NCBI GenBank assembly: GCA_046331425.1
Contig: JAXLQU010000013.1
Coordinates: forward strand, 24,458 to 88,457
Direction: 5' to 3'
Length of the DNA: 64,000 nt
Source of the DNA: Acidobacteriota bacterium
GTDB taxonomy: Bacteria > Acidobacteriota > Polarisedimenticolia > J045
Shown here: piece after piece, positions 1-64,000 of the stretch
How positions within the stretch are numbered: position 1 is the stretch's first letter
Layout of the letters: each line of letters opens with the position of its first letter
Notes under the pieces: generated by a model
What the model was told of the DNA's origin: nothing
Database searches by the model: none
Seen by the model: only the letters and a program-made list of their open reading frames with translations
Program-made: the position numbers and the translations under genes

Positions 1-1
1 C

Positions 2-535
2 TCGATCAAGGGCGCCGGCAGCAAGCAGTCGTTGTGCGCGCCGCTGGAGTTGACGATCGACTCGGCAACAACCTGCCACGTCGACATGCTCGCCGTCGAT
101 GCGCAGGGCGGTTACTACTACCCGGGCACTCCGGTGATCGCATCGATTCCTTGCAGCTTCACGGCGCTGGATGCAAACAAGGTTCAAGTCAATCTCGATG
201 ACGCCGGGCTGACCGATGCACTCGGCGCACTCACCGCGAAGCTGCGCGCCGGTGCCGGCACAACGGTTGACTCACTCACCGTGACCAACGACACCACGTT
301 GGTCTGGCCGCGTGCCGACATGCTGCGCTCGCCGTTCTGGATGCGTGCGTCGGCAACGCTTGCGACCACGACGCCCAAAGGGCCGAAGCAAAAGCTCGCG
401 ACGTTCGTGTTGGGGAAGAAGGTCAAGAAACTCCCCGCAGAAGGGACGCCGTTCGACTGGTCGACACCGAAGTACTTGACCTGCCCGGCCGGCAGCGGCT
501 ACTCCGATGACGGTGGTTACGGCACGGGTTACTAG
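2..535 (+). CDS. Hypothetical protein, 5'-partial. The reading frame is open to the window start; the track places a TTG start at 32.
   Basis: ORF 32..535 and an open frame upstream of it; Gly/Tyr-rich C-terminus; no recognisable domain. Confidence 0.35.
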   Translation, partial: SIKGAGSKQSLCAPLELTIDSATTCHVDMLAVDAQGGYYYPGTPVIASIPCSFTALDANKVQVNLDDAGLTDALGALTAKLRAGAGTTVDSLTVTNDTTLVWPRADMLRSPFWMRASATLATTTPKGPKQKLATFVLGKKVKKLPAEGTPFDWSTPKYLTCPAGSGYSDDGGYGTGY

Positions 536-560
536 CAGGCACGACCTTTCGTCCCTTGTT

Positions 561-1595
561 TCAGCGCGGTTTCGGGCCGAACAAGTAGTGCCCCACGCGC
601 CACTGCTGTCCGTGGTCGTAGGCGAACGACTCCTCGCACCCGATGAAGAACAGCCGCCAACGTTGTACCGCGCGCTTGGCGTCGCCGGCGTTTGACGCGG
701 CTGCGAATAGGTTCGACACCTCGCGGCGTTGTTGATCCAGACGGTTTAGCCACGCACGCAGCGTCTTGGCGTAATGCTGCCCGTCTACGATCCAGCGCGC
801 CTGCAGCGTCAAGTCGTTTTGATAGTTCAAGTACAGATCATCGCTGGGCATCATCCCGCCCGAGAAAAACTCGGACGACATCCAGGCGCCATCGTCGGCA
901 TCGAAGGTGTAGAAGTAGTCGCGGTTGGTAAACACGTGCACGAACAGCCGCCCTTCAGGGGTGAGCCAGCGAGCGATGCGCGCGAACAGGGCCTCGGTGT
1001 TGCGCGTGTGCTCGAGCATTTCGATCGACACGACACGGTCGTACGTCTCGTGCGTGTCGAACTCTGCAGCGTTGGCGGTGATGACCTGCACGTTTGCGAG
1101 TTGTCGCTCGCGAGCCCGCGCCTGAATGTACTCGCGCTGGCCGTGGGAATTGGACAGCGCGGTGATCCGGGCGTTGGGATAGCGCGCCGCAGCCCACAGC
1201 GTAATCGAGCCCCACCCGCAGCCCAGATCGAAGATTCTCATCCCGTCTTCGATCTGCGCGCGCCGTGCGGTAAGGTCCAGCATCGCTTCTTCGGCGGCGC
1301 CGAGTGTGGTCACGCCGTTGGGCCAGTAACAGCACGAGTACTTTTTCATCGGGCCGAGCACCAAATGGAAGAACTCTGCCGGCACCTCGTAGTGCTGGCG
1401 ATTGGCGGCGTCGGTGTCGATTGCGATCGGGCCGCTGCGAAGCTGCGCGAGCAACGCCGCTGCCCGTTGCTGCTGCTGTTCGACGGTCCCCTGGCGCAGG
1501 TCGTTGAGCGTCTGGGCCAGCAAACGGCGAATTCCGATGCGAATCAGCGCATCGGGAATGTACCCGGCCTCTGCCCAGTCGGTGGCAAGACTCAT
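561..1595 (-). CDS. cfa: Cyclopropane-fatty-acyl-phospholipid synthase family SAM-dependent methyltransferase (mycolic acid cyclopropane synthase, CMAS, fold)
   Basis: 344 aa. SAM-binding motif IFDLGCGWGS, YDRVVSIEMLEH and FFSGGMMPS, all typical of Cfa/CMAS. Sits at the end of a conserved five-gene cluster. Confidence 0.88.
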   Translation of the reverse strand: MSLATDWAEAGYIPDALIRIGIRRLLAQTLNDLRQGTVEQQQQRAAALLAQLRSGPIAIDTDAANRQHYEVPAEFFHLVLGPMKKYSCCYWPNGVTTLGAAEEAMLDLTARRAQIEDGMRIFDLGCGWGSITLWAAARYPNARITALSNSHGQREYIQARARERQLANVQVITANAAEFDTHETYDRVVSIEMLEHTRNTEALFARIARWLTPEGRLFVHVFTNRDYFYTFDADDGAWMSSEFFSGGMMPSDDLYLNYQNDLTLQARWIVDGQHYAKTLRAWLNRLDQQRREVSNLFAAASNAGDAKRAVQRWRLFFIGCEESFAYDHGQQWRVGHYLFGPKPR

Positions 1596-1643
1596 CGGTG
1601 CGATTCTCGTTGAGGCGTCATCGTGACAACGCCGTGAGGAGGG

Positions 1644-2423
1644 TCACAACTTCGCCGCGCGCGGAAACCACGGCACGAAGATGCTGGTTGTTTGCTGGTA
1701 GCGGCGATAGGCGTCGCCGCGGCTTTCCAACATGTGCTGTTCGGTAACCGGAATGCCGGTGACCTTCCAAAGGAAGTACAGCATCAGCGCAGGGCCAAGC
1801 AGCGTGAGCCATCCCAACGGCGCGGTGATTCCAATCGCGACATAGGTAAACCAGTGCAGCCATTCGAAGAAGTAGTTGGGATGGCGCGAATAGCGCCACA
1901 GGCCGGTGTTGCAGACTTTGCCCTTGTTGGCGGGGTTGGTGCGAAACGCGTTGAGCTGCGCGTCGGCGATCGCTTCACCGAGAACGGCGGTCAGCCACAG
2001 CACGACGCCCACAGCGTCGAAGATATCCAGCGGCTCGATGCGGCGCATCGCGATGAGCATCGGCAGCGCAAACAGCACCACGGTTACAGCCTGAAACTGA
2101 TAGAAGAAAAAGAAGAAGGTCTGCGCGTTGTCTTTGTGCTGCTCGCGCAGCGTCTCGTACCGTTTGTCCTCGGGCATGGTGAGGACACGCTTCAAGATGT
2201 ACGAGCCCAGCCGAAACGACCAAATCGCGCCCAGCGTTGCTACCAGCGCACGACGCGGCTCGTAGCCGCTGCTCAGGACTCCAAAGGCGAGTGCCGTGAG
2301 CCCAATGCCGTACGGCCACGCGATGTCGACGATCGACGCGTTACCGGTAAGGCGTTGAACCAGCCACAACAGTCCGAATACGGTGATGGCGGCGAGCAGG
2401 CCGCCCAAGATCAATGTAAGCAC
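1644..2423 (-). CDS. DUF1295 family membrane protein (steroid 5-alpha-reductase / ICMT-like fold)
   Basis: 259 aa polytopic protein with RHPNYFFEWLHW and GLWRYSRHPNY motifs. These genes commonly neighbour cfa. Confidence 0.8.
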   Translation of the reverse strand: MLTLILGGLLAAITVFGLLWLVQRLTGNASIVDIAWPYGIGLTALAFGVLSSGYEPRRALVATLGAIWSFRLGSYILKRVLTMPEDKRYETLREQHKDNAQTFFFFFYQFQAVTVVLFALPMLIAMRRIEPLDIFDAVGVVLWLTAVLGEAIADAQLNAFRTNPANKGKVCNTGLWRYSRHPNYFFEWLHWFTYVAIGITAPLGWLTLLGPALMLYFLWKVTGIPVTEQHMLESRGDAYRRYQQTTSIFVPWFPRAAKL

Positions 2424-2424
2424 G

Positions 2425-2952
2425 CTAGCCTCGCGGCACTTCTTCCGTCGTGTGTGCGCCCCATCGAACCAACAGCGGCATGGCGATGGCCCAGATGAGC
2501 GCGACGAGTATCAAGCTAAGTATCGGCGACCGGCCCAACGATATCGCGCCGAGCCCAGCACCCGCAAAGTAGGAAAACGGCGCGGCGATGGCGCCGAGCG
2601 TTGCGGCGAGCACGGGCCTGCCTTTCAAGAACGAGAAACCGAACGGCACCGCGGTGGCGAACATCCCCCACAGGACCGACCACCACGGCGGCATCCAGAC
2701 ACCCGCCAACAGCGGTGTGTTGAGAGAGAGCATTCCTGCCTGGACCAACGCCAGGTCGGCAAACGGGCCGAGCAGCGCGGCAAGCACGCCGAATCGCAGC
2801 GTCGATGTGAAGCGGCCGGAAAGGATGGCGTTGATCAACAGGACAGGAACACCAGCCAGTGCGGCGGCGGTGCTCTGGCCACGAGCCGCGAGCATTGCTA
2901 CGGCGAACCAACCAAGCTGCGCCATGATGATCGACAAGACGCGGCGGATCAT
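2425..2952 (-). CDS. DUF2878 family membrane protein
   Basis: 175 aa, hydrophobic throughout. Its stop abuts the DUF1295 start (2423/2425). Standard member of cfa-associated clusters. Confidence 0.65.
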   Translation of the reverse strand: MIRRVLSIIMAQLGWFAVAMLAARGQSTAAALAGVPVLLINAILSGRFTSTLRFGVLAALLGPFADLALVQAGMLSLNTPLLAGVWMPPWWSVLWGMFATAVPFGFSFLKGRPVLAATLGAIAAPFSYFAGAGLGAISLGRSPILSLILVALIWAIAMPLLVRWGAHTTEEVPRG

Positions 2953-3074
2953 CGCGGCACTGTTTCGTCGTGCGGCCTCGTCATTGCGGCACCGTGCCGT
3001 CGTGCGCTCTGGTCATTGCAGCACCGTGCCGTCGCGCGAGCTTGTCAATGCGGCGTCTTTCGGCGTGGCTCGCA

Positions 3075-3832
3075 TCAGGAATTGCCGCGGCCAGGATGCG
3101 GAACGATCGGCACCCGCTTGATCCAGAGCTTGAGCGCTTGCCAGTGAATCGCGCCAACCACTTTGGCGGTCATCAACGGGAAACTAGCGAGGCATCCCGC
3201 CAGCGACGCGCCGGTTATCTCCCGTCGCGTGAGGGTCACCGACGATTCGAACAGAGGACCTTCGGCTTGATCACTGTCGATCTGAACCGTGAGACGCTCG
3301 CCCGGCTTGGAGACACGGAAACGATAGTTGGCCTGCAGGCTCATGAACGGCGAGACATGGAATTGCTTCTTTTGATCGAAGCGCATGAGGCCATCGGCTG
3401 GCTGCTGATGGCGAGCATCGAGTAAGTACAGATGCCGTTCGTGCCAGGGCGTGTTGTGCACCTCGGCGATGACCGCTTGCAGCTCCGTGGCGTCGGCATC
3501 GTAGAGATAGAAAAACTCACCGGGTTGAAGACATGTCCGAAGTGACGGAGGTTGGTGAGCAGGTGGACTGGGCCGGTTGGCCGGAAGCCGGCGTTCTTCT
3601 CGCAGAAATCGCGCGCGGCAACGTCGAGCGGCGTGGTGGCCTCGCCGAAATGGTCGCTGCGCTTGAAGCGAACGGGCGCGGGGCGATGTGTCGACCACAA
3701 CCATCGGCGCTTGAAGACAACGTCGAGTTCGCAAAGGTCGAGCATCGTCATGTAGACGCTGTAGGAAAACTTGTGCTCGACCGGCCGCAGTCGGCGATGG
3801 CGTACGCGGCCGACGTAGAGCGCGCTGTTCAC
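3075..3832 (-). CDS. DUF1365 family protein with a 1-nt frameshift near 3511-3520. The N-terminal part lies in the frame of ORF 3341..4495 and the C-terminal part in the frame of ORF 3075..3734.
   Basis: N-terminal segment NSALYVGRVRHRRLRPVEHKFSY...HFGHVFNPVSF and C-terminal segment FFYLYDADATELQAVIAEVHNTPWHERHLYLL...FHVSPFM lie in different frames. Adding one A to the A5 run at 3511-3515 restores NPVSFFYLYD. A GTG start at 3832 overlaps the stop of the upstream gene (GTGA). Confidence 0.7.
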
Positions 3833-5148
3833 GGAATGGACTCGGTGATGGCAGTCAGGTCGAGGCCGAAGTAGCGCGTGGCAGCCAAGGCGCTGTCGAC
3901 GCCGTCCTCGTGAAAGCCGTATTTCCAATAGGCGCCGCAGTAGTGGACACGATCGGCGCCGCTGATTTCGGCGTGACGCGCTTGCGCGGCGATTGTTTGC
4001 GGCGTGTACACCGGGTGATGGTAGCGCAGTCGTTTGAGGATCTTGCGTGGGTCGATGCGCTCTTCGCAGTTGAGCGAAACCAACAGCGGCGTCGGGCACG
4101 GGATTGCCTGCAGCAGGTTCATCCAATAGGTCACGGCCACGCGCTCCTGCGCGGCAGCCGGGACGAGGTAGTTCCAACTGGCCCAGGCGCGGCGCGAGCG
4201 CGGCATGAGCGAGGCGTCGGTGTGCAGCGTGACATCGTTGAGCTGGTACGGGATGGCGCCGAGCACCTCGCGCTCCGCTTGGGTTGGGGCACTCAACAGG
4301 GCGAGTGCTTGGTCGCTGTGTGTGGCCAGCACCACGTGATCGAACCGCTCTTCGTCGCCGTTGGCGAACGTAAGTTGCACGTGATCGGAATGGCGGGTGA
4401 CGCGCTGCACCTTGGCTGTGAGACGGATTCGCGCTTGAAACGGTGCGATCAGCGCCTGGACGTAGCGGCGCGAACCGCCCGTTATGAAGCGCCACTGCGG
4501 CGCATTACGTACGTCCAGCACGCCGTGGTGATTGAAAAAGCGCACGAAGTGTCGCGCGGGGAAGTGATTCATCATCTCGGGCGCGGCCGACCAGATCGCT
4601 GCGCCGATCGGCCGTGCGTACTGCTCGATGAACTGCGGTGAGTAGCGGCGGGCGCGGAGATAGTCGGCAAGTCCGGTCGATTCGTCGATTGCCGCGCTGT
4701 CGCTGCCAGGGTTAAGCAGTTCGTGATATTCGCGGCCGAATCGCAGGATGTCGCGCAGCAATCGCCAGAATCGCGGACGCAAGGCGTTGCTTGGTTGTGC
4801 GAATACGCCGCGCAGCGTTTCCCCACCATATTCCAGCCCGACGATCCCGCGGGTGTTGGCGCTGCGCGCGCGGTCATCGCGCACGCTGAAGCTCATCGAT
4901 GTCGCCTGCGACGCCACGCCGAGTGCTCGTAGGAGCGCGATGAAGTTCGGGTACGCGCGCTGATTGAAAACGATGAACCCCGTATCGACGACGTACTGCT
5001 GCCCCTCGACCTCGACGTCCTGCGTGTGCGTGTGCCCGCCCACGTAATCATTCGCCTCGAAAACGGCCAGATCGTGCCGCGCCGCCAACACCCGCGCCGC
5101 CACCAACCCCGAGATCCCCGTCCCCACCACCGCCACCCTCATCCACAC
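3829..5148 (-). CDS. NAD(P)/FAD-dependent oxidoreductase (amine oxidase-like flavoprotein of the cfa cluster)
   Basis: 439 aa. N-terminal Rossmann motif VAVVGTGISGLVAA. Conserved first gene of amine-oxidase/DUF1365/cfa clusters. Confidence 0.85.
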   Translation of the reverse strand: MWMRVAVVGTGISGLVAARVLAARHDLAVFEANDYVGGHTHTQDVEVEGQQYVVDTGFIVFNQRAYPNFIALLRALGVASQATSMSFSVRDDRARSANTRGIVGLEYGGETLRGVFAQPSNALRPRFWRLLRDILRFGREYHELLNPGSDSAAIDESTGLADYLRARRYSPQFIEQYARPIGAAIWSAAPEMMNHFPARHFVRFFNHHGVLDVRNAPQWRFITGGSRRYVQALIAPFQARIRLTAKVQRVTRHSDHVQLTFANGDEERFDHVVLATHSDQALALLSAPTQAEREVLGAIPYQLNDVTLHTDASLMPRSRRAWASWNYLVPAAAQERVAVTYWMNLLQAIPCPTPLLVSLNCEERIDPRKILKRLRYHHPVYTPQTIAAQARHAEISGADRVHYCGAYWKYGFHEDGVDSALAATRYFGLDLTAITESIP

Positions 5149-5166
5149 CTCACCACTTCACGCCGC

Positions 5167-5345
5167 AATCCGGGGACGGTCTACCTAAAGCGCTGTTAGC
5201 CGCGTGCACCTCGTCATAATTCGGGGACGGTCTACCTAAAGCGCTGTTAGCCGCGTGCACCTTGTCACAACGACCGTCGCTCACTCGCGTCGTGAGGTAG
5301 CGGGCTTGTCGGCTTACTCCGCTTTAGGTAAACCGTCCCCGAATT
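5167..5345. repeat. MITE-like element, copy 1, carrying an extra tandem left-end half copy
   Basis: A 51-bp direct tandem: 5167-5216 (aatccggggacggtctacctaaagcgctgttagccgcgtgcacctcgtca) and 5218-5267. TIR-L 5218-5243 (aattcggggacggtctacctaaagcg) is the reverse complement of TIR-R 5320-5345 (cgctttaggtaaaccgtccccgaatt). Confidence 0.7.
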
Positions 5346-5476
5346 GGCGGGGAGGTTACTTCAGTTCGCGGTGGAACTCTCGCTCGATGTCGGTGCGGAT
5401 GATGCGCACTGGATCGCGGCCGAGCTCGCTTCTCGCTCGTATCGCCCAGACGGTTCGACCGGACTAGAATGCCGGC

Positions 5477-6682
5477 ATGACTCAGACGCAGAAGTTTATC
5501 GAGCAAGAAGAACGGTACGGGGCGCACAACTATCACCCGCTGGATGTGGTGCTCACCAAAGGACAAGGGGCGTGGGTGTGGGACGTCGAGGGGCGCAAAT
5601 ACCTCGACTGCCTGGCTGCTTATAGTGCGGTGAATCAAGGCCACAACCATCCGCGGCTGGTCAAGGCGCTCAAAGATCAACTCGACAAGTTGGCGCTTAC
5701 GTCGCGCGCGTTTCGCAACGATCAACTCGGCGCGTTCTGCGAGGAGCTGTCGAAGGTCTGCGGGTTGCCGCGCGTGCTGCCGATGAATAGCGGCGCCGAA
5801 GCGGTGGAGACCGCGATCAAGGCGGTGCGCAAGTGGGGCTACACACTGAAGAAGGTCAAAGACGGCAAGGCCGATGTCATCGTGGCCGATGACAACTTCC
5901 ACGGCCGCACCATCACCATCGTCGGCTTCAGCAGCGAGGCGCAGTATCGCTCGGGGTTCGGGCCGTTCGCGCCCGGCTTCACCAGCGTGCTCTTCGGCGA
6001 TGCCAACGCGGTAGAGCGCGCGATCACACCCAACACGGTCGCCGTGTTGATCGAGCCGGTGCAGGGCGAAGCGGGAATCATCATTCCGCCGGCCGGTTAC
6101 CTGAAACAGTTGCGCGAGATCTGCACACGACATCGCGTGCTGTTGATCCTTGATGAAATTCAGTCGGGGTTGGGTCGCACGGGAAAGATGTTTGCGCACC
6201 ATCACCATGGAATTGCGCCCGACGGACTGATCGTCGGCAAGGCGCTGTCGGGTGGTTTGTATCCGGTCTCGGCCTTCGTGGCCACCGACGAAATCATGGA
6301 TGTGTTCAAGCCCGGCGATCACGGCTCGACCTACGGCGGCAACCCGCTGGCCGCGGCGGTCGCGCGCGAAGCGTTGCGCGTGTTGGTCGACGAGGGCTTG
6401 GTGGAAAACAGCGCCGCGATGGGACAACGCCTGCGCGACGGCATCATGAGCCTGCCTCGCACCAAGCTCGACAAGATCAAGCAGCTTCGGCAGATCGGCT
6501 TGTGGATTGGCCTGGAGTTGAAGCACGAGTTGGGCGGTGCGCGCCCTTACTGCGTGTCGCTGATGCAGCGCGGCATGCTGTGCAAGGACACTCACAAGCA
6601 CACCATTCGCTTGGCCCCGCCATTGGTGGTAACCGCTTCGGAGGTCGATTGGGCGGTCGAGCAGTTGGCCGCTGTGCTGTAG
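5477..6682 (+). CDS. rocD: Ornithine--oxo-acid aminotransferase (class III PLP-dependent aminotransferase)
   Basis: 401 aa. OAT-type sequence throughout: N-terminal EERYGAHNYHPL, DEIQSGLGRTG, PLP-lysine context LIVGKALSGG. Confidence 0.85.
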   Translation: MTQTQKFIEQEERYGAHNYHPLDVVLTKGQGAWVWDVEGRKYLDCLAAYSAVNQGHNHPRLVKALKDQLDKLALTSRAFRNDQLGAFCEELSKVCGLPRVLPMNSGAEAVETAIKAVRKWGYTLKKVKDGKADVIVADDNFHGRTITIVGFSSEAQYRSGFGPFAPGFTSVLFGDANAVERAITPNTVAVLIEPVQGEAGIIIPPAGYLKQLREICTRHRVLLILDEIQSGLGRTGKMFAHHHHGIAPDGLIVGKALSGGLYPVSAFVATDEIMDVFKPGDHGSTYGGNPLAAAVAREALRVLVDEGLVENSAAMGQRLRDGIMSLPRTKLDKIKQLRQIGLWIGLELKHELGGARPYCVSLMQRGMLCKDTHKHTIRLAPPLVVTASEVDWAVEQLAAVL

Positions 6683-6748
6683 CGATTTTCTGCACGCCGG
6701 CCGCAGCGAGGCTTTGGCGCATGCGGCTAGCAACGTAGAATTCGGCGC

Positions 6749-7678
6749 ATGAACACACGTGTCGTGCTTCAGGCTCGATGCAGCTCGTCGCGGCTGCCAG
6801 GCAAGGTGTTGCTGCCTGTCGCAGGGATGCCGTCGGTGGTGTTGTCGGCCAAACGCGCGGCGACGTCGGGGTTGGATGTGTTGATGGCCACCTCCACCGA
6901 TCCTAGCGACGATCACTTGGTGGATGTCGTGAAGAGCGCCGGCTTTCCTGTGATGCGTGGCCCGCTCGACGACGTCTTGCTGCGGTACGTCATGGCCACC
7001 GAAGATCTGGACGACGACGACATTGTGGTGCGATTGACTGCCGACAACGTGGTGCCCGACGGTCCGTATATCGACACGCTGATTGCAGCGTTGCACAAGC
7101 GCGAGGAGCCGTACCTCGGGCCGAGCCATCCTGCCGACGGAATGCCGCATGGTCTGTCGGTGGAAGTATTCACCGCGCGCGCATTGCGTGAGGCTGATCG
7201 ACTGACGCCGCGTCCTGAAGATCGCGAGCACGTCACGCCGTTCTTGCGCCGACGCTACGCCAAAGCGGTGTTTCGCCCCGAGTGGGCGGGCGATTTGTCA
7301 TCGGCGCACTTGGGATGCACGGTCGACACGCGTGCCGACTACGAGCGTGTCGCGCGCTTGATGGAAGGCGTGCGCAACCCACTGACCGCTTCGGCGAAGG
7401 AACTCTGCGTGCGCCTCGCCGTGCAGGAAGAGTTGGTGTTGTGTACCGCGTTCGTTGAATCGCTCAGCGATGCCGCGGCCGAGGCCGCACTGCAATCCGC
7501 GATCGACGAAGGTGTCGTGCAGTTCGTCGTGCACCCCGACCACACGCGCACGCAACAACTGCTCGCGCGCCTGCTCGCCCAGCGCTACGAAGGCCACTCC
7601 TTCATCCGCGTCACCGACGCCACCGACGTCCCCCCCGAAGCGCTAATCCGGGGACGGTTTACCTATTACTTCCGATAG
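6749..7678 (+). CDS. Cytidylyltransferase (CTP_transf_3; SpsF/PseF-like CMP-nonulosonate synthetase candidate). Its C-terminus runs into the MITE TIR.
   Basis: N-terminal VLQARCSSSRLPGKVLLPVAGMP, typical of SpsF/FlmC/PseF-like acylneuraminate cytidylyltransferases. The last ~12 codons (EALIRGRFTYYFR) are encoded by the inverted repeat at 7645-7668. Confidence 0.65.
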   Translation: MNTRVVLQARCSSSRLPGKVLLPVAGMPSVVLSAKRAATSGLDVLMATSTDPSDDHLVDVVKSAGFPVMRGPLDDVLLRYVMATEDLDDDDIVVRLTADNVVPDGPYIDTLIAALHKREEPYLGPSHPADGMPHGLSVEVFTARALREADRLTPRPEDREHVTPFLRRRYAKAVFRPEWAGDLSSAHLGCTVDTRADYERVARLMEGVRNPLTASAKELCVRLAVQEELVLCTAFVESLSDAAAEAALQSAIDEGVVQFVVHPDHTRTQQLLARLLAQRYEGHSFIRVTDATDVPPEALIRGRFTYYFR

Positions 7679-7841
7679 CGCGCGCGCCTGTCACAGCGCG
7701 TAGCTCCATGGCCGGGTGAAGCGTGGTTCGGCCCCGCAGCGAGGCCGGCCGGCGCATCGCCTCGCGCGCCTCCCGCCACCCTCCCTCCCCCGTCCGGCTT
7801 ACCAACGCGCAGCCCTGCTTTAGGTAGACCGTCCCCGAATT
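7645..7841. repeat. MITE-like element, copy 2 (197 bp) with ~24-bp terminal inverted repeats
   Basis: 7645-7668 aatccggggacggtttacctatta. 7818-7841 ctttaggtagaccgtccccgaatt is its reverse complement. Same TIR family as 5218-5345; the internal sequence is only partly related. Confidence 0.7.
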
Positions 7842-7882
7842 GGGCGGATGGCTTTGGACTAGGGCGGAACTTAGGTTGGAGG

Positions 7883-9073
7883 GTGCGGAGGACTGTGAGC
7901 GTGGCGCGGAAGACGCTGGGGTATGGGCGGCAACTCGTTGATGAGGAAGACGTTGCGGCGGTGGTCGAGGTGCTGCGCGGCGACTCGCTGACCTGCGGGC
8001 CGGCGATCGAGGCGTTCGAGCGGGCCCTGGCGGACACCTGCGGAGCCCGGCACGTGGTCGCGGTCAGCAACGGGACCTCGGCGCTACGCCTTATATATCG
8101 TGTCGCCGGGGTGGGGCCCGGCACCCGGGTCGGCGTCCCGGCCATCACCTTCGCCGCCACCGCCACGCAGGCGCTCGCACTCGGCGCCGAGGTGGTGCTG
8201 CTGGACGTCGATCCCACCACGCTGCTCCTCACCCCCGAAATCCTCGACGCCTGCCGCGAGCCTCTCGACTTCGTCGTGCCGGTGCACATGGCGGGACGTC
8301 TGTGCGACATGCAGGCGCTGGCCGACATCGCGCAACGCCGCGGTATCACGTTGCTCGAAGACGCCGCGCACGCACTCGGCTCGACACTCATCGATGGCAC
8401 ACGCTGCGGCGATCTAGCTTTCAGTCGCGGCGCAACGTTCAGCTTTCATCCGGTGAAGAACATCACCACTGCTGAAGGCGGCGCCGTGGCCGTCAACGAC
8501 GATGCGTGGGCCGCGCGGCTGAAGAGCCTGCGCCACCACGGTGTCGCACGCGACTCATTCCACGGCACGCTCGCCGCGCACGATGGCGGCGCCCCTTGGT
8601 ATCACGAGTTTCACGACATCTCCGGCAATGATCGCCTCTCCGACCTGCACGCCGCACTCGGCCTCTCGCAGCTTCGAAAGCTCGCGCGATTCAAAGCCGA
8701 ACGCGCCAACATTCATCAGCGCTATTGCGATGCGTTCTCCGCGCTCGATGGCGTAACGCTGCCGCCCGCCGCTCCGGGTCAACTCCCCTGCTGGCATCTG
8801 TTCCAACTACAACTCGACTGGAAGCAACTACAAATCACGCGCCGCGAGTTCTTCGCGCGCGCCGCCGCCGATGGGCTGCAGCTTCAAGTGCACTACATCC
8901 CGCTGCATCACCAACCGGTGCTGGCCTCATGCGCGCGCGCAAGCTCACTAGCCGGCGCCGACCACGCCTACCAACGATTGGTCACGCTCCCCTGCTTCCC
9001 CGGCTTTACCAGCTCACAACACTCGCACGTCATCGACTTCATCCTCTCGCTGTGCGAAAGGGTCACGGCATGA
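7883..9073 (+). CDS. pseC: UDP-4-amino-4,6-dideoxy-N-acetyl-beta-L-altrosamine transaminase (DegT/DnrJ/EryC1 family)
   Basis: 396 aa. N-terminal LGYGRQLVDEEDVAAVVEVLRGDSLTCGPAIEAFE, typical of PseC/DegT. PLP-lysine context SFHPVKNITTAEGG. An alternative GTG start at 7895 follows GGAGGA. Confidence 0.85.
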   Translation: MRRTVSVARKTLGYGRQLVDEEDVAAVVEVLRGDSLTCGPAIEAFERALADTCGARHVVAVSNGTSALRLIYRVAGVGPGTRVGVPAITFAATATQALALGAEVVLLDVDPTTLLLTPEILDACREPLDFVVPVHMAGRLCDMQALADIAQRRGITLLEDAAHALGSTLIDGTRCGDLAFSRGATFSFHPVKNITTAEGGAVAVNDDAWAARLKSLRHHGVARDSFHGTLAAHDGGAPWYHEFHDISGNDRLSDLHAALGLSQLRKLARFKAERANIHQRYCDAFSALDGVTLPPAAPGQLPCWHLFQLQLDWKQLQITRREFFARAAADGLQLQVHYIPLHHQPVLASCARASSLAGADHAYQRLVTLPCFPGFTSSQHSHVIDFILSLCERVTA

Positions 9074-10137
9074 GCTCCTCCTCGAAGCCACTCGACAACA
9101 AGACCGTGCTGATCACCGGCGGCACCGGTTCGTTCGGCCGCGCCTTCCTCCGCATGGCGCTCACCGAACAATCGCCGCGCAAGCTCATCGTCTTCTCGCG
9201 CGACGAGTGCAAGCAGTGGGAGATGCAGCAGCAAGACCCGCTGTTTCGCGACGAGCGGCTGCGCTACTTTCTGGGCGACGTGCGCGACAGCGACCGCCTG
9301 CTGCGCGCCTTCCGCGACGTCGATTACGTGGTGCACGCCGCCGCACTGAAGCACGTGCCCGCCGCCGAATACAACCCCACCGAGTTCATCAAAACCAACA
9401 TCCACGGCGCGATGAACGTTATCGACGCCGCACTCGATCGCAACGTCGAGAAAGTGATTGCACTCTCCACCGACAAAGCCACCAACCCAATCAATCTCTA
9501 CGGCGCCACCAAGTTGTGCAGCGATAAGCTGTTCGTGCACGGCAACGCCTACAGCGGCGCACATCCGCGCCCCTCGTTCGCCGTGGTGCGCTACGGCAAT
9601 GTGCTCGGCTCGCGCGGCAGCATCGTGCAGCACTGGAAGGCCAAGCTCGACGCCGGAGAACGCGAGCTGCCGCTCACCGACCCACGCATGACACGCTTTT
9701 GGATCACCCTCGACGACGCGGTGCGATTCACGATCAACGCCTTCAGCCAAATGCTCGGCGGCGAGATCTTCGTGCCGCGCATCCCCAGCATGTCGCTCAC
9801 CGATCTCGGCCGCGCGATCGACCCCACCGCCCGTTTCAAAGAGATCGGCATTCGCCCCGGTGAAAAGCTGCACGAGCTTCTGATAGGCGAAGACGACGCG
9901 CGGCGCACGCTGCGCTTCGACAAGCACTACGTGATTGCCCCCGAAGGACTCGGCGAACGATTCGCCACACTCGCCACGCTGCAACAATCCGGCGGCGTTC
10001 GTCTTCCCGACGGCTTCGAGTACAGCTCCGACAAGAACGACGAATGGCTCGACACCGCCGCGTTGCGACGCTTGCTCGAGCACTCCGGCGCACTCGACCA
10101 CACCAACGCGGTGCCGACAGCACGATGCGCGCCCTGA
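9070..10137 (+). CDS. pseB: UDP-N-acetylglucosamine 4,6-dehydratase (inverting), PseB/FlaA1 family
   Basis: 355 aa. TGGTGSFG Rossmann motif, YGATKLCSDKLF catalytic motif, FSRDECKQWEM. ATG 9070 overlaps the pseC stop (ATGA). Confidence 0.88.
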   Translation: MSSSSKPLDNKTVLITGGTGSFGRAFLRMALTEQSPRKLIVFSRDECKQWEMQQQDPLFRDERLRYFLGDVRDSDRLLRAFRDVDYVVHAAALKHVPAAEYNPTEFIKTNIHGAMNVIDAALDRNVEKVIALSTDKATNPINLYGATKLCSDKLFVHGNAYSGAHPRPSFAVVRYGNVLGSRGSIVQHWKAKLDAGERELPLTDPRMTRFWITLDDAVRFTINAFSQMLGGEIFVPRIPSMSLTDLGRAIDPTARFKEIGIRPGEKLHELLIGEDDARRTLRFDKHYVIAPEGLGERFATLATLQQSGGVRLPDGFEYSSDKNDEWLDTAALRRLLEHSGALDHTNAVPTARCAP

Positions 10138-11086
10138 TTCGATGCGATGCCGGCCGCGAACTCGACTCGGCCACGCGATGCGCTGCCGCACCCTGGCGTC
10201 GTCGCTCAAAGCCTCCGGTTGGCAGGTCGACTGGGCCTGCCGCGCCTCAGCCGAACTGCTGCAAGTGCTCGGCCGCCACCCCGATCTGTCGCTCCCCGGC
10301 GAGCCATCGTTCGCGCCGCTCCCCAGCAGCGAAGCCGAGGCACTCGGCAACTTCGCGCGCGGCGCCGAGTGGGTTGTCGTCGATCACTACGGTGCCGATA
10401 CCGCGTGGCTCACGCGCCTGCGCGAGGCAGGCCGCGGCGCGCAGATCTTGCTGCTGGACGATCATCAAACGCGCGACGGCGCCGACCTACGACTCGCGCC
10501 AATGCAGCCACACTCACCGCACACTCTGTCGGGCCTCGAGTACCTGATGCTGCGCGCGCCGTTCTGCGGCATGCGCAATCACCCCGCGCAGCCTCGGAGC
10601 GGCTTCGTGATTTGCATCGGCGGCACTGACCCGCAGCACCTCACTCGCGCCGCGGTAGAACAACTGATCACGCTTGGCGGGCAACTCCCCGAACTCACCG
10701 TGCTCAGCGGCGACACGCTCCTGGATAGTCTGCTCACGCGCTGGCCCGTTCCCGCGCGGCGCCACACGTGGCTCGATGCCGATCCTCTTGCACGCCTGCT
10801 TGCACAGACACAAGCAGCGCTGGTCGCCACATCGGGAGTTGCCTTCGAGGCGTTGGCAATGGGCACGCCAATCGTCGGCTTGCAGTGGGCGGACAATCAA
10901 ACGCAACACGCGCAGCGTTTGTTGGAAGCCGGTATTCCTGTCACGCCAAACGTGCAGATGTCGGCCACACTCCTGCATCGTGGTTGTGCGGTGGCGGCGC
11001 GCCTCTCCGATGGCGGCGGCGTCAAACGCGTGGTGCAAGCGATGACGGCACACGTCGAGGTGACCAAGACATGGGCCTCGCGCTAA
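10125..11086 (+). CDS. pseG: UDP-2,4-diacetamido-2,4,6-trideoxy-beta-L-altropyranose hydrolase PseG (GT28-like) with a 1-nt frameshift near 10173-10177
   Basis: N-terminal MRALIRCDAGRELDS is in frame 0 (ATG 10125, overlapping the pseB end). GHAMRCRTLASSLKASGWQVDW and the rest (...GIGGTDPQH...ALAMGTPIVG) are in the frame of ORF 9935..11086. One extra G in the GG run near 10175 would join them. Confidence 0.7.
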
Positions 11087-11733
11087 CGATCCTCAGCGAT
11101 GCGGGCCACTGGCTCGAGCCGGCGTTGGAAACGCTGGCCGACGAGTGGCGCGCGCAAGGGCACACCGTGCGACGCGTGCATACCGCCGCTGCACTCCCGC
11201 ACGGCGATCTGTGCTTCATGCTCGGCTGCGGGCAAATCGTGTCGCCCGAGCTGCTCGCGCATCACACACACAACTTGGTGACACACGAAAGCGCGCTGCC
11301 GCATGGGCGCGGATGGTCGCCGTTGACGTGGCAGGTCTTGGAAGGCCAACGGCAGATCCCCGTCGTGCTGTTTGAAGCGGCGCCACGCGTGGACGAAGGG
11401 CCGATCTATCTGCGCACCACCATCGCGCTCAACGGCAACGAGCTCGTCGATGAACTTCGCGCCGCACAAACCCAAGCCACCTTCTCGCTGTGCCGCGAGT
11501 TCGTCGCCAAGTACCCTGAGGTCCTGAGCCACGCCCAAGCGCAGAACGGCGTCCCCTCGCGCTACCCACGACGAATCCCGGCAACCAGCGAGCTTTTCCT
11601 CGACCAAACACTGGAAGAAGCGTTCGACCTGCTACGCGTCTGCGACCCAGAGCGATACCCCGCCTTCTTCGATCGCGACGGCCAGCGCTACTACCTGACG
11701 CTCAGCAAGGAGCCTCCATGCCGCAGCCGCTGA
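11071..11733 (+). CDS. Sugar N-formyltransferase-like protein (Formyl_trans_N domain only), sitting where pseH normally lies
   Basis: 220 aa. HESALPHGRGWSPLTWQVLEG matches the formyltransferase HxSLLPxxRG core (FMT/PurN/ArnA-N/WbtJ-like). Its start overlaps the pseG end by 16 nt. Confidence 0.65.
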   Translation: MGLALTILSDAGHWLEPALETLADEWRAQGHTVRRVHTAAALPHGDLCFMLGCGQIVSPELLAHHTHNLVTHESALPHGRGWSPLTWQVLEGQRQIPVVLFEAAPRVDEGPIYLRTTIALNGNELVDELRAAQTQATFSLCREFVAKYPEVLSHAQAQNGVPSRYPRRIPATSELFLDQTLEEAFDLLRVCDPERYPAFFDRDGQRYYLTLSKEPPCRSR

Positions 11734-12887
11734 TGATCGAGTCGCGGCCAATCGGTGCCGGGCATCCTGCGTTGATCGTTGCGGAGTTGTCGGCCAATCA
11801 CGGCGGCAGTCTCGATCGCGCGCTCGAGTTGGTTCGATTGGCGCACGACGCCGGCGCCGACGCAATCAAATTGCAAACCTATCGCCCCGACACCATGACA
11901 ATCGATTGCACTGCGCCGTGGTTTCGCGTGCAGGGCGGCTTGTGGCACGGCCGCACACTGTGGGACTTGTACACCGAAGCGCACACGCCGTGGGAATGGC
12001 ACGAGCCGTTGTTCGCCGAAGCGCGACGCTGCGGCCTGCTCGCCTTCAGCACACCGTTCGATGCCACGTCGGTCGACTTCTTGGAGCGCTTCAACTTGCC
12101 CTGCTACAAGATCGCCAGCTTCGAAGTCGGTGATTTACCGCTGCTCGAGCGTGTCGCTGAAACGAAGCGGCCCGTAATAGTCAGCACCGGCATGGCGTCG
12201 CTCGATGAAATCGAGCAAGCGGTCGCGACATTGCGAAACGGTGGCTGCCCCAACGTGATTCTGCTGAGCTGCGTCTCTGCCTACCCTGCCGAACCGCGTG
12301 ACTTCAAGCTGCGCAACCTGCCAATGCTCGCCGATCGGTTTGATGTTCACGCAGGACTCTCCGATCACAGCAGCGGATCGCTGGTCGCCGTGACCGCCAC
12401 CGCGCTCGGCGCCCGCGTGATCGAGAAGCACTTCTGTCGCCGGCGCAGCGACGGTGGCCCCGATGCCGCATTCAGCGCCGAACCCGAGGAGTTTGCCGAT
12501 CTCGTGCGTGCCGTGCGCAACACTGAATCGATGCTTCAGCCGAGCAGACTCGGTCCGTCATTGGCGGAAGAAGGAAGCTTGGTGTTTCGCCGCTCGCTGT
12601 TTGCGGTGCGCGACATTGCGCCGGGCGAGTTGTTCACCAGCGAGAACGTGCGCGTGATCCGCCCCGGATTTGGCCTGCCTCCGGGCGATCTGCCGCGCGT
12701 CCTGGGAAGAACCGCCGCGACCGCGCTCCAACGCGGAACCCCGCTCGCTTGGGAGCATGTGTCGGGCCGCGATCGCCGCGACGACGCTCACGGTGTCGTT
12801 GCGGGCACTACCAACGCTGCCAGTGCGAGCGCCGGCACAAGCGGCGACCTCGCCATCAACTCCCGCGGTTGGTCATCACGTCGATGA
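11718..12887 (+). CDS. pseI: Pseudaminic acid synthase (NeuB family) with an unusual low-complexity C-terminal tail
   Basis: 389 aa. ALIVAELSANHGGSLDRALELVRLAHDAGADAIKLQTY and the SAF-like C-terminal region are as in NeuB/PseI. About 45 extra residues at the C-terminus (…DRRDDAHGVVAGTTNAASASAGTSGDLAINSRGWSSRR). Confidence 0.88.
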   Translation: MPQPLMIESRPIGAGHPALIVAELSANHGGSLDRALELVRLAHDAGADAIKLQTYRPDTMTIDCTAPWFRVQGGLWHGRTLWDLYTEAHTPWEWHEPLFAEARRCGLLAFSTPFDATSVDFLERFNLPCYKIASFEVGDLPLLERVAETKRPVIVSTGMASLDEIEQAVATLRNGGCPNVILLSCVSAYPAEPRDFKLRNLPMLADRFDVHAGLSDHSSGSLVAVTATALGARVIEKHFCRRRSDGGPDAAFSAEPEEFADLVRAVRNTESMLQPSRLGPSLAEEGSLVFRRSLFAVRDIAPGELFTSENVRVIRPGFGLPPGDLPRVLGRTAATALQRGTPLAWEHVSGRDRRDDAHGVVAGTTNAASASAGTSGDLAINSRGWSSRR

Positions 12888-13564
12888 GCGACGTTCTCAT
12901 CTTCGGCGCGCAGCGCGACATCATGCTGCCTGCGTTTCATGCGCTCACCGCTAACATACCCTGCGTGTTGGTGCGCCGCCCCGAAGATCTCTCCATTGCG
13001 TTGCTCGAGCGCGTCAAACCGCGCCTGGTGGTGCTCCCCGACTGGAGTTGGATCGTCCCCGACGATCTACTCGCGCGCGCAACCTTCATCGGCTTCCACG
13101 CTTCCGCCCTGCCCGACTACCGCGGCGGCTCGCCGTTGCAACATCAAATCTTGGACGGCCTCAACGAAACCAAGCTGACGATGTTTCGCATGGCCGCCGG
13201 TCTCGACAACGGACCGATCCTGCTCGATGCACCGCTCTCGCTGGCTGGCACCATCAGCGAGATCTGGCAGCGCATCGCCGCGTTGGTGCCACCAATGGTG
13301 ACCCGCTTGCTTCACGGCGATGTCGAGGAGAAACCCCAACCAATCGGCGGCTTCGTGCGCAAGCGCCGCACCCCCGATCAAAGCGAACTGACCGACCCCG
13401 CGCTGTCGCTCTCGCGTTGGTACGACATGCTTCGTGCGCTCGACGACCCCTACCCCAACGCGTTCGTGCGCGTTGGCGGCAAGCGAATCGCGTTCCGCAA
13501 GCCGCGCCTCAGCGGCGACGCGCTGATCGCCGAAGCAGTCATTCGCGAGGAGCCGTCGAAATGA
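12884..13564 (+). CDS. Second formyltransferase-domain protein (Formyl_trans_N-like)
   Basis: 226 aa. HASALPDYRGGSPLQHQILDG is again the formyltransferase core. It is a paralogue of 11071..11733. ATG 12884 overlaps the pseI stop (ATGA). Confidence 0.6.
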   Translation: MSDVLIFGAQRDIMLPAFHALTANIPCVLVRRPEDLSIALLERVKPRLVVLPDWSWIVPDDLLARATFIGFHASALPDYRGGSPLQHQILDGLNETKLTMFRMAAGLDNGPILLDAPLSLAGTISEIWQRIAALVPPMVTRLLHGDVEEKPQPIGGFVRKRRTPDQSELTDPALSLSRWYDMLRALDDPYPNAFVRVGGKRIAFRKPRLSGDALIAEAVIREEPSK

Positions 13565-14298
13565 TCCACTCGCACGGACCGGTGCTGGTGATTGCCGCGC
13601 ATCCCGACGACGAAGTGCTCGGCTGCGGCGGCACCATCGCGCGCCTCGCTGCCGAGGGGCGCGATGTACAGATTGCGATTTTGGTGGAGGGGCTCACCTC
13701 TCGCGATGATCAACGCGACGCCGCCAAGCACGCAGCCGCACTGGCCGAGCTGCGCGCCACCGCGCAGCGTGTCGCCACATCGCTCGGCGCGCGAGCACTT
13801 CACACCTTCGGCCTCCCCGACAACCGGCTCGACACCGTACCGATGCTCGATGTCGTCAAGATCTGCGAATCACTGATCGAGACGATTCAACCCAGCGTGA
13901 TCTTCACGCACCACGCCGGCGATTTGAACGTCGATCACCGCGTCATTTCGCAAGCGGTGCTCACCGCAACACGGCCGATTGCCTCGCGCCCTGTACTGCA
14001 GGTGATCGCCTTCGAAGTGGCCAGCAGCACCGAGTGGTCGTTCCAACAGATAGCGCCACCATTCAGCCCCAACCTGTTCGTCGACATCGCCGCCACGCTC
14101 CCGCAGAAGATCGCCGCGATGAAGGCGTACGACGGCGAGTACCGCCCGTTCCCTCACCCGCGATCTGCCGAAGCGCTCGAAGCGCAAGCCAAGCGCTGGG
14201 GATCGACCGCGGGCCTGATGGCGGCTGAGGCGTTTCAGATTGTGCGCTCGATTGTTCGATGTGAAGTGCTGGCGTCTGCTGCGAGCAACCAGAGTTGA
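13561..14298 (+). CDS. PIG-L/LmbE family N-acetyl-sugar deacetylase
   Basis: 245 aa. VLVIAAHPDDEVLGCGGTIA and HHAGDLNVDHR are the PIG-L zinc-site motifs. ATG 13561 overlaps the previous stop (ATGA). Confidence 0.8.
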   Translation: MIHSHGPVLVIAAHPDDEVLGCGGTIARLAAEGRDVQIAILVEGLTSRDDQRDAAKHAAALAELRATAQRVATSLGARALHTFGLPDNRLDTVPMLDVVKICESLIETIQPSVIFTHHAGDLNVDHRVISQAVLTATRPIASRPVLQVIAFEVASSTEWSFQQIAPPFSPNLFVDIAATLPQKIAAMKAYDGEYRPFPHPRSAEALEAQAKRWGSTAGLMAAEAFQIVRSIVRCEVLASAASNQS

Positions 14299-14304
14299 GT
14301 TGCT

Positions 14305-14548
14305 TAGGAGTGAGTCGTCAGGACGTAGGTCCGGCCGTCGTCACGGCGCCTGTTTCGCGGCTCGTCTCTGAGGATTCCGGGATATAGTCTCGTGTCGCTC
14401 TGCCGTGTAAGCAGTCGGACATAGCACGGCGGACAAAACTGCTGCGACGGAAGGAAGACCATGCGGTTGTGGAGCTTCCAATATCTCGCGTGCGAAACGT
14501 CGGTCTTTCTCAGGCCGTCGATTTCCAATTAGGCCGACATGGCATGAG
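14305..14548 (+). repeat. Conserved leader module, copy 1: promoter-like -10, ~160-nt 5' leader and a 23-codon uORF
   Basis: About 75% identical to 19037-19280. GGGATATAGTCT at 14376-14387. uORF ATG 14449 (MRLWSFQYLACETSVFLRPSISN*) preceded by GGAAGGAAG. Ends in TTAGGCCGAC just before ATG 14545. Confidence 0.6.
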
Positions 14549-14975
14549 CCACGAAGTGTTCTTCATTCTGGACGCTTGCTTTCAAGGCGACCTCTGCAAG
14601 CTGTCGCGCAGGGGACATGTTTGGCTGCTCAAGTCGTCAGCAAACGAAGTGCTCGCTCGGTCCGTCTGGAGCCGCGAGACCGAGGACCATTCGCCGGAGC
14701 GCGGGGTAACAACGTTTGACGGCTCGGAGGACTCTCTCGAAGACTTCTACCGTTTTCTGGGCAAGATCGACCTACACCACGGCGAGTACTCGGCGCCCAA
14801 GCCGTGGGATGTTATCCATGTCAGTGGCGTGCCGTTCGACCTCGTGCAGCCTAATCGCATGGCGCAGGAACTCGGGCTCCATGCGATTGTGTCAGAGGTC
14901 GAGGAGCAAGGGTTTGCGATCAGACGAGCCGCCCAACAAGACGATGCACCTGACGGTGCTTCGCACCGCAAGTGA
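14545..14975 (+). CDS. Hypothetical protein downstream of leader module copy 1. The track ORF starts at GTG 14469 inside the conserved module.
   Basis: 143 aa from ATG 14545 (MSHEVFFILDACFQGDL...). No recognisable domain. Start is ambiguous because the upstream in-frame region is conserved at DNA level with copy 2. Confidence 0.4.
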
Positions 14976-15014
14976 TCGCCAAGGCGTTGGACCGAAACGG
15001 AGAGCAGCAGGCAG

Positions 15015-15473
15015 ATGCGTCTTGAAACGGAAGATGGCCTCTCACTCGAGCTTCGAATTCTCGGCTATCAGTTTCCAGACATGCGAACCAACAGTCAGGA
15101 CTCGAACTGGCTCATCATCGAGGGCGAGGTCGCGCATCCGCGCGGCGCCTGGACGTTCCGCGATCCTTGCCTGCTCGCTTACGAGGTGTCCCGACTCGCT
15201 GACTGGCTTGGTTCGCTCGCGCGCGGGACACCCACCTCGGGCGAGAAGAGTTTCATGGAGCCGAACATCAGCTTCAGGTCGGTGGAATCGCCGACGGGGC
15301 CCAACGTTCGCGTTTACTTCGAACTGGAGGCCCGCCCGCCTTGGGCCCCGTCGGACGTCGTGGATGAGGAACAGTGCTGGATCGATTTCCCGGTTTCCGA
15401 GTTGGAGCTCCACAGAGCTGCACTCTCCCTGCTCGATCAGCTGAAGAAATACCCGCAGAGAGCGGCGCAATAA
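15015..15473 (+). CDS. Hypothetical protein (152 aa)
   Basis: ORF with plausible start. No recognised domain. Confidence 0.4.
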   Translation: MRLETEDGLSLELRILGYQFPDMRTNSQDSNWLIIEGEVAHPRGAWTFRDPCLLAYEVSRLADWLGSLARGTPTSGEKSFMEPNISFRSVESPTGPNVRVYFELEARPPWAPSDVVDEEQCWIDFPVSELELHRAALSLLDQLKKYPQRAAQ

Positions 15474-15625
15474 CGGAGGGGTGCGGCCTAGCTCGCCGTT
15501 GCAGTCGGACGGGCGCGTCGGTCGCGGTGCTCCCTCGTGCGCGCGCAGATGAACGGCAGAGCATCGTTCGCCAAGCGAACGTAGCTCGTCGTACCCTACG
15601 CCGTGATCTGCTGGAGGCTGCGTCC

Positions 15626-15841
15626 ATGTCGGGTGAATTCACTGCGGTGTTTGAGCGAGACGGAGAATGGGTTATCGCATTCTGCCCAGAAGTCCCAGGC
15701 GCAAACGGGCAGGGTCCAACCGAAGAAGAAGCCGCTACCAGTTTGGCGGAAGCGATACGACTGATCCTCGAGGACCGACGTGAAGATGGACTCAGAGGAG
15801 TACCTTCCGGCGCAACAATCGGAAAGGTCATGGTCAAGTGA
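15626..15841 (+). CDS. hicB: HicB-family antitoxin (UPF0150 / HicB_lk_antitox domain only)
   Basis: 71 aa. MSGEFTAVFERDGEWVIAFCPEVPGANGQGPTEEEAATSLAEAIRLILE matches the HicB N-terminal domain. ATG 15626. Confidence 0.72.
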   Translation: MSGEFTAVFERDGEWVIAFCPEVPGANGQGPTEEEAATSLAEAIRLILEDRREDGLRGVPSGATIGKVMVK

Positions 15842-16029
15842 AGCGCGGGGATCTGCTGAGGCTCCTTCGGATACACGGTTGCTAGTTGAAACGCGAGGGT
15901 GCCGCGCACTCACTCTGGTGTAACCCTCGAACAGGTTCTGTGGAAGCAGTGCCGAGACATCAAGAGATATCGAATCAGCTTGCACGCAACATCTGTCTCG
16001 GGCTTTCTGTTCTGGAGCCAGGGAGGTGA
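15838..16029 (+). pseudogene. hicA: hicA toxin gene interrupted by an in-frame TAG at 15883-15885
   Basis: GTG 15838 overlaps the hicB stop (GTGA). Translation VKRGDLLRLLRIHGC*LKREGAAHSLWCNPRTGSVEAVPRHQEISNQLARNICLGLSVLEPGR matches the HicA consensus (…GW.L.RqkGSH…PHPKKDL…ILKQAGL) apart from the amber codon at codon 16. Confidence 0.62.
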
Positions 16030-16459
16030 ACACTGCGATGTCGACCCAATGCCTCACACCGGTGGGCCTCGTTGTGCGTGGTGCAACTGGTGCGCTACGC
16101 TCGGCCCGCAGGTTAGGCATGCGTTAGACGCGCGATGGGTCGACGCGGCGCCCACTGCGTTGAGCAGTTGCATACTCCGCGGTGAACTTTCGGAGAAGTC
16201 AGATGACCGAGTCGCTCAAGGACGCATTTCGTGACGCGTCGAAGCCTCCCGGACAAAGTGAAGAACCGCGCTCGTCGCGCTTCTCGTGCGCTGTGAATGA
16301 AAGAAGACGACACGCTGATATGGTTCTGTTCACGGGCACACGACGAGTGCTTGCAGCTCTTGTCCAGCAGGCAAGGCGTCCAGCCACCCGTGCCGCCCGC
16401 CCCGCGGTCCGCAGGTGGGCGAGACTGTTAGGCCTCATGCAACGCACCGAGTACCGCGC

Positions 16460-16801
16460 ATGAAATTCCACTGCGAATGCGGACACACCATCGTTGACGC
16501 CGAAAGCCATTGGGCCAAGGGCCATCTCATCGCTGACGAAGACTACTTCTCGCTACTCGATGCGATCGATGAGGCGGTAGAATCGGGCGGCGCAACTGCC
16601 AAGGAAAAAGAAGCAACCTGCATGAAGGTTCGATCCCTGCACTCCAAGACTATGCGTTCCGCCTGGCAGTGTGATGCGTGTGCTCGCCTCTATATCGACA
16701 TGCCGGACGGCACGCTGCGATGCTTTGTGCCCAGTGACCCGAGTACTGCAAGCGGCGCATTCGCTTCCAGACTGAGGAGATCATCACGTGACGAATCCTG
16801 A
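16460..16801 (+). CDS. Hypothetical small Cys-rich (zinc-ribbon-like) protein
   Basis: MKFHCECGHTIVD…CDACARLYIDMPDGTLRC: paired C/H clusters. No family assigned. Confidence 0.35.
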   Translation: MKFHCECGHTIVDAESHWAKGHLIADEDYFSLLDAIDEAVESGGATAKEKEATCMKVRSLHSKTMRSAWQCDACARLYIDMPDGTLRCFVPSDPSTASGAFASRLRRSSRDES

Positions 16802-17300
16802 ATCGCAGCTTGCCAGCTACTTCGCGAAGTACGAGCCCTCGATAGCCAAGTTTGGAAAGGCGTTGCGCGCGAAGCTGCGTGCTCGCCTGCCCGGCCTGTT
16901 CGAGATCGTCTACGTGTACGAAAACCAGGACGCGCTCGTGATCTCGTACTCTCCAACCAAGTGGGGCCACGAGGGAGTGTGCTCGATCGCGCTCTACCCG
17001 AGTAGCGTGAAGCTGCACTTCGGGCAGGGCGCTTCGTTGTCGAAGTCGGATCCAAACAAGCTGTTGAAAGGCAGCGGCAAGACGGTGCGTCACATCGAGC
17101 TGAACGCGGTCTCGGACTTCGACCGCGCCGAGATAGAGGTGTTGATGGCGGCCGCTTTGAAGCTCGCGAAAGTGAAGCTGGATCCAAGCGCGGAGGGCGA
17201 GGTGATCATCAAAGCGGAGGAACAAAAGCAGCGCGCCGCGAAACGAAAGCAGCCCACCCAGCCGCCACGCGCGAGGCGGAAGAAGCCCGGCGCTGACTAG
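16788..17300 (+). CDS. DUF1801 (YdhG-like) domain protein
   Basis: 170 aa. IALYPSSVKLHFGQGASL…GKTVRHIELN resembles DUF1801. Lys/Arg-rich tail. Confidence 0.65.
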   Translation: MTNPESQLASYFAKYEPSIAKFGKALRAKLRARLPGLFEIVYVYENQDALVISYSPTKWGHEGVCSIALYPSSVKLHFGQGASLSKSDPNKLLKGSGKTVRHIELNAVSDFDRAEIEVLMAAALKLAKVKLDPSAEGEVIIKAEEQKQRAAKRKQPTQPPRARRKKPGAD

Positions 17301-17465
17301 CTGGCCGCGACTGCGATCATGAACTCGTTCGACAGCGGGCTTGATGGCGGCTGAGGCGTTCGAGATTGTCCGCTCGAGCACTCGCTGATGTACCCCCCTT
17401 GACCTGACGCACCGTCCGGGTGTTTAACGTGACGTCGGCCTGCTGCCAGGCGACAGGGGGCGATC

Positions 17466-18272
17466 ATGAAACGTGGACTCGTTGGATTAGTCGTGCTCGC
17501 GGCACTCTTCCCAGTCTCTTGTGCCATCACTAACTACCCAGTCATCACCGACGATCGTGGTGATTTCTCCGGCGTGATTCGGACCGGGCACAAGGCCTAT
17601 ATCCGCCCCGATCCATTCGGCTCGGTAGCCACGGTCTGGTCCGACGGTTCCGAGGAGTTGTTCACGATGGTGTCTCAGAACAACTATGGCGACCAAGTGC
17701 TGTACGGCTTCAACAACTTCGACCCCACGGCTTCCGTGATTTTCTTGGATCAGACCTACTGTGATTGGCGCTACGAAGGCTGCGAGTTCCTCCGCGCATG
17801 GAACCCACATCAGGACAATATCGACGACATCTTTGATTACGAGTACTTTCCAGATTGCTCAGGCGCACGCTCCCTGTCCGACCTCGTCTCCTACTCATCG
17901 CGCCTCGGCGAATGCGGTGACGGACTCTTCGCCGGGAATCAAGACCTGGCAGCAGAGTTTGCCAACCTCGCTACCACCACCTGGCGCGGCGGCACCGCGT
18001 ACATCGTTCCGTGCAACGCGAACACGATGTCGATCACGTTGGATGGCACGCAGCTCCCCATCTACGGGCAAGTCAACAGCATGCTCACGCCCGACCTCAA
18101 CTTCGTGTCGTCGATTACGCCCAACGTGCGCCACTCGCTGCGCTGGCTCTTGAACTGGACCGAGCAACACGGCCCGATCACACCGGCGACCATTCGCTAC
18201 GGCTCGTTCAGCATGGACGTGAGCATCAAGTTCCACGAGGCTGGCATTCGCTACAACCTGAGCCGCTTCTAG
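17466..18272 (+). CDS. Secreted cysteine-rich lipoprotein of unknown function
   Basis: Signal peptide MKRGLVGLVVLAALFPVSCA (lipobox-like). Eight further Cys (CDWRYEGCEF, DCSGA, ECGDG, PCNAN). Confidence 0.55.
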   Translation: MKRGLVGLVVLAALFPVSCAITNYPVITDDRGDFSGVIRTGHKAYIRPDPFGSVATVWSDGSEELFTMVSQNNYGDQVLYGFNNFDPTASVIFLDQTYCDWRYEGCEFLRAWNPHQDNIDDIFDYEYFPDCSGARSLSDLVSYSSRLGECGDGLFAGNQDLAAEFANLATTTWRGGTAYIVPCNANTMSITLDGTQLPIYGQVNSMLTPDLNFVSSITPNVRHSLRWLLNWTEQHGPITPATIRYGSFSMDVSIKFHEAGIRYNLSRF

Positions 18273-18286
18273 ACCGTAGCCGCGAA

Positions 18287-18913
18287 GTGAGCACGCTGTT
18301 CCCGCTGTGGTCGGATCTGCGCCGCCTGAAAGACGAGCGGCAGCTCTTGATCGTTGCCGTTGTCAGCGTGATGGCTCTGTTGCTCCCCTTCTATGCTCCA
18401 ATCCGGCCGACTGCGTTGGGGCGCATGCTGATTGGCTTTGGATTGCCGCTTCTTTCCCTGCCGATTACCGGGATGAGCCTGCGCGACGTCGGCTTCCGTT
18501 TGGGCTCGCCGCGACGATGGCTGCGCGATGTCGGCTTGTTGTATGTGGGCATGCTTCCGTTTCTGTTGCTGCTGACCAAGAGCAGCGCCGTGCGGCGACA
18601 CTACTCGATGAGCAGCACCATCACGAGCGGCGACTTTTGGACTGACCAACTTTGGACGATCGGCACACTGTTGTCTTGGGAGTTTGTCTGCCGCGGCTAC
18701 TTGATGCTGAGTTTCGAGAAGCGCATCGGCGCCGCGGCGCTTGCGGTGCAACTCGTTCCGTTTGTTCTGCTGCACATTGCTAAGCCATTGTCCGAGGTGT
18801 TGGTTGCAGTGCCGTTTGGGATTGTCGCGGGGGTATTGTCGTTGCGCGAACGGAGTTTCTTGCCGGGTGCGGTGCTGCACTCGGCTTTGGCGGTGACGTT
18901 TGCGATGTTTTAG
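18287..18913 (+). CDS. CPBP family intramembrane metalloprotease (CAAX protease / Abi family)
   Basis: Motif 1 SWEFVCRGYL (EExxxR), motif 2 FVLLHIAKP (FxxxH) and motif 3 VLHSALAV. Polytopic. GTG 18287; ATG alternatives lie downstream. Confidence 0.68.
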   Translation: MSTLFPLWSDLRRLKDERQLLIVAVVSVMALLLPFYAPIRPTALGRMLIGFGLPLLSLPITGMSLRDVGFRLGSPRRWLRDVGLLYVGMLPFLLLLTKSSAVRRHYSMSSTITSGDFWTDQLWTIGTLLSWEFVCRGYLMLSFEKRIGAAALAVQLVPFVLLHIAKPLSEVLVAVPFGIVAGVLSLRERSFLPGAVLHSALAVTFAMF

Positions 18914-19036
18914 TTGGGGCGTTGGGTGAGGTTGGGGAATGCGCGATGGTTGATGGACGGTGTCGGCGTTCGGTGCGGCGATTGGTAGATGTGGCGTGTT
19001 GCGATGCGGCGAGAGGATCGGGCGCCGGGATACTTG

Positions 19037-19280
19037 ATGGTGACCCGTCAAGTCAGGAGGCTGGCCCTCGATTCGGCCCCGGGGTCCTGGCTGATTCTCC
19101 CAGGACTTGGGTTATAGTCTGGCGTCGCTCTGCAGCGTAGCCAGCCAGACAAGACGGCGGATAACACCAGAGCGTCGGGGGGAAGTCCATGCGGTTGTGG
19201 AGCTTCCGAAATCTCGAGAAAAACGCGTCGGTCTTTCTCAGTCCGTCGATTTCAGGTTAGGCGGACGAATGCACCGAGAT
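19037..19280 (+). repeat. Conserved leader module, copy 2
   Basis: GGGTTATAGTCT at 19102-19113. uORF ATG 19189 (MRLWSFRNLEKNASVFLSPSISG*) preceded by GGGGGAAG. Ends in TTAGGCGGACGA just before ATG 19269. Confidence 0.6.
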
Positions 19281-19958
19281 GCTGTGAGGCGAGTCAAAGT
19301 TCTGGACGGACTCTACTACTCCTTTCGTTTGCTTGAGTACTTCCACGGCATTCTCTATCCGTCCTGCTGCAGCATCCGGTCGAGCGTAACAGGCCTAGTT
19401 CCTGCCATCGCGTCCGCGTGGGGCTTCATTGACGCACTTCACCGGGCTCGACAGCTGTCTCAACTTGTCCCGGGTCTTGGCCGCCGACATCTCGAACTGC
19501 GCCGATTCCTCGCTGAGACAGAGCTTGCCGAGACTTACCGTCACTATATCCAACACTTGCGACGTGAATTGGCTGACGAATCCGCCCACGATTTTCCCGT
19601 GTGGGGTTCCATCTCGTGGGCTGACCCCGAGGTCCTGACACTGAGTCATACAGCCGTGATTGGAACGGTTCCGCCGGATGTATCCGTCACTATGACAAGC
19701 GCGGTATTCGACTGGGTTGAGAATCGCTGGGTATCTCGGGTCAGCCTTGGAATTCGCGGCTCGGTCTTCAACTTCGACCCCCTATTCCAGGAGGCGCAGA
19801 AGTTTGAGAATTTCGTAGTCCCGTGGATGGCCGAGAAAGGGAACATTGAGCTTGTGTACGGGGACGCGGTCCCGGTCGTGAGTTGCGGTTTCATCATTGG
19901 TGTTGAGCCGCCTAACTCGGCGATGCAGCCGCCGGGCGCTGACGCGCCTGGCGGCTGA
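19269..19958 (+). CDS. Hypothetical protein downstream of leader module copy 2. The frame is open back to 19107.
   Basis: About 229 aa from ATG 19269 (MHRDAVRRVKVLDG...). No recognisable domain. Confidence 0.4.
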   Translation: MHRDAVRRVKVLDGLYYSFRLLEYFHGILYPSCCSIRSSVTGLVPAIASAWGFIDALHRARQLSQLVPGLGRRHLELRRFLAETELAETYRHYIQHLRRELADESAHDFPVWGSISWADPEVLTLSHTAVIGTVPPDVSVTMTSAVFDWVENRWVSRVSLGIRGSVFNFDPLFQEAQKFENFVVPWMAEKGNIELVYGDAVPVVSCGFIIGVEPPNSAMQPPGADAPGG

Positions 19959-19990
19959 TCGCTGCTCGTTCGGCGGCTAGAGTCTCGTGC

Positions 19991-20965
19991 ATGCCTAGAA
20001 CGGCAGGTGTCCTTCCGCGCCATCTGATCAAACACCTAGAGTGGCACCCTAGCACTCGGAGGAGCGCTCGCGTGTATCAATCAGAATTCGAGGAGCGTTC
20101 GTACGAGGCGCCCCTCTACAACCAACTCGAGCGTGCGAACTCCGACATTTACACTCCTGGGCAGGTGCTCGAGAATCGGCTTGGATTTGATCGTGGGTTG
20201 TTCCTCGCGGAGTCAGCGTTGTGGCAGACTCTCGGCTACGATGGCCCGCTCAGAGGCGCTGCATTGGCGTACTACCACTGGCCCGTTGGCTGGGGTCCAC
20301 CACGACCTCGCACTCAGTTGCCCCGGTTCCGTCTGAACCTCTTCCTACAGGCAAAGAGACCTATCTACTACCGGCGGAAGCCTCGCTCTCTGGCGAGTCT
20401 GGATAGGGTCCGCTCGCCGCTATGGGCCTTCCGAGTAACGGGACACCAACAGCGATTGCTCGAAGTCCTTTCTGCGAAGACCCAGGGGCGTGCGCACGTA
20501 GCGTATGCGTCACCGGCGTTCCACACGTACGCCGCGCTCTTCGCTCACACGAAGGGTCGAACCATCGTCGAGAACTCGACCTTTCCATCGGCTGCGGCGC
20601 TGGCCGGCCATGACATGTGGTACTACGACGGACCCGGCGCCAGAGGAGCGGCAAACCCGAATCCGGAGTCGATAGAAGAGCAGCCGCTGCTGACCAGGCT
20701 TCGTGGGCTTGCCAGCGACGCTCCGATCAACGAGGGCGGCGACCTTGCGTGGCTTGACTCCTTGGCCGAGCGAGTGGTGGCCTCGGTAAAAGCAGCTGAA
20801 ACGCCTGTAAACGTCAGTACCGCGCAATTCCTCGACGACCTGCAGACCCTCGATCGGCTGGTGGAGTCCTATGACATTCGACCCAGTCTTCGGGCATACG
20901 CTCAGGTGAGGTTGTTCAGCATTCGCTTCGATCTCAGTTGGCTTGTCCTTGCGCAAGCCGCCTAA
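19991..20965 (+). CDS. Hypothetical protein (324 aa)
   Basis: Long ORF with no competing frame. No domain recognised. Confidence 0.45.
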   Translation: MPRTAGVLPRHLIKHLEWHPSTRRSARVYQSEFEERSYEAPLYNQLERANSDIYTPGQVLENRLGFDRGLFLAESALWQTLGYDGPLRGAALAYYHWPVGWGPPRPRTQLPRFRLNLFLQAKRPIYYRRKPRSLASLDRVRSPLWAFRVTGHQQRLLEVLSAKTQGRAHVAYASPAFHTYAALFAHTKGRTIVENSTFPSAAALAGHDMWYYDGPGARGAANPNPESIEEQPLLTRLRGLASDAPINEGGDLAWLDSLAERVVASVKAAETPVNVSTAQFLDDLQTLDRLVESYDIRPSLRAYAQVRLFSIRFDLSWLVLAQAA

Positions 20966-21099
20966 CTACGCGTGCAGCTGACGCTCAACGTTGATATGAC
21001 TTCGGATGTCAATCGAAGCGCGGCTGTTTCCTATTCGGTGGTTTCCTCCGGTTGAAGCAGGGACGAGCAAGAGGCGGGGCCAGTAATCGCGAGGGTTGA

Positions 21100-22460
21100 T
21101 CCTGCTGATATCCGTGGGTTGGTTACCACCTTACTTGTTTCCGTCGGACGCCTGCCTCGCTCTAGGCACGAGGGTTGGCCGAAGCTGCCTCTCAACGCGT
21201 TCGAGGATTGCGTCAAACCGGGGCCGCGCCTCTCGCTCATCCCTGCTGCTCCGTTCCATTCACTGCCTCACGCTGCAATCGGAACTTGTTTTGCGATCGC
21301 CCACATGTATGCCAGCATCTCGCGCGCGATCGCGGTCACCACGACGTTGGGATGCTTGCCGCCACTGATCAGTCGTCGATATCGTTTGCAGAGTCTCAAC
21401 TGCGCCTTCCATGCGATCGCATGGATCGGCTTTGGAAGTGAATCGATCCGCTTCTGAATGTGCTCGGAGACCTTGGCTGGATAGCGATAAGCCCAGGCCC
21501 CTTCCGTCAGCACACGTTGTACGCGTGAATTGCCCATCTTGGTGTTCCCGCCTTGTCGTCGCCTCTGACCGCTGGAGTGCTCGCTAGGGATCAAGCCGAC
21601 AAACGCCGCCAGTTGTCGCGGCGAGTCGAAGCGCGTCAGATCACCAATCTCGGCGACAGTGGTGACGGCCACGGTCTGTTGGACGCCACGCAGTGCCATC
21701 AACGATTGCACCACCGGATTCAATCGCCAGGTGGGGAGTTGCTCGACCAACTCAGCCTCTAGTCGTTTCAATCGCTCGATCTGCTCGTCGACGGCACGCA
21801 GCATTTCTTGGTACACGATCTGTTGAACCGGCGTGGGGCAAACGACTCGCGCCAAGTAGCGCAGATGCGCTTCATTCCAGCGAGCTTTGCCGGTGTAGTT
21901 CAAACCCAGGCGCAGCAGAAATGACTTCAGTCGACGCCTGGCATTCTTGAGATCGCTCAGCGTCGCCTCGCGGGCGCGTGAGAGATCGCGCATCGCCTCA
22001 TCGTGAACTGACGGCACATAGATCGAGGTGAGATCGCCCGATCGCGCCAAGCGCGCGAGCTCGGTAGCATCGTGCCGGTCGGTCTTGACTCGATCGCCAG
22101 ATTTCTTTGGAATCAGCGAAGGCGCGATCACGCGGCATTCGAAGTTCTTGCCCGTGAGGTAGCGATAGAGCACGTAGCCGCAAGGCCCGGCCTCGTAGAC
22201 AAACACCAACGTCGAGGCCTTGGACTGCAGCCTCCGAATCAGCTTGTCGATGTCGCACTGCCGCGTGCCGATCTGACCGACGAACAGCACCTCGGTCCAC
22301 GGATCGCTCGGGGTATAGGCCACAGCAATCTGATCTTTGTGAACGTCCAAACCGACGAACATCGTGGTAGTTTTCTGCATGGCCGACGTCCGGGATTCAC
22401 CAGTGGCAAACAAACGAGCGTGCGGCTCTGATCTCGATGAGACTAGCCCGCGATTGGTAC
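21100..22460 (-). mobile_element. IS110-family insertion sequence. Ends are approximate because this family has no clear TIRs.
   Basis: Contains a complete IS110/DEDD transposase gene. A partial second copy of its first ~45 codons occurs at 26684-26823. Confidence 0.6.
21268..22380 (-). CDS. IS110 family transposase
   Basis: [22 protein letters not shown] (DEDD_Tnp_IS110 N-terminus) and a C-terminal Transposase_20 region (…[19 protein letters not shown]…). The track ORF extends to 22476 but the family start [11 protein letters not shown] is at about 22380. Confidence 0.85.
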
Positions 22461-22563
22461 CGGGGTCGGCTTGCATCGCTTCCCGAAGTCAGCTTTTCTA
22501 GACGGCAAATAAGTCGTCTTTTAGTTCGAAGGCGGTCACTTTCGTAACGGGAAGGCCTATCAC

Positions 22564-23811
22564 ATGCTTACAGCACTCGTCTCCCTCCTTCTTGCCTCAA
22601 CTCCTGCGCCATCGGCGTTGGACTATGATGCGTTGGCCTCATCGATGGAGTCTGCCCTTCGAGCACACTACGAACATCTCCACGCGCATCCGGAACTGGG
22701 TAAGAAGGAGACTGCCACGGCTGCTTACATCAGATCCAAATTGGCTTCGTTCGGCTACGAGCTGATCTCCCCGCCAGAGGCTCTACCGACTGCTGTAATA
22801 GCCGTATTCGATTCGGGCTCGCCAGGGGCGACGACTTGCCTCCGCGCTGAGATTGACGCGCGCCCCCAACAGGAAGCTACTTCACTGTCGTACGCATCCC
22901 AGACGCCGGGTGTGATGCACAGCTGCGGCCACGATGCGCATACTGCCATCTTGCTAGGCATAGCACAGCTACTGCCGTCGCTGAAGTCGTCTCTGCACGG
23001 AAAGGTCGTTCTACTATTTCAGCCTGCGGAGGAAACGGCTGGGGGTGCAGACGATGTCGTCGCCAGCGGTCTCCTGACGCAACTCGGCGTTCGATCCATG
23101 CTGGCGCTCCACGTAGCGCCCGGGCTGCCCGTAGGTGCGCTACAGGTGTCCCCTGGCCCGATTCTCGCTGCAAGCAGCTACTTCACCGTTACGGTGCAAG
23201 GCAAGGAGTCGCATGCCGCCGCGCCTTTCGAAGGTTCAGATATTCCGCAGTGCACTGCTCAACTGGCCGCCGAATTGCCAACCTTCCTCGCGAGAAAGCT
23301 TGACATCCTCTGGCATCCGACCCTCGTGAGTGTTACGCGTGTTGACGTTGGTAATGACAAGGCATCGAATGTACTGGTTGGCGAGGGAACTATCAAAGGG
23401 ACCATACGTAGCTTTGATGACATCGACGCAAGTGTGGCCGGCGGGCGATCGATTAGGGGGCTTGTCGAATACTACGCAACCACGACGGCTGCTCGCTGCG
23501 GGGCTTCTGCTCAGCTCGAGATTCGAAAGGGCCCGCCAGCAACCGTTAACAACAGCACACTATATTCACGCCTACTTCCTTCACTGCAATCTAACTGGCC
23601 CGGGCAGATTGACGCCCAGCCGCGTGGAATGTTCGCTGAAGACTTCGCGTTCTATACCGACGTCATACCCTGTTTGTATTTGAGCCTCGGCATCGCCAAG
23701 GACACATTGGGCGCCGTGCCCGTTCACAACAGCATGTTCACCGTCCATCCCATGGCTTTGAGGGAGGGCGTGAAGGCCCTCCTCATCCTTGCAAGTGCGG
23801 CGAACGAATAG
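22564..23811 (+). CDS. M20-family amidohydrolase/peptidase (N-acyl-amino-acid amidohydrolase-like) with an N-terminal signal sequence
   Basis: 415 aa. HAHPELGKKE, MHSCGHDAHT and LLFQPAEE motifs are characteristic of M20D amidohydrolases. Confidence 0.78.
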   Translation: MLTALVSLLLASTPAPSALDYDALASSMESALRAHYEHLHAHPELGKKETATAAYIRSKLASFGYELISPPEALPTAVIAVFDSGSPGATTCLRAEIDARPQQEATSLSYASQTPGVMHSCGHDAHTAILLGIAQLLPSLKSSLHGKVVLLFQPAEETAGGADDVVASGLLTQLGVRSMLALHVAPGLPVGALQVSPGPILAASSYFTVTVQGKESHAAAPFEGSDIPQCTAQLAAELPTFLARKLDILWHPTLVSVTRVDVGNDKASNVLVGEGTIKGTIRSFDDIDASVAGGRSIRGLVEYYATTTAARCGASAQLEIRKGPPATVNNSTLYSRLLPSLQSNWPGQIDAQPRGMFAEDFAFYTDVIPCLYLSLGIAKDTLGAVPVHNSMFTVHPMALREGVKALLILASAANE

Positions 23812-23923
23812 AGCGAGCAGTGCTGCCTAACAAGTTAAGGCTTTTTGTCGCGCGCAGCCGCGATAACGAGCCGATTTGAGCTCAATTCATCCGCAGCTTA
23901 GGCATGCGCTAGAATGACAAGAG

Positions 23924-24700
23924 ATGAAGGAAAACGCTGAAGAACTCCATGCGCGCCGTGTCCTGGAGGCACACGCCTTCAAGGTCGACCGAATCTCCCG
24001 GGAACCAGGTGCTCGTCGAGCTGACTACCGAATTCGCGCCGGCGTCGAGGAGACGATCCTGGAAGTCACCGACAAGAAGGAGACGCAGTTCATCCTTGAC
24101 TTGCACGCGGAAGCGGCCACGAACCGTCTTGCTACGGCAGATCGAGAGGTCATGTACTGGAACGGGATCGATAGGGTGATAAAAGAAAAGACGGAGCAGT
24201 TGCGTCAGACTCCAGGCCAGCCCGATGCGTTCCGCGTGCTCTGGCTCTCCGCTCTGCATGGCGACGGCGACTTCATCATGAATGTTGGTACGCGGACCGC
24301 GTACGGATTGCAGGACCTCCTGGTTCAAACGAGTCGCGAGATGCCATACGCGAAGCCCTGCTTCTATTACAACCGCAACACGTTTTACGCTGTCCCGGAA
24401 TTGGACGGGATCATTCTTGTAAATCAGACGGGAGGCCAACTCTGCATCAATGGGTTTTCTCCGCGCTGCAATCTGTTCCGAGGGACTGCACTCGCACGAG
24501 TGTTTCCGCCGAATACCGTGCTGGATCCAGAGGTATGGGAACGGGACGGACGCGCATTCATCTTGGATGGGGAGATGGATCGAACAGACCCAAAGGCGAA
24601 GTGGCGCAGAATATTCGAAAAGTACGGCGCGAAGACCACCGCGTTCAACATGAGTCAGTTCGTCGGGTTGGTGTCGATCCCGGAGGACGCGCGGGATTGA
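23924..24700 (+). CDS. Hypothetical protein (258 aa). Its N-terminus may have a PD-(D/E)xK-like nuclease fold.
   Basis: ADYRIRAGVEETILEVTDKKE resembles a D…E.K nuclease core. This is weak. Local GC is slightly lower. Confidence 0.4.
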   Translation: MKENAEELHARRVLEAHAFKVDRISREPGARRADYRIRAGVEETILEVTDKKETQFILDLHAEAATNRLATADREVMYWNGIDRVIKEKTEQLRQTPGQPDAFRVLWLSALHGDGDFIMNVGTRTAYGLQDLLVQTSREMPYAKPCFYYNRNTFYAVPELDGIILVNQTGGQLCINGFSPRCNLFRGTALARVFPPNTVLDPEVWERDGRAFILDGEMDRTDPKAKWRRIFEKYGAKTTAFNMSQFVGLVSIPEDARD

Positions 24701-24895
24701 GGCCGCAAGGCAACTAACGGCCTTTTGGCCCGCAGTCGCAATAAAGAGCCGAGTTGAGCGCAATCCATGGCCCTCGTCAGCGTGAATGCTCTGGGTGGTC
24801 GGCGACAACTACTCTTGCCTGTCGTGTTGCCGGGTCAGGCGGTCCGACCACCCTCACAAGCTACTCATAGGCCTGAGTAAAATTACTCTCGCCAA

Positions 24896-25280
24896 TGAGC
24901 AAAAAGGACTCTCCCTCGTTTCAGCGCCCATATGCCCGTGTGCTGAGTGACCGACTGGCTGAGCCCCGGCGGCTGATCCAGTTCGTCGTTGGACCACGCC
25001 AGGTGGGGAAGACACGCTGGTCCAGCACGTGATGAACGGGACAGTGACGCCCTCGCCGGAAGATTCGAAACGATCCGCCTTGGCCACTGGTCCCTCGCCG
25101 AGATGCGGGATGCCTTCGGCTGTAGCCTTGAGCGGTGTCTGCGAACTGTTTTATTGGCGCGAGCGCAGTTGCGAGGTGGACCTCGTGCTCCGGGCCGGCC
25201 GCTTCGTCGTCGCCATCGAAGTCAAGAGCGGCCGCGCGCCGGATGAATTCGTGACCAGGCCGGTGGAGCACTGGCTGTAG
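24896..25280 (+). pseudogene. AAA+ ATPase (DUF4143 family) remnant: N-terminal Walker-A segment and C-terminal segment with the middle deleted
   Basis: 24896-25033 MSKKDSPSFQRPYARVLSDRLAEPRRLIQFVVGPRQVGKTRWSST* (Walker A, GPRQVGKT). 25029..25280 …ELFYWRERSCEVDLVLRAGRFVVAIEVKSGRAPD is the DUF4143 C-terminus. The ~250 residues in between are missing. Confidence 0.55.
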
Positions 25281-25374
25281 GCTTGAGCGCCGAGCGCGGC
25301 CGCGACTTCATCGCCGAGGAGAGGAGTTTGACCCCAGGGATTGCGCACGAAGCTCCGCCATAGGAGGGTTTGTC

Positions 25375-25947
25375 GTGTCTCGAACATTGAAGCAAGTGCT
25401 GTTCGCTGGAGCGGTCGTCGTCGTGCTTGCGTCAGCGTGGTGGTTACTTAGGGCGCCAGTACAGCATGATATGGGCCCTAGCCAACCCGGCTTGCTCGAG
25501 TTGCAGTCGACGAAAACATCCAAGGGGCAAAGTGCAGCCATGAAACTAACGACCTACTTGTTATTCAACGGAAACTGTAAGCCGGCAATGCAGTTCTACC
25601 ATTCCGTGTTTGGCGGCGATCTGACGCTGACCACCGTGGGCGAGTCACCAATGAAGGGTGCATTCCCGCCGGCGCTTCATGCGAGGGTTGTCAATGCACG
25701 CCTTAGTAGCGATGTTGTCGACATCTCCGCATCCGACTGGCTCCGTCCCACTGGCACGCTCGTCAATGGGAATAGTGTCGCCATGTACATCAGCGGAGGA
25801 ACTCCAGATGCCACGACAGCGCTGTTTCAAAAGCTCTCGGATGGCGCGGAAGTAACCGATGCGCTCAGCGAACAGCCGTTTGGTCTGTACGGCGCCCTGA
25901 TCGACAAGTTTGGAATTCGCTGGAGATTTCACGCGGAAGCGCAATAG
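25375..25947 (+). CDS. VOC/glyoxalase-fold protein (PhnB-like) with an N-terminal hydrophobic extension
   Basis: Core MKLTTYLLFNGNCKPAMQFYHSVFGG…EQPFGLYGALIDKFGIRW is PhnB/3-demethylubiquinone-methyltransferase-like. An alternative start is at 25540. Confidence 0.62.
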   Translation: MSRTLKQVLFAGAVVVVLASAWWLLRAPVQHDMGPSQPGLLELQSTKTSKGQSAAMKLTTYLLFNGNCKPAMQFYHSVFGGDLTLTTVGESPMKGAFPPALHARVVNARLSSDVVDISASDWLRPTGTLVNGNSVAMYISGGTPDATTALFQKLSDGAEVTDALSEQPFGLYGALIDKFGIRWRFHAEAQ

Positions 25948-26234
25948 GGCTATCGGCGAATGGCCGACCCATCCTGCAAGAAATGCGCTTTGGCTTTGGT
26001 GTGATGGCGAGGCCGAGAATGCAGCAACCGTACAGCAGCGATGTTGGACTCTTCCGAGTGCCGCTTTCGTTGACCCTGCGAGGGCACGCCTGGGCGGCGA
26101 GCATGCACTCTGTTGGGGTGTTCGAGAAATCAGGGGAGCTTCCATCCTCCTGGGAAATTACGGATGGGACGCTGCACTTACGCTACGGTCGGCGTCGCCG
26201 CTGGATCGCAGTTTGAGTGGTGCAGGAGGTGCTC

Positions 26235-26582
26235 ATGAAGTTCTCATCGCACGAGGCTTATTTCGAGAGTGTTTCACCCGAGGCGCGGGCCCTTTTGACA
26301 AGCATCCAGGCCAGGGTCGAGTTGTTGCTACCTGATGTGTCGCGCTGCATCAGCTACAACATGCCGGCGTTCAAGGCGAAGCGCGTCTTCTTTTTCTTTG
26401 CGGCGTTTAAGAACCACATCGGAGTCTATCCGCCGGTTCGAAACGATGCTGCTTTGCTCAAGGAGCTTGCGCCGTATCGCGGCGAGAAAGGGAACCTGAC
26501 GTTCCCGTTCAAGCAGCCGCTGCCGATTGAACTGATCGGCCGCGTGGCCGTCGAGTTGCATCGAGAGTACGAGCAGAAGTAA
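26235..26582 (+). CDS. DUF1801 (YdhG-like) domain protein
   Basis: ISYNMPAFKAKRVFFFFAAFKNHIGVYP is the DUF1801 signature. ATG 26235 follows AGGAGG. Confidence 0.65.
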   Translation: MKFSSHEAYFESVSPEARALLTSIQARVELLLPDVSRCISYNMPAFKAKRVFFFFAAFKNHIGVYPPVRNDAALLKELAPYRGEKGNLTFPFKQPLPIELIGRVAVELHREYEQK

Positions 26583-26683
26583 CGAGTGCAGCGCAGCGGA
26601 ATCTAGCGCAGGTCGGACTCGCCTTCAGCGCCAGTCGTGCTGGTGGTTATCGACGGGGCAATCACCTAGCGCGCGAACTCCTT

Positions 26684-26823
26684 TCATGTGAGGCACCAGT
26701 TGAGCAGGCCGCTGCTCTGGCCGAAGAGCACTGCCTCGGCCCCTGGATTGCGCGCGATGGAGACCACCGCGATCTGTGCGTTGCGAAAATCACAACCGAC
26801 AAACCCGTGGTAGTTTTCTGCAC
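26684..26823 (-). pseudogene. Degenerate N-terminal fragment of an IS110-family transposase gene (second, truncated copy)
   Basis: The minus strand reads GTGCAGAAAACTACCACG (16/18 nt identical to the first six codons, MQKTTT, of 21268..22380). With one frameshift it continues FVGCDFRNAQIAVVSIARNPGAEAVLFGQSSG, aligning to [31 protein letters not shown]. It is cut off after ~45 codons. Confidence 0.55.
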
Positions 26824-27100
26824 GGCTAACCTAGACTGCACAAGCGCCCAGAGCGGCTGCTCTCATTTCTATCGACCCCGAGGGAGGCTCACCATGCTTC
26901 AGCGCTCCTCAACGATGCCGTCTGGGAACTTTCAGCGCACTTCAGCGCACTTCCGCGCAGCGTTCAACCATCCGGAATTCAAACAGACTCTTGCCCACTC
27001 TTCATCGTCCACAGTGGCATCGCCGCATCTGTTCACTCGGCTCAATCGTTGAGCCGCTTAAGAGACGCCCCTCTTCAACCATCGCGTATTGGAGCTTGAT

Positions 27101-27487
27101 ATGAAGCGAGTCACTGGCATCGGCGGCATCTTCTTCAAGGCAAAGGACGCGCCTGCGCTGCAGGCTTGGTACAAACGTCACCTCGGCATCGATGTCCAGG
27201 AGTGGGGCGGTGCCGCGTTCGTTTGGGCCGACTCGGATGGAAAGCCCACTGGCGGAACGACCGTTTGGTGCATTGGTCCGGCGGATGGAGATCAGTTTGC
27301 TCCAAGCAAAGCGTCGTTCATGGTGAACTACCGCGTTGAAGACCTTCACGCTGTGGTCGCGGCGCTGAAAGCGGAGGGGTGCAACGTCCTCGACAAGACC
27401 GATGACTCCGAGTACGGCAAGTTTGCGTGGGTCATCGATCCTGAAGGAAACAAGGTCGAGTTGTGGCAACCACCTGCCGGTCAATGA
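27101..27487 (+). CDS. VOC family (glyoxalase/bleomycin-resistance fold) protein
   Basis: MKRVTGIGGIFFKAKD…WVIDPEGNKVELWQ is the typical VOC pattern. Confidence 0.7.
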   Translation: MKRVTGIGGIFFKAKDAPALQAWYKRHLGIDVQEWGGAAFVWADSDGKPTGGTTVWCIGPADGDQFAPSKASFMVNYRVEDLHAVVAALKAEGCNVLDKTDDSEYGKFAWVIDPEGNKVELWQPPAGQ

Positions 27488-28269
27488 AACGCGCCTACGC
27501 TCCTTGCAGAGGTGCAGCGGAATCGCCCATCGCACGCCGTGCTTTTGCTCTGCTTTCGTTCGTCGCGATACTTGCAATCACGGCGTGCAGGCCGCAGACA
27601 TCGCGCAGCTCTCCGCCGATTCTTCTATTCAACGGAGCCGGTGCATCACCAAACGATGTTTCCGCGCTCGAGTCCGTCCTGAAACGCGGTCAGCTTGACT
27701 ATTCCACCGTAGACTCTCGGCAGTTGAATGACATGAGCGAGTCGCGATTGATGTCATACCGGCTGTTGATCGTTCCGGGCGGGGACTTCATCGCCATCAG
27801 CAAAGGCCTAACGCCGACTACAACGGCGAAGATTCATGACGCTGTACAGAATGGACTGAACTATTTAGGGATCTGCGCAGGCGGCTTTTTTGCGGGACAT
27901 TTCGCCCCCAACAGCCTCAATCTCGCGTCGGGTGTGCAGTTCCAGTTTTACTCCGACGAGAGGCGAGGGATCCGCAAGAGTGCGGTTGCGATCTCAAGTG
28001 TTGACAAGCCTTCGCTCGAACACTACTGGGAGGATGGCCCGCAGTTCACGGGCTGGGGTGCGGTGGTTGGCAAGTATCCCGACGGCACTCCTGCCGTCGT
28101 CGAGGGCGCCTCCGGCAAGGGATGGGTAGTTCTCTGCGGCGTCCATCCTGAAGCGCCAGAGTCGTGGCGACGTGGGATGACGTTCACTACCTCTGCCAGC
28201 GACAGCAATGCCTTCGCTCTGACGCTTGTCGACGCCGCATTGCACCGTAAGGAATTGCCTCACTATTAG
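27484..28269 (+). CDS. BPL_N / class-I glutamine amidotransferase-like domain lipoprotein
   Basis: LLFNGAGASPNDVSALESVL…YRLLIVPGG…YLGICAGGFFA resembles the BPL_N domain. Signal with AITAC lipobox. ATG overlaps the previous stop. Confidence 0.55.
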   Translation: MKRAYAPCRGAAESPIARRAFALLSFVAILAITACRPQTSRSSPPILLFNGAGASPNDVSALESVLKRGQLDYSTVDSRQLNDMSESRLMSYRLLIVPGGDFIAISKGLTPTTTAKIHDAVQNGLNYLGICAGGFFAGHFAPNSLNLASGVQFQFYSDERRGIRKSAVAISSVDKPSLEHYWEDGPQFTGWGAVVGKYPDGTPAVVEGASGKGWVVLCGVHPEAPESWRRGMTFTTSASDSNAFALTLVDAALHRKELPHY

Positions 28270-28533
28270 TGAGCGACTCGCTTCGAAGTGAGCATCCAAG
28301 CTCGATGGTGACGCCATAGCCGTAGCGGTGGACAGGCGGTGAGGCTTTCGGTTCGAAATTCGGGGTCGTCCATCGAACCGACGAAGGCGATGACCATGTT
28401 CCGATGGCCCGAATCGGCTATTCCCCAACTCATGGCATCATACGAGGCAAATCTTCGGGTTGGTCGAACACGGCCTCGAATGATCGACCACTCGCTGTTC
28501 TACGCGACGACGTTTCGGCTACGGGAGACTCTC

Positions 28534-29187
28534 ATGCGTGCGTTCGTGCTCTCTGTCATCACATTGCTGTTCGCGGTCCCCTGCCACTCGCAAGAAACCT
28601 CGACTCCACGAGCGCCATTGCCTGATGCGGAGAAGTTGTCAGTTCCAGTTCCTGCAGTGCCTCAAATCTCGAAGTGGGAACTCGACCCAGAAAACTCCTC
28701 GGCCGGATTTGTCTGTAGGCACGTGTTCAGCAAGGTGCGCGGCATGTTCCCCCAGCCCTCTGGAACCCTCCTGCTGGACGAAACCACGCTCGCCAATTCC
28801 AAAATCACCGCGGCAATTGCTGTCAGCGGAATCACGACCGGCGTTGAGGAGCGCGATACACATCTGAAGAGCGCAGACTTCTTCGACGTCGCCAAGTACC
28901 CCACCATCACCTTCGTCTCGACGAGTTTTTCAAAGTCCAGCGCCACCTCGTACTCGGTAACGGGCAACTTGACCATGCACGGCGTGACCAAGCCGGTGAC
29001 GTTAGCGGTTACAGCCTCCCCTCCTTTCAACCATGCGGGGGGCATACGCCGTGGCATCGAAGCCACCACGTCCGTCAATCGAAAAGATTTCGGCCTTCGG
29101 TGGGAATTTCCAGGCGAGGGCGCCGGTATCGTCGTGGGCGACATCATCCAAATCACCATCGATGCAGAGTTGGTGCTTCTTCCCTAG
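28534..29187 (+). CDS. YceI family periplasmic protein
   Basis: Signal peptide. WELDPENSSAGFVCRHVFSKVRGMF…VTGNLTMHGVTKPV is the YceI pattern. Confidence 0.75.
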   Translation: MRAFVLSVITLLFAVPCHSQETSTPRAPLPDAEKLSVPVPAVPQISKWELDPENSSAGFVCRHVFSKVRGMFPQPSGTLLLDETTLANSKITAAIAVSGITTGVEERDTHLKSADFFDVAKYPTITFVSTSFSKSSATSYSVTGNLTMHGVTKPVTLAVTASPPFNHAGGIRRGIEATTSVNRKDFGLRWEFPGEGAGIVVGDIIQITIDAELVLLP

Positions 29188-29250
29188 CCGCCGCATCGCC
29201 TCTCCCGGTGGCGAAGCTCGGGAGAGCGAGGCAGAAAGGCACAGGCAAAC

Positions 29251-29814
29251 ATGAAAAACGCCAAAGAGTTGAAAGCACAGCAGCGCGAAGAACTGCTCGG
29301 CATCTTGAGCGCCCGCTTCGAGAGGCACAAAAACCGTCACAAGGGGATTGAATGGAACAAGGTGCAGGCGAAGCTGGAGTCGAACCCTCTGAAGCTATGG
29401 TCTCTGAGTGAAATGGAACGAACCGGCGGCGAGCCGGACGTTGTTGGCCATGACAAGAAGACGGGCGAGTTCATTTTCTATGACTGCTCCGCCGAAAGCC
29501 CCAAGGGGCGCCGAAGCGTCTGTTACGACCGCGAGGGCCTCGACTCGAGAAAAGAGTTCAAGCCGGAGAACAACGCCATAGAGATGGCGGAGGCCATGGG
29601 AGTCGAACTTCTGACCGAAGAGCAGTATCGAGAACTGCAGAGTTTTGGAGAGTTCGATACCAAAACGTCGAGCTGGGTGCAGACCCCCTCTGCCATCAGA
29701 AAACTCGGAGGCGCTCTTTTCGCCGATCGTCGCTACGACGCTGTCTTCGTGTATCACAACGGCGCGCCTTCGTACTATGCTGCGCGAGGTTTCCGTGCGT
29801 CGCTGAAGGTTTGA
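29251..29814 (+). CDS. DUF4256 domain protein
   Basis: 187 aa. N-terminal MKNAKELKAQQREELLGILSARFERHKNRHKGIEWNKV is as in DUF4256. Confidence 0.6.
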   Translation: MKNAKELKAQQREELLGILSARFERHKNRHKGIEWNKVQAKLESNPLKLWSLSEMERTGGEPDVVGHDKKTGEFIFYDCSAESPKGRRSVCYDREGLDSRKEFKPENNAIEMAEAMGVELLTEEQYRELQSFGEFDTKTSSWVQTPSAIRKLGGALFADRRYDAVFVYHNGAPSYYAARGFRASLKV

Positions 29815-29859
29815 GTTGTGCGCAGTCGTGTTGTCGCGATGGATGACAGGAGTCCTGTG

Positions 29860-30342
29860 ATGCGAAAGGTGACGTTGGCAGTAATGGCTGTGGTGCTCCT
29901 CATGCTGGGACAGGCGCAGTCGGAGTCTTCCAAGTCCCATCCGGTTGACGTTGGATTCGGTCATGTTGCTTGGTTCGATATCACGACAACCGATCTGGCG
30001 AAGTCCAAGGAGTTCTACGCGAAACTCTTCGGCTGGGCTTTCAGTCCGGTGCAAGGAACAGATCTGGCCGTGGAGATCGTCGCAAGCGGGACATCGATCG
30101 GAACGATACGGGTCGCGGAAGGCGCGATTAGTGCGTACAACGGCGTGGTCTACGTTCAGGTCAGCGACATTCAGGCAAGCTGCAAGAAGGCGACAGAACT
30201 TGGTGCGAAGGTTGTACCGGGGTTTCCCTTCGATCTGCCGAGCGGAACCGGCGCCATCGGGCTGTTCTTGGATCCAGCCGGTCACCCAATGGGGATGTAT
30301 TCCAGAACGCCGATCGCGCCTGCGAAGCCCGCGGGCAAGTAA
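29860..30342 (+). CDS. VOC family protein with signal peptide
   Basis: MRKVTLAVMAVVLLML… followed by a glyoxalase-like core (HVAWFDITTTDLAKSKEFYAKLFGW). Confidence 0.65.
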   Translation: MRKVTLAVMAVVLLMLGQAQSESSKSHPVDVGFGHVAWFDITTTDLAKSKEFYAKLFGWAFSPVQGTDLAVEIVASGTSIGTIRVAEGAISAYNGVVYVQVSDIQASCKKATELGAKVVPGFPFDLPSGTGAIGLFLDPAGHPMGMYSRTPIAPAKPAGK

Positions 30343-30481
30343 GGTTGACGTCAACCACTGCGTTTCTTTTTGGGCAAGGCTTCGAGGCTGGGTGTCGTGA
30401 AAAGATTCATCTGCCGTTCGTGCGGAAGGATCCTGCTTTGCGGCGATCCGACAGCCTAGAGAAAGCACTCTCGGAGGCGCG

Positions 30482-30916
30482 ATGGAGCCAATCATCGACC
30501 ACCTGCAAATTACCGTGAGAGACATGGCGGTTGCCGTACCGTTTTACGACAAGCTCATGCCGCTACTCGGCTTCAGCCTGCAGAAAAGATCAGCCGCGAC
30601 CATCGCAGCGCACGACTTTCACGTGGTTGAGTACAGCCATCCGCGGCTCGCGTTTGCCATCAGCTCCGCGCGATCGGCGTTCCAACAAGAGCACGTTCAT
30701 CGAAGGCGACCTGGCTCGCTGCATCATCTTGCGTTTCGTGTCAAAGCGCGCGAGGAGGTCGATGCGATGCACGAAGCGGTCGTTGGAATCGGAGCGGTGA
30801 TCGTGGCGCCGCCACGCGAGTATCCGGAGTACACGCCTGCGGGGTACTACGCGTTTTTCTTCAAAGACCTCGAGGGGATCAAGTACGAAGTCGTGTGTCA
30901 CGCGGAATCTGGCTGA
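30482..30916 (+). CDS. VOC family protein
   Basis: IDHLQITVRDMAVAVPFYDKLM…HHLAFRV is a glyoxalase-fold signature. Confidence 0.68.
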   Translation: MEPIIDHLQITVRDMAVAVPFYDKLMPLLGFSLQKRSAATIAAHDFHVVEYSHPRLAFAISSARSAFQQEHVHRRRPGSLHHLAFRVKAREEVDAMHEAVVGIGAVIVAPPREYPEYTPAGYYAFFFKDLEGIKYEVVCHAESG

Positions 30917-30958
30917 TGCTCTCCGGCCACCTCAACTCGATGTCTTGCTAGGAGTCAC

Positions 30959-31558
30959 ATGGCTTGGTACTCATACACGCTTGCGTTTGCCATTCCGGCT
31001 GACGATGCGGCCAAGATATCGGACGCCGCTGCACTTCAGAGTGCTTGGTCGGAAGGGACACCGTTCATCCATACGGCTTCGAGGAACGGAACGCTTTTGG
31101 CAACGCTGCAGGCGATATGCACGCAGTGGCAGCGCGGCGATGGCTTGTATCTTCATCGGAACTTCGCCAGGCTGGAGCGCAACGACATCGACGCCGCGCT
31201 TGCGGAAGTGAAAGCGCTCCTCGACAGCATCGACAACAACCCCTCGATCGTCGTGGAGGCCACCAAGGTCTCCTACACACCAACCATCACGCTTCACTCC
31301 GCAGGGTTCCAACCGCTTCAGGCCGAGATGGTTTACCCCAGCGATGCCGTCATCAAGGATGGCTACGTTTACTTGCACACAGAAGACCAGGTCCGAAAGC
31401 TATTGGGCGAGGCGGTTGCATCGCAGAACCCTTGCCCCGTCGGCGACGACGATGGCGAAAGCCTCGAGTACGTCTTCGGTTTCTTGAAATCGCATCTTCG
31501 GCTACTGCAAATGGCGGCCGAGGAGAAACTTGTCGTTGTTTATGGTGAGCTGAACTAG
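30959..31558 (+). CDS. Hypothetical protein (199 aa)
   Basis: ORF only. Confidence 0.45.
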   Translation: MAWYSYTLAFAIPADDAAKISDAAALQSAWSEGTPFIHTASRNGTLLATLQAICTQWQRGDGLYLHRNFARLERNDIDAALAEVKALLDSIDNNPSIVVEATKVSYTPTITLHSAGFQPLQAEMVYPSDAVIKDGYVYLHTEDQVRKLLGEAVASQNPCPVGDDDGESLEYVFGFLKSHLRLLQMAAEEKLVVVYGELN

Positions 31559-31616
31559 AACCTGCCGCGACGTGCCAGGCTGTTGAGAGCGTGGGTTCTG
31601 TTTTGTTGGAGAGATC

Positions 31617-32144
31617 ATGAGTCATACGCCTATCTCGCCCGATGATTCCCAACTCGCACGGCTGATTGCCGAGGACCTCGGGGTTGCTCGTAGCTACCGC
31701 CACATCGGCAAGCAGGTGTCGTGCTCGAGCCCGTTGCAACTGACGTCTGCGGCGGTCAAGTGGTACGAGGTTTTTCCGCCCGATCGACCGATCCCGGAGG
31801 CTGTCAGACAACTCGCACGCAGCCCGCTTTTGAGTGGTGCCGTAGACGTCAGGGGGCTCGGGTTCGTGATTCTTCACCGCTGCAACGCTGACTTCTACTT
31901 CTTGATTGCTTGCACGTGGCGCAATGAGAATGAGGTGTGGGAAACGGTTTGGTACAAGAACGGCAACGCGATGCCGGAGTTTGCACCGTTTTCGCGAGAC
32001 GAATCCCACAAGCCGACCTTCTGCGTGTGGGAACTTGTGCCGCTCTGGCATGAGCAGCAGGCGTGGATCCGCTTTCTCTTGTCGGCGCGCGACGCCATGG
32101 CGGCCCGGCATTGGCTCGACGACGTGTATCAGGGACAAGCATGA
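31617..32144 (+). CDS. Hypothetical protein (175 aa)
   Basis: ORF only. Confidence 0.45.
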   Translation: MSHTPISPDDSQLARLIAEDLGVARSYRHIGKQVSCSSPLQLTSAAVKWYEVFPPDRPIPEAVRQLARSPLLSGAVDVRGLGFVILHRCNADFYFLIACTWRNENEVWETVWYKNGNAMPEFAPFSRDESHKPTFCVWELVPLWHEQQAWIRFLLSARDAMAARHWLDDVYQGQA

Positions 32145-32251
32145 GAAATGTGCGAGCACGTCGGTGGGACAACACGGCGCTAAGCCGTCGATTACAGTCG
32201 ACCACCGACCGCCTCGGTAGCGGCTGAAGTCGTGCCCTAGTTACGTTCACG

Positions 32252-32776
32252 ATGCGCATTCATGTCACAGGCGCTTCTGGTTCCGGCACGTCGACGCTGG
32301 GCGCCGCGCTCGCGGCGAGGCTCGGCTACTTGCACCTCGACGCAGATGACTATTACTGGATACCGACGACTCCGCCGTTCACAACCAAGCGCGCCGCGCC
32401 CGAACGACTCTCACGTGTGCTTGCCGATTTGAACTCAAGCGAAGACTCGATCCTTGCGGGGTCGATCGTTGGTTGGGGCGCCGAGTTGGAGAACTGTTTC
32501 GACCTCATTGTTTTTCTGTATGTCGAGGCTGACGTGCGGGTCGAGCGCTTGAAGAAGAGGGAACTCGAACTGTTTGGCCATGCGAATCCCGCGTTTCTCG
32601 AGTGGGCAGCGCAGTACGACGAGGGACTATTGGAAGGTCGTAGCCTTGCAAAGCACCGAGCCTGGCTTGCTGCCAGGACCTGCCCTGTCGTCGAGATTCG
32701 TGGAGTTCATGCGGTCGACGACCTGGTTGCCTTGGTGTTGCGTGCGGCCAACAAGGAGAGTCGCGAGATGCCTTAG
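32252..32776 (+). CDS. P-loop NTPase (adenylate/shikimate-kinase-like AAA family ATPase)
   Basis: MRIHVTGASGSGTSTLGAALAARLG has a Walker A at the N-terminus. About 174 aa. Confidence 0.62.
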   Translation: MRIHVTGASGSGTSTLGAALAARLGYLHLDADDYYWIPTTPPFTTKRAAPERLSRVLADLNSSEDSILAGSIVGWGAELENCFDLIVFLYVEADVRVERLKKRELELFGHANPAFLEWAAQYDEGLLEGRSLAKHRAWLAARTCPVVEIRGVHAVDDLVALVLRAANKESREMP

Positions 32777-32915
32777 GAGCGAGGTATTAAGTCGACACCT
32801 CGCTCGACTTCAAATCGCCGGCCGAGCATGAGAGGATTTGCGCACCCTGCCCGATGGCGGCATCAAAAGGGCGTCCGCTCTGCTTACGGAGCCCAGAAAA
32901 AGGAGGCCGTGAGGT

Positions 32916-34163
32916 ATGCCGACGAGTACACAAACCTTCGCGACGCAAGGGCAAACACCATCGATCGGGATTGTGGGTGGCGGCCCTGCTTCATTGACGC
33001 TGGCCATCGCCCTGGCGCGTCGCGGGATGAACACGACGGTGTTCGAAAGAGACGTCCATCCCGATATCGCGCCGCGCTTTCATCCCGATCGCTCGTACAC
33101 GATCGATACGTCTGGTCACGGGCTCCGTGCGCTGCGCCACATCGACGCCACCGCTCACTTCGACGAGCGAATGAACCGCTTCAAGGGGATCAAGATCCTG
33201 GGAAAGTACTCGGAGGATTGGAACGAGCCTGCCTGGACGGCGTCGCGCGGCGACTACCAGCGAGCGCTCGTGGCGATTATCAACGCCCGGCACCCTGATC
33301 GGGTTGCGCTCCACTTCGAGGCCAACGTCGCCGCAGTAGACATCCACAAGGGAACTGTAACAACGCAGCAGAAGTCTGAAGCCGCTACCACCCACTCCTT
33401 CGATCTTGTAGTAGGCGGGGACGGCGCGGGCTCCGTCGTGCGCCACGCACTGGAGCAACAGTGGCCTGGGTTTACTGTCACCACGAAGTCGTATCCCATG
33501 TACTGCACGGTGGTTGAACTGGATCGAGTTGATAGCCAGCTCGACCGACACTACTTGCACATGTTCTCGATCTATCCCTTCGTTGTCGCCGGTGCGATTC
33601 GGGGCGACGCGGGCCCTGACTCCAACAGGTGGTTCTGCGCGGTGTGCACGAATCGCGAGTTGAAGTTCGCATCGCCGCGCGAGGCGAACGACTATCTGCG
33701 GGCGCGGAGCCCGCGCGTGCTCGAGTTCGCTACCGAGAAGGCCGTCGCCGAGTTTGCTCAGCGCAAGTGCTATCACATCGGTCGCTCCTTGACGTGCTCG
33801 CAGCTCCATGGAGGGAAGGCCGTGCTCGTCGGCGATGCCGCAGCCGCGTTCCCACCCATCGGTCAGGGTCTTAACGCCGCCCTGGAGTCTTCAATGCTGC
33901 TGGATCAGACGATTGGAGAAGTCGGCGGCTCGCCCGCAAGCTTGCTCGACGCTGCGAGCGCTTTCACCACGAAGTGGAAGCCGGAGGCGGAAGCGGCGGC
34001 CTGGATAGCCGAACGGCATCTTGCTGAGAATCGATGGCACAATTTGCGGGCTCAGGTGACTCGGATGCTATTCGGCCTCAGTGTCGTTGGCGAAACCAAA
34101 CGCTCCGACATCTCCTACACGGAGGTCAAACGTAAGGCGCAGCGTTGTTGGCCCTTGTGGTGA
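32916..34163 (+). CDS. FAD-dependent aromatic-ring monooxygenase (kynurenine 3-monooxygenase / salicylate hydroxylase-like)
   Basis: IGIVGGGPASLTLAIALARRG, DLVVGGDGAGSVVR and GKAVLVGDAAAAFPPIGQGLN are the three classic flavin-monooxygenase motifs. Confidence 0.8.
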   Translation: MPTSTQTFATQGQTPSIGIVGGGPASLTLAIALARRGMNTTVFERDVHPDIAPRFHPDRSYTIDTSGHGLRALRHIDATAHFDERMNRFKGIKILGKYSEDWNEPAWTASRGDYQRALVAIINARHPDRVALHFEANVAAVDIHKGTVTTQQKSEAATTHSFDLVVGGDGAGSVVRHALEQQWPGFTVTTKSYPMYCTVVELDRVDSQLDRHYLHMFSIYPFVVAGAIRGDAGPDSNRWFCAVCTNRELKFASPREANDYLRARSPRVLEFATEKAVAEFAQRKCYHIGRSLTCSQLHGGKAVLVGDAAAAFPPIGQGLNAALESSMLLDQTIGEVGGSPASLLDAASAFTTKWKPEAEAAAWIAERHLAENRWHNLRAQVTRMLFGLSVVGETKRSDISYTEVKRKAQRCWPLW

Positions 34164-34191
34164 GAATCGGGGCTTTGAGTTGAAGAGAGTG

Positions 34192-34308
34192 ATGCGAGTT
34201 GCCGCCCTTTACGATATCCACGCGAATCAACCTGCTCTCGACGCGGTACTTCAAGAGGTGCGCTGCGCGGGGGTTGATTGTTTCGTGATCGGGGGGCATG
34301 TCAGATGA
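34192..34308 (+). pseudogene. N-terminal fragment (38 codons) of a metallophosphoesterase gene
   Basis: MRVAALYDIHANQPALDAVLQEVRCAGVDCFVIGGHVR* matches the calcineurin-like phosphoesterase N-terminus. It stops where the GNAT gene begins. Confidence 0.45.
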
Positions 34309-34751
34309 CAACTCGAGACGCTCCGAGACAGGCTGTTCGCGCAGACATCTCTGGCATGCATCGAGTTCGCATGGCGGTGCGTGAGAATCGCTTGGTTTCG
34401 ACCGTCATCACCGAGGCTGACTACATCCGCGAGATCGAAGTGACCGGCCGAGGTTGGGTTGCGGAAGATCGCGGCGTTGTCGTGGGCTTCGCCATCGGCA
34501 ACAAAGTCACCGGCAACATCTGGGCGTTGTTCGTCGATCCTGACCACGAGGGCCGTGGTCATGGTCGTCGCTTGCACGACACAATGGTCCGGTGGCTGTT
34601 TGACGAGGGGCTCACGAGGTTGCAGCTAAGCACCGACCCCAATACGCGCGCGAGGCGATTCTATGAGCGTGCCGGCTGGTCGTTTGTGCGTGTGCTTCCC
34701 AGTGGGGAGGCCGAGTTTCAGCTTCTCAGGTCGATGATTAGGAGCCTCTAG
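34305..34751 (+). CDS. GNAT family N-acetyltransferase
   Basis: VVGFAIGNKVTGNIWALFVDPDHEGRGHGRRLHD…FYERAGW is the GNAT acetyl-CoA-binding motif region. Start is uncertain (34278 or 34305). Confidence 0.65.
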   Translation: MTTRDAPRQAVRADISGMHRVRMAVRENRLVSTVITEADYIREIEVTGRGWVAEDRGVVVGFAIGNKVTGNIWALFVDPDHEGRGHGRRLHDTMVRWLFDEGLTRLQLSTDPNTRARRFYERAGWSFVRVLPSGEAEFQLLRSMIRSL

Positions 34752-34970
34752 GCTCGAAGGAAGTCTGCCCAGAATGCGCGATCGAAGGGGAGATTTTCGT
34801 CAATTCCGGCCGCTGAGCGCTCAGTCCGGCCGGTCATCGGACAAAAGCTAGGCGCCATCGCGGCCTCTCGATACGTTCCCACGCGCACCACGAGTCACGG
34901 AGATAACACCAAGCATGCCACTCGAGCTCGACGAGTTTGCGGCGCAGCACGCGGACAAAGAGGAGATCTC

Positions 34971-35330
34971 ATGACACGACAGTTTTGGTCTGACCTTGTT
35001 CCAAGTTTGATCGTTGCACTTGGAGTCGTCGCAGCGACATACGTCGCGTCGTTGACCACCGAGTCTGGTTGGTTGGTGATGATGGGGCCGCTCTTGCTGG
35101 CGCTTGCCGTTGTGAGCGCAGACCTGTTGGCTGCGCGACTTCGGGGCGGATCGTTAGCCCCGAGTCCGGCGGCGTTGATTCTCTCGGGCACATCTGTCCT
35201 GGCCAGCGCGATCGTGGCGTTCCGCGACCCGAGTGACGTTGCGACGCTCATCCCGATCGTTGGCGCCGGGTCGTGGGTCACGCTGCTGATGCTTCCCGAC
35301 AACCGACGCAAAGCATGCCGTAGCATCTAG
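34971..35330 (+). CDS. Small hydrophobic membrane protein, hypothetical
   Basis: 119 aa with three predicted TM helices. Sits in the intergenic gap. Confidence 0.35.
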   Translation: MTRQFWSDLVPSLIVALGVVAATYVASLTTESGWLVMMGPLLLALAVVSADLLAARLRGGSLAPSPAALILSGTSVLASAIVAFRDPSDVATLIPIVGAGSWVTLLMLPDNRRKACRSI

Positions 35331-35535
35331 TGCCGGCTCGTTCGCGAGACCTCGCTCGGCAATGGACCGTACGTGTTTCCCGGGCCGACGTGGCCGACTT
35401 CATGTTGAATCAGTTGGAATCCGACCTGTATCTTCGAGCCGCACCGAGCGTCGATCGAGCGGCGCAAGTCTCGCCGGGTCGAACCAGGCACGACTCCTGA
35501 AGCGACCCGGGAGTGCGACCGAAAGGAGCTGGAAC

Positions 35536-36372
35536 ATGAATTACCTCGAGGAGATCGACTACACGGTTGCTGGATTCTCCGAGCTGTTCGACGAGCTTCC
35601 GCTTTGGTCGGCGCCGTTTGGGTTGATGCTGCTCGATCGCGTTCCAGTGAAGGCGGGCGCCACGATACTGGATGTTGGAACCGGGACCGGGTTACTTGCG
35701 CTCGAGCTTGCCGAGCGTTGCGGCCCAACCACGAAGGTCATTGCGGTCGACCCGTGGAAGGATGCAATGGATCGGCTTCGTCGCAAGATCGGTCAGCGGC
35801 GACTCGAGAACATTCAACTGTTCGAGCAGGATGTTGTGACAATCGAGCTGCCCGATGCGTCGGTCGACATCGTCGTGTCGAATCTTGGCGTCAACAACTT
35901 CGACAACCCTGGTGCAGTGCTCCGCACATGCTATCGCGTTGCCAAACCTGGTGCCGAGCTGCTGCTGACAACCAATGTCGTGGGTCACATGGCTGAGTTT
36001 TACGACGTGTATCGGTCGGTCTTGATTGAACTTGGGCAGTCCGGTCGCTTGGCGGCGCTGGATGCGCAGATCAATCACCGCGGTACCGTCGATTCGGTGT
36101 CGGAGTTGGTGCACGCAGCCGGGTTCAACGTCGTCGATGTCGTCACGAGTTCGTTTCGGATGAGATTCGCCAGCGGGTCGTCGTTGCTGCGCCATTTCTT
36201 CATTCGACTTGGCTTTGTGCAGGGATGGAAGTCGGTGGTAGCCGAGGATCTCGCGCAGCCGGTATTCGATAGACTCGAGCAGCGGCTGAACGCCGTCGCA
36301 AAAGAGCGTGGCGAGCTTGCGCTGACGATCCCGATGGCGTGCTTGGTGGCGCGTAAGCCGGCGGCTCGTTAG
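35536..36372 (+). CDS. Class I SAM-dependent methyltransferase
   Basis: ILDVGTGTGLLALELAERCG (motif I), VDIVVSNLGVNNF. ATG 35536 follows AAGGAG. Confidence 0.75.
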   Translation: MNYLEEIDYTVAGFSELFDELPLWSAPFGLMLLDRVPVKAGATILDVGTGTGLLALELAERCGPTTKVIAVDPWKDAMDRLRRKIGQRRLENIQLFEQDVVTIELPDASVDIVVSNLGVNNFDNPGAVLRTCYRVAKPGAELLLTTNVVGHMAEFYDVYRSVLIELGQSGRLAALDAQINHRGTVDSVSELVHAAGFNVVDVVTSSFRMRFASGSSLLRHFFIRLGFVQGWKSVVAEDLAQPVFDRLEQRLNAVAKERGELALTIPMACLVARKPAAR

Positions 36373-36478
36373 CAAACAAAGTACGCGGCGGCCCTCGAGA
36401 TTCAGCCGCGCAGTCGGTTATAGTCCATCGGCACTCTGCAGCACCGCATGTCAAAGGGGATCGATTGGGGGATAGCCT

Positions 36479-36895
36479 ATGACCATTACCGGCGGTTGCC
36501 TCTGCGGCGCAGTTCGTTACGAAGTTCACGGGTCGTTTCTGCGGGCCGGTCATTGCCATTGCTCGCGCTGTCGCCGTCACTCCGGCACCGCGGTCTGCAC
36601 GCAGGGCCGTGTCAAACGCGAGGACTTCCGTTTGATTTCCGGCGCCGGGTTCATACGCTGCTATCAACCATCCGGCGGCAGCGTCAAAGCGTTTTGCCTG
36701 ATGTGTGGATCGAGCCTGTTCGGCGGCACATGGCCGGAAGGACCCGAGGTGTCGATTCGCTTGGGGAGTGTGGACGGCGACCCTGGAATTCGGCCGCAGT
36801 TTCATACGTTCGTTGGGTCGAAGGCTCCGTGGGACGAGATTCTGGATGACCTTCCGCAGTATGAGGAATCGCGGCCGCCGGAAAGCTTGCCGTGA
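36479..36895 (+). CDS. GFA family protein (CENP-V / glutathione-dependent formaldehyde-activating domain)
   Basis: ITGGCLCGAVRYEV…GHCHCSRCRR…CLMCGSSLF is the Cys-rich GFA signature. Confidence 0.75.
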   Translation: MTITGGCLCGAVRYEVHGSFLRAGHCHCSRCRRHSGTAVCTQGRVKREDFRLISGAGFIRCYQPSGGSVKAFCLMCGSSLFGGTWPEGPEVSIRLGSVDGDPGIRPQFHTFVGSKAPWDEILDDLPQYEESRPPESLP

Positions 36896-37041
36896 ACACG
36901 CGATGTCTGGTGCCTTTTTTATGGTTACGTCGCTTGCCGGCGCGTTCGCCGGACCAAGCCGCTTGCGCATGCGCGAACGATCTTCAGCATCGTCGGACTT
37001 ATGAAAAGAGTTGTTAACCCCTCAGGGGCTTCGCGATAGTA

Positions 37042-37479
37042 TTGGCAGGCGTCGTTGTGTTGGGGAGGGGCTCTGTGAGAACACGATGTCTTTTGCCGGT
37101 ACTGATCACAGTCTGGCTTGGTTGTGCGTCATCCGAGGTCTATCGCCCTGTTCGCCCCGTCACAGTGGAGCGATTCGAACTCGCCGACACCAGCCTGCAG
37201 TGCACGCCACTGACTGCGCCAACACTCATCGGTGCTCCTCGTTCGACGACCCCCGAGTCGATCGCGAGTCAAAGACATACTGAGGGCGTTGCGGTCGTCA
37301 AAGCCCTCGTTGGAAACGGTGGCACCGTGAAGTCAGTCACGATCACAGAAGCATCCAATGACGATTTTGCTGCGCACGTCGCGGGCGCAGTTTTCCAGTA
37401 CCGGTATGGACCGGCGCTATGCAACGGGAGACCTGTCGAGTTCATTGTCAGCGTTCGGTCGACCTTTCGAGTCTCTTGA
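37042..37479 (+). CDS. TonB C-terminal-domain-like lipoprotein
   Basis: EGVAVVKALVGNGGTVKSVTITEASNDDFAAHVAGAVFQYRYGPALCNGRPVEF resembles TonB_C. N-terminal signal with Cys. Confidence 0.45.
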   Translation: MAGVVVLGRGSVRTRCLLPVLITVWLGCASSEVYRPVRPVTVERFELADTSLQCTPLTAPTLIGAPRSTTPESIASQRHTEGVAVVKALVGNGGTVKSVTITEASNDDFAAHVAGAVFQYRYGPALCNGRPVEFIVSVRSTFRVS

Positions 37480-38291
37480 ACGCTCAACTGACCATCGAAG
37501 AAATCTGGCGTCGATACGACGCCATCGAGGCGCGCCTCACCGCTCCCGTCAGCGAGCGCATGCTCGATCTCGCCAACCTCCAGTCCGGCATGCATCTGCT
37601 CGACCTCGCGACCGGTCGCGGAGAACCGGCGATTCGCGCCGCGCATCGCGTCGCGCCGCATGGCTCCGTCGTCGGGATCGAGCCCTCCGACACGATGCTG
37701 CAAATGGCGAGGCAGCGCGCCGACCGCGAAGGGATCACCAACCTCGATCTACGCGCTGCTAGCGCGGAGTCGCTTACGGGAATCCCGCACAACCACTTCC
37801 ACGCAACCACGATTCGCTGGGGCCTGATGTACATGACGCAGCCGGTTACAGCGCTGGAAAATGCGCACCGCGCACTGTCGTCCGCCGGTGTGCTGGTCGC
37901 AGCGCTGTGGGCTGAGCCCGAGCGCGTGCCGTACTTCACGCTGCCGCGACAGCTCTTGCAGCGATACAAACCGCTGACGCCGATCGACCCTGAAGCGCCG
38001 GGGACGTTTCGCTACGCAACCATCGAGCGTATCGAACGCGACCTCGCGAGCGCGGGCTTCGCGCTCGATCACGTCGAAGAGCTGGATGTCCCGGTGTTCG
38101 AAGCGCAAACCGCGGAGGAGATGGTTGCGTGGGTGCGCGCGTTTGGGATGACGCCGTTGTTGAACGACTTGCCGGAGGATCGGCAGATAGCATGGGAGCA
38201 GGAGTTCACCCATGAAATGGAGGGCAGTCGGGTGAACGGTGTGATGCGCTTGGGCGGCGTGACGCGGATCGTTCGCGCGGTGCCGCGTTAG
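37477..38291 (+). CDS. Class I SAM-dependent methyltransferase
   Basis: LLDLATGRGEPAIRAA… and VLVAALWAEPE. Start is uncertain (TTG 37477; the track ORF is 37419). Confidence 0.62.
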
Positions 38292-38638
38292 CTGTGAGAC
38301 GGTCGAGCTCTCATGGGCGACGGTCATCGCTGATTAGGAAGTCCCGCCGGCACTGAGCCCCGCACGTTCGCCCGTTCACAATCAGTGCAAGTGCGACTAC
38401 GCTTCGCCCATGGCATTTGACGCTGGGCTTTGCGAACGAATTCGCGACGTCATCAATGACCGACCTGGAAACTTGGATGTCGATCTGCCTGGAGTTCGTA
38501 GCGACGTTGCCGCGCAAGGCGCCGAAGTGAGCATGTAGCGCCGACGTCGTCGCGATCATTACGGCGACGCACGAATGGGCGGCGCTCTCAGGTAGTCGGC
38601 CGCTGGGAAAGAAGTGAATCGATTCGGAGGTCACACCG

Positions 38639-39181
38639 GTGAACTTTGAGATTGAGCACGCCACACACGTCCTGCGCCGCACACCGGCAACACTCGTCGC
38701 GCTTCTGGATGAGCTGCCCGAACCGTGGATTCGCGGCAACGAAGGCCCCGACACCTTCAGCCCGTTCGACGTCGTGGGCCATTTGATCGATGGCGAAGAA
38801 ACCGACTGGATCCCGCGGGCCAAGATCATCTTGGCCCAGGCTCCCAACTCTCAATTCGAACCGTACGATCGCTTTCGACACAAGACTCGCAATCTGGGCC
38901 GCTCGATGCATTCACTACTCACGGAGTTCTCACAAGTGCGGTTGGCGAACCTCGAGTTGCTCAACTCGTGGAAGCTCTCCCCCGCTCAGTTGGAGCTGCA
39001 GGGCGTGCATCCGACGCTCGGCCGCGTGTCGCTGCATCAGCTATTGGCGACATGGGTCGCGCATGACCTTGGGCACATCGCGCAGATCAGCCGCGTGATG
39101 GCCAAGCAATACCGCGACGCTGTCGGACCTTGGATTCAGTTTCTTCCGGTACTTACCGACCGTGAGCGCCCCGCGTCATAA
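38639..39181 (+). CDS. DinB/YfiT-like family protein (DinB_2)
   Basis: 180 aa. FDVVGHLIDGEETDW… and HDLGHIAQISR are His-rich DinB-fold motifs. Confidence 0.7.
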   Translation: MNFEIEHATHVLRRTPATLVALLDELPEPWIRGNEGPDTFSPFDVVGHLIDGEETDWIPRAKIILAQAPNSQFEPYDRFRHKTRNLGRSMHSLLTEFSQVRLANLELLNSWKLSPAQLELQGVHPTLGRVSLHQLLATWVAHDLGHIAQISRVMAKQYRDAVGPWIQFLPVLTDRERPAS

Positions 39182-39463
39182 CCTCGATGCAAGCCGCGAC
39201 ACGCGCGCCCGGCTCGAAGAGAACGAAATGTCGCATCACACCGTCGGAAGGGTTGATGCCGACTTGGTTTGGGTCAACCCAATCGAAGGCAGTTGCGATA
39301 GAACGATTCTCGAGTCGAAGCTTCGCCTGCTGGCAGACATATTCGACCGTAACGTTCATTGCAACGAAGCCGAAATCCACGACGAAGTGGCAACGGCTGG
39401 ATCTGGTGCCTGCGTAGTTGGAATAGACTTCGATCTCACGAGCACGAAACGCACGGGAGTCCA

Positions 39464-41008
39464 ATGCCGCATCGCAGCTTCCTCTTCTTACTGATCCTCA
39501 CCGCCTTCGGTCATCCGGCTCCGGCACAAACCGAACCTTCAACAACGGCGCCCAAGACGAATCGTATCACCCGAGACACAGTGCTCCGCTCGGCCGATCT
39601 GCGCGCCGACCTCGCCGTTTTGCAACGAGCGTACGAGGCGCTGCATCCTGGGCTTTATCGTTACAGCACGCAGGCGCAGGTCAGATCGCGATTCAGAGAT
39701 CTCGACACGTACTTCTCAACCGACCGTACCTTGGCCGAAGCGTTCCTCGCTCTCACGCGGCTGACCGCCAGCATCAAGTGCGGCCACAGCTACCCCAATT
39801 TCTACAATCAAACAGAGCCGATTGCGGAGGCGCTGTTCGAGGGACGCAACAAACTCCCGTTCGCGTTTCGATGGATCTTAGGTCGAATGATCGTAACGGA
39901 TGATCGTTCGCCACAAGCACTGCCACGCGGTACCGCGGTTTTGTCCATCAATGGCGTGGACACGTCGAAGATCCTTCAGTCGCTCATGCCATTGGCACGT
40001 GCCGACGGTGGCAACGACGCCAAGCGAGTCACGTATCTGGAGGTACGAGGCAAGGAACGGTACTTCGCGTTTGACATTCTTTTTCCGCTCGTCTTCCCGG
40101 TACACGAACCTTCCTTCACGCTCGTCGTACGGCGGCCAGGCGCTCGCGCAGCCGAAACGGTGCAGGTCCCTGCAATCGACGGCGCCGAGCGTCGTGCCGC
40201 TGCTGATCCCAAAACGGAGCTTGCTCCGGACGCGCCGCTCTGGTCATACGAAGAACAGGATGGATTTGGCGTCCTTCGCATGCCGACTTGGGCGCTCTAC
40301 AACAGCAAGTGGGACTATCGCGCGTGGATGGAAACACTCTTTGCCGACTTGGAGACGCGTAACGTCAGCGACTTGGTGGTTGACTTGCGCGACAACGAAG
40401 GCGGCTTGAATGCCGGCAATCAGATCCTGGCGCATCTGATCGACCAGCCACTTCGGCTGCCTCGCTATCAGAGGCATGTGCGGTATCGACGCGTGCCGGA
40501 GGATCTTGTGCCGGTACTGGATACGTGGGATCCGTCGTTTCTCGACTGGGGCGCTGCTGCAATCGAGTCTTCCTACGCTACGTTCTATCGCGTCACCACG
40601 TGGGACGACGAGGACGGTGACGAGATCGTCAAGCCCGCGGCGCCGCGCTATCGCGGGCGAGTGTGGGTGTTGGTGGGGGCGGTGAACAGCTCGGCAACAT
40701 TCCAATTCGCCCTGGCGGTGAAGCAAAGCGGCGTTGCGACATTGATCGGCCAATCGACCGGTGGGAATCGACGCGGGATCAACGGCAGTGCCTTCTTCTT
40801 CGTGCGTTTGCCAAAGACCGGGTTGGAAGTCGACTTGCCTCTGGTAGCTGGCTTCCCCGACACGCCACAACCGGATGCCGGGGTGGTGCCCGATGTTGTT
40901 GTGAAGCCAAGCGCTGCCGACATTGCTGCGGGAATCGATTCGGAGCTTGCGGCAGCGCGATCGCAAATGCGCCCCCAGGCAATTCGCACCAAGCCGCGCA
41001 TAAGATGA
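39464..41008 (+). CDS. S41 family peptidase (C-terminal processing / tail-specific protease-like) with signal peptide
   Basis: Signal MPHRSFLFLLILTAFG. DLRDNEGGLNAGNQILAHL and the LIGQSTGGNRRG (serine) region are typical of S41. Confidence 0.72.
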   Translation: MPHRSFLFLLILTAFGHPAPAQTEPSTTAPKTNRITRDTVLRSADLRADLAVLQRAYEALHPGLYRYSTQAQVRSRFRDLDTYFSTDRTLAEAFLALTRLTASIKCGHSYPNFYNQTEPIAEALFEGRNKLPFAFRWILGRMIVTDDRSPQALPRGTAVLSINGVDTSKILQSLMPLARADGGNDAKRVTYLEVRGKERYFAFDILFPLVFPVHEPSFTLVVRRPGARAAETVQVPAIDGAERRAAADPKTELAPDAPLWSYEEQDGFGVLRMPTWALYNSKWDYRAWMETLFADLETRNVSDLVVDLRDNEGGLNAGNQILAHLIDQPLRLPRYQRHVRYRRVPEDLVPVLDTWDPSFLDWGAAAIESSYATFYRVTTWDDEDGDEIVKPAAPRYRGRVWVLVGAVNSSATFQFALAVKQSGVATLIGQSTGGNRRGINGSAFFFVRLPKTGLEVDLPLVAGFPDTPQPDAGVVPDVVVKPSAADIAAGIDSELAAARSQMRPQAIRTKPRIR

Positions 41009-41015
41009 GAGCGAA

Positions 41016-41543
41016 ATGAAAGTCGCCGTTGTGGCCTATCCGCGGCTCGCCGCAGCCGACCGTGAGCGAATCGAGTCGTTCCGACAGCGGCACGATCCCC
41101 AGGCGTCTCGACTTGGCGTGCATTTCACCTTGGTGTTCCCGTGCGAGATGCAGCCAGACCACGTGAGTCAGGAAATCGCGAGCGTGGCCCAAGAGACATC
41201 GCCCATTACGTTTGTTGTCCGTAGGGCGGAACTGGTACGTGATGTGTTCGGAAGCGGCAGTCACGTCTTTCTCACGCCGGGCGATGGCAGCTCGCAGCTC
41301 ACCGAGCTACATGACCGCCTTTATGCCGGCGTGTTCCGCGAGCATCTCCGCGCGGACATACCGTTCACTCCGCACATGACCGTCGCCGCCGCGGAGGACG
41401 TCGAGTCGGGCGAGCGGTTGGTGATCGAACTGGACATCGGCTCACGATTGATCGCCGGTGTAGTTGATTGCATCGAGCTAGTCGATGTGGGCACGCCGCG
41501 CGTCGAGACGATCGCGGCGTACCCACTCGGACTCCGCGTGTGA
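41016..41543 (+). CDS. 2H phosphoesterase superfamily protein (LigT / 2'-5' RNA ligase-like)
   Basis: Two H-x-T motifs: HFTLVF and HMTVAA. Confidence 0.65.
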   Translation: MKVAVVAYPRLAAADRERIESFRQRHDPQASRLGVHFTLVFPCEMQPDHVSQEIASVAQETSPITFVVRRAELVRDVFGSGSHVFLTPGDGSSQLTELHDRLYAGVFREHLRADIPFTPHMTVAAAEDVESGERLVIELDIGSRLIAGVVDCIELVDVGTPRVETIAAYPLGLRV

Positions 41544-41559
41544 AACGTCGGCAGCGCCG

Positions 41560-42372
41560 CTAGGCTCGCGTGATCACCACCTCGAGGTAGTCACTGGGCA
41601 CCACCAACGAATTGGCCCCTCCGCGATTCATGTTGTTAAGCAAGTCGAGCAGATCATGCTCCAGAATCAGTGCCTGGCCTTCAGGCAGCGCTGCGAAGGC
41701 CTTGTGCATCGGCCCATACCATTTGCGAAACGTATCGACGAAATGCTCGGCCGATCGGTAACGAAAGTTGTGGACGCGGGGCGTCACGGAAATCGCCGCG
41801 GCCCGCGCGCCGAACAGCTCACGCAGATGCGACTCCACACCCCACAGTGCTGGTGACTGGACGCCGGCCGGTGGCGGCACGTGGCGACCGAGTGTTTTGA
41901 ACATCTGCCCGACGAAGCTCTCCGGCGTCCAGTTGGCAAGGCCAATGCGGCCGCCGGGTCGACACACGCGCGCCAGCTCGGACGCTGCGAGTTGGTGATT
42001 GGGGCAGAACATCACGCCGAACGTCGACAGCACAGCATCGAACTGCGCCTCTGCGTACGGCAAGTCCTCCGCGTCGGCGACTTGAAACTTTACGTCGAGG
42101 CGCTCCGCGGCGGCGCGCGCCGCCCCGCGCTCGAGCAACGTCGAGACGTAGTCGGTGGAGGTGACGCGACTACCGCGGCGGGCAGCAGCAAGCGTGGCGT
42201 TGCCGTTGCCGGCTGCGACGTCGAGCACGCGCTCATCCCATCGCAGGTCGCACGCTTCGGCTAGCAGCTCGCCGACGAGTTGAATCGTGGTGCCAATGAC
42301 CGCGTAGTCGCCGCTGGCCCAGGCTGTTTGTTGACGCGCTTTGACGGCAAGAAGATCGATCGTAGTGCTCAT
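41560..42372 (-). CDS. Class I SAM-dependent methyltransferase
   Basis: VLDVAAGNGNATLAAARRG, FDAVLSTFGVMF, PGGRIGLANW. Family start MSTTIDLL is at 42372 (the track ORF runs to 42501). Confidence 0.75.
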   Translation of the reverse strand: MSTTIDLLAVKARQQTAWASGDYAVIGTTIQLVGELLAEACDLRWDERVLDVAAGNGNATLAAARRGSRVTSTDYVSTLLERGAARAAAERLDVKFQVADAEDLPYAEAQFDAVLSTFGVMFCPNHQLAASELARVCRPGGRIGLANWTPESFVGQMFKTLGRHVPPPAGVQSPALWGVESHLRELFGARAAAISVTPRVHNFRYRSAEHFVDTFRKWYGPMHKAFAALPEGQALILEHDLLDLLNNMNRGGANSLVVPSDYLEVVITRA

Positions 42373-42960
42373 GGCGTTGTGCTCCCTTTGGTTTCGTTCG
42401 ACGCAGTCTTGGTTTGTCAGGTGATTGGCGGCTGTGTTTGCCTTTTTCTGCAAGGACAATGACTCGGCCAACGACATCTCGCCTTGCCCGGGCGTCGGCA
42501 ATACTTGACTGGGCGTCCAATCGTGCGGCTCGACCCACGGTGCCGATTTCGTCAGCGAGGCCTGGCGCAGTGCGAGCAGTTCCTATTGAGGGTGGGCGCT
42601 GACTCAGACCTGCCTCGATGATCGGGAGTGCAACCAAGTGCAAACAGTCAGCACCTGTCTTTGGTTCGGCGAACAGGTAGCTGACGCCCCGCACTTCTAC
42701 GTTCGTCTCTTCCCTGGCTCCCGGATCATCGACGGAACTGTCAGACGGAACGGTAGTGCCTGTCGAGTTGAGCCTCCCGTGGATCCTGGTCACTTCGGAA
42801 CGGAGGGGGAGCATGGACTCAGCGATGATGTGATTGGCACCCTTGATCTTCGTGTTGAAAACCCTCAGAGTTCCTCGAGTCCGCAGTTTGATCGGCCCGC
42901 TGCGGGTGACCAAAGACTCACTCGTTGGAAGTCCGGTTCGAGCGACAGTAAGGAGAGCCT

Positions 42961-43152
42961 ATGAGTCAGAGCGACAAGACCACACCGCCCGCCAAGCGAC
43001 CGAAGAATGCGCGCCTTGGTATGGGGATGGGAGCCGGCATCGCGTTAGGCGTCGCGCTGGGTGTCTCCATGCATAACATCGGGGTCGGCGTCGCGATTGG
43101 GATCGGGGTCGGACTCGTGATCGGCATCGCCTTCAGGCAAGCATCGAAGTAG
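42961..43152 (+). CDS. Small glycine-zipper membrane protein
   Basis: 63 aa. GMGMGAGIALGVALGVS…GVGVAIGIGVGLVIGIAF. SD GGAGAG upstream. Confidence 0.5.
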   Translation: MSQSDKTTPPAKRPKNARLGMGMGAGIALGVALGVSMHNIGVGVAIGIGVGLVIGIAFRQASK

Positions 43153-43230
43153 AGGAGGCAGTTCTCCTCTAACAAACGCGGCGGGGCGCAAGCCCTGCGA
43201 TACGCTCGCATCGCACCCTGAATTCCTTGT

Positions 43231-44208
43231 CTACGGTGAGGGCTTGTGAGCGCCCACCCGCTGCGCAACCTGTATCGCCAGCTCTTGTAGTTTTTCGCGG
43301 AGGGCGGTCGGTTCGAGCACATCGATCTCGGGACCAACACCAAGTAGCGTGAGTGCGGCATGATCGACGCTTTCGATAGGGAGCGATACGCGCACCCAAC
43401 CATCCGGGTCGGGAGACTCTGCCTGCTCGACCGCTTTCGCCGCGTACGAACCAAGTCGCGATATGCGCTCCAGCCCAACGGGCGAGGCTCGTAGCAATGC
43501 TGCTTGGGGGCGAAGCGATGACTCGAAGCGCTCCAACGCGGTTGCCCAGTGGCTTGGTAGATCGAAATCGGCGGGTCGCTCGAAGGCTTCGTTTCGCACG
43601 ACCTGCGACCGAATGTTCGACACCTTGAAGATGCGACACTCGCTGTCGCTGCGCGCGACCAAGTACCAAGCGCCGGCCTTCAGCACCAAACCAAGCGGCT
43701 CGACCACCCAGTCGCGTGTACCTCGCCAGCTTTGATAGGTCATCGCCACCACGTTCTGGTCCAACACCGCGCGCGCGATTGCCGGTAGATGTTTGGCCGA
43801 TTCTGCCGCGCGGTACCAATCAATGGGATCTAGATGAAATCGCGCGGTCATGAGTGCGGCTTCTTTGCTCGAAGCCGCAGGCAACGACGCAAGCACCTTC
43901 CGGCCCGCCTTCGCAGCGGCCGACCCTAAGCCAAGCGCTTCCGCAGGGCCTGGCATGCCGATCATGAAAAGAGCCTCGGCTTCGTCGCTCGCCAACCCCG
44001 TGAGGTTGGTGCGATACCCATCCATCAACTGGAATCCGCCGCCCGGCCCGCGATCGCTCTGCACCGGAATCCCCATTGCGCTGAGCTCGTCGATATCGCG
44101 ATAGATGGTGCGCACCGATACCCCGAACTCCTCGGCCAACGCCTCGGCGGTCAGGCGACCGCGGAGCTGCAAGAGGATCAGGATCGATAGCAGGCGGCTG
44201 GCGCGCAC
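43231..44208 (-). CDS. YafY family transcriptional regulator (HTH plus WYL domain)
   Basis: N-terminal MRASRLLSILILLQLRGRLTAEALAEEFGVSVRTIYRDIDELSAMGIPV; WYL-like region …AGAWYLVARS…. Confidence 0.8.
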   Translation of the reverse strand: MRASRLLSILILLQLRGRLTAEALAEEFGVSVRTIYRDIDELSAMGIPVQSDRGPGGGFQLMDGYRTNLTGLASDEAEALFMIGMPGPAEALGLGSAAAKAGRKVLASLPAASSKEAALMTARFHLDPIDWYRAAESAKHLPAIARAVLDQNVVAMTYQSWRGTRDWVVEPLGLVLKAGAWYLVARSDSECRIFKVSNIRSQVVRNEAFERPADFDLPSHWATALERFESSLRPQAALLRASPVGLERISRLGSYAAKAVEQAESPDPDGWVRVSLPIESVDHAALTLLGVGPEIDVLEPTALREKLQELAIQVAQRVGAHKPSP

Positions 44209-44306
44209 AAAGTGATCTTAGCCGATCAATCCTGACGGTAGGTGTCAGTTGTCGTGTCGTATCTTCGGCAGTCTTGAATACCCAGCCCCCCAGGAGGAGT
44301 GTGCCG

Positions 44307-44927
44307 ATGAGTAGCGATCCTGTAGAGATGCAGCGCAGGAGATTTCTTCAGTCCGCGGCCGGTTTGGCGATTGGCCAGATCGCGCTCGACGCAGTGAGTG
44401 CATTCGCGAACGAACCAAACCAACCCCCCAGCAAGGAGACCAAAGCCGTGGGCGCGACCGTCGGGAAAACACCAGGCAAGCCCGGAGACTTCAACTTTCT
44501 CGCAGGCTCGTGGAAGATCAGTCATCGCCAACTCAAGAAGCCCGGCACCGATGAGTGGGATCTGTTCCAGGGCGAAGCGACCTGCTGGACGATTCTCGGC
44601 GGCGTTGGAAGCATCGAGGAACTGCGCATTCCCGCGCGCAACTTCAGTGGCCTCGGTCTTCGGCTGCTCGATGTCGACAACAAGGTTTGGTACGACTACT
44701 GGGTCAACGCTCGCAGCGGCGTGTTGACGCCGCCCGGTATGCCTGGATCGTTCGAGAACGGCGCAGGGATCTTCATCGCCGATGATGTCGATGGCGACAC
44801 GCCGATCAAGGTGCGCGGTGTGTGGGATCGCATTACGCCGACGTCGTGCCGTTGGCACCAAGCGATTTCACGCGATGGCGGGAAGTCGTGGGAAGAGAAC
44901 TGGTTCATGGATTGGACTCGCGTCTGA
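44307..44927 (+). CDS. DUF1579 domain protein with twin-arginine (Tat) signal
   Basis: MSSDPVEMQRRRFLQSAAGLAIG is a Tat motif. FLAGSWKISHRQ…ISRDGGKSWEENWFMDWTR is DUF1579. Divergent from the YafY regulator gene. Confidence 0.62.
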   Translation: MSSDPVEMQRRRFLQSAAGLAIGQIALDAVSAFANEPNQPPSKETKAVGATVGKTPGKPGDFNFLAGSWKISHRQLKKPGTDEWDLFQGEATCWTILGGVGSIEELRIPARNFSGLGLRLLDVDNKVWYDYWVNARSGVLTPPGMPGSFENGAGIFIADDVDGDTPIKVRGVWDRITPTSCRWHQAISRDGGKSWEENWFMDWTRV

Positions 44928-45964
44928 CGAGAGCGGAGCGGATGGCCGCGATGGAGCGTGCGCCGCGAACTCGAGGGTTGGTGGCAACGACCTGACCTGG
45001 CACTGCGGGCCCGTGGGCTGTTGACTGCGAGTGTGTTCACGGTGAAGCTGCCGCGTCGTTGCAGTCGCGTTGTGAAGCAGTCGGCAATCACTCGAACGAT
45101 GGTGTCGTCGTGGTGGAGCCTTGGTTTGAACCCGGTGTATTGGACCCGACGCGCATCCACACGATGACGATCGAGGCGCGACCTTCGAGTGGTTCGAGTT
45201 GGCCGCGCGGAGGCGGACGGTCGATCGCCTCGGCTATTGTTCGACGACGAGATTCAAGCGCGTGGCGCGATTCGTCATGCGCGCGAGGTGCATGAGCTTG
45301 GGTTGCTCACGACGGCGGAGATGCTGGAGTGCTTCGAGTCCGCAGGACTGGCTGCAACGCACGAGGCTCCGGGGTTGTCGGGGCGCGGGCTTTTCATCGC
45401 GAGAGCGACTTCCGTGTGACTTCCTTGCGGCCACGACGGATGGCTTTCGGCGCGAAGATGTCGCTAACGACATCCACCGAGCGCTCTCGTTACAGTTGGA
45501 GGGCTCCCCATCAGACCTCGATTTCATTCGAAAAGAAGAGCGCCAGCTTTCGGTGGCCGAATCGACTCCGGTCTCCAGCACTCGAGCGAGGGTGCGCGAT
45601 CAACCATCGTGTGATGCTCGCCACACTCTGATCCGGTCGAAGTCGATTGCGCAACTGATGATCGTTGCGGGAATCGCCTCGAGATCTCTCAGTCGATACT
45701 TGTCTCGTAGTAGCACGTTGATCGTTGGCTCGTCCATGCCAAGGGCACTGATCAAGCAGGCAGAGAATGCATCAAAGTGCTTGGGACCGAAGATACCGTC
45801 AGGCACGTCGACCCGTAGGGTCAGAGACGAACCCGGCCACGTGTCATCGACCTGAGTGCCCAGAACTTCTTTAGCGCTGCGGGGTTCCCACTGACCTTCC
45901 GGCATGACTCCTCCCAACTCGCCGGAATACTACGAGATTCCGGGGGCCGCGTGGAGCATGCCAT

Positions 45965-47566
45965 TCACAGCAGGATCATGTCGCAAAGCTCGTCGAGCCC
46001 CGCGAACATACCCGGCCCCAAGTCATGCAACCGCTCGATGCGCGTCCCGACCGGCTCCCACGTTTGCACCTCGATCGGCTCGAACGGCAGCGACTTACGA
46101 AAGTACATCGTGTACGCGTAGCGTCGTACCAGATCGCGATCGGGGTGGAATAGCTCCGTGCCGTCGGCCAAGCGCGCGAGCGTGTCGAAGTACTCGATGC
46201 GCGACGATGGCGACAGCACGATTCCGGGTTTGCCGTAATGCACCTGAGCGCCCGTGGTCATGACTGTCTTGCCTTGCAGCGCCATCTCCAACCCGACCGT
46301 CGATGTGTTGACCAGTCCAATGTCGATCAGCCGGTAGAGCACGAAGGGGCTGATCGGATCATCGGGTGCAATCAGCCGAACGTTGGCGGGCAGCGACTCG
46401 TACCGCTTGGCGAGCATCGTGGCGATGCGCCAGTCCTGCGGCGTCTGCTCGACGAAACGGCTTTCTGCGGGATGTGCCTTGACCAGTAGCAATACATCGT
46501 GGTGCTCCGCCGCCCACGCCACCAACGATTCGAGCCATTCGAACATGTCCTCGAACGCGCCTTGTGTTTCGGGCTCGGCAGCGTCGAACGCCACGTTGGC
46601 GAATGCGCCGAGGATGCGACGCCAGCGCGTGCTGGCTAGGTCGTGCCGTTGCATGAACGCCGCTTGATCTTGATTGATCTGTTCGAAGTACTGCGTAAAG
46701 TCGGCGCGGTTGTCCTCGCGCGTGGCGAGATACTCGTCGAGCTGCCGCTCCTCGTCGGCACTCAGCGGAACGTCGCTCCATGCAGGCCAGATGTCGTCGC
46801 AGTGCAGGCGACGCTCCATGTTCTTTTGGCAGATCAGAGTATTGGCGCGCCAGCCGCCGCCGTAGATCACGCTGGGGATGTTCATCGCCCGCGCCAGCGC
46901 GCTCCAGGGTCCCCACGTCGCGTACACGCCGTGCGAGCTGAACACCGTGTCGGGGCGCAGCGTTTCGAACATGCGCCGCGCTCCTTCGGTCATCAGCAGG
47001 GCGGTGGCCAGGTTGCGCCGCATCATCGACGCCATTTGCGGGTCTTCAAGATTGAGCCGCCCGGCGCGAAAGTAACGCAACGTCGAGCCAAACACGAAGC
47101 GGCCCAGCGCGATGCCGGCGTGGTGGACATCGAGAATTCGATCCAATGGAGTTTGCTGCGCAAGTCGCTTCAGCGCGGCGGAGGTGGGTGCATCGAGCCA
47201 CTCGCTGGTTTTGAGCACCGGCAGGCCGAGCCCTTGCAGTTGCTCATCACCGTGATGCACGCAGCTTTGACACATCGACACGCTATCGTGATCGAAGGTG
47301 CGGGCATCACACGCCTCGTACCCGTCGCAGAGCACGAGCGCCACATCGGCACCGCGTTGGCGCAGGGCGTGTGCAATGAACCCTTCGCGCACAGCGAACA
47401 GCTCGCTCGCGCCGACAAGCATCGGGATCAGCACGCGTGGCCGTTGACCAATCGAAAGCGCTGACGGACGCTCCGGCATGCCGGCCGCCATCAGGCGCGC
47501 GAACTCGTTGCGCCAGGCGGCCGCGCCTCGAACCTCGCGCATCGTGGTCAGCGTTTGGGTCATCAT
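45965..47566 (-). CDS. Capsule-polysaccharide-biosynthesis-like protein (KpsS/KpsC-type domain, tentative), coupled to the upstream four-domain gene
   Basis: 533 aa from ATG 47566, which overlaps the upstream stop 47565-47563 (ATGA). The track ORF is extended to 48157 through a spurious N-terminus. Family assignment is by weak resemblance only. Confidence 0.45.
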   Translation of the reverse strand: MMTQTLTTMREVRGAAAWRNEFARLMAAGMPERPSALSIGQRPRVLIPMLVGASELFAVREGFIAHALRQRGADVALVLCDGYEACDARTFDHDSVSMCQSCVHHGDEQLQGLGLPVLKTSEWLDAPTSAALKRLAQQTPLDRILDVHHAGIALGRFVFGSTLRYFRAGRLNLEDPQMASMMRRNLATALLMTEGARRMFETLRPDTVFSSHGVYATWGPWSALARAMNIPSVIYGGGWRANTLICQKNMERRLHCDDIWPAWSDVPLSADEERQLDEYLATREDNRADFTQYFEQINQDQAAFMQRHDLASTRWRRILGAFANVAFDAAEPETQGAFEDMFEWLESLVAWAAEHHDVLLLVKAHPAESRFVEQTPQDWRIATMLAKRYESLPANVRLIAPDDPISPFVLYRLIDIGLVNTSTVGLEMALQGKTVMTTGAQVHYGKPGIVLSPSSRIEYFDTLARLADGTELFHPDRDLVRRYAYTMYFRKSLPFEPIEVQTWEPVGTRIERLHDLGPGMFAGLDELCDMILL

Positions 47567-50500
47567 GGCGTCACCTCGCGGCGCACACAGGCAGTGATCG
47601 AGACCGGATAGGCCTCGTCCTGGCAGTTCATTTCGTCTGGTTTCAGATCTTCCGCGGCGGCGCCGATCAGAAAGCCGATCGCAGCCACGAGGTTCCCGCG
47701 GGCACGCACATCGGCACGAGCGCCGGGACACAGATCGTTGACCAGCCGCGTGATCGAGTCGACCGTGAATCGCCAGTGATCCTCCGGTTCGCGGCTCACC
47801 TTGATGATCGACGGCACCGTCAGCAGCAGCGTTCCACCCGGCTTGAGCGACTGGTACACCTCGGCAACAGCGGTCACGACGTCGTGAATGTGCGGCAGCG
47901 TTTGCGTCAGGATGAAGGTGTCGTAGGCGCGACGCGGAAGCGAGCCTGGTTTGTTGAGATCGGCGATGCGTGTGGCGCGCGGGTTGGTGGTTGACACGTC
48001 GATCACCTCGACGCGCGACACACGGTTTCCACCGAAACGGCGCGCGTACTCGTCGCCACCGATCTCGGCAACCTCGCCGCGAATCTCGCCGCTGTGTTGT
48101 TCGAGGAACTGCTCGATGTAGACGCGATCGATGGGTGTACCGCGATCGAAGCCCCACTTGCTGCTAACCGGGTGCATCGAGCGCAACTGGCCCCAGTCGA
48201 TAGGGCTGCGGGTGGATGGAGCAGAGAGCGGTGCGGGTATCGGCGCCAGCGTTAACGGCTGTGCTGGCTTGGCGAGATGCACCTTTGGCGTTTGGAGCGC
48301 GGCGCCTGGCGCGGTTGATTTCGCGGGCGATCGATGCGGCACGGCATCGAGAAACCGTGCCCGCGACGCCCCAACCTCGGCGGCGATCTGCGTTGCTCTG
48401 TGAAGTAGACGCGCGCTCAGTGCCTCGCGGCTTTCCATCATTTGCAGCAAGCAGCGTTCGAACTCGAGCGGCGTGGTCGTGTCGATCGGCACCGGAAGGC
48501 CGCGCATGTCAAACAGCGCGGCAAGGCCAAGCATCTTCTGCTGATAGTGCGCCCCGCGATACAACCCGAGATATGGAACGCCCGAGGAGAGCGCAAACAC
48601 CGCGCTGTGATAGCTGATACCAAACGCCAACTGCGCTCCCGCCATCAATGCCTTGGCCTCGGCGGGCGTCAGCTCGTTGCGCAGCACCACGAACTCTCCG
48701 CGATACGCAACGCGGGACGACAACAGCTCGAGATGCTCGCGCTCATCGGTCCCCGCGAAATGCATCGGTACGCCAATCACCGGCAGACCGGTGCCTGCAA
48801 TCGCCGCATCGATGCACGAGGCAAAGTAAGCAGGCGCGTGATCGTCGGCGTGGTCGAGATAGTGGCGATACTGAAACGCAATGTACGGCTGATCGGCGGC
48901 TACGCCTGCCTCCTGCAGGATCGACTGCACACGAGCGCGCGGCGCCGGCTCGAGGCTGATCGCGTCGTCGCCAACGGTTGACAGCGCGGCGCTCACACCC
49001 AACTCGCGCAGGTACGCCTCGCTGTGCGCCTCGCGAACCGTTATCTCGGTTACGCGTGACAGTGCAGTGCGCAGCAGTACCTCATCGGGAGCGGCGATGC
49101 AGCGATCGATCCCCTGCCCGGTCACGAACAGCGGCTTGGCTGAGATCAGGTAGTCGAGGCACTTCTCGTAGAAGTACGACTGCCAGTGCGACGAGAGGTT
49201 CGCGCCGCCGCAGTCGATCACCCCATCGGCAGTAAGCAGCGCGATCACGCCTTGGCGATATGGCTCAGGCAGCCACGCTGGAAACTGCCCGCTGATGATC
49301 TGCTCGCGATCCAGCACAAACTGACGCGCGGCAAGCAGTACGCGCTTGGCCGGCACCTCGTCTGGAAACACCTGCGCCAGTTCACGCGCCACGAACCTTT
49401 GCAGTGAACGCTCGATCGGAACATCGATTTGAGCAGCGACCGAACCGCACGCCTCGGGATTCTCGGCAAGCACCGTGATCGCGGCCGAGGGGTCACGCCG
49501 GCGCAAATCACAAACCGTGGCGATGAGCATCGCGTCATCACCCAGGTTCTGGGCGCTGATCCCGCTCAACACCACGATCCTTCGCCCGGTGCGCGGTGCT
49601 TCCGCGGGCGCAAGCACCTGTTGTATTCGGCGCTCCAGCTCGAGCGCGTCGAACGGCTGCACGATCAGGCGCGGCAACCGCATCGCGCTCCGCTGCCCTA
49701 GCTCGCTGCGACGTTGCGGTTCGATCGCGCCGCTGGATGTGGTGAACGCTGCGGTGACGCCGTAACTCACGAGCAGCTCGATGGCTGTTTCGGAGATATC
49801 GCCCGGCCCGCCGTGCGGAAACGCGAACAGGCGCGGCCGACGCCCCAGCTCTCGCTCCAAGTCGTTCAGCGACCCTTCGATCTCTTGTTGCGCATGCAGA
49901 CGATCGAGTGCACCCAACGACGAGTGGAACTGCGTGTGCGCCCCCATCTCGACGAGTCCATCGGCGGCAATCTCTCGCAGCATCGCCCAATTGCAGCTCA
50001 GATCCGATAGCCGACGCCGTGTCTGCGCGAGGAACTCCTCGAGCAAGGCATCGAGCGCCGCGTTGCGCTGTTCGGGCGGGAGTTTTTTGTACGGCTCCTG
50101 CAGTCCGGAACGCCCCGCCGCCACCAGCACTTCCCACCAAAACGGCGTCTTCGGTCCAACGTGCCCAGTCGGTACGAACAGCACGGCCGGAACGCGGTGC
50201 TTGCGTAGGATCGGCCAGGCGTGCAGGTAGAAATCGCGATACGCATCATCGAAGGTCAAGAGCACGCGCGGCCGCGGGTCCGACGTGGGCGCCCCGTGCA
50301 AGAACTCCTCCGCCGACACAACGCGATACTGTTGACACAAGTGCCGCAAATGCGACTCGAACAGAGCCGGCGTGATCGCCAGTTGATAAGGGTCCTCGCC
50401 GACACTCGGGTGCACACGATGGTAGTTCAAGACAACCGTGCTCGGTTCGGGCGTAGCGTTCGGCGCTGCTTCGCGTTGCGGTCGCTGCTCGATCCACGTC

Positions 50501-51444
50501 AGTTGCTCGTTCTGTTTGGTTGCGAGCGCGGCACCACCATGCTGGTCGGTCAGCTCGTGGTAGCGGCGGTAGATCACGCGATGCGCATGCAGAAAGTCTT
50601 TGTTCGACTCGGCGCTCATGCGGCGTGGATTTGTGGCATCCACACCGCTGGTAACGACGCGACTGTCGGTTACCTGCACCGCCGCGCGCAGGCGAATCCA
50701 AAAGTCCCAGTCTTCGTTGGCGCGCAGCATCGCGTCGAAGCCGCCAATCGCATCGATCAACGCCCGCTCGTGCAACACCGCCTGTACCGGAGTGACGTTC
50801 TCCTCCAGCAACTCGCTCAGCTCGAAGGCGCGCCATGGCAGCGGCTTGAAGAAGTCTGGGCCAACGCCCTGCTCGGCGGGGCGGCGAATCAGTGCGACGG
50901 CGCGCGCGGCGCGCGCGTTGGTTGAGACAAGCAAGTGCACCAGGTGACCGACATGGTGCGGATAGAGCCGATCGTCGTCATCGAGATAGCCGATGTACTC
51001 ACCACGCGCCGCCTTCGCGCCGCTGTTGCGCGCCGCGGCCAAGTACTTGTTGCGCTCATGCTCGATCAATTGAATCGGCAGCCGATCACGGAACTCGGCG
51101 ATTACCTGATTGACCGCGCACCCTGCATCGTTCACGACCACCGCTTCGATCGGGCGATAGAGCTGCGAGGCGACGCTCTCCAACGCGCGGCGCAGCAACT
51201 CGGGCCGATTGAAGGTGGGGATGACGATCGAAACCAGCGGCCCCGAATCGAGGTGCGCTCCGCCTGCACTCCACGCGAGTGCCAAGCGGCGTGCATCGCG
51301 CCACAGTTCCGATTCGGCCGCAGCCGCGATTGCAGCCACCTGCGCGTCGCCCTCTTCGACCGAACCGGCGAGCGCTTCCCACAGCACGATATCGCGCCGT
51401 CCTGCTTCTAGTTGATTGATCACGGTGTTCACATGGCAAGTCAT
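47563..51444 (-). CDS. Four-domain polysaccharide-modifying protein: GT2 glycosyltransferase, polysaccharide deacetylase (NodB), polysaccharide pyruvyl transferase, class I SAM methyltransferase
   Basis: 1293 aa. VSIVIPTFNRPELLRRALESV…YLDDDD (GT2). RVLLTFDDAYRDFY…AVLFVPTG (NodB). RIVVLSGISAQNLGDDAMLIATVCDL (PS_pyruv_trans). VAEIGGDEYARRFG…LKPGGTLLLTVP (methyltransferase). Confidence 0.8.
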   Translation of the reverse strand: MTCHVNTVINQLEAGRRDIVLWEALAGSVEEGDAQVAAIAAAAESELWRDARRLALAWSAGGAHLDSGPLVSIVIPTFNRPELLRRALESVASQLYRPIEAVVVNDAGCAVNQVIAEFRDRLPIQLIEHERNKYLAAARNSGAKAARGEYIGYLDDDDRLYPHHVGHLVHLLVSTNARAARAVALIRRPAEQGVGPDFFKPLPWRAFELSELLEENVTPVQAVLHERALIDAIGGFDAMLRANEDWDFWIRLRAAVQVTDSRVVTSGVDATNPRRMSAESNKDFLHAHRVIYRRYHELTDQHGGAALATKQNEQLTWIEQRPQREAAPNATPEPSTVVLNYHRVHPSVGEDPYQLAITPALFESHLRHLCQQYRVVSAEEFLHGAPTSDPRPRVLLTFDDAYRDFYLHAWPILRKHRVPAVLFVPTGHVGPKTPFWWEVLVAAGRSGLQEPYKKLPPEQRNAALDALLEEFLAQTRRRLSDLSCNWAMLREIAADGLVEMGAHTQFHSSLGALDRLHAQQEIEGSLNDLERELGRRPRLFAFPHGGPGDISETAIELLVSYGVTAAFTTSSGAIEPQRRSELGQRSAMRLPRLIVQPFDALELERRIQQVLAPAEAPRTGRRIVVLSGISAQNLGDDAMLIATVCDLRRRDPSAAITVLAENPEACGSVAAQIDVPIERSLQRFVARELAQVFPDEVPAKRVLLAARQFVLDREQIISGQFPAWLPEPYRQGVIALLTADGVIDCGGANLSSHWQSYFYEKCLDYLISAKPLFVTGQGIDRCIAAPDEVLLRTALSRVTEITVREAHSEAYLRELGVSAALSTVGDDAISLEPAPRARVQSILQEAGVAADQPYIAFQYRHYLDHADDHAPAYFASCIDAAIAGTGLPVIGVPMHFAGTDEREHLELLSSRVAYRGEFVVLRNELTPAEAKALMAGAQLAFGISYHSAVFALSSGVPYLGLYRGAHYQQKMLGLAALFDMRGLPVPIDTTTPLEFERCLLQMMESREALSARLLHRATQIAAEVGASRARFLDAVPHRSPAKSTAPGAALQTPKVHLAKPAQPLTLAPIPAPLSAPSTRSPIDWGQLRSMHPVSSKWGFDRGTPIDRVYIEQFLEQHSGEIRGEVAEIGGDEYARRFGGNRVSRVEVIDVSTTNPRATRIADLNKPGSLPRRAYDTFILTQTLPHIHDVVTAVAEVYQSLKPGGTLLLTVPSIIKVSREPEDHWRFTVDSITRLVNDLCPGARADVRARGNLVAAIGFLIGAAAEDLKPDEMNCQDEAYPVSITACVRREVTP

Positions 51445-51989
51445 GTGCCATGCGCAGCGCGTTCGATTGTTCTTGATTGAAACAAGTCACCAGACGAAAC
51501 CTGCGATTGCCGCGTGCCCCGAGTGCCCGCGCGGCGGTTCCCCGACTACGGCGTCAACCACTGGACGATGGGCCGAGAGTTGGGCCGACGGTTTGGACCG
51601 CGGATCAGCCCCTCATGGGGCTGGACCAAAATCCCATCCGGGAGGAACGACCCGGGCCGGACAGCGTTGAACTTTGCCGGCCTGGTTCGGTCTTTGAACC
51701 GGCACGCAGCTTTCCATCTCGCACCCCAAAACGCGTGAAATTGACGTTTGCGGAAGAGCCGTCTCGCAGTACCTGATAGTCAGTCACGACACACCGAGTC
51801 GGCGAGTTGAGTCGTCACCTCCACTCCTCAGTTGGTGTTCTTGGAATTCCCCCTCTCCGTTGTACCGGCGCCCCCTCAGGCGCCGTTTTTTTTGAGATTC
51901 GAGGCTGGCGGCTTGATCCATGTCATGAGTAACACCCTCCCGATCACCGTACCGTCTTCGTTCCTTCGGTTGTTCTTTGGGAGACCGCC

Positions 51990-53237
51990 ATGATTTCTGC
52001 CCAAACGCTCCGCGCCAACGCCTCTCTGCTGAAACTCGATCTGTACTGCAAGGGACTGCGGATGGCCGACTCGTGTTTCATCGAGGAAGACGGCGGGCGC
52101 AAGATCCTCCGCACGCGCGCCGGGCTGGGCAGTGGCCTGGAATTGATTCTCCCGGGAAACATGTGGACCAATGTCCCAGTCTCCGAAGCGTTCGCGGCAG
52201 AAAGTCCCTATGTCCTCGAGAAAATCGGTGGCCGTTACAACCTGACATGGAGCGGAGAGTCGATCGTCGACGTCACGCTTTCGCCGCGACCCGAATGGTA
52301 CGACGCACACACCACCAGCGGGAAGGTGATGACCAAGGTTGGAACGCTGCAAGGAACGTATCTCGGCGTCTATCCCGCCAAGGTCTGCGAGTATTGGCTC
52401 AAGAAACCCGAGCGCGACAACTGCAAGTTCTGCTCGGTTGGTTTGAACTTGGGCGTGGACGATGCCGACGAGAAGTCGGTCAATGAAGTCATGGAGGTGG
52501 TGCGAGCGGCGCGCCGTGAATCGGGAATTACATACGTCGATTTCAACACCGGCCACTACGAGGGTGATACGTACCTCGACATTCTCGAGCCGTACATTCG
52601 ACGGATCAAAGCCGAGGTCGGGTTGTTGGTTGGTGTGCAAACGCCGCCGCATCGGGATCTGAAGCGCTACGACAAGCTACGTGAGATAGGTGTCAATCGC
52701 GTCTCGTTCTGCTTTGAAATCTTCGACCGGGAGAAGTTCATCGAGGTTTGCCCGGGCAAGCACACCGAGTACGGCCTGGACTACTACCTCGAAGCAATTC
52801 GCTACTGTGCGACGCTCGGCTCCAAGGGTCCGAAGAGCGAACCGTGGGTCACCAACGGCGAGATCATTGCTGGACTCGAGCCGGCCGAATCGTCGATTGC
52901 CGCAATCGATTGGATTACGTCGGTCGGCGCGATTCCCACCGTGTGCGTCTTCCGCCCGCTGAAAGGGACCGATCTGGAAGACACGCCGCCGCCCAAGACC
53001 GAAGAAATGGTGCCGGTGTTTCGACGCCTGTATGAAGCCTGCATGGAGCGCGGCCTACCGATCGGCTGCGCCCCCAATGTGCATGTGAGCCTGGTGATGC
53101 TCCCCGAAGAATGCCGCGGCCTCAGCGACAAGAGCTTCTACTGGCAGCGTCTGAAGCTGGCTGCCATGGCGAAGATCTTCGGCATGCAGTTCGAGCGCAA
53201 GCTGGCTGCGATCGAAACCAAGAGCTCGGCTGCGTAG
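51990..53237 (+). CDS. Radical-SAM-like TIM-barrel protein with a non-canonical Cys motif (CX12CX2C), tentative
   Basis: VCEYWLKKPERDNCKFCSVG. Downstream ITYVDFNTGHY, GVNRVSFCFEIFD and NGEIIAGLEPAE resemble the radical-SAM core strands. Family is uncertain. Confidence 0.4.
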   Translation: MISAQTLRANASLLKLDLYCKGLRMADSCFIEEDGGRKILRTRAGLGSGLELILPGNMWTNVPVSEAFAAESPYVLEKIGGRYNLTWSGESIVDVTLSPRPEWYDAHTTSGKVMTKVGTLQGTYLGVYPAKVCEYWLKKPERDNCKFCSVGLNLGVDDADEKSVNEVMEVVRAARRESGITYVDFNTGHYEGDTYLDILEPYIRRIKAEVGLLVGVQTPPHRDLKRYDKLREIGVNRVSFCFEIFDREKFIEVCPGKHTEYGLDYYLEAIRYCATLGSKGPKSEPWVTNGEIIAGLEPAESSIAAIDWITSVGAIPTVCVFRPLKGTDLEDTPPPKTEEMVPVFRRLYEACMERGLPIGCAPNVHVSLVMLPEECRGLSDKSFYWQRLKLAAMAKIFGMQFERKLAAIETKSSAA

Positions 53238-53255
53238 CGCGATCGGTCGTTTCGG

Positions 53256-54797
53256 TTACTTGAGCGTCTTGACGTTCAGCTGATTCGATGTGGCCGATTC
53301 AGCGCTGTCGCTGTACGAGGTCAACGCAAACGAGTATCGCTTGCCCGGTGACAGCCCGGTGATCTTCCCGCTTGTCGTGTTCGCTGGGAAACTCTGGTGA
53401 AGCGTCCAATCGGTCCCGGTCCAGCGATAGACGTGAAACCCGATCTCACCAGAGGCCCCATCCGACCATCCGACATTCACCGCTCGCCGCGCTCGCTTGT
53501 TGGTGTGCAGGTTCGTCGGCGCGCCGAGTAGCTGGACGGCGCTGCGGAAATTGGCAACCGTCAGCGCGGTGTTGTTGATGGTCTGGTGGTTGTCCCGCTG
53601 CCCAGCGATGCCGGTGGGGGTGCCGAAGTACGAAACGGCCGGGTTACTGAAGTGCGGTGACTTGGGACAGCCCAGCGTGCATTGCGTCGTGTAGGACATG
53701 ATCGTGCGATACGAACCGTCGACGAAGTGGCCGTAGGAGTAGGCGTAACTGGTGCCGCTTCCCGAGTTGGCCGGATCGTGATTGCACCCTTGGTTGTGAC
53801 CGGTCTCGTGGGCCAGCGTCAGGTTGCTCGCAGCACAATCGCGCAACACCACATTGAAGGCGTAGCTGCCGAAGTTGGATTCCACCTGCGTCATCAACCA
53901 ACCGATACCGCAGTACCCGCTGGTGTTGACGATCATCGACACGACGTCGGCGCCGTATTGATTGCGTAGCGCCGCAACGGTGGGATCGTTGGTCAGCCAG
54001 TTGAGGTCGGCGTTGGCATCGCCCGCTTCGGTGTAGGCAATTTCCTCTGTGTGCGCCAAGCGAAGCCGCGTGGTGATCTGGCTGTTGGCGTAGGCGGTGT
54101 TGGTCAAGTCGATCGCGCTTTGAACGGTCGCCTCGATCGCAGCGGTGCCGCCGGCTGCGGCGCGCGCGTCATCGGTGTAGAGGATCAGCATGTCGATGAA
54201 GTCGGCGCTGTCGGAGTAGGCGGTGGTTGGTTCGGCCGCCGCGACGGCGCGTTGTTGCGGTGCCGATACTGGATCGGCGCATTCGCGGAAGCGGTCTTGG
54301 TTGATTTCCGACATCAGGTACTGCCCGGCAGCGACCGGGCGAATCTCGTAGATCTCGCCGTCGGGTGTGTGGATGATGCCGGCGAGCAGCCCTCCACGCA
54401 CACTCAACGTCGCTTCGCCTTCGCGGAGATCGGCGAGCTTGATCGTGCCACGCCAGGTGTAGTCGCTCGCGCCGCGTACCTCGTAGTCGCTGCGTTGAAT
54501 GCGCCAGGTCTTGCCGCTGAAGACATCGACGTCGATCGCGCTGCGCAGCGGATCGAGCGCACTGAAGTCGATCTCGACCGAGCGTTCCCGTAACGCAGCG
54601 CTCGACGGTGTGTAGGACATCTCCCGCAGCGAGGTCATGCCGGAGGAATGAAACAGCGACACTGGCGGAAGCTCTTCAACGTCGCCCGCACGCTTGTCGG
54701 TTTGTGGCGGCAGAGCCCATGCGGCCGACACCAAAGAAACGAGTGCGACAAAGATCTGCCCGGTGCGAACGCATCCGGAGATGTGCGAGCGGTACAT
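53256..54797 (-). CDS. Secreted zinc metalloprotease (metzincin, reprolysin/M12B-like) with C-terminal fibronectin type III domain
   Basis: Signal peptide. HETGHNQGCNHD is HExxHxxGxxHD. C-terminal FHVYRWTGTDWTL…SPGKRYSF (FN3). Confidence 0.7.
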   Translation of the reverse strand: MYRSHISGCVRTGQIFVALVSLVSAAWALPPQTDKRAGDVEELPPVSLFHSSGMTSLREMSYTPSSAALRERSVEIDFSALDPLRSAIDVDVFSGKTWRIQRSDYEVRGASDYTWRGTIKLADLREGEATLSVRGGLLAGIIHTPDGEIYEIRPVAAGQYLMSEINQDRFRECADPVSAPQQRAVAAAEPTTAYSDSADFIDMLILYTDDARAAAGGTAAIEATVQSAIDLTNTAYANSQITTRLRLAHTEEIAYTEAGDANADLNWLTNDPTVAALRNQYGADVVSMIVNTSGYCGIGWLMTQVESNFGSYAFNVVLRDCAASNLTLAHETGHNQGCNHDPANSGSGTSYAYSYGHFVDGSYRTIMSYTTQCTLGCPKSPHFSNPAVSYFGTPTGIAGQRDNHQTINNTALTVANFRSAVQLLGAPTNLHTNKRARRAVNVGWSDGASGEIGFHVYRWTGTDWTLHQSFPANTTSGKITGLSPGKRYSFALTSYSDSAESATSNQLNVKTLK

Positions 54798-54924
54798 GGG
54801 TACGTCCCTTCCCCGTTCCCCGTGCGGTGTTGTCCTGAATGTAGGGCCTGAGTGGAGAGTCGAGTAGCGTCCTGTAGAAATCAGGGCGGGCAGCCGCCAA
54901 GGACAGCCGCCCGCGCCCGAGTGA

Positions 54925-56499
54925 TTACTTGGTCTTCGCGGTCAACTCGTTGGAGATCGCTGAGAGGCCGGCCCCGTTGAACGCGCGCACGATCAGCGTC
55001 ACCGTTGCTCGTCGTCCCAACCCGGTCACGGTGGTGGTCGTGACGTTGGCGCTCACACTCTTTGCTAGCGTCCAACCGCCCGCCGACCACTTGTACAAGT
55101 TGTAGCCGTTCTCATTCGTGGCATTGTCGTTCCATCTCACTTGCAAGCCGCCGTTGACAGCCGATACCAGCCGCAGTTGAGACGGGAGCCACGGAACTCC
55201 CGACCCGTTCGATCCGCCGCCGCTACTGCCGCCGCCCGTCGTCGTTTGCTGCTTGAAGTTGGCGACGGTCGCGGCGACGTTGTTGAGTACCAAGTGATTG
55301 TCGCGCGCAGTCGCTACGCCTGTCGGGTAACCCGAATAGCTGACAGCCGGATTGGAGAAGTACGGGACGCGGGTGCAGCCAGACGCGCACTGTGAGTTGT
55401 ACGACATCACGGTGCGGAACACGCCGTCGACGAAGTGACCTCTGTTGTACGCATACATCCCGCTGCCGCCTGCGTTGGCAGGGTCGTGATCGCAGCCCAT
55501 GTTGTGACCGGACTCATGCGCCAGCGTCAGGTTCGCCGCCACACATGCGCGCGCCACGACGTTGTAGGCGTTGGGCGCAAAGGCAGTGGTGAGCGAACTC
55601 ATCAAGTACCCAATGCCGCAGTAGTCGCATGACTCCACGACAAACGACACAAGATCGGCTTTGTACTGCTCGCGCAGTGCTGCGATTGTCGTGTCGTTGC
55701 GCACCGCGGTGAGATCGGCCGAGGCGCTGCCGGTTTCGGCGTAGGAGTACTCGCCCTTGTAGACCAATCGCATGCGAGTGGTAACGCCGCTGTTGGCGTA
55801 GGCGGTATTGGCCAAATCGACGGCGCTCTGTACCGTCGCCTCGATTGCAGCGGTGCCGCCGGCGGCAGCCCGCGTGTCGTCGGTGTACAGCACCATGATG
55901 TCGATCGTGCCGTCGCTGTCGTTCATGGCGATCGGTTCGCCTGCAACTTGCGGCGCCATCTCGGAGGAGAGTGGCTCGCGTGGGTCGGCGCATTCACGGA
56001 AGAGATTCGGTGCAAGCTCGGTGAGCAGATGCTTGCCACCGCCAATCGCGCGCAGTTCGTAGGCGTCTCCTTCGGGCGTGTTGATCAAACCGGCCACGGC
56101 GCCGTGATGCACTGTGAAGGTGGCCTCGCCCTGACGACCATCCTCGAGCTGGATGCTGCCGCGCCAGGTGTAGTCGTCTAGATCGCGAATCTCGAGGGTG
56201 CGTCGCTCGGCCACGAACTGCTTGCCGCCCAATAAGGGCAACTGCATGCCGCGGCGCGCCGGATTGAACGCCTCTAGGTCGATGCGAACCATCCGCTCAT
56301 GGATCGCGGCTGGCGAGCTGACGAGCGGCGTGTCGCCTAGCATCTGTGGATCTTCGAGCGCAAACAGCGCTCGAGTTCTGCGTTGCGGATCACGTTCGAA
56401 AGAGTCGGGTGGTAGAGCGAACGCTGCCGATGCTGTCGCGGCTAGTAGAACCGAAAGCGCGCCTCGGCGAACGTATGCGAAGCTGTTTGAGTAGTGCAT
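54925..56499 (-). CDS. Secreted zinc metalloprotease (metzincin, reprolysin/M12B-like) with C-terminal FN3 domain. Paralogue of 53256..54797.
   Basis: HESGHNMGCDHD. Co-linear similarity with the neighbour throughout (…ILYTDDARAAAGGTAAIEATVQSA…). Confidence 0.7.
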   Translation of the reverse strand: MHYSNSFAYVRRGALSVLLAATASAAFALPPDSFERDPQRRTRALFALEDPQMLGDTPLVSSPAAIHERMVRIDLEAFNPARRGMQLPLLGGKQFVAERRTLEIRDLDDYTWRGSIQLEDGRQGEATFTVHHGAVAGLINTPEGDAYELRAIGGGKHLLTELAPNLFRECADPREPLSSEMAPQVAGEPIAMNDSDGTIDIMVLYTDDTRAAAGGTAAIEATVQSAVDLANTAYANSGVTTRMRLVYKGEYSYAETGSASADLTAVRNDTTIAALREQYKADLVSFVVESCDYCGIGYLMSSLTTAFAPNAYNVVARACVAANLTLAHESGHNMGCDHDPANAGGSGMYAYNRGHFVDGVFRTVMSYNSQCASGCTRVPYFSNPAVSYSGYPTGVATARDNHLVLNNVAATVANFKQQTTTGGGSSGGGSNGSGVPWLPSQLRLVSAVNGGLQVRWNDNATNENGYNLYKWSAGGWTLAKSVSANVTTTTVTGLGRRATVTLIVRAFNGAGLSAISNELTAKTK

Positions 56500-56795
56500 G
56501 TGTCGATACCCGTCACGATGACTCCCCGTTGCGTTGCGTAATGTAGGTTCGCTGGAGCGGATGGCCCAGGGGAGCTCGGGGTCGTGGGTCTACACTGGGC
56601 ATCCCAGACGCCACCAGCATCGAGCGCTACTTCGGGACATCACGATTCGCAAAACCACGACTCCTGGCGCGTCGTTCCTACGGCGTTCTCGCCGGGCCTG
56701 GCCGTACGATGTCCCCGCGAGTTGATTTCCGGTCTAGACTGCGATACGTGCCCAGTTCGATCTAATCACCGTACTTTCGCTCGCGGAGACACACG

Positions 56796-57026
56796 ATGAC
56801 TCGAATCGCGCCACGGATCACCGTCGATCCGAAGATCCGCTTTGGCACGCCGGTAATCGAAGGAACTCGAATCCCGATCGAAGTGATCGTCGGCAAGCTC
56901 GCGAGCGGCATGAGTGCCGATGCTGTGGCCGACGCGTATGGCGTCGGTCTGCAGGATGTCCTGGCCGCGCTTGCCTACGCCGCAGACGTAATTTCACACG
57001 AGCGCGTGCGCGCGGTCAGCGAGTAA
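56796..57026 (+). CDS. DUF433 domain protein (putative antitoxin)
   Basis: ITVDPKIRFGTPVIEGTRIPIEVIVGKLASGMSADAVADAYGV is the DUF433 signature. Confidence 0.68.
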   Translation: MTRIAPRITVDPKIRFGTPVIEGTRIPIEVIVGKLASGMSADAVADAYGVGLQDVLAALAYAADVISHERVRAVSE

Positions 57027-57245
57027 TTGACTCGTTTCCTTGTCGATGAGGATCTGCCCCGCCAACTGGCGGTGGCGCTGCGCGCGTCCGGGAGCGACGC
57101 GGTGCACATACGGGATGCCGGTCACGGCGGCGCGACGGACGACGAGATATTTGCGCTGGGAATCCGTGAGGGCCGCGCGCTTATCACTGCGGACCTTGAC
57201 TTCGCCGACTTGCGCCGATTCCCTCGTGTTCGGATTCGACGCTAA
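57027..57245 (+). CDS. DUF5615 (PIN-like) family protein, shorter than usual. Putative toxin partner of DUF433.
   Basis: MTRFLVDEDLPRQLAVALRASGSDAVHIRDAGHGGATDDEIFALGIREGRALITADLDF matches DUF5615. Only 72 aa versus ~110 typical. Confidence 0.58.
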   Translation: MTRFLVDEDLPRQLAVALRASGSDAVHIRDAGHGGATDDEIFALGIREGRALITADLDFADLRRFPRVRIRR

Positions 57246-57272
57246 CTCAAACAACCCGACAGATCGCTGCCG

Positions 57273-57638
57273 CTACTTCAGATTGAAATGCGGGTTCTCG
57301 ATAATCCCCAATGCATTTCCGAACGGATCTTTCACCGTTGCGACCTTGATCCCGCCGCCCACTTCCCTCACCGCAATCACCGACTGCGCACCCAACTGCA
57401 GCAAGCGCGCATACGCGGCATCGGCATCGACCACACCCCAGTACGCGATGCCGCCGCCCAATCCGGAAAGCCCGCCCTCGGGGTCGGGATCCAGTCCCAA
57501 CTCGAAGCCGTGCACGTTGAAACCAACGTAGAACGGCTCATCGAAGTAAGGGTCGATACCGAGAACATCGCTGTACCAAGCCTTGGCGCGATCGAGATCG
57601 GGTGCGTGGTACAAGGCGGTGCGCAGTCCCAAGAACAT
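57273..57638 (-). CDS. VOC family protein
   Basis: 121 aa. Glyoxalase-fold (…KDPFGNALGIIE…). Confidence 0.68.
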   Translation of the reverse strand: MFLGLRTALYHAPDLDRAKAWYSDVLGIDPYFDEPFYVGFNVHGFELGLDPDPEGGLSGLGGGIAYWGVVDADAAYARLLQLGAQSVIAVREVGGGIKVATVKDPFGNALGIIENPHFNLK

Positions 57639-57822
57639 CGAGGCTCCTTTCGACGCTGTTCGGCGTAGGGCAGGTTCGTTCCGGCAGACCGCGCGATGAT
57701 ACGACCGGGTCAGGCCGCCGCGGAAAACCTCGCTTTACGGACCCGCGGGGGCGGGGTAGATTGCCCACCGGCCGGCGCTTCCGGCCCCCCTTCAACCACC
57801 TCGCGAGCCAATCGAAAAGACC

Positions 57823-58545
57823 ATGGGACGTATCTTCGAAACCAGAAAACATGTGATGTTCGCCCGTTGGGACCGAATGGCGAAGCAGTTCGCCCGGATC
57901 GCCAAGGAAATCACCATCGCGGTGAAAGCGGGCGGGCCGGACGCTGCCTCCAACCCTGCGCTGCGACGCGTGATTCAAAACGCGCGCTCGGTAAACATGC
58001 CAAAGGACAAGGTCGAGGCGGCGGTTCGTCGCGCCTCGGGTCAAGAAGCGGCCGACTACGAACAGATTGTCTACGAGGGGTATGCGCCACACGGTATTCC
58101 GGTGATGGTCGATACGGCGACCGATAACCCCACACGCACCGTCGCCAATCTGCGCAAGCATTTCAACAAGGGCGGCGGCAACTTGGGCAATTCCGGGTCG
58201 GTCGCCTTCATGTTCAAACACATGGGCGTGTTTCGCTTGAACCCTGCCGGCGTCAACCAAGACGAGCTCGAGTTGGAGCTGATCGACTTCGGTTTGGAAG
58301 AGATGGGCGAGAGCACCGGCGAGAAAGGCGAGCCGCAGTTGGTGATTCGTTGCGCGTTCGGCGATTTCGGCCATCTGCAGCGTGCGCTCGAAGAGCGCAA
58401 CATCGTGCCGCTATCGGCAGAACTGGAGTACGTCAGCGCCACGCCGACCGAGCTTCCCGAAGCGCAAGCGTCGGAAGTGTTGAGTTTGATCGACACGCTG
58501 GAGCAGGACGACGACGTGCAGAAGGTATTCCACAGCTTGGCGTGA
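57823..58545 (+). CDS. yebC: YebC/PmpR family DNA-binding transcriptional regulator
   Basis: 240 aa. [37 protein letters not shown] is the hallmark of this family. Confidence 0.85.
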
Positions 58546-58556
58546 CGGCGCGCGGC

Positions 58557-59252
58557 TCATGACTCGGCGGCGGCGAGCGCGGCCTTGACGTGAATCTTGG
58601 TGGTGTCGAGAAGTGCGACGCCCTCGACGGTCGAATCGCCCAGAATCAGTGGCAGCTCGGTCCCGCCCAGGATGATTCCGTCGATTCTGTCCTGAGCTTT
58701 CATGCGCTCGATGATCGCGAGCAGTGTTTCGCGGGTTTCCGGCAGGAAGACGCCGTTGACCAGCTCGTCGAAGTACTTCTCGTGAATGAAGTCCTGTTCG
58801 GCGGCCGTGGGTATGACGATCGGCAACCCAGCCTTGGAGAAGACGCGCGGGTAGAACTCGGCCTGCATCGTGAAGCGCGTTCCGAGCAGCCCCGCCCGGG
58901 TGACCCCCGCGGCGCGCGCGTGATCGCAAGTGGCTTGCACGATGCTCAGCAGTGGAACCGGCGAGGCCTGCTGCAGTCGATCGAACACGATGTGCGGGGT
59001 GTTGGCAGCCAGCAGTGCAAAATCGGCACCGGCGTCGGCCAGGCGTTGCAGTTCGATCAACAGGTAATCGGTGACAGCATCGAGGTTGCCGGCGTCGAAG
59101 TACTGCCGAAGCCGATCCAGATCGACGCTGTTGATCACGATCGCGGGGTAACCGCTGTTGGCGTGAGCACGACGGTATTCAGCCACCATCGATCGGTAGT
59201 AGTCGATGGTCGACTCCGGGCCAATGCCGCCAATGATGCCGATCGTTTTCAT
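58557..59252 (-). CDS. Aspartate/glutamate racemase family protein
   Basis: MKTIGIIGGIGPESTIDYYR… and GADFALLAANTPH… are the Asp/Glu racemase motifs. Confidence 0.78.
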   Translation of the reverse strand: MKTIGIIGGIGPESTIDYYRSMVAEYRRAHANSGYPAIVINSVDLDRLRQYFDAGNLDAVTDYLLIELQRLADAGADFALLAANTPHIVFDRLQQASPVPLLSIVQATCDHARAAGVTRAGLLGTRFTMQAEFYPRVFSKAGLPIVIPTAAEQDFIHEKYFDELVNGVFLPETRETLLAIIERMKAQDRIDGIILGGTELPLILGDSTVEGVALLDTTKIHVKAALAAAES

Positions 59253-59303
59253 GATCGTCGCTGGCCCATGGGCCGATCTCCGTACCGTCGCTTGGAATGG
59301 TGG

Positions 59304-60119
59304 CTACTTGATGCGAATCGTTTTTGGATCGAACGTCGGTTTTGGATACGCCAGCTTCATCCCCTCCAGCGTATCGACCAAGATTTTCAAGATCGCCCAA
59401 TCGCGATACCACTTCTTGTTGGCCGGCACGACATACCAAGGCGCGAAGTCGGTCGATGTCTCACCCGCCGCGTCTTGAAACGCCTGCATGTACTTATCCC
59501 ACAGCTCGCGTTCCTTCAGATCGCCGGGGTTGAACTTCCACTGATTCGCCCGATCGTCCAAGCGCGCCTGCAAGCGTTGCTTCTGCTTCTCCTGGCTGAT
59601 GTGCAGGAAGAACTTGACGATGGTGGTCCCTTCCTCGGCCAGCATTCGCTCGAAGTCGCGAATTTGAGCGAACCGCCGGCGCCACACGCGCTCCGGTACG
59701 AACTCGTGAACCCGCACTACCAACACGTCCTCATAGTGACTGCGATTGAAGATGGTCAGCTCGCCTCGCCCGGGCACCTGCGCATGCACGCGCCATAGAT
59801 AGTCGTGATCGAGTTCCACCGGCGTGGGGGCCTTGAAGCTGGCGACCCGCACGCCGACAGGGTTGACGCCATCGAAGACGCGGCGAATCGTGCCGTCCTT
59901 GCCGCCGGTGTCCATCGCTTGCAGCACCACCAGCAGCTTGTGCTTGTGCTCGGCGTACATCAGCTCTTGCAGTTGTTCCAAGCGGTCGTTGAGCTTCAGG
60001 GCTGCGGCCTTCGCTTCGGCTTTGTCCCCTTTCCATCCCGGAGTGCTGTCGGGGTCGACCGCAGCGATGCGAAACCGTTTGCCCGACCTAACCTGTAGCG
60101 ACGATAGCGGCTTGTTCAT
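59304..60119 (-). CDS. ppk2: Polyphosphate kinase 2 family protein (PPK2)
   Basis: GMDTGGKDGTIRRVF is the Walker A of PPK2. …IFNRSHYEDVLVVRVH…. Family start MNKPLSS is at 60119 (the track ORF runs to 60278). Confidence 0.85.
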   Translation of the reverse strand: MNKPLSSLQVRSGKRFRIAAVDPDSTPGWKGDKAEAKAAALKLNDRLEQLQELMYAEHKHKLLVVLQAMDTGGKDGTIRRVFDGVNPVGVRVASFKAPTPVELDHDYLWRVHAQVPGRGELTIFNRSHYEDVLVVRVHEFVPERVWRRRFAQIRDFERMLAEEGTTIVKFFLHISQEKQKQRLQARLDDRANQWKFNPGDLKERELWDKYMQAFQDAAGETSTDFAPWYVVPANKKWYRDWAILKILVDTLEGMKLAYPKPTFDPKTIRIK

Positions 60120-60277
60120 CGATCGATCCCTTGCCGTGAGCGGAGCGGCCTGGCCCGGGTTGGCCCGGGTGCCGGCCCACAGTCTACCGGGGGAGAGGCA
60201 ACGAAATAGCGATCTGAAAAACTGTGTGAAATCCCCGCCCTCCAGCCCCGTTAGGTAAGGCGACGGAGGACGAAGCA

Positions 60278-61516
60278 ATGAAGAAGTGGTTGATAGGTGG
60301 TGGGCTCTTGGTGGTTGGATCGCTGGTGGCGTTTGGCTTCATTGCCTCCGGCAAGCCCAAGGGGACCGATGTCTTCGTCCATTTGGTGAAGACCGGCGCA
60401 ATCCGATCCGAGGTCACCGGGACCGGTGAAATTCAGGCCCGCACGCGAGTGAACGTTGGCGCACAGATCCCTGGAACGATCATTGCGATCCCGGTCAAAG
60501 AAGGGGAAGAGGTGAAGAAGGGTCAACTGCTGCTGCAGATCGACCCCGAGCGATATCGGCAAGAGGTGCAGCGCCTCGAGGCCGAACTGCGAATGACGCG
60601 CGTCTCGGTAGCGCAGGAGCGAAATCGACTTTCGACGTTGAAGGCGCGATACGACCGCACCCAACAGCTCAAGGCGCAAGGGCTCGTTTCGGAAGATTCG
60701 TACGACCAAACCAAACTCGACTACGACGCGTCCCGCTTTCAACTCGAGTCGCTCGAAGAGACGGTGTCTCAAACGGAAGCAGCGCTTGGAAAATCGCGCG
60801 ATGACCTGAGCAAGACCACGATCTTCTCGCCGATCGACGGCCGCGTGACCGCACTCAACACCGAAGTCGGCGAGCAGGTGATCGTCGGCACGACCAACAT
60901 TCCAGGCTCGGTAATGCTGGTCGTCAGCGACATGAGCGAGCTTCTAGCCGAAGTCGATGTCGACGAATCGCAAATTGCCAAGGTAATCGTCGGTCAGACC
61001 GTGAACGTCAAGATCGACGCAATCGACGATGTGACCTATGCGGGCCGCGTGGCGGAGATTCGCAACTCGGCGCGAAAGAAGGGTGAGGCAAACGTGTTTG
61101 GCGTGAAGGTGCTGCTCACGGCACCTGACAATCGGCTGCGCCCTGGGATGACCGCCAAGGCGCGTGTTGAAATCGAGACGCGACCGGCGGCGCTGCGGGT
61201 GCCGATTCAATCGGTGATCGAGCGCGCTGAATCGGCGTTGGGTAGCCCGACCGGTGGCGAACCGGGCGAGAAGCGAGTCGACACCGTGATCTTGATGCAA
61301 GACGGCAAGGCCAAAGCGGTGCGTGTGCAGACCGGCCTGACCGACGATGACTTCGTTGAAGTCTTGGCCGGCGTGCGCGAGGGCGACACGGTCGTCACCG
61401 GCCCTTACCGCACGCTGCGCAAGCTGAAGGACGGCGAGGCGGTGCTCGAGAAGAAGGAAGGCGAGGACGACGACAAGACGAAGGACAACGGCGGCGCGAG
61501 CGTCGAGGTGTCGTGA
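60278..61516 (+). CDS. macA: Efflux RND-type periplasmic adaptor subunit (MacA-like membrane-fusion protein)
   Basis: N-terminal TM. Biotinyl/lipoyl-like hairpin region, coiled-coil and beta-barrel (…[12 protein letters not shown]…). Confidence 0.78.
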
Positions 61517-62256
61517 TGAGCGCCCTGGCATTGGCCGGCACCACGACAGTTCCCGTGATCGACGCTCACGGCCTGACGCGCGTCTACGACATGGGCGGGC
61601 AATCGCAGGTTGCGGCGCTGGCCGGCGTGGACGTGCGCGTCGAGCGCGGTGAGTACGTGGCGATCATGGGACCGTCGGGGTCGGGAAAATCGACGTTGAT
61701 GAACTTGATCGGATGCCTCGATTCGCCTACCGCCGGCCGCTACGTGCTGAACGGCCACGATGTCAGTGCGCTCGACGACCGGCAGTTGGCTCGCATTCGC
61801 AACAAGGAGATCGGCTTCATCTTTCAGACTTTTCAGTTGTTGGCCCGCACCTCGGCGTTGAAGAACGTGGAGCTGCCGTTGATCTACGCGGGTGTGCGTC
61901 GTGCCGAACGGGTTGCCCGCGCGAAGGCGGCGTTGGAGGCAGTTGGCCTGGCCGACCGCATGGAGCACAAGCCGAACGAGTTGTCGGGTGGTCAGCGGCA
62001 GCGTGTGGCGATTGCGCGTGCGCTGGTCAACGACCCAGCACTGCTTCTAGCCGATGAACCAACCGGCAACTTGGATTCGAAGACAGGCGAGGAGATCTTG
62101 AGTTTGTTCGAGGCGCTGTGGGGCCGCGGCCACACCATCGTGATGGTGACGCATGAGGAAGACGTGGCCGAGCGAGCACATCGCGTGGTGCGTTTGAGAG
62201 ACGGAGCACTCTTGAGTGATTTGCCCACGAGTCGCGCAGCTGCTGCTAGCGCTTAG
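61513..62256 (+). CDS. macB: MacB-type ABC transporter ATP-binding protein
   Basis: GPSGSGKST (Walker A), [15 protein letters not shown] (signature), [12 protein letters not shown] (Walker B). Confidence 0.85.
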
Positions 62257-62357
62257 GGCGGGACAGGTGTCGGCGAGTAATGGCGCCGCTTGACTGCAGA
62301 TTGTCTCGGCGGTGCCTGTCCCGGTTTCTTACGAAGTAGACCAGGAGCAACACCATC

Positions 62358-63572
62358 ATGATTCTCGAATCGTTTCGAATTGCGATCGGCGCCATTTGGG
62401 TCAACAAGATGCGGTCGCTGTTGACCACGCTGGGGATCGTGATCGGTGTGTCGGCTACGGTCGCGGTGGTTTCGTTGGTGCAGGGGTTCTTTGCGGTCAT
62501 CGAGCGGCAGTTCGAGGGCCTGGGGACCAACGCCATGCACATCTCGCCCAGCCGCCCGCCGGGCACCGAGGGGCAAAAGCTGGGGCGGATCGTACTCGAC
62601 TGGAGCGACGGCCTGGCGCTGAAAGATTCGATCGAGACCATTGACGAGATCGTGCCGGAGTTCTTCGAGTCGGCCGTTGCCAAGCATGGTGAGGAGCAAG
62701 CGCGCACCTTCTTGGTGGGAACTACCGCACGCTATCAAGACGTGCGCGGCTTTTACGTGGGGAAGGGGCGGTTCTTCTCGCAGGTCGATGATCGCTCGCG
62801 ATCACGCGTCTGTGCGATCGGATCGAAACTGGTCGAGACACTCAAGATCGATGGCGAGCCGGTCGGCCAGACGATTTCGCTGCAGAACGAGGAGTTTCGA
62901 ATTGTCGGCGTGATGGAAAAGCAGGGCGAATTGCTCGGCGAGTCGTTCGACGATTTCGTGCTGATTCCGTATTCGACCGCTGCAACGATTTATGGGCCGG
63001 AGAGCACCGAGCAGATCGGGCTGACGTTGACCACTACCAGCCCGGAGAACGTCGAACAGACGCGCGATCGAATCACCGACCTGCTGCGACGCCGGCACGG
63101 CCTGAACAGCGAACAACCCGATGACTTCGAGATCACCTCGCAGGAACAGTTGATGGGCGTGCTGGGCAAGATCATCGGCGGTTTCACCGCGGTGCTGGGA
63201 GGGATCGTCAGCATCTCGTTGGTGGTCGGCGGTATCGGGATCATGAACATCATGCTGGTGTCGGTGACGGAGCGGATGCGCGAGATCGGCCTGCGCAAGG
63301 CGATCGGCGCGCCGAAGAACCTGATCCTGCTGCAGTTCCTGATCGAGTCGGTGACGATCAGCCTGGTGGGTGGCGTAATCGGGATCATCTTCGGTGTGGC
63401 GTTCGGGTACGGCCTGGCGGCTGTGATTCCCGATTGGCCTGGAGCATTCATTCCGATCTGGGCGCTGGGGTTGTCGTTTGGTTTCGCGAGCCTGATCGGC
63501 GCGATCTTCGGGATTTACCCGGCGTACCGTGCGGCGCAACTCGACCCGATCGAGTCGCTACGCTACGAGTGA
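62358..63572 (+). CDS. ABC transporter permease (FtsX/MacB-type, with MacB periplasmic domain)
   Basis: N-terminal TM, large periplasmic domain, C-terminal FtsX helices (…ERMREIGLRKAIGA…). Confidence 0.8.
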   Translation: MILESFRIAIGAIWVNKMRSLLTTLGIVIGVSATVAVVSLVQGFFAVIERQFEGLGTNAMHISPSRPPGTEGQKLGRIVLDWSDGLALKDSIETIDEIVPEFFESAVAKHGEEQARTFLVGTTARYQDVRGFYVGKGRFFSQVDDRSRSRVCAIGSKLVETLKIDGEPVGQTISLQNEEFRIVGVMEKQGELLGESFDDFVLIPYSTAATIYGPESTEQIGLTLTTTSPENVEQTRDRITDLLRRRHGLNSEQPDDFEITSQEQLMGVLGKIIGGFTAVLGGIVSISLVVGGIGIMNIMLVSVTERMREIGLRKAIGAPKNLILLQFLIESVTISLVGGVIGIIFGVAFGYGLAAVIPDWPGAFIPIWALGLSFGFASLIGAIFGIYPAYRAAQLDPIESLRYE

Positions 63573-63770
63573 CGACGCGGGAGCCAGCGACTCGGTAGAC
63601 CCGCGTTGTTGGCTCCTGGCACTTGGCTGTTTTGCGCTTTTTCCCCACGCTTTTCTTGGTCATTGCCTTCTGAATGTACTCGGTTGCCGACGGCACGTTG
63701 CAGGCGGTGCCGCCCATGCCGACCGTTACCACGCCGAGTTTCTTTGCAACGCGGTCATCAAGCGTGCCTT

Positions 63771-64000
63771 CTACAGCACGCGGCGTGGCGGAATAACAAC
63801 ACCGGCAACCAACATTCCGGTTCCCAACGCCACAGTCATGAGCAAGGTGGTGAACGCGGCATCGATGCCCGATGTCACCTGCTCCGCCAGCAGTGCGGTG
63901 ATGCTGCGAAAGCCGATGCTTCCCGGCACCAACATCAACATCGCGGGTACATAGACGATCGCCGACGGCTTGTTGCGCCATCGCGCGTAGCCGTTGGCGG
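63771..64000 (-). CDS. 3'-end of a membrane protein gene (ThrE/DUF3815-like exporter, tentative). It continues beyond the window.
   Basis: Minus-strand frame reads …ANGYARWRNKPSAIVYVPAMLMLVPGSIGFRSITALLAEQV…VLGTGMLVAGVVIPPRRVL* with stop at 63771-63773. It is not in the ORF track because the start lies outside the window. Confidence 0.35.
   Translation of the reverse strand, partial: ANGYARWRNKPSAIVYVPAMLMLVPGSIGFRSITALLAEQVTSGIDAAFTTLLMTVALGTGMLVAGVVIPPRRVL

Follow-up and report, generated by a model that had tools for sequence, protein, structure and literature searches.

Dispersed bacterial repeats that are linked to a RAYT-type tyrosine transposase gene have been described in several forms. 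In the accessible portion of Di Nocera, De Gregorio & Rocco 2013 (PMC3733652), RAYT-like 'TIRYT' genes, acidobacterial ones included, are reported to have long flanking TIRs that share GGGGWSAS, and dispersed families of TIR repeats ('TIRtrons') are reported to occur singly, as dimers or in groups. In REPIN-RAYT systems (Bertels & Rainey 2011, PMC3116915; Bertels et al. 2017, PMC5581495), inverted short repeats make up non-autonomous, extragenic doublets that form a hairpin, are tied to a RAYT gene with the same repeats in its flanks, and are long-lived and vertically inherited. Classical REPs are imperfect palindromes of 20–40 nt that end in GTAG and have short spacers of fixed length, and Correia/NEMIS, ERIC and RUP elements are 75–250 bp long with inverted ends, adjoin or lie inside gene ends, and as co-transcribed hairpins are able to alter the C-termini and expression of their neighbours. 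Here, a 64-kb stretch of DNA from an uncultured Acidobacteriota bacterium (hereafter the window) was found to carry two elements that are likely non-autonomous, REPIN-like 'TIR repeats' of a RAYT-type (Y1/HUH, IS200-like) system of this lineage. The family is a new example of a known bacterial repeat type and reveals no new kind of system; it provides the uncultured acidobacterial lineage with a sequence-defined REPIN-like family that is tied to its RAYT-type gene.

A mismatch search of the window with the 24-mer AATYCGGGGACGGTYTACCTAAAG retrieved copies with 0 mismatches at 5167–5190(+), 5218–5241(+), 5322–5345(-) and 7818–7841(-), and a copy with 3 mismatches at 7645–7668(+), where the match covers the first 21 nt and is followed by TTA instead of AAG. 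None was expected by chance (100 shuffles), the shorter core GGGGACGGTYTACC retrieved the same five sites, and no further copy in the 64 kb was detected with an nhmmer profile of 68 arms. The five copies reported in the initial annotation were therefore recovered, with the first reverse copy starting at 5322 and not at 5320, and so was its tandem 51-bp left half-copy: 5167–5217 is 94–96% identical to 5218–5268, and the arm in it can alternatively pair with 5310–5346 as a hairpin. The repeat unit was defined as an arm of 21–36 nt, made up of AATTCGGGGACGGTYTACCTA and an extension that differs between subfamilies; both GTAG and CGTC are present on its reverse strand, which reads TAGGTAGACCGTCCCCGAATT. 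A doublet consists of two inverted arms around unconstrained DNA, and the features of the locus are collected in Table 1.

Table 1. Positions of the repeat elements and of the truncated reading frame within the window.
Feature	Position	Strand	Remark
Extra left-type arm, AATCCGGGGACGGTCTACCTAAAGCGCTGTTAGCCG + 15 nt	5167..5217	+	first unit, 51-bp tandem duplication of the element 1 left half
Element 1, inverted doublet, 128 bp	5218..5345	.	arms 5218-5253 / 5310-5345; orthologue L037 2608-2861
SpsF-type cytidylyltransferase ORF, 309 aa	6749..7678	+	truncated cytidylyltransferase-aldo/keto-reductase fusion (from alignment)
Element 2, inverted doublet, 197 bp	7645..7841	.	orthologues L016 965-1157, L037 179-399

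Both elements proved to be inverted doublets, as had been proposed; the 'perfect' TIRs of ~24 bp that had been ascribed to them were not confirmed, the arms being 36 nt long and 89% complementary in element 1 and 21 nt long and 90% complementary in element 2 (7645–7665 / 7821–7841). The two arms of element 1 are of the 'AAAG' type, the one that corresponds to the left end of the RAYT cassette described below; they enclose a non-conserved interior of 56 nt. The doublet sits in the divergent promoter spacer shared by rocD, which starts at 5477, and an amine-oxidase-like gene on the minus strand, which starts at 5148. In element 2, the arm at 7645–7665 is an 'ATTA' variant that overlaps the end of the cytidylyltransferase ORF, the arm at 7818–7841 is of the 'AAAG' type, and the interior measures ~155 nt. 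Treated as single-stranded DNA, both elements gave long hairpins, with -40.6 kcal/mol (z -7.6) for element 1 and -47.2 kcal/mol (z -2.9, terminal stem only) for element 2; the composite region 5160–5350 gave a z of -5.2. By direct reading of the sequence, a single arm never forms a self-complementary stem of more than 4 bp; GTAG/GTAA and CGTC both lie inside the arm, and GTAA is the form present in about half of the arms. With neither self-complementarity nor a terminal GTAG, the arm falls outside the classical REPs, from which it also differs in its variable spacers of about 30–210 nt. No match to Rfam was obtained in a permissive scan of 4500–8500 or when the entire window was scanned at the gathering threshold, and a promoter and terminator scan inside the elements found neither, a T-tract terminator signature being absent.

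The repeat was found to be dispersed well beyond this locus. Among the species-representative genomes, 37 stretches contain the 19-mer TYCGGGGACGGTYTACCTA, 25 of them in the Acidobacteriota MAG CAZAHQ01, which is the closest relative (coding DNA 95–96% identical to the window), and 8 in JANNUT01, an Acidobacteriota MAG of a second species. Arms of nearly the same sequence were also encountered on contigs L001, L031, L032 and L033, from bins labelled 'Gammaproteobacteria', 'Pirellulales' and others, where they may stem from mis-binning or from horizontal transfer. A motif unique to the locus, which had been named as a sign of a local regulatory palindrome, was thus not what was found, and the description of the elements as non-coding, hairpin-forming, 'MITE-like or REP-like' dispersed repeats is borne out by these copies. 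At ≤4 mismatches, 68 arms were located (33 stretches of CAZAHQ01/JANNUT01, plus 5 in the window), and they occur mostly as inverted doublets, of which 22, with lengths of 74–254 bp, were found; the interiors vary in length and are unrelated between copies. Direct repeats that could be target-site duplications flank none of the 22, as expected for Y1 elements. The doublets occupy nearly all of short intergenic spacers; by crude GC3-based gene calls, most copies lie at gene 3′-ends and some in divergent promoter regions, and a stop codon falls inside the arm or 0–9 nt outside it in 23 of 69 arms. A Pfam scan of 71 neighbouring genes indicated, among the families found more than once, only unrelated housekeeping families, with no DDE transposase adjoining any arm and no integrase or invertase nearby. 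Tn3-type ends (GGGG...TAAG and a duplication of 5 bp), a palindromic AATT target duplication and DNA uptake sequences were also considered, and were rejected on the grounds set out for the alternative origins in this account.

Short, non-coding elements with 21–36-bp inverted ends and copies dispersed in intergenic DNA would also be produced by classical MITEs, that is, deletion derivatives of DDE-transposase IS that are cut and pasted via double-stranded TIRs. This origin is nevertheless improbable, given the lack of target-site duplications and of related interiors, the housekeeping nature of the scanned neighbours, the doublets, which are left/left or right/right palindromic derivatives and not left...right deletion derivatives, and the arms, which bracket a Y1/RAYT-like gene instead. 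The doublets are likewise similar to Correia/NEMIS, ERIC and RUP in size, inverted ends and position at gene ends, but neither the target-site duplications of those families, for example TA in Correia, nor their conserved interiors and DDE-type parents were seen here. Conserved inverted ends around a centre of variable sequence and length, with one copy upstream of a surface-glycan operon, might alternatively point to targets of site-specific recombination, either invertons (invertible promoter segments) or integron-like attC sites flanking cassettes. The elements, however, lack the attC R''/R' core (RYYYAAC ... GTTRRRY), their ends reading AATTCGGGG...CCCCGAATT, the copies are dispersed and not arrayed, they lie mostly at gene 3′-ends and not at promoters, and the neighbour scan revealed no recombinase of either kind, so that recombination targets are extremely improbable.

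The assignment to a RAYT-type system is carried by contig CAZAHQ010000118.1 (L038) of the sister MAG, on which a remnant of a Y1-transposase gene lies between inverted arms of the repeat family. The remnant was detected by tblastn with the TIRYT sequences of the Di Nocera 2013 supplement (locus L036), and its best match is K. versatilis ORF 2776. Its left arm (1067–1090) is a perfect AAAG-type arm, and its right arm (1687–1710, AACTCGGGGACGTCATACCTATTTCGC; nhmmer E 1.2e-4) overlaps the 3′-end of the ORF. The remnant is a pseudogene: it is frameshifted and lacks residues ~38–94 of ORF 2776, HUH included, and keeps the YxxNP tyrosine motif. PF01797 is present in its relatives, several of which bear the name 'REP-associated tyrosine transposase'; they match NCBIfam REP_Tyr_transpos with 68–76 bits, which places this RAYT clade below the cut-off of 80 bits. 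Supportively, the two arm subfamilies of CAZAHQ01 correspond to the left and the right end of the cassette, with 23 arms of the AAAG (left-end) and 16 of the ATTTC (right-end) type, and its doublets are left/left (n=8) or right/right (n=5), with mixed ones rare. Since the arms bracket a Y1/RAYT-like gene and the arm subfamilies match its ends, the elements are considered REPIN-like TIR repeats and not DDE-type MITEs. Intact RAYT homologues of 58–63% identity have related though non-identical flanking ends (TTTCGGGGTCAGACTAC in L048; CTAGGGACAGACTACGGG in L039 and L040), and their loci resemble the window in that the gene reaches into the 3′ end and the outer sub-repeats occur as tandem copies; the closest intact RAYT is P0061, with 72% identity. 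The L038 pseudogene was the sole RAYT gene found with the exact arms. A regular expression for HUH and YxxNP matched nowhere in all loci and the window, motif search and tblastn revealed no RAYT-like gene within the 64 kb, and a search of metagenome contigs for an intact cassette with these arms ('arm + 120–150 nt + RGN codons') gave 0 matches.

These features agree with the TIRYT genes and TIR repeats as presented in the accessible portion of PMC3733652, namely a RAYT-like Y1 gene within long inverted repeats whose 3′ repeat overlaps the ORF end, a moderate-copy dispersal as singles, inverted dimers and groups, and a GGGGWSAS-type motif, here GGGGACGG; the difference is that the associated gene is here a pseudogene. 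Neither the present arm sequence nor the host lineage appears in that portion of the text and supplement, and, relative to it, the division into left/left and right/right doublets and the cross-species conservation at orthologous sites were worked out here. REPIN-RAYT systems are matched in the hairpin-forming inverted doublets, the extragenic and non-autonomous character, the tie to a RAYT gene with the same repeats in its flanks, and the long-lived vertical inheritance. By analogy, a doublet exposed as single-stranded DNA or RNA would fold into a long hairpin, the RAYT-encoded tyrosine transposase would recognise and cleave the folded single strand, and it would copy or maintain the doublets in trans, with no target-site duplication, like IS200/IS605 and REP/RAYT elements. 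The data demonstrate the family with its architecture and dispersal, its tie to the RAYT cassette, its age and the conservation of its arms, whereas such transposition chemistry, and any present-day activity, are putative parts of the model.

The age of the arrangement was assessed at orthologous sites. Both window elements occupy the same sites in JANNUT01 (L037), whose fourfold-site identity to the window is 0.52–0.61, and the site is filled in all three family-carrying genomes. Between the window and L037, 73 of 84 arm positions are identical (87%; P 6e-8 against 0.6), and 54 of 63 when only the three arms that were not used to find the L037 locus are counted (P 9e-6), whereas the interiors are barely or not alignable; in the L016 orthologue of element 2, the interior is 87% identical. 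At a distance of roughly 0.6 substitutions per neutral site between the two species, the repeats have persisted at the same sites with conserved arms and randomised interiors, and since the whole arrangement is kept in a second species, nothing indicates a recent event. The subterminal signatures at these sites are AAAG/ATTTC in the window and CAZAHQ01 and AATA/AACT in JANNUT01. The outgroups L042, L044 and L046 are without the repeats, and their spacers have diverged too far for an exact empty site to be delimited.

The conservation of arms well above the neutral rate in two species, with decaying interiors, would also suit a structural or regulatory motif selected by the host, a protein or RNase site such as an intercistronic or post-stop-codon RNA hairpin that serves as terminator, stabiliser or processing site, with no more than a historical tie to the RAYT. 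The stop codons in or near a third of the arms (by the crude gene calls), the doublets that nearly fill short spacers, and the dead state of the only associated RAYT fit this motif, and the arm conservation together with the species-specific subterminal signatures could reflect host function or gene conversion and not transposase activity. The missing Rfam match and T-tract signature speak against it, as do the copies in divergent promoter regions, which show that position is not uniform, and transposase-driven turnover or gene conversion, known for REPs, explains the arm conservation equally. A purely host-selected motif is thus unlikely, and the two explanations, RAYT-derived repeats and host-selected motif, are mutually compatible. 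Tentatively, the arms may be actively maintained and not decaying relics, as parts of a long-lived, vertically inherited REPIN-RAYT-like population of Acidobacteriota, in which some doublets were perhaps co-opted as post-stop-codon or intercistronic hairpins. Such a population would lie outside the proteobacterial RAYT groups in which persistence of this kind was described, and would consist of non-palindromic end doublets, left/left and right/right, of a TIR-type RAYT.

The 3′-end of the cytidylyltransferase ORF overlaps the left arm of element 2 by 34 nt, and the arm supplies the final 11 codons (LIRGRFTYYFR) and the stop. PF02348 covers only residues 5–172 of the ORF, and most homologues are ~540 aa long with PF02348 and PF00248; alignment with them indicates that the ORF is an SpsF-AKR fusion without its native C-terminus. 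An arm-supplied 3′-end and a lost C-terminus, both claimed in the initial annotation, are supported by these data. No leftover AKR coding sequence was found inside element 2, and the element truncated or capped a bifunctional gene of the glycan pathway that was already in decay. It lies just upstream of a conserved leader of the pse-like glycan operon, and we infer that its hairpin, when transcribed, is probably an intercistronic RNA structure.

It had further been suggested that the 2.3-kb segment with rocD and the cytidylyltransferase was moved as a unit, which would make the two elements the ends of a composite transposon that carried a 2.7-kb unit to the glycan locus. The outermost arms, 5167/5218(+) and 7841(-), are indeed inverted and 96–100% complementary, and the outgroups lack rocD at this position. 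Contradictorily, in three outgroup lineages with neither the repeats nor rocD, the cytidylyltransferase lies directly upstream of the same DegT/pse-like genes, and is therefore native to the glycan operon and not imported. Moreover, no duplication flanks the 2.7-kb unit, each end is in itself a full doublet, and doublets of the same family stand alone at dozens of unrelated loci, and the arrangement is old and vertically inherited. Transport of the two genes by a composite transposon is hence very improbable, and paired repeats of this type should not be taken as evidence for mobilisation of the genes between them. For the REPIN-like TIR repeats, a broader consequence is that the family accounts for breaks between contigs and for unusual ORF ends in the MAGs that carry it. 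Outside them, a scan of viral contigs for TYCGGGGACGGTYTACCTA gave 0 matches and a metagenome scan only 3 short loci, with no RAYT among them; the arm motif of a Pirellulales locus (L033) reads GGGGACAC.

The feature placed by the initial annotation at 5160-7850 is real and non-random. The 24-mer AATYCGGGGACGGTYTACCTAAAG was found without mismatch at 5167(+), 5218(+), 5322-5345(-) and 7818-7841(-), and over its first 21 nt only at 7645(+), with no copies expected by chance; a search with the 14-nt core returned the identical five sites, and a profile of 68 arms (the 21-36-nt repeat units) detected no further copies within the 64-kb window. As had been described, these sites form two inverted doublets, and the left half of element 1 is present as an additional 51-bp tandem copy; the word "perfect" was an overstatement, the paired arms being 89% (element 1) and 90% (element 2) complementary, and the reverse copy put at 5320 starts at 5322. 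Single-stranded folding of the elements gave long hairpins (z -7.6, -2.9 and -5.2), and Rfam had no match at the elements or elsewhere in the window. A separate tandem array of the 32-nt unit TCATTGCGGCACCGTGCCGTCGTGCGACCTCG (3.3 copies, 81% matches), which carries a small palindrome, GGCAC-C-GTGCC, followed by CGTC, occupies a sole site in the window.

Coordinates of the features in the window and in the related contig L038 (CAZAHQ010000118.1)
Feature	Sequence	Position	Strand	Description
32-nt tandem array	window	2949-3054		
Amine-oxidase-like flavoprotein	window	3829-5148	minus	
Element 1	window	5218-5345		inverted doublet, 36-nt arms
TAGAAT box, rocD	window	5465-5470		-10-like
Class-III aminotransferase (rocD-like)	window	5477-6682		
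TAGAAT box, cytidylyltransferase	window	6736-6741		-10-like
Cytidylyltransferase	window	6749-7678		309 aa
Element 2	window	7645-7841		inverted doublet, 21-nt arms
Non-coding block	window	7842-7882		~40 nt
DegT/PseC-like aminotransferase	window	7883-9073		
Left arm	L038	1067-1090		perfect AAAG-type
Inverted arm AACTCGGGGACGTCATACCTATTTCGC	L038	1687-1710		overlaps ORF end; nhmmer E 1.2e-4

An exact 19-mer scan of one genome per species located the repeat on 37 stretches, 25 in CAZAHQ01, the closest relative MAG, 8 in a second species, JANNUT01 (both Acidobacteriota), and 1 each in four MAGs labelled as other phyla, so the proposal of a dispersed REP/MITE-like repeat was borne out and the motif is no purely local palindrome. 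The coding DNA of CAZAHQ01 is 95-96% identical to that of the window, which makes this MAG a fair stand-in for the repeat content of the window's genome; the window's cytidylyltransferase itself is annotated in an Acidobacteriota MAG (protein P0121). With mismatches allowed, 68 arms and 22 inverted doublets (74-254 bp) were obtained, together with solo arms and tandem groups. The conserved part of the arm, AA-TTCGGGGACGGTYTACCTA, continues into extensions that are specific to the subfamily, and doublet interiors are unlike from copy to copy. No target-site duplications were present at the 22 doublets; the 5′ outer flanks of the elements are C-rich, and the outermost 12-mer CGTCCCCGRATT has an additional tandem copy at about a quarter of the doublets. 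Genes were called by our own GC3-based method; on these calls, 15 of 69 arms begin 0-9 nt past a stop codon, six of them with the AA common to the TAA stop and the arm, and 8 further arms have a stop codon within the arm or element; short intergenic spacers are usually almost filled by doublets. The hairpins may have a host role, for instance as a stabiliser, as a processing site or as the end of an mRNA.

Arms often have their outermost 10-13 nt tandemly duplicated directly outside the element, e.g. CGTCCCCGAATT-G-CGTCCCCGGATT, as seen at the outer flanks of arms in L003, L005, L014, L031 and L035. Two JANNUT01 contigs (L021, 1-113; L026, 3119-3203) terminate in the same tandem arm group of 48-nt period, and the repeats therefore appear to break MAG assemblies. 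Near-identical arms also lie in contigs binned as Gammaproteobacteria, Thalassospiraceae, Chromatiaceae and Pirellulales (loci L031/L051/L052, L001, L032 and L033), which may reflect mis-binning or horizontal transfer; the Gammaproteobacteria-binned locus was recovered from two ocean samples, and the GC of these contigs (0.59-0.63) does not discriminate between the two explanations. L033 carries a second repeat, related yet distinct, GGGGACACC...GGTGTCCCC, which fits GGGGWSAS exactly.

That motif is common to some repeats of 'TIRtrons', RAYT-like tyrosine transposase genes (RAYT, REP-associated tyrosine transposase) that encode TIRYTs and have long flanking inverted repeats, which also occur as dispersed families, acidobacterial examples being included (Di Nocera et al. 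2013, PMC3733652). Using TIRYT sequences from the supplement of that paper as tblastn queries, a match was found in L036, directly inside an arm, and the full contig L038 contains a Y1-transposase gene remnant flanked by two arms. The remnant begins with MARTARIVVPGYPFHIVHRGN, has lost ~57 residues including the HUH motif, carries a frameshift, and keeps RYVENNPVRAKLV...WSS and GRKPK in its C-terminal part. Its homologues are PF01797 proteins of ~225 aa, some named REP-associated tyrosine transposase, which pass Pfam Y1_Tnp and score 68-76 bits on NCBIfam REP_Tyr_transpos, under the 80-bit cut-off. The CAZAHQ01 arms fall into 23 left-end (AAAG...) and 16 right-end (ATTTC...) members corresponding to the two ends of the L038 cassette, and its doublets are left/left (8) or right/right (5), mixed ones being rare. 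Intact homologues (58-63% identity) have related flanking ends, TTTCGGGGTCAGACTAC in L048 and CTAGGGACAGACTACGGG in L039 and L040, with the 3′ end overlapping the gene and the outer sub-repeats duplicated, both as in the present family, and the closer the protein, the closer the ends. A repeated GGGAAACCTA was also seen at the ends of these intact genes in L039 (~1420-1450) and L040 (~1010-1060 and 1800-1860). Judged from sequence, the window's elements are tied to a predicted RAYT/TIRYT system, membership of which would explain the absence of target-site duplications. The repeats are of a known RAYT-associated class, in its TIR-repeat variant; what is new is a member from an uncultured acidobacterial lineage. 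By analogy with IS200/IS605 and REP/RAYT elements, a single-stranded hairpin would be recognised and then cleaved by the tyrosine. Present-day activity of the family is doubtful, because the only RAYT seen with exactly these arms is dead and the metagenome contigs searched yielded no intact copy.

A JANNUT01 locus, L037, is collinear with window ~4950-8010 and has each of the two elements at the corresponding site, indicating that the insertions are older than the split of these species. At fourfold-degenerate sites the two loci are 0.52-0.61 identical; all four arms together match at 73/84 positions (P 6e-8 vs 0.6), and the three arms that had played no part in locating L037 at 54/63 (P 9e-6), whereas the right interior is weakly alignable (z 4) and the left not alignable (z 0). 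Against CAZAHQ01 (L016), the element interior is 87% identical, third codon positions 0.87-0.93 and the arms 41/42. The arms are thus maintained and the interiors are not; this upkeep could be the work of selection, of gene conversion or of turnover driven by the transposase. Even where the sites are orthologous, each species has its own subterminal signature (AAAG/ATTTC vs AATA/AACT).

The suggestion that the element's arm provides the 3′ end of the cytidylyltransferase was supported and sharpened. In this protein PF02348 is confined to residues 5-172, and the majority of homologues, at ~540 aa, join PF02348 to an aldo/keto reductase domain. Alignment with these fusions places residues ~229-298 on the first ~80 residues of the reductase domain, without DTA..YG, and shows the last 11 residues to be arm-derived; the L037 ORF also terminates in the arm (...IRGRFTEYFR* vs ...IRGRFTYYFR*). 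No remnant of the missing ~230 reductase residues was found inside element 2. The cytidylyltransferases of the nearest outgroups are shortened (392 and 365 aa) and degenerate and have no repeat, so the reductase half had already started to decay when the repeat arrived; the repeat, perhaps along with a deletion, set the present stop. The window and L037 agree well in the ~70-residue stub even though it lacks the catalytic motif, so the stub may still be structurally needed.

The idea that rocD and the cytidylyltransferase were mobilised as a unit did not hold. Three outgroup lineages (L042, L044 and L046) have the same DegT gene and the remainder of a pse-like operon downstream of the cytidylyltransferase, with rocD, the amine-oxidase-like gene and the repeat motif all absent nearby; the cytidylyltransferase is thus a native member of the glycan operon. 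Lineage specificity is confined to rocD and its upstream neighbourhood, with nothing tying that difference to the repeats. Each element is also a doublet complete in itself, and its family is found as single elements at dozens of unrelated loci.

Element 2 ends exactly at the edge of the non-coding block before DegT, GGGCGGATGGCTTTGGACTAGGGCGGAACTTAGGTTGGAGG, which L037 and L016 carry unchanged. In L042 and L044, the outgroups free of the repeat, a recognisable form of it, GGATGGC...GGAACCTAAGTT, precedes DegT. The block probably serves the pse-like operon as promoter or leader. The two TAGAAT boxes end 6-7 nt upstream of the ATG codons of rocD and the cytidylyltransferase, which suggests that these transcripts may be leaderless. 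The rocD box is kept in L037, and that of the cytidylyltransferase lies within the sole sigma-70-like match of the scan.

Follow-up and report, generated by a model that had tools for sequence, protein, structure and literature searches.

Which acyl groups does a pseudaminic acid carry when its operon has no acetyltransferase PseH, but has two formyltransferase-fold genes and a deacetylase? Such an operon was examined at positions 6749-14298 of a 64-kb stretch of DNA (the window) from an Acidobacteriota genome. All genes are on the forward strand and encode, in order, an SpsF-type cytidylyltransferase, PseC, PseB, PseG, a first formyltransferase-fold protein (FT1), PseI, a second one (FT2) and a PIG-L/LmbE deacetylase. 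Judged from the genes it holds, the operon probably makes pseudaminic acid bearing formyl in place of acetyl. That a formyltransferase can stand in for PseH is already known from PseJ (2018), which makes the finding less new than an earlier note on this DNA implied. Pseudaminic acid clusters lacking pseH and carrying fmt genes were pointed out in 2016 (PMC5109656).

Organization of the operon

Pfam and NCBIfam profile matches (E-values 1e-8 to 1e-143) establish the gene identities far beyond chance, and agree with the earlier note on the positions of the genes and on the presence of PseC, PseB, PseG, PseI and a cytidylyltransferase (Table 1). PseB and PseI exceed the NCBI equivalog cut-offs, and PseC and PseG are the best matches of their open reading frames; for PseC the best NCBIfam match, TIGR03588, is under its cut-off of 423.5 bits. 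The start codon call of pseC is identical in the related assembly L001.

Table 1. Features of the operon with the profile matches supporting them.
Feature	Position	Strand	Evidence
SpsF-type cytidylyltransferase, 309 aa	6749..7678	+	Pfam CTP_transf_3 61.5 bits over aa 5-172
Conserved non-coding stretch, possible promoter or 5' leader of pseC	7812..7900	+	Near-identical in L009
PseC-type aminotransferase, 390 aa, GTG start	7901..9073	+	DegT_DnrJ_EryC1 312.8 bits; TIGR03588 367.7 bits
PseB, inverting UDP-GlcNAc 4,6-dehydratase, 355 aa	9070..10137	+	TIGR03589 477.1 bits, cut-off 407.75
pseG, UDP-sugar hydrolase, frameshifted in the window	10125..11086	+	TIGR03590 100.8 bits, downstream frame
FT1, compact formyltransferase-fold protein, 220 aa	11071..11733	+	Formyl_trans_N 34.1 bits, cut-off 26.1
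PseI, pseudaminic acid synthase, 389 aa	11718..12887	+	TIGR03586 445.9 bits, cut-off 340.25
FT2, compact formyltransferase-fold protein, 226 aa	12884..13564	+	Formyl_trans_N 41.9 bits; Formyl_trans_C_2 30.9 bits
PIG-L/LmbE-family metal-dependent N-deacetylase, 245 aa, last operon gene	13561..14298	+	PF02585 93.8 bits, cut-off 28.2

The genes had been described as chained by 4-nt start/stop overlaps. ATGA overlaps of this kind were found at only three of the seven junctions (pseC/pseB, pseI/FT2 and FT2/lmbE), whereas the overlap is 16 nt at both pseG/FT1 and FT1/pseI and 13 nt at pseB/pseG, and a spacer of about 220 nt separates the cytidylyltransferase gene from pseC. Within this spacer the stretch 7812-7900 is almost identical to that of L009, an Acidobacteriota locus with an FT1 of 79% identity, and the remainder is poorly conserved. 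An Rfam search of the 7812-7900 region gave no match, and no promoter or terminator consensus was seen there. The genes downstream of lmbE are unrelated to the operon, with an IS110 transposase 7 kb downstream, and the open reading frames scanned in the window included no glycosyltransferase, Maf or flagellin gene.

PseH is missing from the operon and FT1 sits in its usual position between pseG and pseI, as had been noticed before. The operon contains no PseH-like GNAT, an HMM of the cluster-associated GNAT domain matched nowhere in the six reading frames of the 64-kb window, and the sole GNAT in Pfam scans of selected open reading frames (34278-34751) has no match to TIGR03585.

The cytidylyltransferase had been labelled PseF-like. 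The NCBIfam scan gave no TIGR03584 (PseF) match for it, and the protein is instead of the CTP_transf_3, SpsF type, likely acting as the CMP-pseudaminic acid synthetase. In related loci, the SpsF type (28 loci) and canonical PseF (37 loci) almost exclude each other, occurring together in just 1. Its C-terminal ~130 residues resemble a degenerate aldo/keto-reductase remnant; L009 has the same form with 317 aa, and relatives are fused to an aldo/keto reductase in L053 and to a class-III aminotransferase in L021 and L037. In PseI the TIGR03586 match stops at residue 343, and a low-complexity tail (~12750-12884) extends about 40 residues beyond the canonical end. This unusual tail, already remarked upon in the earlier note, recurs in other, independent assemblies (L005, with a PseI of 389 aa, and L007, where the end matches) and is poorly conserved in L009. 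The LmbE protein shows an AHPDDE motif in its translation, and its nearest NCBIfam models, BshB1 and BshB2, both score far under cut-off.

Fold and conserved residues of FT1 and FT2

Both proteins exceed the Formyl_trans_N cut-off, and their AF2 models (pLDDT 91.5 for FT1, 95.5 for FT2) confidently predict the formyltransferase fold. Foldseek comparison yields E-values of 1e-13 to 7e-23 against HypX, ArnA, Rv3404c, WbkC and 1ZGH, the FT1 model matching the HypX N-domain, 1ZGH, Rv3404c, WbkC and ArnA. Similar to the sugar N-formyltransferases ArnA (N-domain), WbkC, VioF, Rv3404c, WbtJ and WlaRD, FT1 and FT2 have a two-subdomain fold with the catalytic His and Asp, an HxSLLPxxRG-type loop and an RRxPxxS motif in the C-terminal subdomain. 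Their identity to these enzymes is 15-23%, and their N-terminal half is shorter, with the catalytic His at residue 72 compared to about 104 in ArnA.

Family alignments revealed that His72, Ser74 and Asp108 are invariant in FT1, and that His72 and Asp108 are invariant in FT2, where position 74 is Ser or Thr. These residues correspond to the His/Ser/Asp triad described for N10-formyl-tetrahydrofolate transferases (PMC6802093). The folate-site motifs HxSxLPxGRG and DxG are also invariant in both families. Of the Asn/His/Asp triad proposed for checking, His and Asp are thus conserved, but the Asn two residues before the catalytic His (Asn102 in ArnA) is absent from both families: the Asn-x-His of the sugar enzymes is Val-x-His in FT1 and Gly-x-His in FT2, with Gly or another residue across the FT2 family. 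FDH, another user of 10-formyl-tetrahydrofolate, has Ile at this position; therefore, the missing Asn is not disqualifying.

The closest solved relative is PDB 1ZGH, a structural genomics entry from Clostridium thermocellum named 'methionyl-tRNA formyltransferase'. It belongs to the FT2 family, matching FT2 with an E-value of 3.8e-31 and 29% identity, shares its compact fold (TM 0.91, RMSD 1.9 Å) and likewise lacks the Asn, but is about 32 residues longer at its N terminus. Comparison places FT1 and FT2 in a clade of their own with this orphan structure, an uncharacterised subfamily distinct from PseJ, and not close to WbtJ, WlaRD or the ArnA N-domain, with which they had been compared.

The PseJ pathway of Anoxybacillus kamchatkensis was reportedly described by Reimer et al. 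in 2018 (ACS Chem Biol 13:3161; PDB 6CI2-6CI5 and 6EDK), with CMP-Pse5Ac7Fo as the product. In both systems a pseudaminic acid cluster holds a formyltransferase-fold enzyme in the place of PseH; PseJ is reported to formylate the UDP-4-amino sugar, giving 7-formamido pseudaminic acid (cited in PMC11040635). The N-terminal half of PseJ is short as in FT1, the alignment starting from about residue 5. However, the relationship is only remote (E = 0.007 with a single sequence, 1.8e-7 with the family profile), and PseJ is absent from the top 50 structural matches of the FT1 model. The match ends near residue 143 of the 192 in PseJ, and nothing in PseJ aligned to the Formyl_trans_C_2 subdomain of FT1 and FT2.

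Distribution of the cassette

In a collection with one genome per species, 402 places were confirmed to carry FT1 relatives. Gene classes were counted among the 63 FT1 loci with enough flank, and fusions among 80 loci. PseB, PseC and PseI mostly adjoin FT1 in the 63 loci, where canonical PseH was not found. FT1 stands directly after PseG or is fused to it in dozens of genomes, with PseG-FT1 fusions in 38 of the 80. The combination seen in the window, FT1, FT2 and LmbE without a GNAT, is the most frequent class, present in 20 of the 63 loci from many bacterial lineages. Moorena, Fodinibius roseus and Desulforamulus aquiferis are examples of organisms carrying the cassette of the window. FT1 is the sole N-acyltransferase, with no deacetylase, in 8/63 loci, such as that of Cohnella abietis. 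FT2 is accompanied by LmbE in all 32 loci with enough flank (35/36 overall) and adjoins it in 20/35; the FT2-LmbE pair is also found in loci that lack FT1, where it neighbours a GNAT or is fused to one. A GNAT lies next to FT1 in 27/63 loci, including 12 with GNAT, FT1, FT2 and LmbE together, that is, three transferases for two amines, and 3 with GNAT and FT1 without a deacetylase.

Proposed pathway

The operon resembles the canonical PseB-PseC-PseH-PseG-PseI-PseF pathway of Campylobacter and Helicobacter, with equivalog-level PseB and PseI, PseC and PseG as best matches and the same order of chemistry. It differs in lacking PseH, in the SpsF-type protein replacing TIGR03584 PseF, and in the two added formyltransferase-fold genes and the deacetylase. 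From the gene identities, the fold, the conserved His/Ser/Asp and the co-occurrence of the genes we infer the formyl donor, the amine served by each transferase, the order of the steps and the product. PseB and PseC would convert UDP-GlcNAc to UDP-4-amino-4,6-dideoxy-beta-L-AltNAc. FT1, replacing PseH, would use N10-formyl-tetrahydrofolate to formylate the 4-amino group (the future N7). UDP would then be removed by PseG, the sugar condensed with PEP by PseI, and the CMP sugar formed by the SpsF-type cytidylyltransferase. LmbE may strip the GlcNAc-derived acetyl from the future N5, and FT2 may then formylate the freed amine, at a stage that the sequence leaves unfixed. The predicted product, CMP-Pse5Fo7Fo, would carry formyl on both amino groups; we judge the case for it to be evenly balanced. 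Precedents for such a product are the PseJ pathway and the Ca. Kuenenia stuttgartiensis cluster, which holds a deacetylase and a formyltransferase. We know of no description of a di-N-formyl pseudaminic acid.

We propose that FT1 serves the amine made by PseC on the basis of its adjacency or fusion to PseG and of the loci with FT1 alone. The earlier reading, formyl instead of acetyl at N7, fits this position and the lack of canonical PseH in the clusters, but does not account for the GNATs in 27/63 loci, which a simple formylation model leaves unexplained; in those clusters the target of FT1 might be N5. The strict co-occurrence of FT2 with LmbE led us to propose that FT2 serves the amine freed by LmbE. 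The GlcNAc-derived acetyl is the logical target of LmbE, because in the loci with FT2, LmbE and a GNAT undoing the product of the neighbouring GNAT would be futile. The suggested swap of the N5 acyl by the deacetylase and the second transferase agrees with this pairing, which holds also without FT1. The absent Asn, the loci with three transferases, the frameshifted pseG and the lack of an acceptor gene among the open reading frames scanned weigh against the proposed pathway as a whole, as would a PseH encoded in the genome beyond these 64 kb.

Alternative explanations

FT1 and FT2 might share only the fold, acting in hydrolysis, with another acyl or one-carbon donor, or non-catalytically beside PseG, with the N7 acyl coming from an enzyme encoded elsewhere. 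The family-wide loss of the Asn points that way, as do the lack of a known function for 1ZGH, the presence among the closest structures of FT1 of HypX, whose formyl acceptor is a thiol rather than a sugar amine, and the GNAT beside or fused with FT1 in many loci. We consider this quite unlikely, given the invariant His, Ser, Asp and folate-site motifs, the profile matches to ArnA and sugar N-formyltransferases spanning both subdomains, the lack of an alternative acyltransferase nearby in FT1-only clusters, and FDH, which performs 10-formyl-tetrahydrofolate chemistry without the Asn. The ArnA/ArnD pathway of lipid A Ara4N biosynthesis uses transient formylation, and by this precedent FT1 could pull the reversible PseC transamination forward, LmbE later acting as a deformylase rather than a deacetylase. 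LmbE does accompany FT1 in 52/63 loci, but 11/63 lack it, FT2 would be left without a role, and in loci with LmbE, FT2 and GNAT but no FT1 a deformylase would undo the work of FT2, making transient formylation very improbable.

A product with a single formyl deserves more weight, though we hold it to be unlikely. FT1 would give Pse5Ac7Fo like PseJ, LmbE would free N5, and FT2 would act on another acceptor or on part of the pool, yielding Pse5Ac7Fo, Pse5N7Fo or a mixture. LmbE occurs without FT2 in 20/63 loci, so deacetylation need not lead on to formylation, and several related clusters hold other N-modifying genes (ATP-grasp, a WbpG-like amidotransferase with HisH/F, GNATs). The CMP-nonulosonic acids of Ca. 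Kuenenia stuttgartiensis also bear one formyl and one free amine (bioRxiv 10.64898/2026.04.20.719630, SugarBase preprint, 2026), and therefore the editing there takes place at the nucleotide-sugar level. That cluster likewise combines a deacetylase and a formyltransferase with 5,7-diamino-nonulosonic acid genes, but is Leg-type rather than Pse-type and has one formyltransferase, not two. Against a single formyl, the dependence of FT2 on LmbE, their frequent adjacency and their ATGA overlap in the window argue that FT2 uses the amine freed by LmbE, and the operon in the window has no other enzyme that forms an N-acyl group.

The pseG frameshift

The pseG start MRALIRCDAGRELD (ATG at 10125) is out of frame with the remainder of the protein, one G being missing at about 10165, immediately before the GxGH motif. 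The extra G and an intact PseG of 322 aa are present in three relatives, the assemblies L001, L008 and L009; on the PseG of L001, TIGR03590 scores 124.5 bits, under its cut-off of 153.55. The operon could thus be decaying, with a real frameshift and no finished pseudaminic acid made in this genome. The intact sequence in the three relatives, the 1-nt deletion together with five substitutions in a 48-bp stretch at the pseB/pseG junction, the IS110 transposase and the lack of a transferase or acceptor gene nearby are consistent with decay. However, the remaining genes are all intact with their overlapping start/stop junctions preserved, pseG is intact in a near-identical contig of another read set, and differences crowded this closely in a metagenome-assembled genome typically reflect consensus or strain-mixing error. 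Decay is therefore, in our view, decidedly improbable. If the frameshift is real, the pathway would be blocked in this genome. The operon itself is no peculiarity of this genome; it belongs to a widespread, uncharacterised cassette shared with hundreds of further bacteria as well as some archaea.

Gene content of the operon

The open reading frames were listed, their start codons inspected and the translations scanned with Pfam and NCBIfam HMMs. All eight plus-strand genes named in an earlier note on this DNA were recovered (table), including the two extra genes FT1 (220 residues) and FT2 (226 residues), whose formyltransferase fold was borne out by the HMM scan, and a PIG-L/LmbE deacetylase gene. 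The LmbE translation carries AAHPDDE at residues 13-19, corresponding to the AHPDD metal-binding motif of PIG-L/LmbE deacetylases. The chaining of the genes by start/stop overlaps stands for three junctions, pseC/pseB, pseI/FT2 and FT2/lmbE, each with a 4-nt ATGA overlap. The other junctions differ, with overlaps of 16 nt at pseG/FT1 and at FT1/pseI and a gap of about 220 nt between the cytidylyltransferase gene and pseC.

Features of the operon and its surroundings
Feature	Position	Strand	Evidence
Cyclopropane-fatty-acid-synthase cluster	561-5148	-	
Class-III aminotransferase gene	5477-6682		Ornithine--oxo-acid transaminase, TIGR01885 504.8 bits, above cut-off 378.4
SpsF-type CTP_transf_3 cytidylyltransferase	6749-7678	+	Pfam 61.5 bits
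C-terminal third of cytidylyltransferase	7270-7678		Like a degenerate aldo/keto-reductase start
Conserved segment directly 5' of pseC	7812-7900		Almost identical to L009
PseC aminotransferase	7901-9073	+	TIGR03588 367.7 bits, best match, below cut-off 423.5
PseB, inverting UDP-GlcNAc 4,6-dehydratase	9070-10137	+	TIGR03589 477.1 bits, above cut-off 407.75
Altered pseB/pseG junction	10117-10165		Differs from L001
PseG, UDP-sugar hydrolase	10125-11086	+	TIGR03590, sole NCBIfam match, below cut-off 153.55
FT1	11071-11733	+	Formyl_trans_N 34.1 bits, above cut-off 26.1
PseI synthase	11718-12887	+	TIGR03586 445.9 bits, above cut-off 340.25
FT2	12884-13564	+	Formyl_trans_N 41.9 bits, above cut-off 26.1; Formyl_trans_C_2
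PIG-L/LmbE deacetylase	13561-14298	+	PF02585 93.8 bits, above cut-off 28.2
WapI-like immunity gene	15015-15473		
IS110-family transposase	21268-22476		
Run of 'detoxification'-type genes	25375-39181		
GNAT gene	34278-34751		No TIGR03585 match

The C-terminal tail of PseI noticed earlier extends about 40 residues past the canonical end and was seen again in other assemblies (389-aa PseI in the related locus L005). It is of low complexity and weakly conserved in the nearest relative, and a search for a function of the tail found none. Most simply, it would be an extension of the reading frame over a former spacer.

As had been noted, the operon has no PseH, the GNAT-type 4-N-acetyltransferase of the canonical pathway (TIGR03585), and the cluster-GNAT HMM found nothing in the six frames of the 64-kb window. 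The one GNAT gene that the Pfam scans showed, further downstream, was considered as a displaced PseH and rejected, as it lacks a TIGR03585 match and lies among unrelated small genes.

FT1 and FT2 belong to sister families

FT1 and FT2 are each 100% identical to NCBI proteins labelled merely 'formyltransferase family protein'. The best PDB match of both is 1ZGH, a structural-genomics entry from Clostridium thermocellum, with E = 3.8e-31 for FT2 and 3.9e-10 for FT1 (2.3e-17 with the FT1 family profile). Profile-profile alignment by hhalign (probability 99.7, E = 1.2e-26, 29% identity) shows FT1 and FT2 to be sister families at the profile level. The AlphaFold (AF2) models have pLDDT values of 91.5 for FT1 and 95.5 for FT2. 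Superposition of the FT2 model on 1ZGH by Foldseek gives a TM of 0.91, and the closest structures to the FT1 model are the HypX N-domain, 1ZGH, Rv3404c, WbkC and ArnA (Foldseek TMq 0.66-0.80). Both proteins contain the Formyl_trans_N fold with a C-terminal subdomain, like sugar N-formyltransferases, as seen by Pfam and by AF2/Foldseek.

Of the proposed catalytic triad, H72 and D108 do not vary in either family alignment. However, both proteins lack the canonical Asn that lies two positions ahead of the catalytic His (His-2, corresponding to ArnA N102), the residue being Val70 in FT1 and Val throughout its family, and Gly70 in FT2 and Gly, Cys or Val across its family. This is a genuine departure from the characterised sugar N-formyltransferases of the ArnA/WbkC/VioF type, which have Asn at His-2. 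Formyl-THF chemistry without this Asn has a precedent, because Ile occupies the same position in the hydrolase domain of 10-formyl-THF dehydrogenase. In addition, S74 is invariant across the FT1 family and Ser or Thr across the FT2 family, the LPxGRG(W/G)SP loop is conserved in the family alignments, and Asn68 at His-4 of FT1 is nearly invariant. Residues 72, 74 and 108 match up with the His/Ser/Asp triad that PMC6802093 describes for N10-formyl-THF transferases.

The likeness between FT1 and PseJ (6CI2), the known formyltransferase of the pseudaminic acid (Pse) pathway, is remote, with E = 0.007 for the single sequence and 1.8e-7 for the family profile; PseJ is absent from the best 50 Foldseek structural matches of FT1, and FT2 has no match to PseJ at E <= 0.01. 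The entry 1ZGH was deposited as a 'methionyl-tRNA formyltransferase', and the same TM places it in the FT2 family. By this association, 1ZGH probably N-formylates nonulosonic acids rather than acting on tRNA.

Distribution of the cassette

More than 800 relatives of FT1 were found in the protein collection, and a pattern scan of a collection with one genome per species confirmed 402 places encoding one. Eighty loci were annotated with the proteins of the window as queries, the survey starting from FT1, and most of them have PseB, PseC and PseI side by side. PseG-FT1 fusions account for 38 of the 80 FT1 reading frames, and in about half of these fusions a GNAT domain, weakly PseH-like (25-27 bits against the NCBIfam PseH model, cut-off 93), separates PseG from FT1. 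Such PseG-GNAT-FT1 tri-domain proteins of 720-790 residues (L027:8453-10651; L028:8465-10651 in Methanospirillum purgamenti; L025, L043 and others) also occur in methanogenic archaea, and the acetyltransferase and formyltransferase domains in one chain are unaccounted for by a simple model.

The co-occurrence statistics, which like the gene identities, fold and conserved residues are direct observations, were taken from the 63 loci in which FT1 is flanked by 4 kb or more on each side. The layout of the window, FT1 with FT2 and LmbE, is the most frequent (20/63). Moorena bouillonii, Fodinibius roseus DSM 21986 and Desulforamulus aquiferis are cultured organisms with this layout, and Cohnella abietis and Paenibacillus eucommiae have FT1 only. 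FT1 is accompanied by GNAT, FT2 and LmbE in 12 loci, by GNAT and LmbE in another 12, by LmbE only in 8 and by GNAT only in 3, and stands alone in 8. FT2 thus occurs with LmbE in 32 of 32 loci, and FT1 without LmbE in 11 of 63. A search from FT2 revealed clusters that lack FT1 and have PseB, PseC, PseI and LmbE, with a GNAT next to FT2 or fused to it. One of these FT1-less clusters adjoins an MptE/Maf-like gene, and another FT2 locus sits amid flagellin, FliD and FliS genes.

Two further genes were seen in or beside related cassettes. A protein of about 630 residues (L011:3212-5107, with similar reading frames in 27 related loci) has TPR repeats followed by what by eye is an O-GlcNAc-transferase-like (GT41-type) region; it is a candidate pseudaminyltransferase and has no counterpart in the window. 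A CotH-family kinase-like gene (L088:6052-7944) lies between the cytidylyltransferase and PseI genes of a Pse cluster with a GNAT-FT2 fusion.

Proposed scheme of N-acylation

The most economical explanation of the cassette contents is a three-part model of N-acylation. The amine made by PseC would be acylated either by a GNAT with acetyl or by FT1 with formyl. The acetyl group derived from GlcNAc would be retained unless removed by LmbE, and the amine freed by LmbE would be formylated by FT2. Since the operon has FT1, FT2 and LmbE and no GNAT, its predicted product is CMP-Pse5Fo7Fo, with formyl groups on both N5 and N7; in organisms with FT1 only, Pse5Ac7Fo would be expected. What we infer from the genes is the formyl donor, the regiochemistry, the sequence of the steps and this product. 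The earlier note had read the operon as placing formyl instead of acetyl on N7, with LmbE and the second formyltransferase possibly exchanging the acyl group on N5, and that proposed reading is largely in keeping with the genomic context.

The assignment of roles was weighed against several alternatives. FT2 instead of FT1 as the substitute for PseH was dropped because FT2 is always found with LmbE, whereas FT1 occurs without it. FT1 as a plain replacement of PseH everywhere is too simple, given the tri-domain proteins in which FT1 and a GNAT are joined. A deformylase role of LmbE is disfavoured by the clusters with GNAT, FT2 and LmbE and no FT1. The three-part scheme itself does not account for clusters with three transferases, or for those with GNAT and FT1 and no deacetylase. 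In its widest form, we suggest tentatively, as a possibility rather than a probability, that FT1, FT2 and 1ZGH constitute an Asn-less clade of nonulosonic-acid formyltransferases which together with LmbE performs modular N-editing (FT1 at N7, LmbE and FT2 at N5) in many bacterial phyla and methanogenic archaea, yielding 5,7-di-N-formyl-pseudaminic acid here.

The pseG frameshift

The pseG gene of the window is frameshifted, with the N-terminus MRALIRCDAGRELD (ATG at 10125) in one frame and the remainder from LGHAMRCRTLA in another. Over 3970 bases, the window differs from L001, a nearly identical contig from a different set of reads, by six substitutions and one indel. Of the substitutions, five lie together with the 1-nt deletion in a 48-bp stretch where pseB meets pseG; there the window has lost the ATGA junction, PseB is longer by 5 residues and the pseG frame is broken. 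In L001 PseG is intact at 322 aa and its gene meets pseB at an ATGA junction, and the extra G is also present in the relatives L008 and L009, making three intact relatives. TIGR03590 gives 100.8 bits in the window, and the L001 copy, which is intact, reaches 124.5 bits, both below the cut-off. The broken frame may mark a genuine pseudogene; since L001 is intact and L008 and L009 also have the extra G, it is probably an artefact of consensus building or strain mixing.

The cytidylyltransferase and the spacer

The cytidylyltransferase had been called PseF-like, which was not upheld: it has no TIGR03584 match and is of the SpsF type. Across the loci, the SpsF-type protein and canonical PseF are nearly mutually exclusive (28 versus 37 loci, both in 1), and because of this the SpsF-type protein would be the CMP-Pse synthetase here, a functional stand-in for PseF. 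The aldo/keto-reductase (AKR)-like extension in its C-terminal third lacks the catalytic residues, and the same type of cytidylyltransferase is fused to an intact aldo/keto-reductase domain in Methanospirillum. Fusions to a complete AKR or a class-III aminotransferase were seen at L053:6010-7650, L021:6790-8949 and L037:6851-8956.

The trio of CTP_transf_3, AKR and aminotransferase in other genomes was the reason to consider the class-III aminotransferase gene upstream as a member of the operon, and it was rejected as an ornithine--oxo-acid transaminase. Between that gene and the operon there are a terminator-like hairpin and a promoter-like site, neither of them above chance. About 90 nt directly 5' of pseC are almost identical to L009, an Acidobacteriota relative whose FT1 is 79% identical, and elsewhere the spacer shows little conservation. 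This conserved segment may be a promoter or leader; it contains no sigma-70 consensus, and an Rfam search of the 220-nt spacer for regulatory RNA gave no match.

Flanking genes

The GC content of the window is high, at 0.58-0.66, with 0.64-0.66 in the operon and about 0.58-0.60 in the region 3' of it. The genes on either side are unrelated to the operon. Upstream, the cyclopropane-fatty-acid-synthase cluster has the look of a conserved lipid modification set, with cyclopropane-fatty-acyl synthase-like methyltransferase, DUF1295, DUF2878, DUF1365 and flavin amine oxidase-like genes. Downstream are small genes without an assigned role, a WapI-like immunity gene that has no evident partner toxin close by, and an IS110-family transposase. 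Further on, a long run of small genes on one and the same strand includes several glyoxalase/bleomycin-resistance folds, DUF1801, YceI, DUF4256, GNAT, GFA and DinB. The window ORFs that were scanned include no glycosyltransferase, Maf or flagellin gene.

Implications

Pseudaminic acids are found on flagella, pili, capsules and S-layers, where their N-acyl groups determine charge, antigenicity and phage recognition. To our knowledge, PseJ is the sole characterised enzyme that installs formyl, and we know of neither an enzyme that edits the N5 acetyl in the Pse pathway nor a description of 5,7-di-N-formyl-pseudaminic acid. Our literature searches found nothing relevant on a role of LmbE or another deacetylase in Pse biosynthesis, and no description of the Asn-less FT1/FT2/1ZGH clade, the strict FT2-LmbE coupling or the breadth of the cassette. 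On formyltransferase and deacetylase together in nonulosonic acid clusters, they found only the 2026 SugarBase preprint, which describes formyl and free-amine CMP-nonulosonic acids and a deacetylase-plus-formyltransferase cluster in Kuenenia (bioRxiv 10.64898/2026.04.20.719630). A formyltransferase in place of PseH was established with PseJ, according to the citation of Reimer et al. 2018 in PMC11040635, and a 2016 paper (PMC5109656) had noted Geobacillus flagellin-glycosylation islands that have fmt genes and no pseH. This principle is an established one, the cassette is common, and the present findings extend known biology without adding a new principle.

The operon represents a widespread cassette in clean form and offers three clonable candidates: FT1 for N7 formylation, as a member of a new formyltransferase subfamily, an LmbE-type enzyme for N5 deacetylation, and FT2 for N5 formylation. 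In addition, a function is suggested for 1ZGH, an orphan structure for 20 years. If true, the scheme would explain the origin of the formylated and free-amine nonulosonic acids in recent nucleotide-sugar surveys, and would provide enzymes for the chemoenzymatic synthesis of Pse variants.

Follow-up and report, generated by a model that had tools for sequence, protein, structure and literature searches.

A duplicated attI-like module, probably a cassette entry site, heads two small gene arrays in an Acidobacteriota genome

Why do two unrelated genes in this 64-kb stretch of Acidobacteriota DNA (the window) each follow a copy of the same long, conserved sequence? The original prediction favored a leader-peptide attenuator or another cis-regulatory RNA, and listed recombination or cassette exchange as a further option. 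The analysis supports the latter, which can now be named. The module is probably an integron-type cassette entry site (probability about 0.72), in which an attI-like site, a promoter and a short coupling ORF would head small cassette arrays.

The repeated module and its common end point

The homology between the two copies (modules A and B; Table 1) is real. Their column identity in a MAFFT alignment is ~77-80%, and an nhmmer search of the window recovered the two at E=1e-93 and E=1e-96 and found no third. Three blocks (CCATGCGGTTGTGGAGCTTCC; CGTCGGTCTTTCTCAG.CCGTCGATTTC; GGGWTATAGTCT.G.GTCGCTCTGC) are each present exactly twice at <=3 mismatches, with 0 expected from shuffles. The left edge had been drawn too short, as homology reaches ~14262 and ~18980. 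Both copies are also found, in synteny, in a 93%-identical Acidobacteriota MAG (copies A' and B'); no copies beyond this lineage were found in the public collections searched. Module A is 77% identical to module B and 91% identical to its orthologue (L013 2706-2993). The most conserved part is the last ~75 bp (81% between A and B), and identity further upstream is 40-76% per 25-nt window. The attI1 site of class 1 integrons measures ~65 bp.

All four module copies end at one nucleotide, in (G/A)TT(A/G)GGC.GA, and are followed by unrelated DNA. Identity in the A/B, A/A' and B/B' comparisons drops from 80-92% to 16-40% within 8 nt past this point, and the last two comparisons come from otherwise closely matching syntenic genomes. 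The module end, (G/A)TT(A/G)GGC, is the integron core GTTRRRY, read as ATT rather than GTT at copy A. The junction core matches the phylum attC R' consensus GTTAGGC in full, beyond GWT. Crossover would fall between 14528 and 14529 in module A and between 19256 and 19257 in module B. Across the two strains and four module copies compared, the first cassette differs between the close strains at both modules. Homology between the genomes resumes on the right at G|TTGATA (20990) and C|GTTCGMC (15561). Homologous exchange between strains already carrying arrays could also have swapped the first cassettes, with no recombination at the module in this lineage.

The promoter-like element, the short ORFs and the unrelated downstream genes were described correctly. 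TATAGT, a -10-like hexamer, is invariant in all four copies. Because a consensus scan of the module found no -35/-10 pair or sigma-70 promoter, its promoter function is putative. Both 23-codon ORFs exist as claimed, each with its own Shine-Dalgarno sequence, and a 27-bp imperfect palindrome spans this sequence and the ATG. All but one of its bases are invariant across the four copies, and it is the sole hairpin predicted in three of them and in the consensus fold; it may be either a protein-binding site or an RNA hairpin. The TAG of short ORF A occupies positions 3-5 of the core site. What was described as a conserved TAG and a shared TTAGGCsGAC is the recombination core site and not an RNA feature. 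The ORF keeps 23 codons in three of the four copies. In A' the core reads GTTGGGC, the TAG is lost and the ORF extends to 35 codons. Changes in the ORF between orthologous copies, as read from the alignment, are one synonymous, six amino-acid and one stop loss.

The modules entered with two insertions, because distant relatives (76-78% identity) have the PIG-L, lipoprotein and CPBP genes without the module. In these relatives, a convergent capsule-synthesis-like gene (weak Pfam Capsule_synth match) follows CPBP. Insertion A lies between direct-repeat copies of the PIG-L 3' end; the right-hand remnant is 80-90% identical to the left copy, and 17327-17414 lines up with the PIG-L/lipoprotein junction as found in module-free relatives. 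The second insertion spans 18914 to ~45969, and module B starts ~66 nt past the CPBP stop codon, the end of synteny with module-free relatives. A GTTGGGT is located at 18921, just past that stop codon. Modules A and B are paralogues; a single old segmental duplication, which copied the PIG-L 3' end too, is their probable origin.

Table 1. Features of the two modules, their arrays and flanking genes (positions in the window).
Feature	Position	Strand	Remarks
PIG-L 3' end, left direct-repeat copy	14203..14261	+	Flanks insertion A
Module A, attI-like platform	14262..14534	+	Ends in core site ATTAGGC 14528-14534
TATAGT, -10-like hexamer	14383..14388 (A); 19113-19118 (B)	+	Within invariant block GGGWTATAGTCT.G.GTCGCTCTG
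27-bp imperfect palindrome	14453..14479 (A); 19181-19207 (B)	+	GGAAG.CCA-TGCGGTTG-TGGAGCTTCC
Short ORF A, 23 codons	14461..14532	+	MRLWSFQYLACETSVFLRPSISN; ATG 14461, TAG 14530-14532
Cassette array A	14529 to ~17326		About 5 cassettes
Cassette A1, 458 bp	14529..14986	+	143-aa orphan ORF 14544-14975 plus own attC
attC of A1	14931..14992	+	GCCCAAC-AAGAC-GATGCAC...GATCGCC-AAGGC-GTTGGAC
Cassette A2	14987..15560	+	WapI-like immunity gene 15015-15473 (PF24716, E=1e-32)
Candidate attC	16040..16129	+	Ends GTTAGAC; in array A part common to relative
Possible degenerate attC	16372..16433	+	Ends GTTAGGC (16427-16433)
Remnant PIG-L 3' end and native downstream spacer	17327..17414	+	Right boundary of insertion A
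Lipoprotein gene, core	17466-18272		Present in module-free relatives too
CPBP gene, core	18287-18913		Present in module-free relatives too
Module B, attI-like platform	18980..19262	+	Ends in core site GTTAGGC 19256-19262
Short ORF B, 23 codons	19189..19260	+	MRLWSFRNLEKNASVFLSPSISG; ATG 19189, TAG 19258-19260, inside GTTAGGC
Cassette array B			2-3 cassettes
Cassette B1, 712 bp	19257..19968	+	Protein of ~224-229 aa, 19269-19958
attC of B1	19910..19974	+	GCCTAAC-TCGGC-GATGCAGCC...GGCTGATCGC-TGCTC-GTTCGGC
Cassette B2	19969..20990	+	324-aa orphan ORF 19991-20965
Shortened attC of B2	20960-20996		GCCTAAC-N23-GTTGATA; aligned as attC with central part deleted
IS110-family (DEDD) transposase gene	21268..22476	-	Directly after array B; PF01548, PF02371

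Cassettes and their attC sites

Three hairpins of 62-65 nt (14931-14992, 19910-19974 and L004 933-996), each found separately, lie directly 3' of cassette ORFs and on the ORF strand. They share the layout R''-spacer-L''-loop-L'-spacer-R' with RYYYAAC and GTTRRRY ends, carry single bulged bases in the L'' arm, and have a mutual column identity that averages 77%. These hairpins have attC architecture. That of A1 was the sole structured RYYYAAC...GTTRRRY hairpin found by a scan of the window for this motif. It folds at -36.5 kcal/mol on the bottom strand versus -23.6 on the top strand, is homologous to the other two, and matches the published Acidobacteria attC profile. The B1 site folds at -63.5 kcal/mol over 106 nt, and its R'' box complements GTTAGGC, where the same cassette starts, without a mismatch.

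Cassette boundaries follow a rule in which the 3' R'' box (RYYYAAC) complements the 5' TTRRRY start of the same cassette. For B1 (GTTAGGCGG / CCGCCTAAC), matches at <=1 mismatch occur in the window only at the two cassette ends of array B. The cassette at A' (GTTGGGCTG / CAGCCCAAC) gives the sole match at this threshold in its 9-kb contig, and those at B' and A1 agree at six of seven positions.

A profile HMM of the published Acidobacteria attC covariance model was rebuilt (PMC8352920, Suppl. Data 1). At its two ends the consensus reads GCCUAAC and GUUAGGC, a core that recurs at the module junction. The eight best matches in 73 kb (both strands) all fall in island DNA at predicted cassette ends, and seven are + strand matches. 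Across control loci totalling 87 kb, the only notable matches flank a homologue of the B1 gene, located in another genome (L017). The E-values are individually weak (0.09-8), and the argument is where the matches fall. The candidate attC at 16040-16129 folds as a long hairpin; its 16060-16129 part is the second-best match of the published profile (E=0.1), and its orthologue at L013 3996-4081 is the best (E=0.088). The segment at 16372-16433 might be a degenerate attC, judging from its orthologue at L013 4540-4601 (E=0.088 with the attC model built here) and from L013 4569-4602 (E=7.8 with the published profile). The site of B2 (E=0.047 with the model built here) and L013 3488-3524 are shortened or degenerate, and no attC was recognized at the 3' end of A2.

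The cargo consists of small co-oriented genes (WapI immunity, a ParE-like toxin, DUF2442, DUF2752 and orphans) and is typical of chromosomal cassettes. Cassette A1 begins with TTAGGC and finishes at the G of GTTGGAC, and the close relative has a different cassette in its place. The B1 protein belongs to a widespread family of ~212 aa. Pfam confirmed the immunity-like small protein as WapI-like, as it did the IS110-family transposase, and returned no match for the gene called hicB. The first downstream gene starts at the in-frame ATG at 14544, not 14545. The module copies were also thought to frame a 4.7-kb accessory segment, which was wrong: array A and then two core genes lie between them. 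Two further assemblies of the same strain break inside the IS110-family transposase gene.

A proposed mechanism and its known counterparts

Each module would be the fixed "platform" end of an integron-like cassette array. Its last ~75 bp would act as an attI-type double-stranded recombination site, where circular cassettes from a family with the attC consensus GCCTAAC...GTTAGGC would be inserted between the G and TT of (G/A)TTRGGC. The upstream part would supply the promoter-like TATAGT. The short ORF, with its own ribosome-binding site, would cross the crossover point and stop at the TAG from the cassette's TTAGGC. Ribosomes ending there may resume translation at the first cassette gene, which begins 9-17 nt further on, as with ORF-11 at attI1. 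A recombinase encoded at another locus of the genome may act in trans; alternatively, its action may lie in the past or have taken place in donor strains.

The class 1 integron offers a close arrangement of parts to compare. As in attI with Pc and ORF-11, a fixed non-palindromic site lies upstream of the first cassette, a promoter-like element upstream reads into the cassettes, and the predicted crossover is at G|TT of a GTTRRRY core. The module's short ORF spans the crossover and stops at the core-site TAG as ORF-11 does (11 codons versus 23), and lengthens where the cassette core lacks a TAG, like ORF-18. The arrangement of the short ORF matches that described for ORF-11 and ORF-18 of attI1 (PMC8876359). 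Unlike attI1, the module has no adjacent intI, no sequence in common with it and no recognizable DR1/DR2 repeats or L box. Also unlike a class 1 integron, there are two paralogous modules 4.7 kb apart, and their recognition by an integron integrase is putative. In known integrons, attI adjoins intI. Neither the window, the loci retrieved for comparison nor the next 10 kb on the right yielded an integron integrase or another IntI1-like tyrosine recombinase. No attI consensus is known for this phylum, so the attI label rests on position and behavior and not on sequence membership.

Since the window lacks an integrase, the arrays are CALINs by definition. The definition of a CALIN includes no platform, and Pc-driven expression is said to be missing from such arrays (PMC4889954). 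The arrays here go beyond a plain CALIN, as they keep a conserved, duplicated, attI-like head with strain-level cassette turnover at the junction. They resemble sedentary chromosomal integrons (e.g., of Xanthomonas; Acidobacteria attC families, PMC8352920) in being lineage-specific, in their fixed position beside core genes and in having attC sites that are homogeneous within the host; the Acidobacteria attC model has the same R''/R' consensus (PMC8352920). They differ in being very short and in that neither an integrase nor a pseudogene of one turned up next to them.

Competing explanations

Could the module be an ordinary sequence that cassettes happened to enter? Integrases insert cassettes at many genomic sites needing ~18 bp around GWT, and such attG insertions may explain small intI-less arrays (Loot et al., 10.1101/2022.09.11.507474). 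Secondary-site insertion at GTT in paralogous intergenic or regulatory sequence would yield small CALINs and leave the module without a dedicated recombination role. Consistent with this, the cassettes do not belong to a complete integron and sit at a G(A/T)T close to a promoter-like element, no intI is adjacent, and the copy A core (ATT) fits GWT. However, attG sites are short and varied and serve a single time, whereas here conservation spans ~280 bp and one identical base is used in both paralogues and both strains, with different cassettes behind it. As the first cassette differs between close strains at both paralogues, the site has been used repeatedly. The modules are absent from cassette-free relatives, so they came with the arrays and did not precede them. 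With a core extending to the full GTTAGGC R' consensus and a short ORF placed as in attI1, attG-type insertion is unlikely.

A leader RNA common to accessory operons, whether an attenuator or riboswitch-like, would have the uORF sense translation, and the invariant blocks would then reflect RNA structure. The hairpin (GGAAG.CCA/UGGAGCUUCC) can sequester the uORF Shine-Dalgarno sequence and AUG, the length of the uORF is largely kept, and the downstream genes are co-oriented with it. However, the module matched nothing in Rfam at gathering or permissive thresholds, folds no better than shuffles (z-scores -1.1, -0.7, 0.06 and -1.3) with minimum-energy folds that differ between copies, shows compensatory changes in 0 of 29 predicted pairs, and is followed by no terminator in a scan. 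The uORF substitutions between orthologues are nearly all non-synonymous, one copy lost its stop, and the "conserved stop" is accounted for by the recombination core. For the leader of attI1, a similar riboswitch claim has been disputed (PMC9410878). The RNA reading, which had been preferred originally, is thus quite improbable, the more so as the public collections searched gave no copies outside this lineage. Very improbable is that the module is itself mobile, as an ORF-less "promoter cassette" or as the terminus of another cargo-carrying element. ORF-less cassettes are known in chromosomal integrons, both insertions have the module close to their left end, and the GTTGGGT lies upstream of module B. 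Yet the module's 3' end has no RYYYAAC box or attC-like hairpin, and neither the attC model built here nor the published profile matches it. The insertions share neither an inverted repeat nor a sequence at their right ends, the module keeps its place as the cargo behind it varies, and cargo homologues occur elsewhere without the module.

The original prediction named as a refuting case a module that codes for a conserved N-terminal stretch (VELP.SR...VGLSQ.VDF.LG) of the proteins downstream; this reading, or that of a conserved 23-aa peptide, has a negligible probability. In three of the four copies no stop codon interrupts this frame within the module, and ORF callers would take it as part of the genes. 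In copy A', however, it hits a TGA straight after ...VDFQLG, before the cargo. For the 76 database homologues of B1 (~212 aa), alignment is limited to the cargo part of the query (52-81% of it), and none aligns only to the module-encoded N-terminal part. Together, the TGA and the homologues without the extension refute a shared N-terminal coding region for practical purposes. Runs of 16-21 invariant bases beside ~50%-identical stretches are a poor fit to codon-wise drift, and the cargo proteins are wholly different between strains.

The duplicated module and its end point

The two copies of the duplicated element, modules A and B, are homologous with ~77% identity. A profile built from the known copies was matched at exactly two places in the 64 kb (E=1e-93 and 1e-96), and each of three invariant blocks was found twice within three mismatches where shuffled sequences give an expectation of 0. 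The repeat reported in the original prediction is thus real, as are its two 23-codon open reading frames (ORFs). Both of the segments it named are homologous, with homology reaching further left than it had placed their limits, and the in-frame ATG after copy A lies at 14544 rather than 14545. The DNA between the copies, described there as an accessory segment, is not simply accessory, since relatives without the module keep its lipoprotein and CPBP genes.

An exact-word (19-mer) scan of one genome per GTDB species returned a single true relative, the Acidobacteriota MAG contig CAZAHQ010000136.1 (locus L013 followed by L004). Synteny with the window extends along this contig (~93% identity), and both modules are present, copies A' and B' each being 91% identical to their window counterparts. 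The remaining 12 loci of the scan were chance matches with no module, several of them being the C-terminus of an alphaproteobacterial protein ending ...AMRLWSFR. No copies were found in a scan of viral sequences or in plasmids by blastn, and of two metagenome scans the first was empty and the second gave a single chance match within a methyltransferase gene (L015). Further copies beyond the window were limited, across the GTDB species genomes and the viral, metagenome and plasmid searches, to that one contig. Contigs of the same strain (L027-L029) are 99.3-100% identical. The module core ATGCGGTTGTGGAGCTTCC (19-22 nt) also recurs by chance in L001, L003, L005, L008 and L011; the chance site lies where a gene conserved in alphaproteobacteria ends (...AMRLWSFRAKPLP*), and it is a potential trap when the module is sought by short words.

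The end point (G/A)TT(A/G)GGC.GA is common to the four module copies, and the sequence beyond is unrelated. Identity per 25-nt window falls from 80-92% to 16-40% within 8 nt past this point in the paralogous pair and in both orthologous pairs. The core sites read GTTAGGC, GTTAGGC, GTTGGGC (copy A') and ATTAGGC. GTTAGGC conforms to the integron core GTTRRRY, which integrases cut between G and TT (PMC8876359).

Directly after each module, the window and the 93%-identical MAG carry different DNA. Module A is followed in the window by a gene for a 143-aa orphan and a WapI-like immunity gene, and in the relative by a DUF2442 gene; module B is followed in the window by orphans of 229 and 324 aa, and in the relative by genes for a DUF2752 membrane protein and a small zinc-ribbon protein. 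Homology between the genomes restarts at G|TTGATA (20990) and C|GTTCGMC (15561). The two genomes thus differ by whole cassettes at both arrays, with breaks at the module cores and at these two motifs. A short perfect palindrome also lies where homology restarts (window 15561-15580, CGTTCGC-CAA-GCGAACG; L013 3513-3532, CGTTCG-ACAGG-CGAACG); it may be what is left of a recombination site, or else a small terminator.

Positions and sequences of the features of the two arrays (window coordinates unless a comparison locus is named)
Feature	Position	Strand	Sequence or context
Module A	14262-14534
Module B	18980-19262
Short ORF, module A	14461-14532
Short ORF, module B	19189-19260
Copy A, after shared G/A			TTAGGCCGACATGG
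Copy A', after shared G/A			TTGGGCTGACAAGA
Copy B, after shared G/A			TTAGGCGGACGAAT
Copy B', after shared G/A			TTAGGCAGAGGAAC
27-bp imperfect palindrome	within last ~75 bp of module		GGAAG.CCA-N8-TGGAGCTTCC
Two direct repeats	within last ~75 bp of module		CGTCGGTCTTTC and CGTCGA-TTTC
attC, array A	14931-14992	+	GCCCAAC...GTTGGAC
attC, array B	19910-19974	+	GCCTAAC...GTTCGGC; between two genes after module B; -63.5 kcal/mol over 106 nt
attC, relative	L004 933-996		ACCTAAC...GTTGATA; end of relative's cassette
Insertion 1	~14255-17331		between PIG-L and lipoprotein gene
Insertion 2	18914 to ~45969		after CPBP
IS110-family element	21034-22560		directly after array B
IS110 transposase gene	21268-22476	-

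Probable integron cassettes and attC sites behind the modules

The attC sites of integron cassettes are single-strand hairpins with the architecture R''-spacer-L''-loop-L'-spacer-R' (PMC8352920). When the window was scanned for foldable RYYYAAC...GTTRRRY pairs, one strong hairpin was found, directly 3' of the 143-aa ORF in array A. The fold of the bottom strand (-36.5 kcal/mol) exceeds that of the top strand (-23.6 kcal/mol) in stability by 13 kcal/mol. Two more sites, one in array B and one in the relative, were found via R'' boxes near other boundaries. The GTTCGGC of the array B site departs from the consensus at one position, within the stretch contributed by the next cassette. These three separately found hairpins have a mean column identity of 77% to one another, and all show the R''-to-R' layout with RYYYAAC and GTTRRRY ends. 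In their consensus fold, an internal loop separates the R stem from the L stem, and two single bases bulge out of the bottom strand on the L'' side. Extrahelical bases of this kind set the polarity of attC. A loose scan for AAC...GTT hairpins was set aside as non-specific, with many matches in GC-rich coding DNA.

The start of a cassette, TTRRRY, complements the cassette's own R'' box, which is the footprint of the circular form. This complementarity was observed at 7/7 positions in the first cassette after module B (B1; 9/10 when extended) and after A', and at 6/7 in the first cassettes after B' and module A. The extended complement of A' is GTTGGGCTG. For B1 and A', the complement matches, within one mismatch, only at cassette ends in the whole sequence. 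Such agreement between R'' and start would follow from the two having been joined in a circular intermediate. With a covariance model of the three attC sites, a shortened site with its centre deleted was also detected at the stop of the second gene of array B (20957-20999, E=0.047), as were weaker sites in the relative.

Covariance models of attC have been published for several taxa, including Acidobacteria, in the supplementary data of Ghaly et al. 2021 (PMC8352920). The profile HMM accompanying the Acidobacteria model was rebuilt, and its consensus reads GCCUAAC-AacuC-GUUgAAGCg ... cGCUUAAc-UCGagC-GUUAGGC. The R' consensus of the phylum, GTTAGGC, is identical to the module end, and the unpaired 'g' of the consensus L'' (GUU-g-AAGC) falls opposite the bulged G in the GAT-G-CAGC of the sites described here. 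As this profile is a sequence-only filter of low information content, its E-values are weak (0.09-8). The best eight matches in 73 kb (both strands) all lie at predicted cassette ends in island DNA, seven of them on the + strand, and the profile adds a candidate attC at ~16040-16129. In 87 kb of control loci, the sole notable matches flank a homologue of the B1 gene in an unrelated genome (L017, 3952-3991 and 4631-4653), and in the module-free relatives nothing better than E=12 was obtained.

Array A holds its attC and candidates at ~16040-16129 and 16372-16433, and array B its attC and the shortened site (20960-20996), with no intI in either; both are clusters of attC sites lacking an integrase (CALINs). 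The variable DNA very probably consists of integron cassettes, which, like their attC sites, are of an ordinary and known kind. The B1 homologue in L017 (GCA_975303745.1, contig CDHZTN010000149.1, 3152-4653) adjoins a HEPN_AbiV gene. Its flanking attC-profile matches argue that the widespread ~212-aa B1 family travels as an integron cassette, possibly with a role in defence.

The module as a probable attI-like platform

Each module is the fixed head of its array and ends in the core that joins the first cassette. With the crossover placed in a GTTRRRY core and one end point common to four copies, its position and behaviour are, by analogy, those of an attI site. A consensus for attI is known for few classes only (PMC4889954). 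The evidence supports an attI-like platform with a promoter-like element and a short ORF resembling ORF-11 of attI1, duplicated and heading two integrase-less arrays; the probability that the module is a dedicated recombination site is put at roughly two in three. The conserved, duplicated and integrase-less platform is what is new here. A cassette-exchange module had been offered in the original prediction as the alternative to a leader RNA, and it is this alternative that is supported.

The best-conserved part of the module is the last ~75 bp before the crossover (81% between paralogues), and the palindrome and direct repeats within it are, by conjecture, candidate binding sites for a protein such as an integrase. 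Further upstream lies the invariant block GGGWTATAGTCT.G.GTCGCTCTG, which includes a -10-like TATAGT. A consensus promoter scan did not call this element; its conservation and the co-orientation of all cassette genes suggest a promoter function.

The TAG of the short ORF is formed by positions 3-5 of GTTAGGC. In copy A', where the core reads GTTGGGC, the TAG is lost and the ORF is 35 codons long, ending 6 nt before a candidate ATG. The first cassette gene starts 9-17 nt past the ORF stop in three of the four copies. An alignment of the orthologues, read by eye, gave one synonymous change, six non-synonymous changes and one stop loss, and by this comparison the ORF is not conserved as a peptide. 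In attI1, ORF-11 extends across the crossover, ends at a TAG contributed by the cassette core and boosts translation of the first cassette by termination-reinitiation, and ORF-18 arises when the cassette gives no stop (PMC8876359). The sequence of the peptide is of little importance there. The module ORF likewise has its TAG supplied by the core and lengthens without it, as ORF-18 does. Given this arrangement, the unconserved peptide and the 9-17 nt spacing, translational coupling would be a reasonable function for the ORF by analogy. The chance that the module serves as promoter and translational coupler is judged to be about even.

Other readings of the module were weighed against the recombination platform. 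The original prediction had preferred a leader RNA, riboswitch or attenuator and had proposed an Rfam scan and a covariation analysis. Rfam gave no match at gathering thresholds, only noise at E up to 5; folding z-scores of -1.3 to 0.06 lie within about one SD of shuffles, and the folds differ between copies. None of 29 predicted pairs was compensatory, in a comparison of four sequences with low power. Structured RNA found no support from Rfam, single-sequence folds of both strands or RNAalifold. A leader-peptide attenuator finds no support in the mostly non-synonymous changes of the peptide, and no terminator-like site was found on the + strand within or after the module. An N-terminal coding region was also rejected: its frame stops in copy A', and alignments with the 76 homologues of B1 (~212 aa) are confined to the cargo part of the query (52-81% of it), none being confined to the module-encoded N-terminal part. 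The substitution pattern is unlike that of codons on either strand. The module is not itself an attC, as it has no RYYYAAC box, no hairpin and no match by either attC model. Nor is it tied to its cargo, homologues of which occur elsewhere without it; the loci with homologues of cargo B1 (L016, L017) lack the module.

Origin of the two arrays and their surroundings

Protein look-ups gave four more distant relatives (L018, L019, L021 and L022; 76-78% nucleotide identity), all of which lack the module. Their gene order is NeuB, formyltransferase, PIG-L, lipoprotein, CPBP and then a convergent gene with a weak Pfam Capsule_synth match. Compared with them, the window carries two insertions, and in each of these the module begins after the first ~60 nt. 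Insertion 1 is flanked by a direct repeat of the PIG-L 3' end (14203-14261 and 17327-17414, 80-90% identical). This repeat and the module pair are similarly diverged, which suggests one old segmental duplication that would have been followed by loss of the first lipoprotein-CPBP copy. The window has also undergone a ~95-nt deletion between two GATTGTTCG direct repeats (window 14240-14300 vs L013 2600-2720), which removed the PIG-L stop and fused its frame to the sequence upstream of module A, adding 22 residues; L013 retains the stop and spacer at this site. The relative has two tandem paralogues of the gene for a 268-aa Cys-rich lipoprotein (L013 5635-6441 and 6501-7307), of which the window has one (17466-18272).

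The 27-kb insertion 2 is mostly not a cassette array. It encodes an M20 peptidase, several SAM methyltransferases, an HTH-WYL-WCX regulator, an S41 peptidase, a LigT-like 2'-5' RNA ligase and an FAD monooxygenase. A mobile element with two ends was rejected, as no sequence is common to the right ends of insertions 1 and 2, nor to either of these ends and the modules, and so was an integrative island with its own recombinase, as Pfam found no recombinase at the far end of insertion 2. Upstream, module A is preceded by PIG-L and module B by CPBP, with no adjacent intI. By tblastn with an IntI1 query, no IntI-like tyrosine recombinase was detected in the window (best E=3.6); in the fetched loci the best match (E=0.04) was a 33-residue chance match in an unrelated locus. 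The 10 kb flanking the window on its right likewise contain no integrase. Since the two strains diverged, cassettes at both heads could have been replaced by an integrase acting in trans or by homologous exchange with strains bearing the same heads. An origin of the arrays at secondary sites (attG) is a live rival to the dedicated platform, but it accounts poorly for the repeated use of one base in two paralogues and for the absence of modules where cassettes are missing.

It is tentatively proposed, at odds clearly below even, that the modules are functional orphan attI platforms, which lack an integrase, carry their own promoter and coupling ORF, are served by an integrase in trans and still gain and lose cassettes. 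If so, the integron architecture would be distributed over multiple sites, no attI type would have been described before for Acidobacteriota, and the stop supplied by the core, as in ORF-11, would be ancient or convergent. Were an integrase to recognise the heads in trans, integrons would not have to form a single contiguous unit, and attI-type sites could be sought in other phyla by the signature of the module, a conserved non-palindromic sequence ending at GTTRRRY and followed by strain-variable cassettes. CALINs are common, and the expression and renewal of their genes is an open question (PMC4889954). The CALINs described here keep a conserved, duplicated head that combines a promoter-like element with a recombination core and an ORF resembling ORF-11, and at both copies of the head the first cassette differs between the two close strains. 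A practical lesson is that "leaders" with an upstream ORF before unrelated accessory genes can be recombination platforms and not regulatory RNAs.

Some relatives of IS110/IS1111 elements target attC sites. The IS110-family element directly after array B fits the reported association of CALINs with insertion sequences. It is probably multi-copy, because two other assemblies of the same strain break inside it. No bridge-RNA link between this element and the module was found, the transposase gene being 2 kb off on the opposite strand.

Other repeats in the window were also noted. Upstream of an aminotransferase gene, a 51-nt sequence is tandemly repeated in the intergenic segment 5167-5345 (two copies, 94% identical), with a third copy after them in inverted orientation (89% complementary), and three tandem 32-nt repeats (72-78% identical) lie at 2949-3044. 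A 300-nt direct repeat (53891-54190 vs 55599-55898, 70% identity) probably represents two paralogous genes for reprolysin-type metalloproteases, according to Pfam families from the same-strain locus L026.
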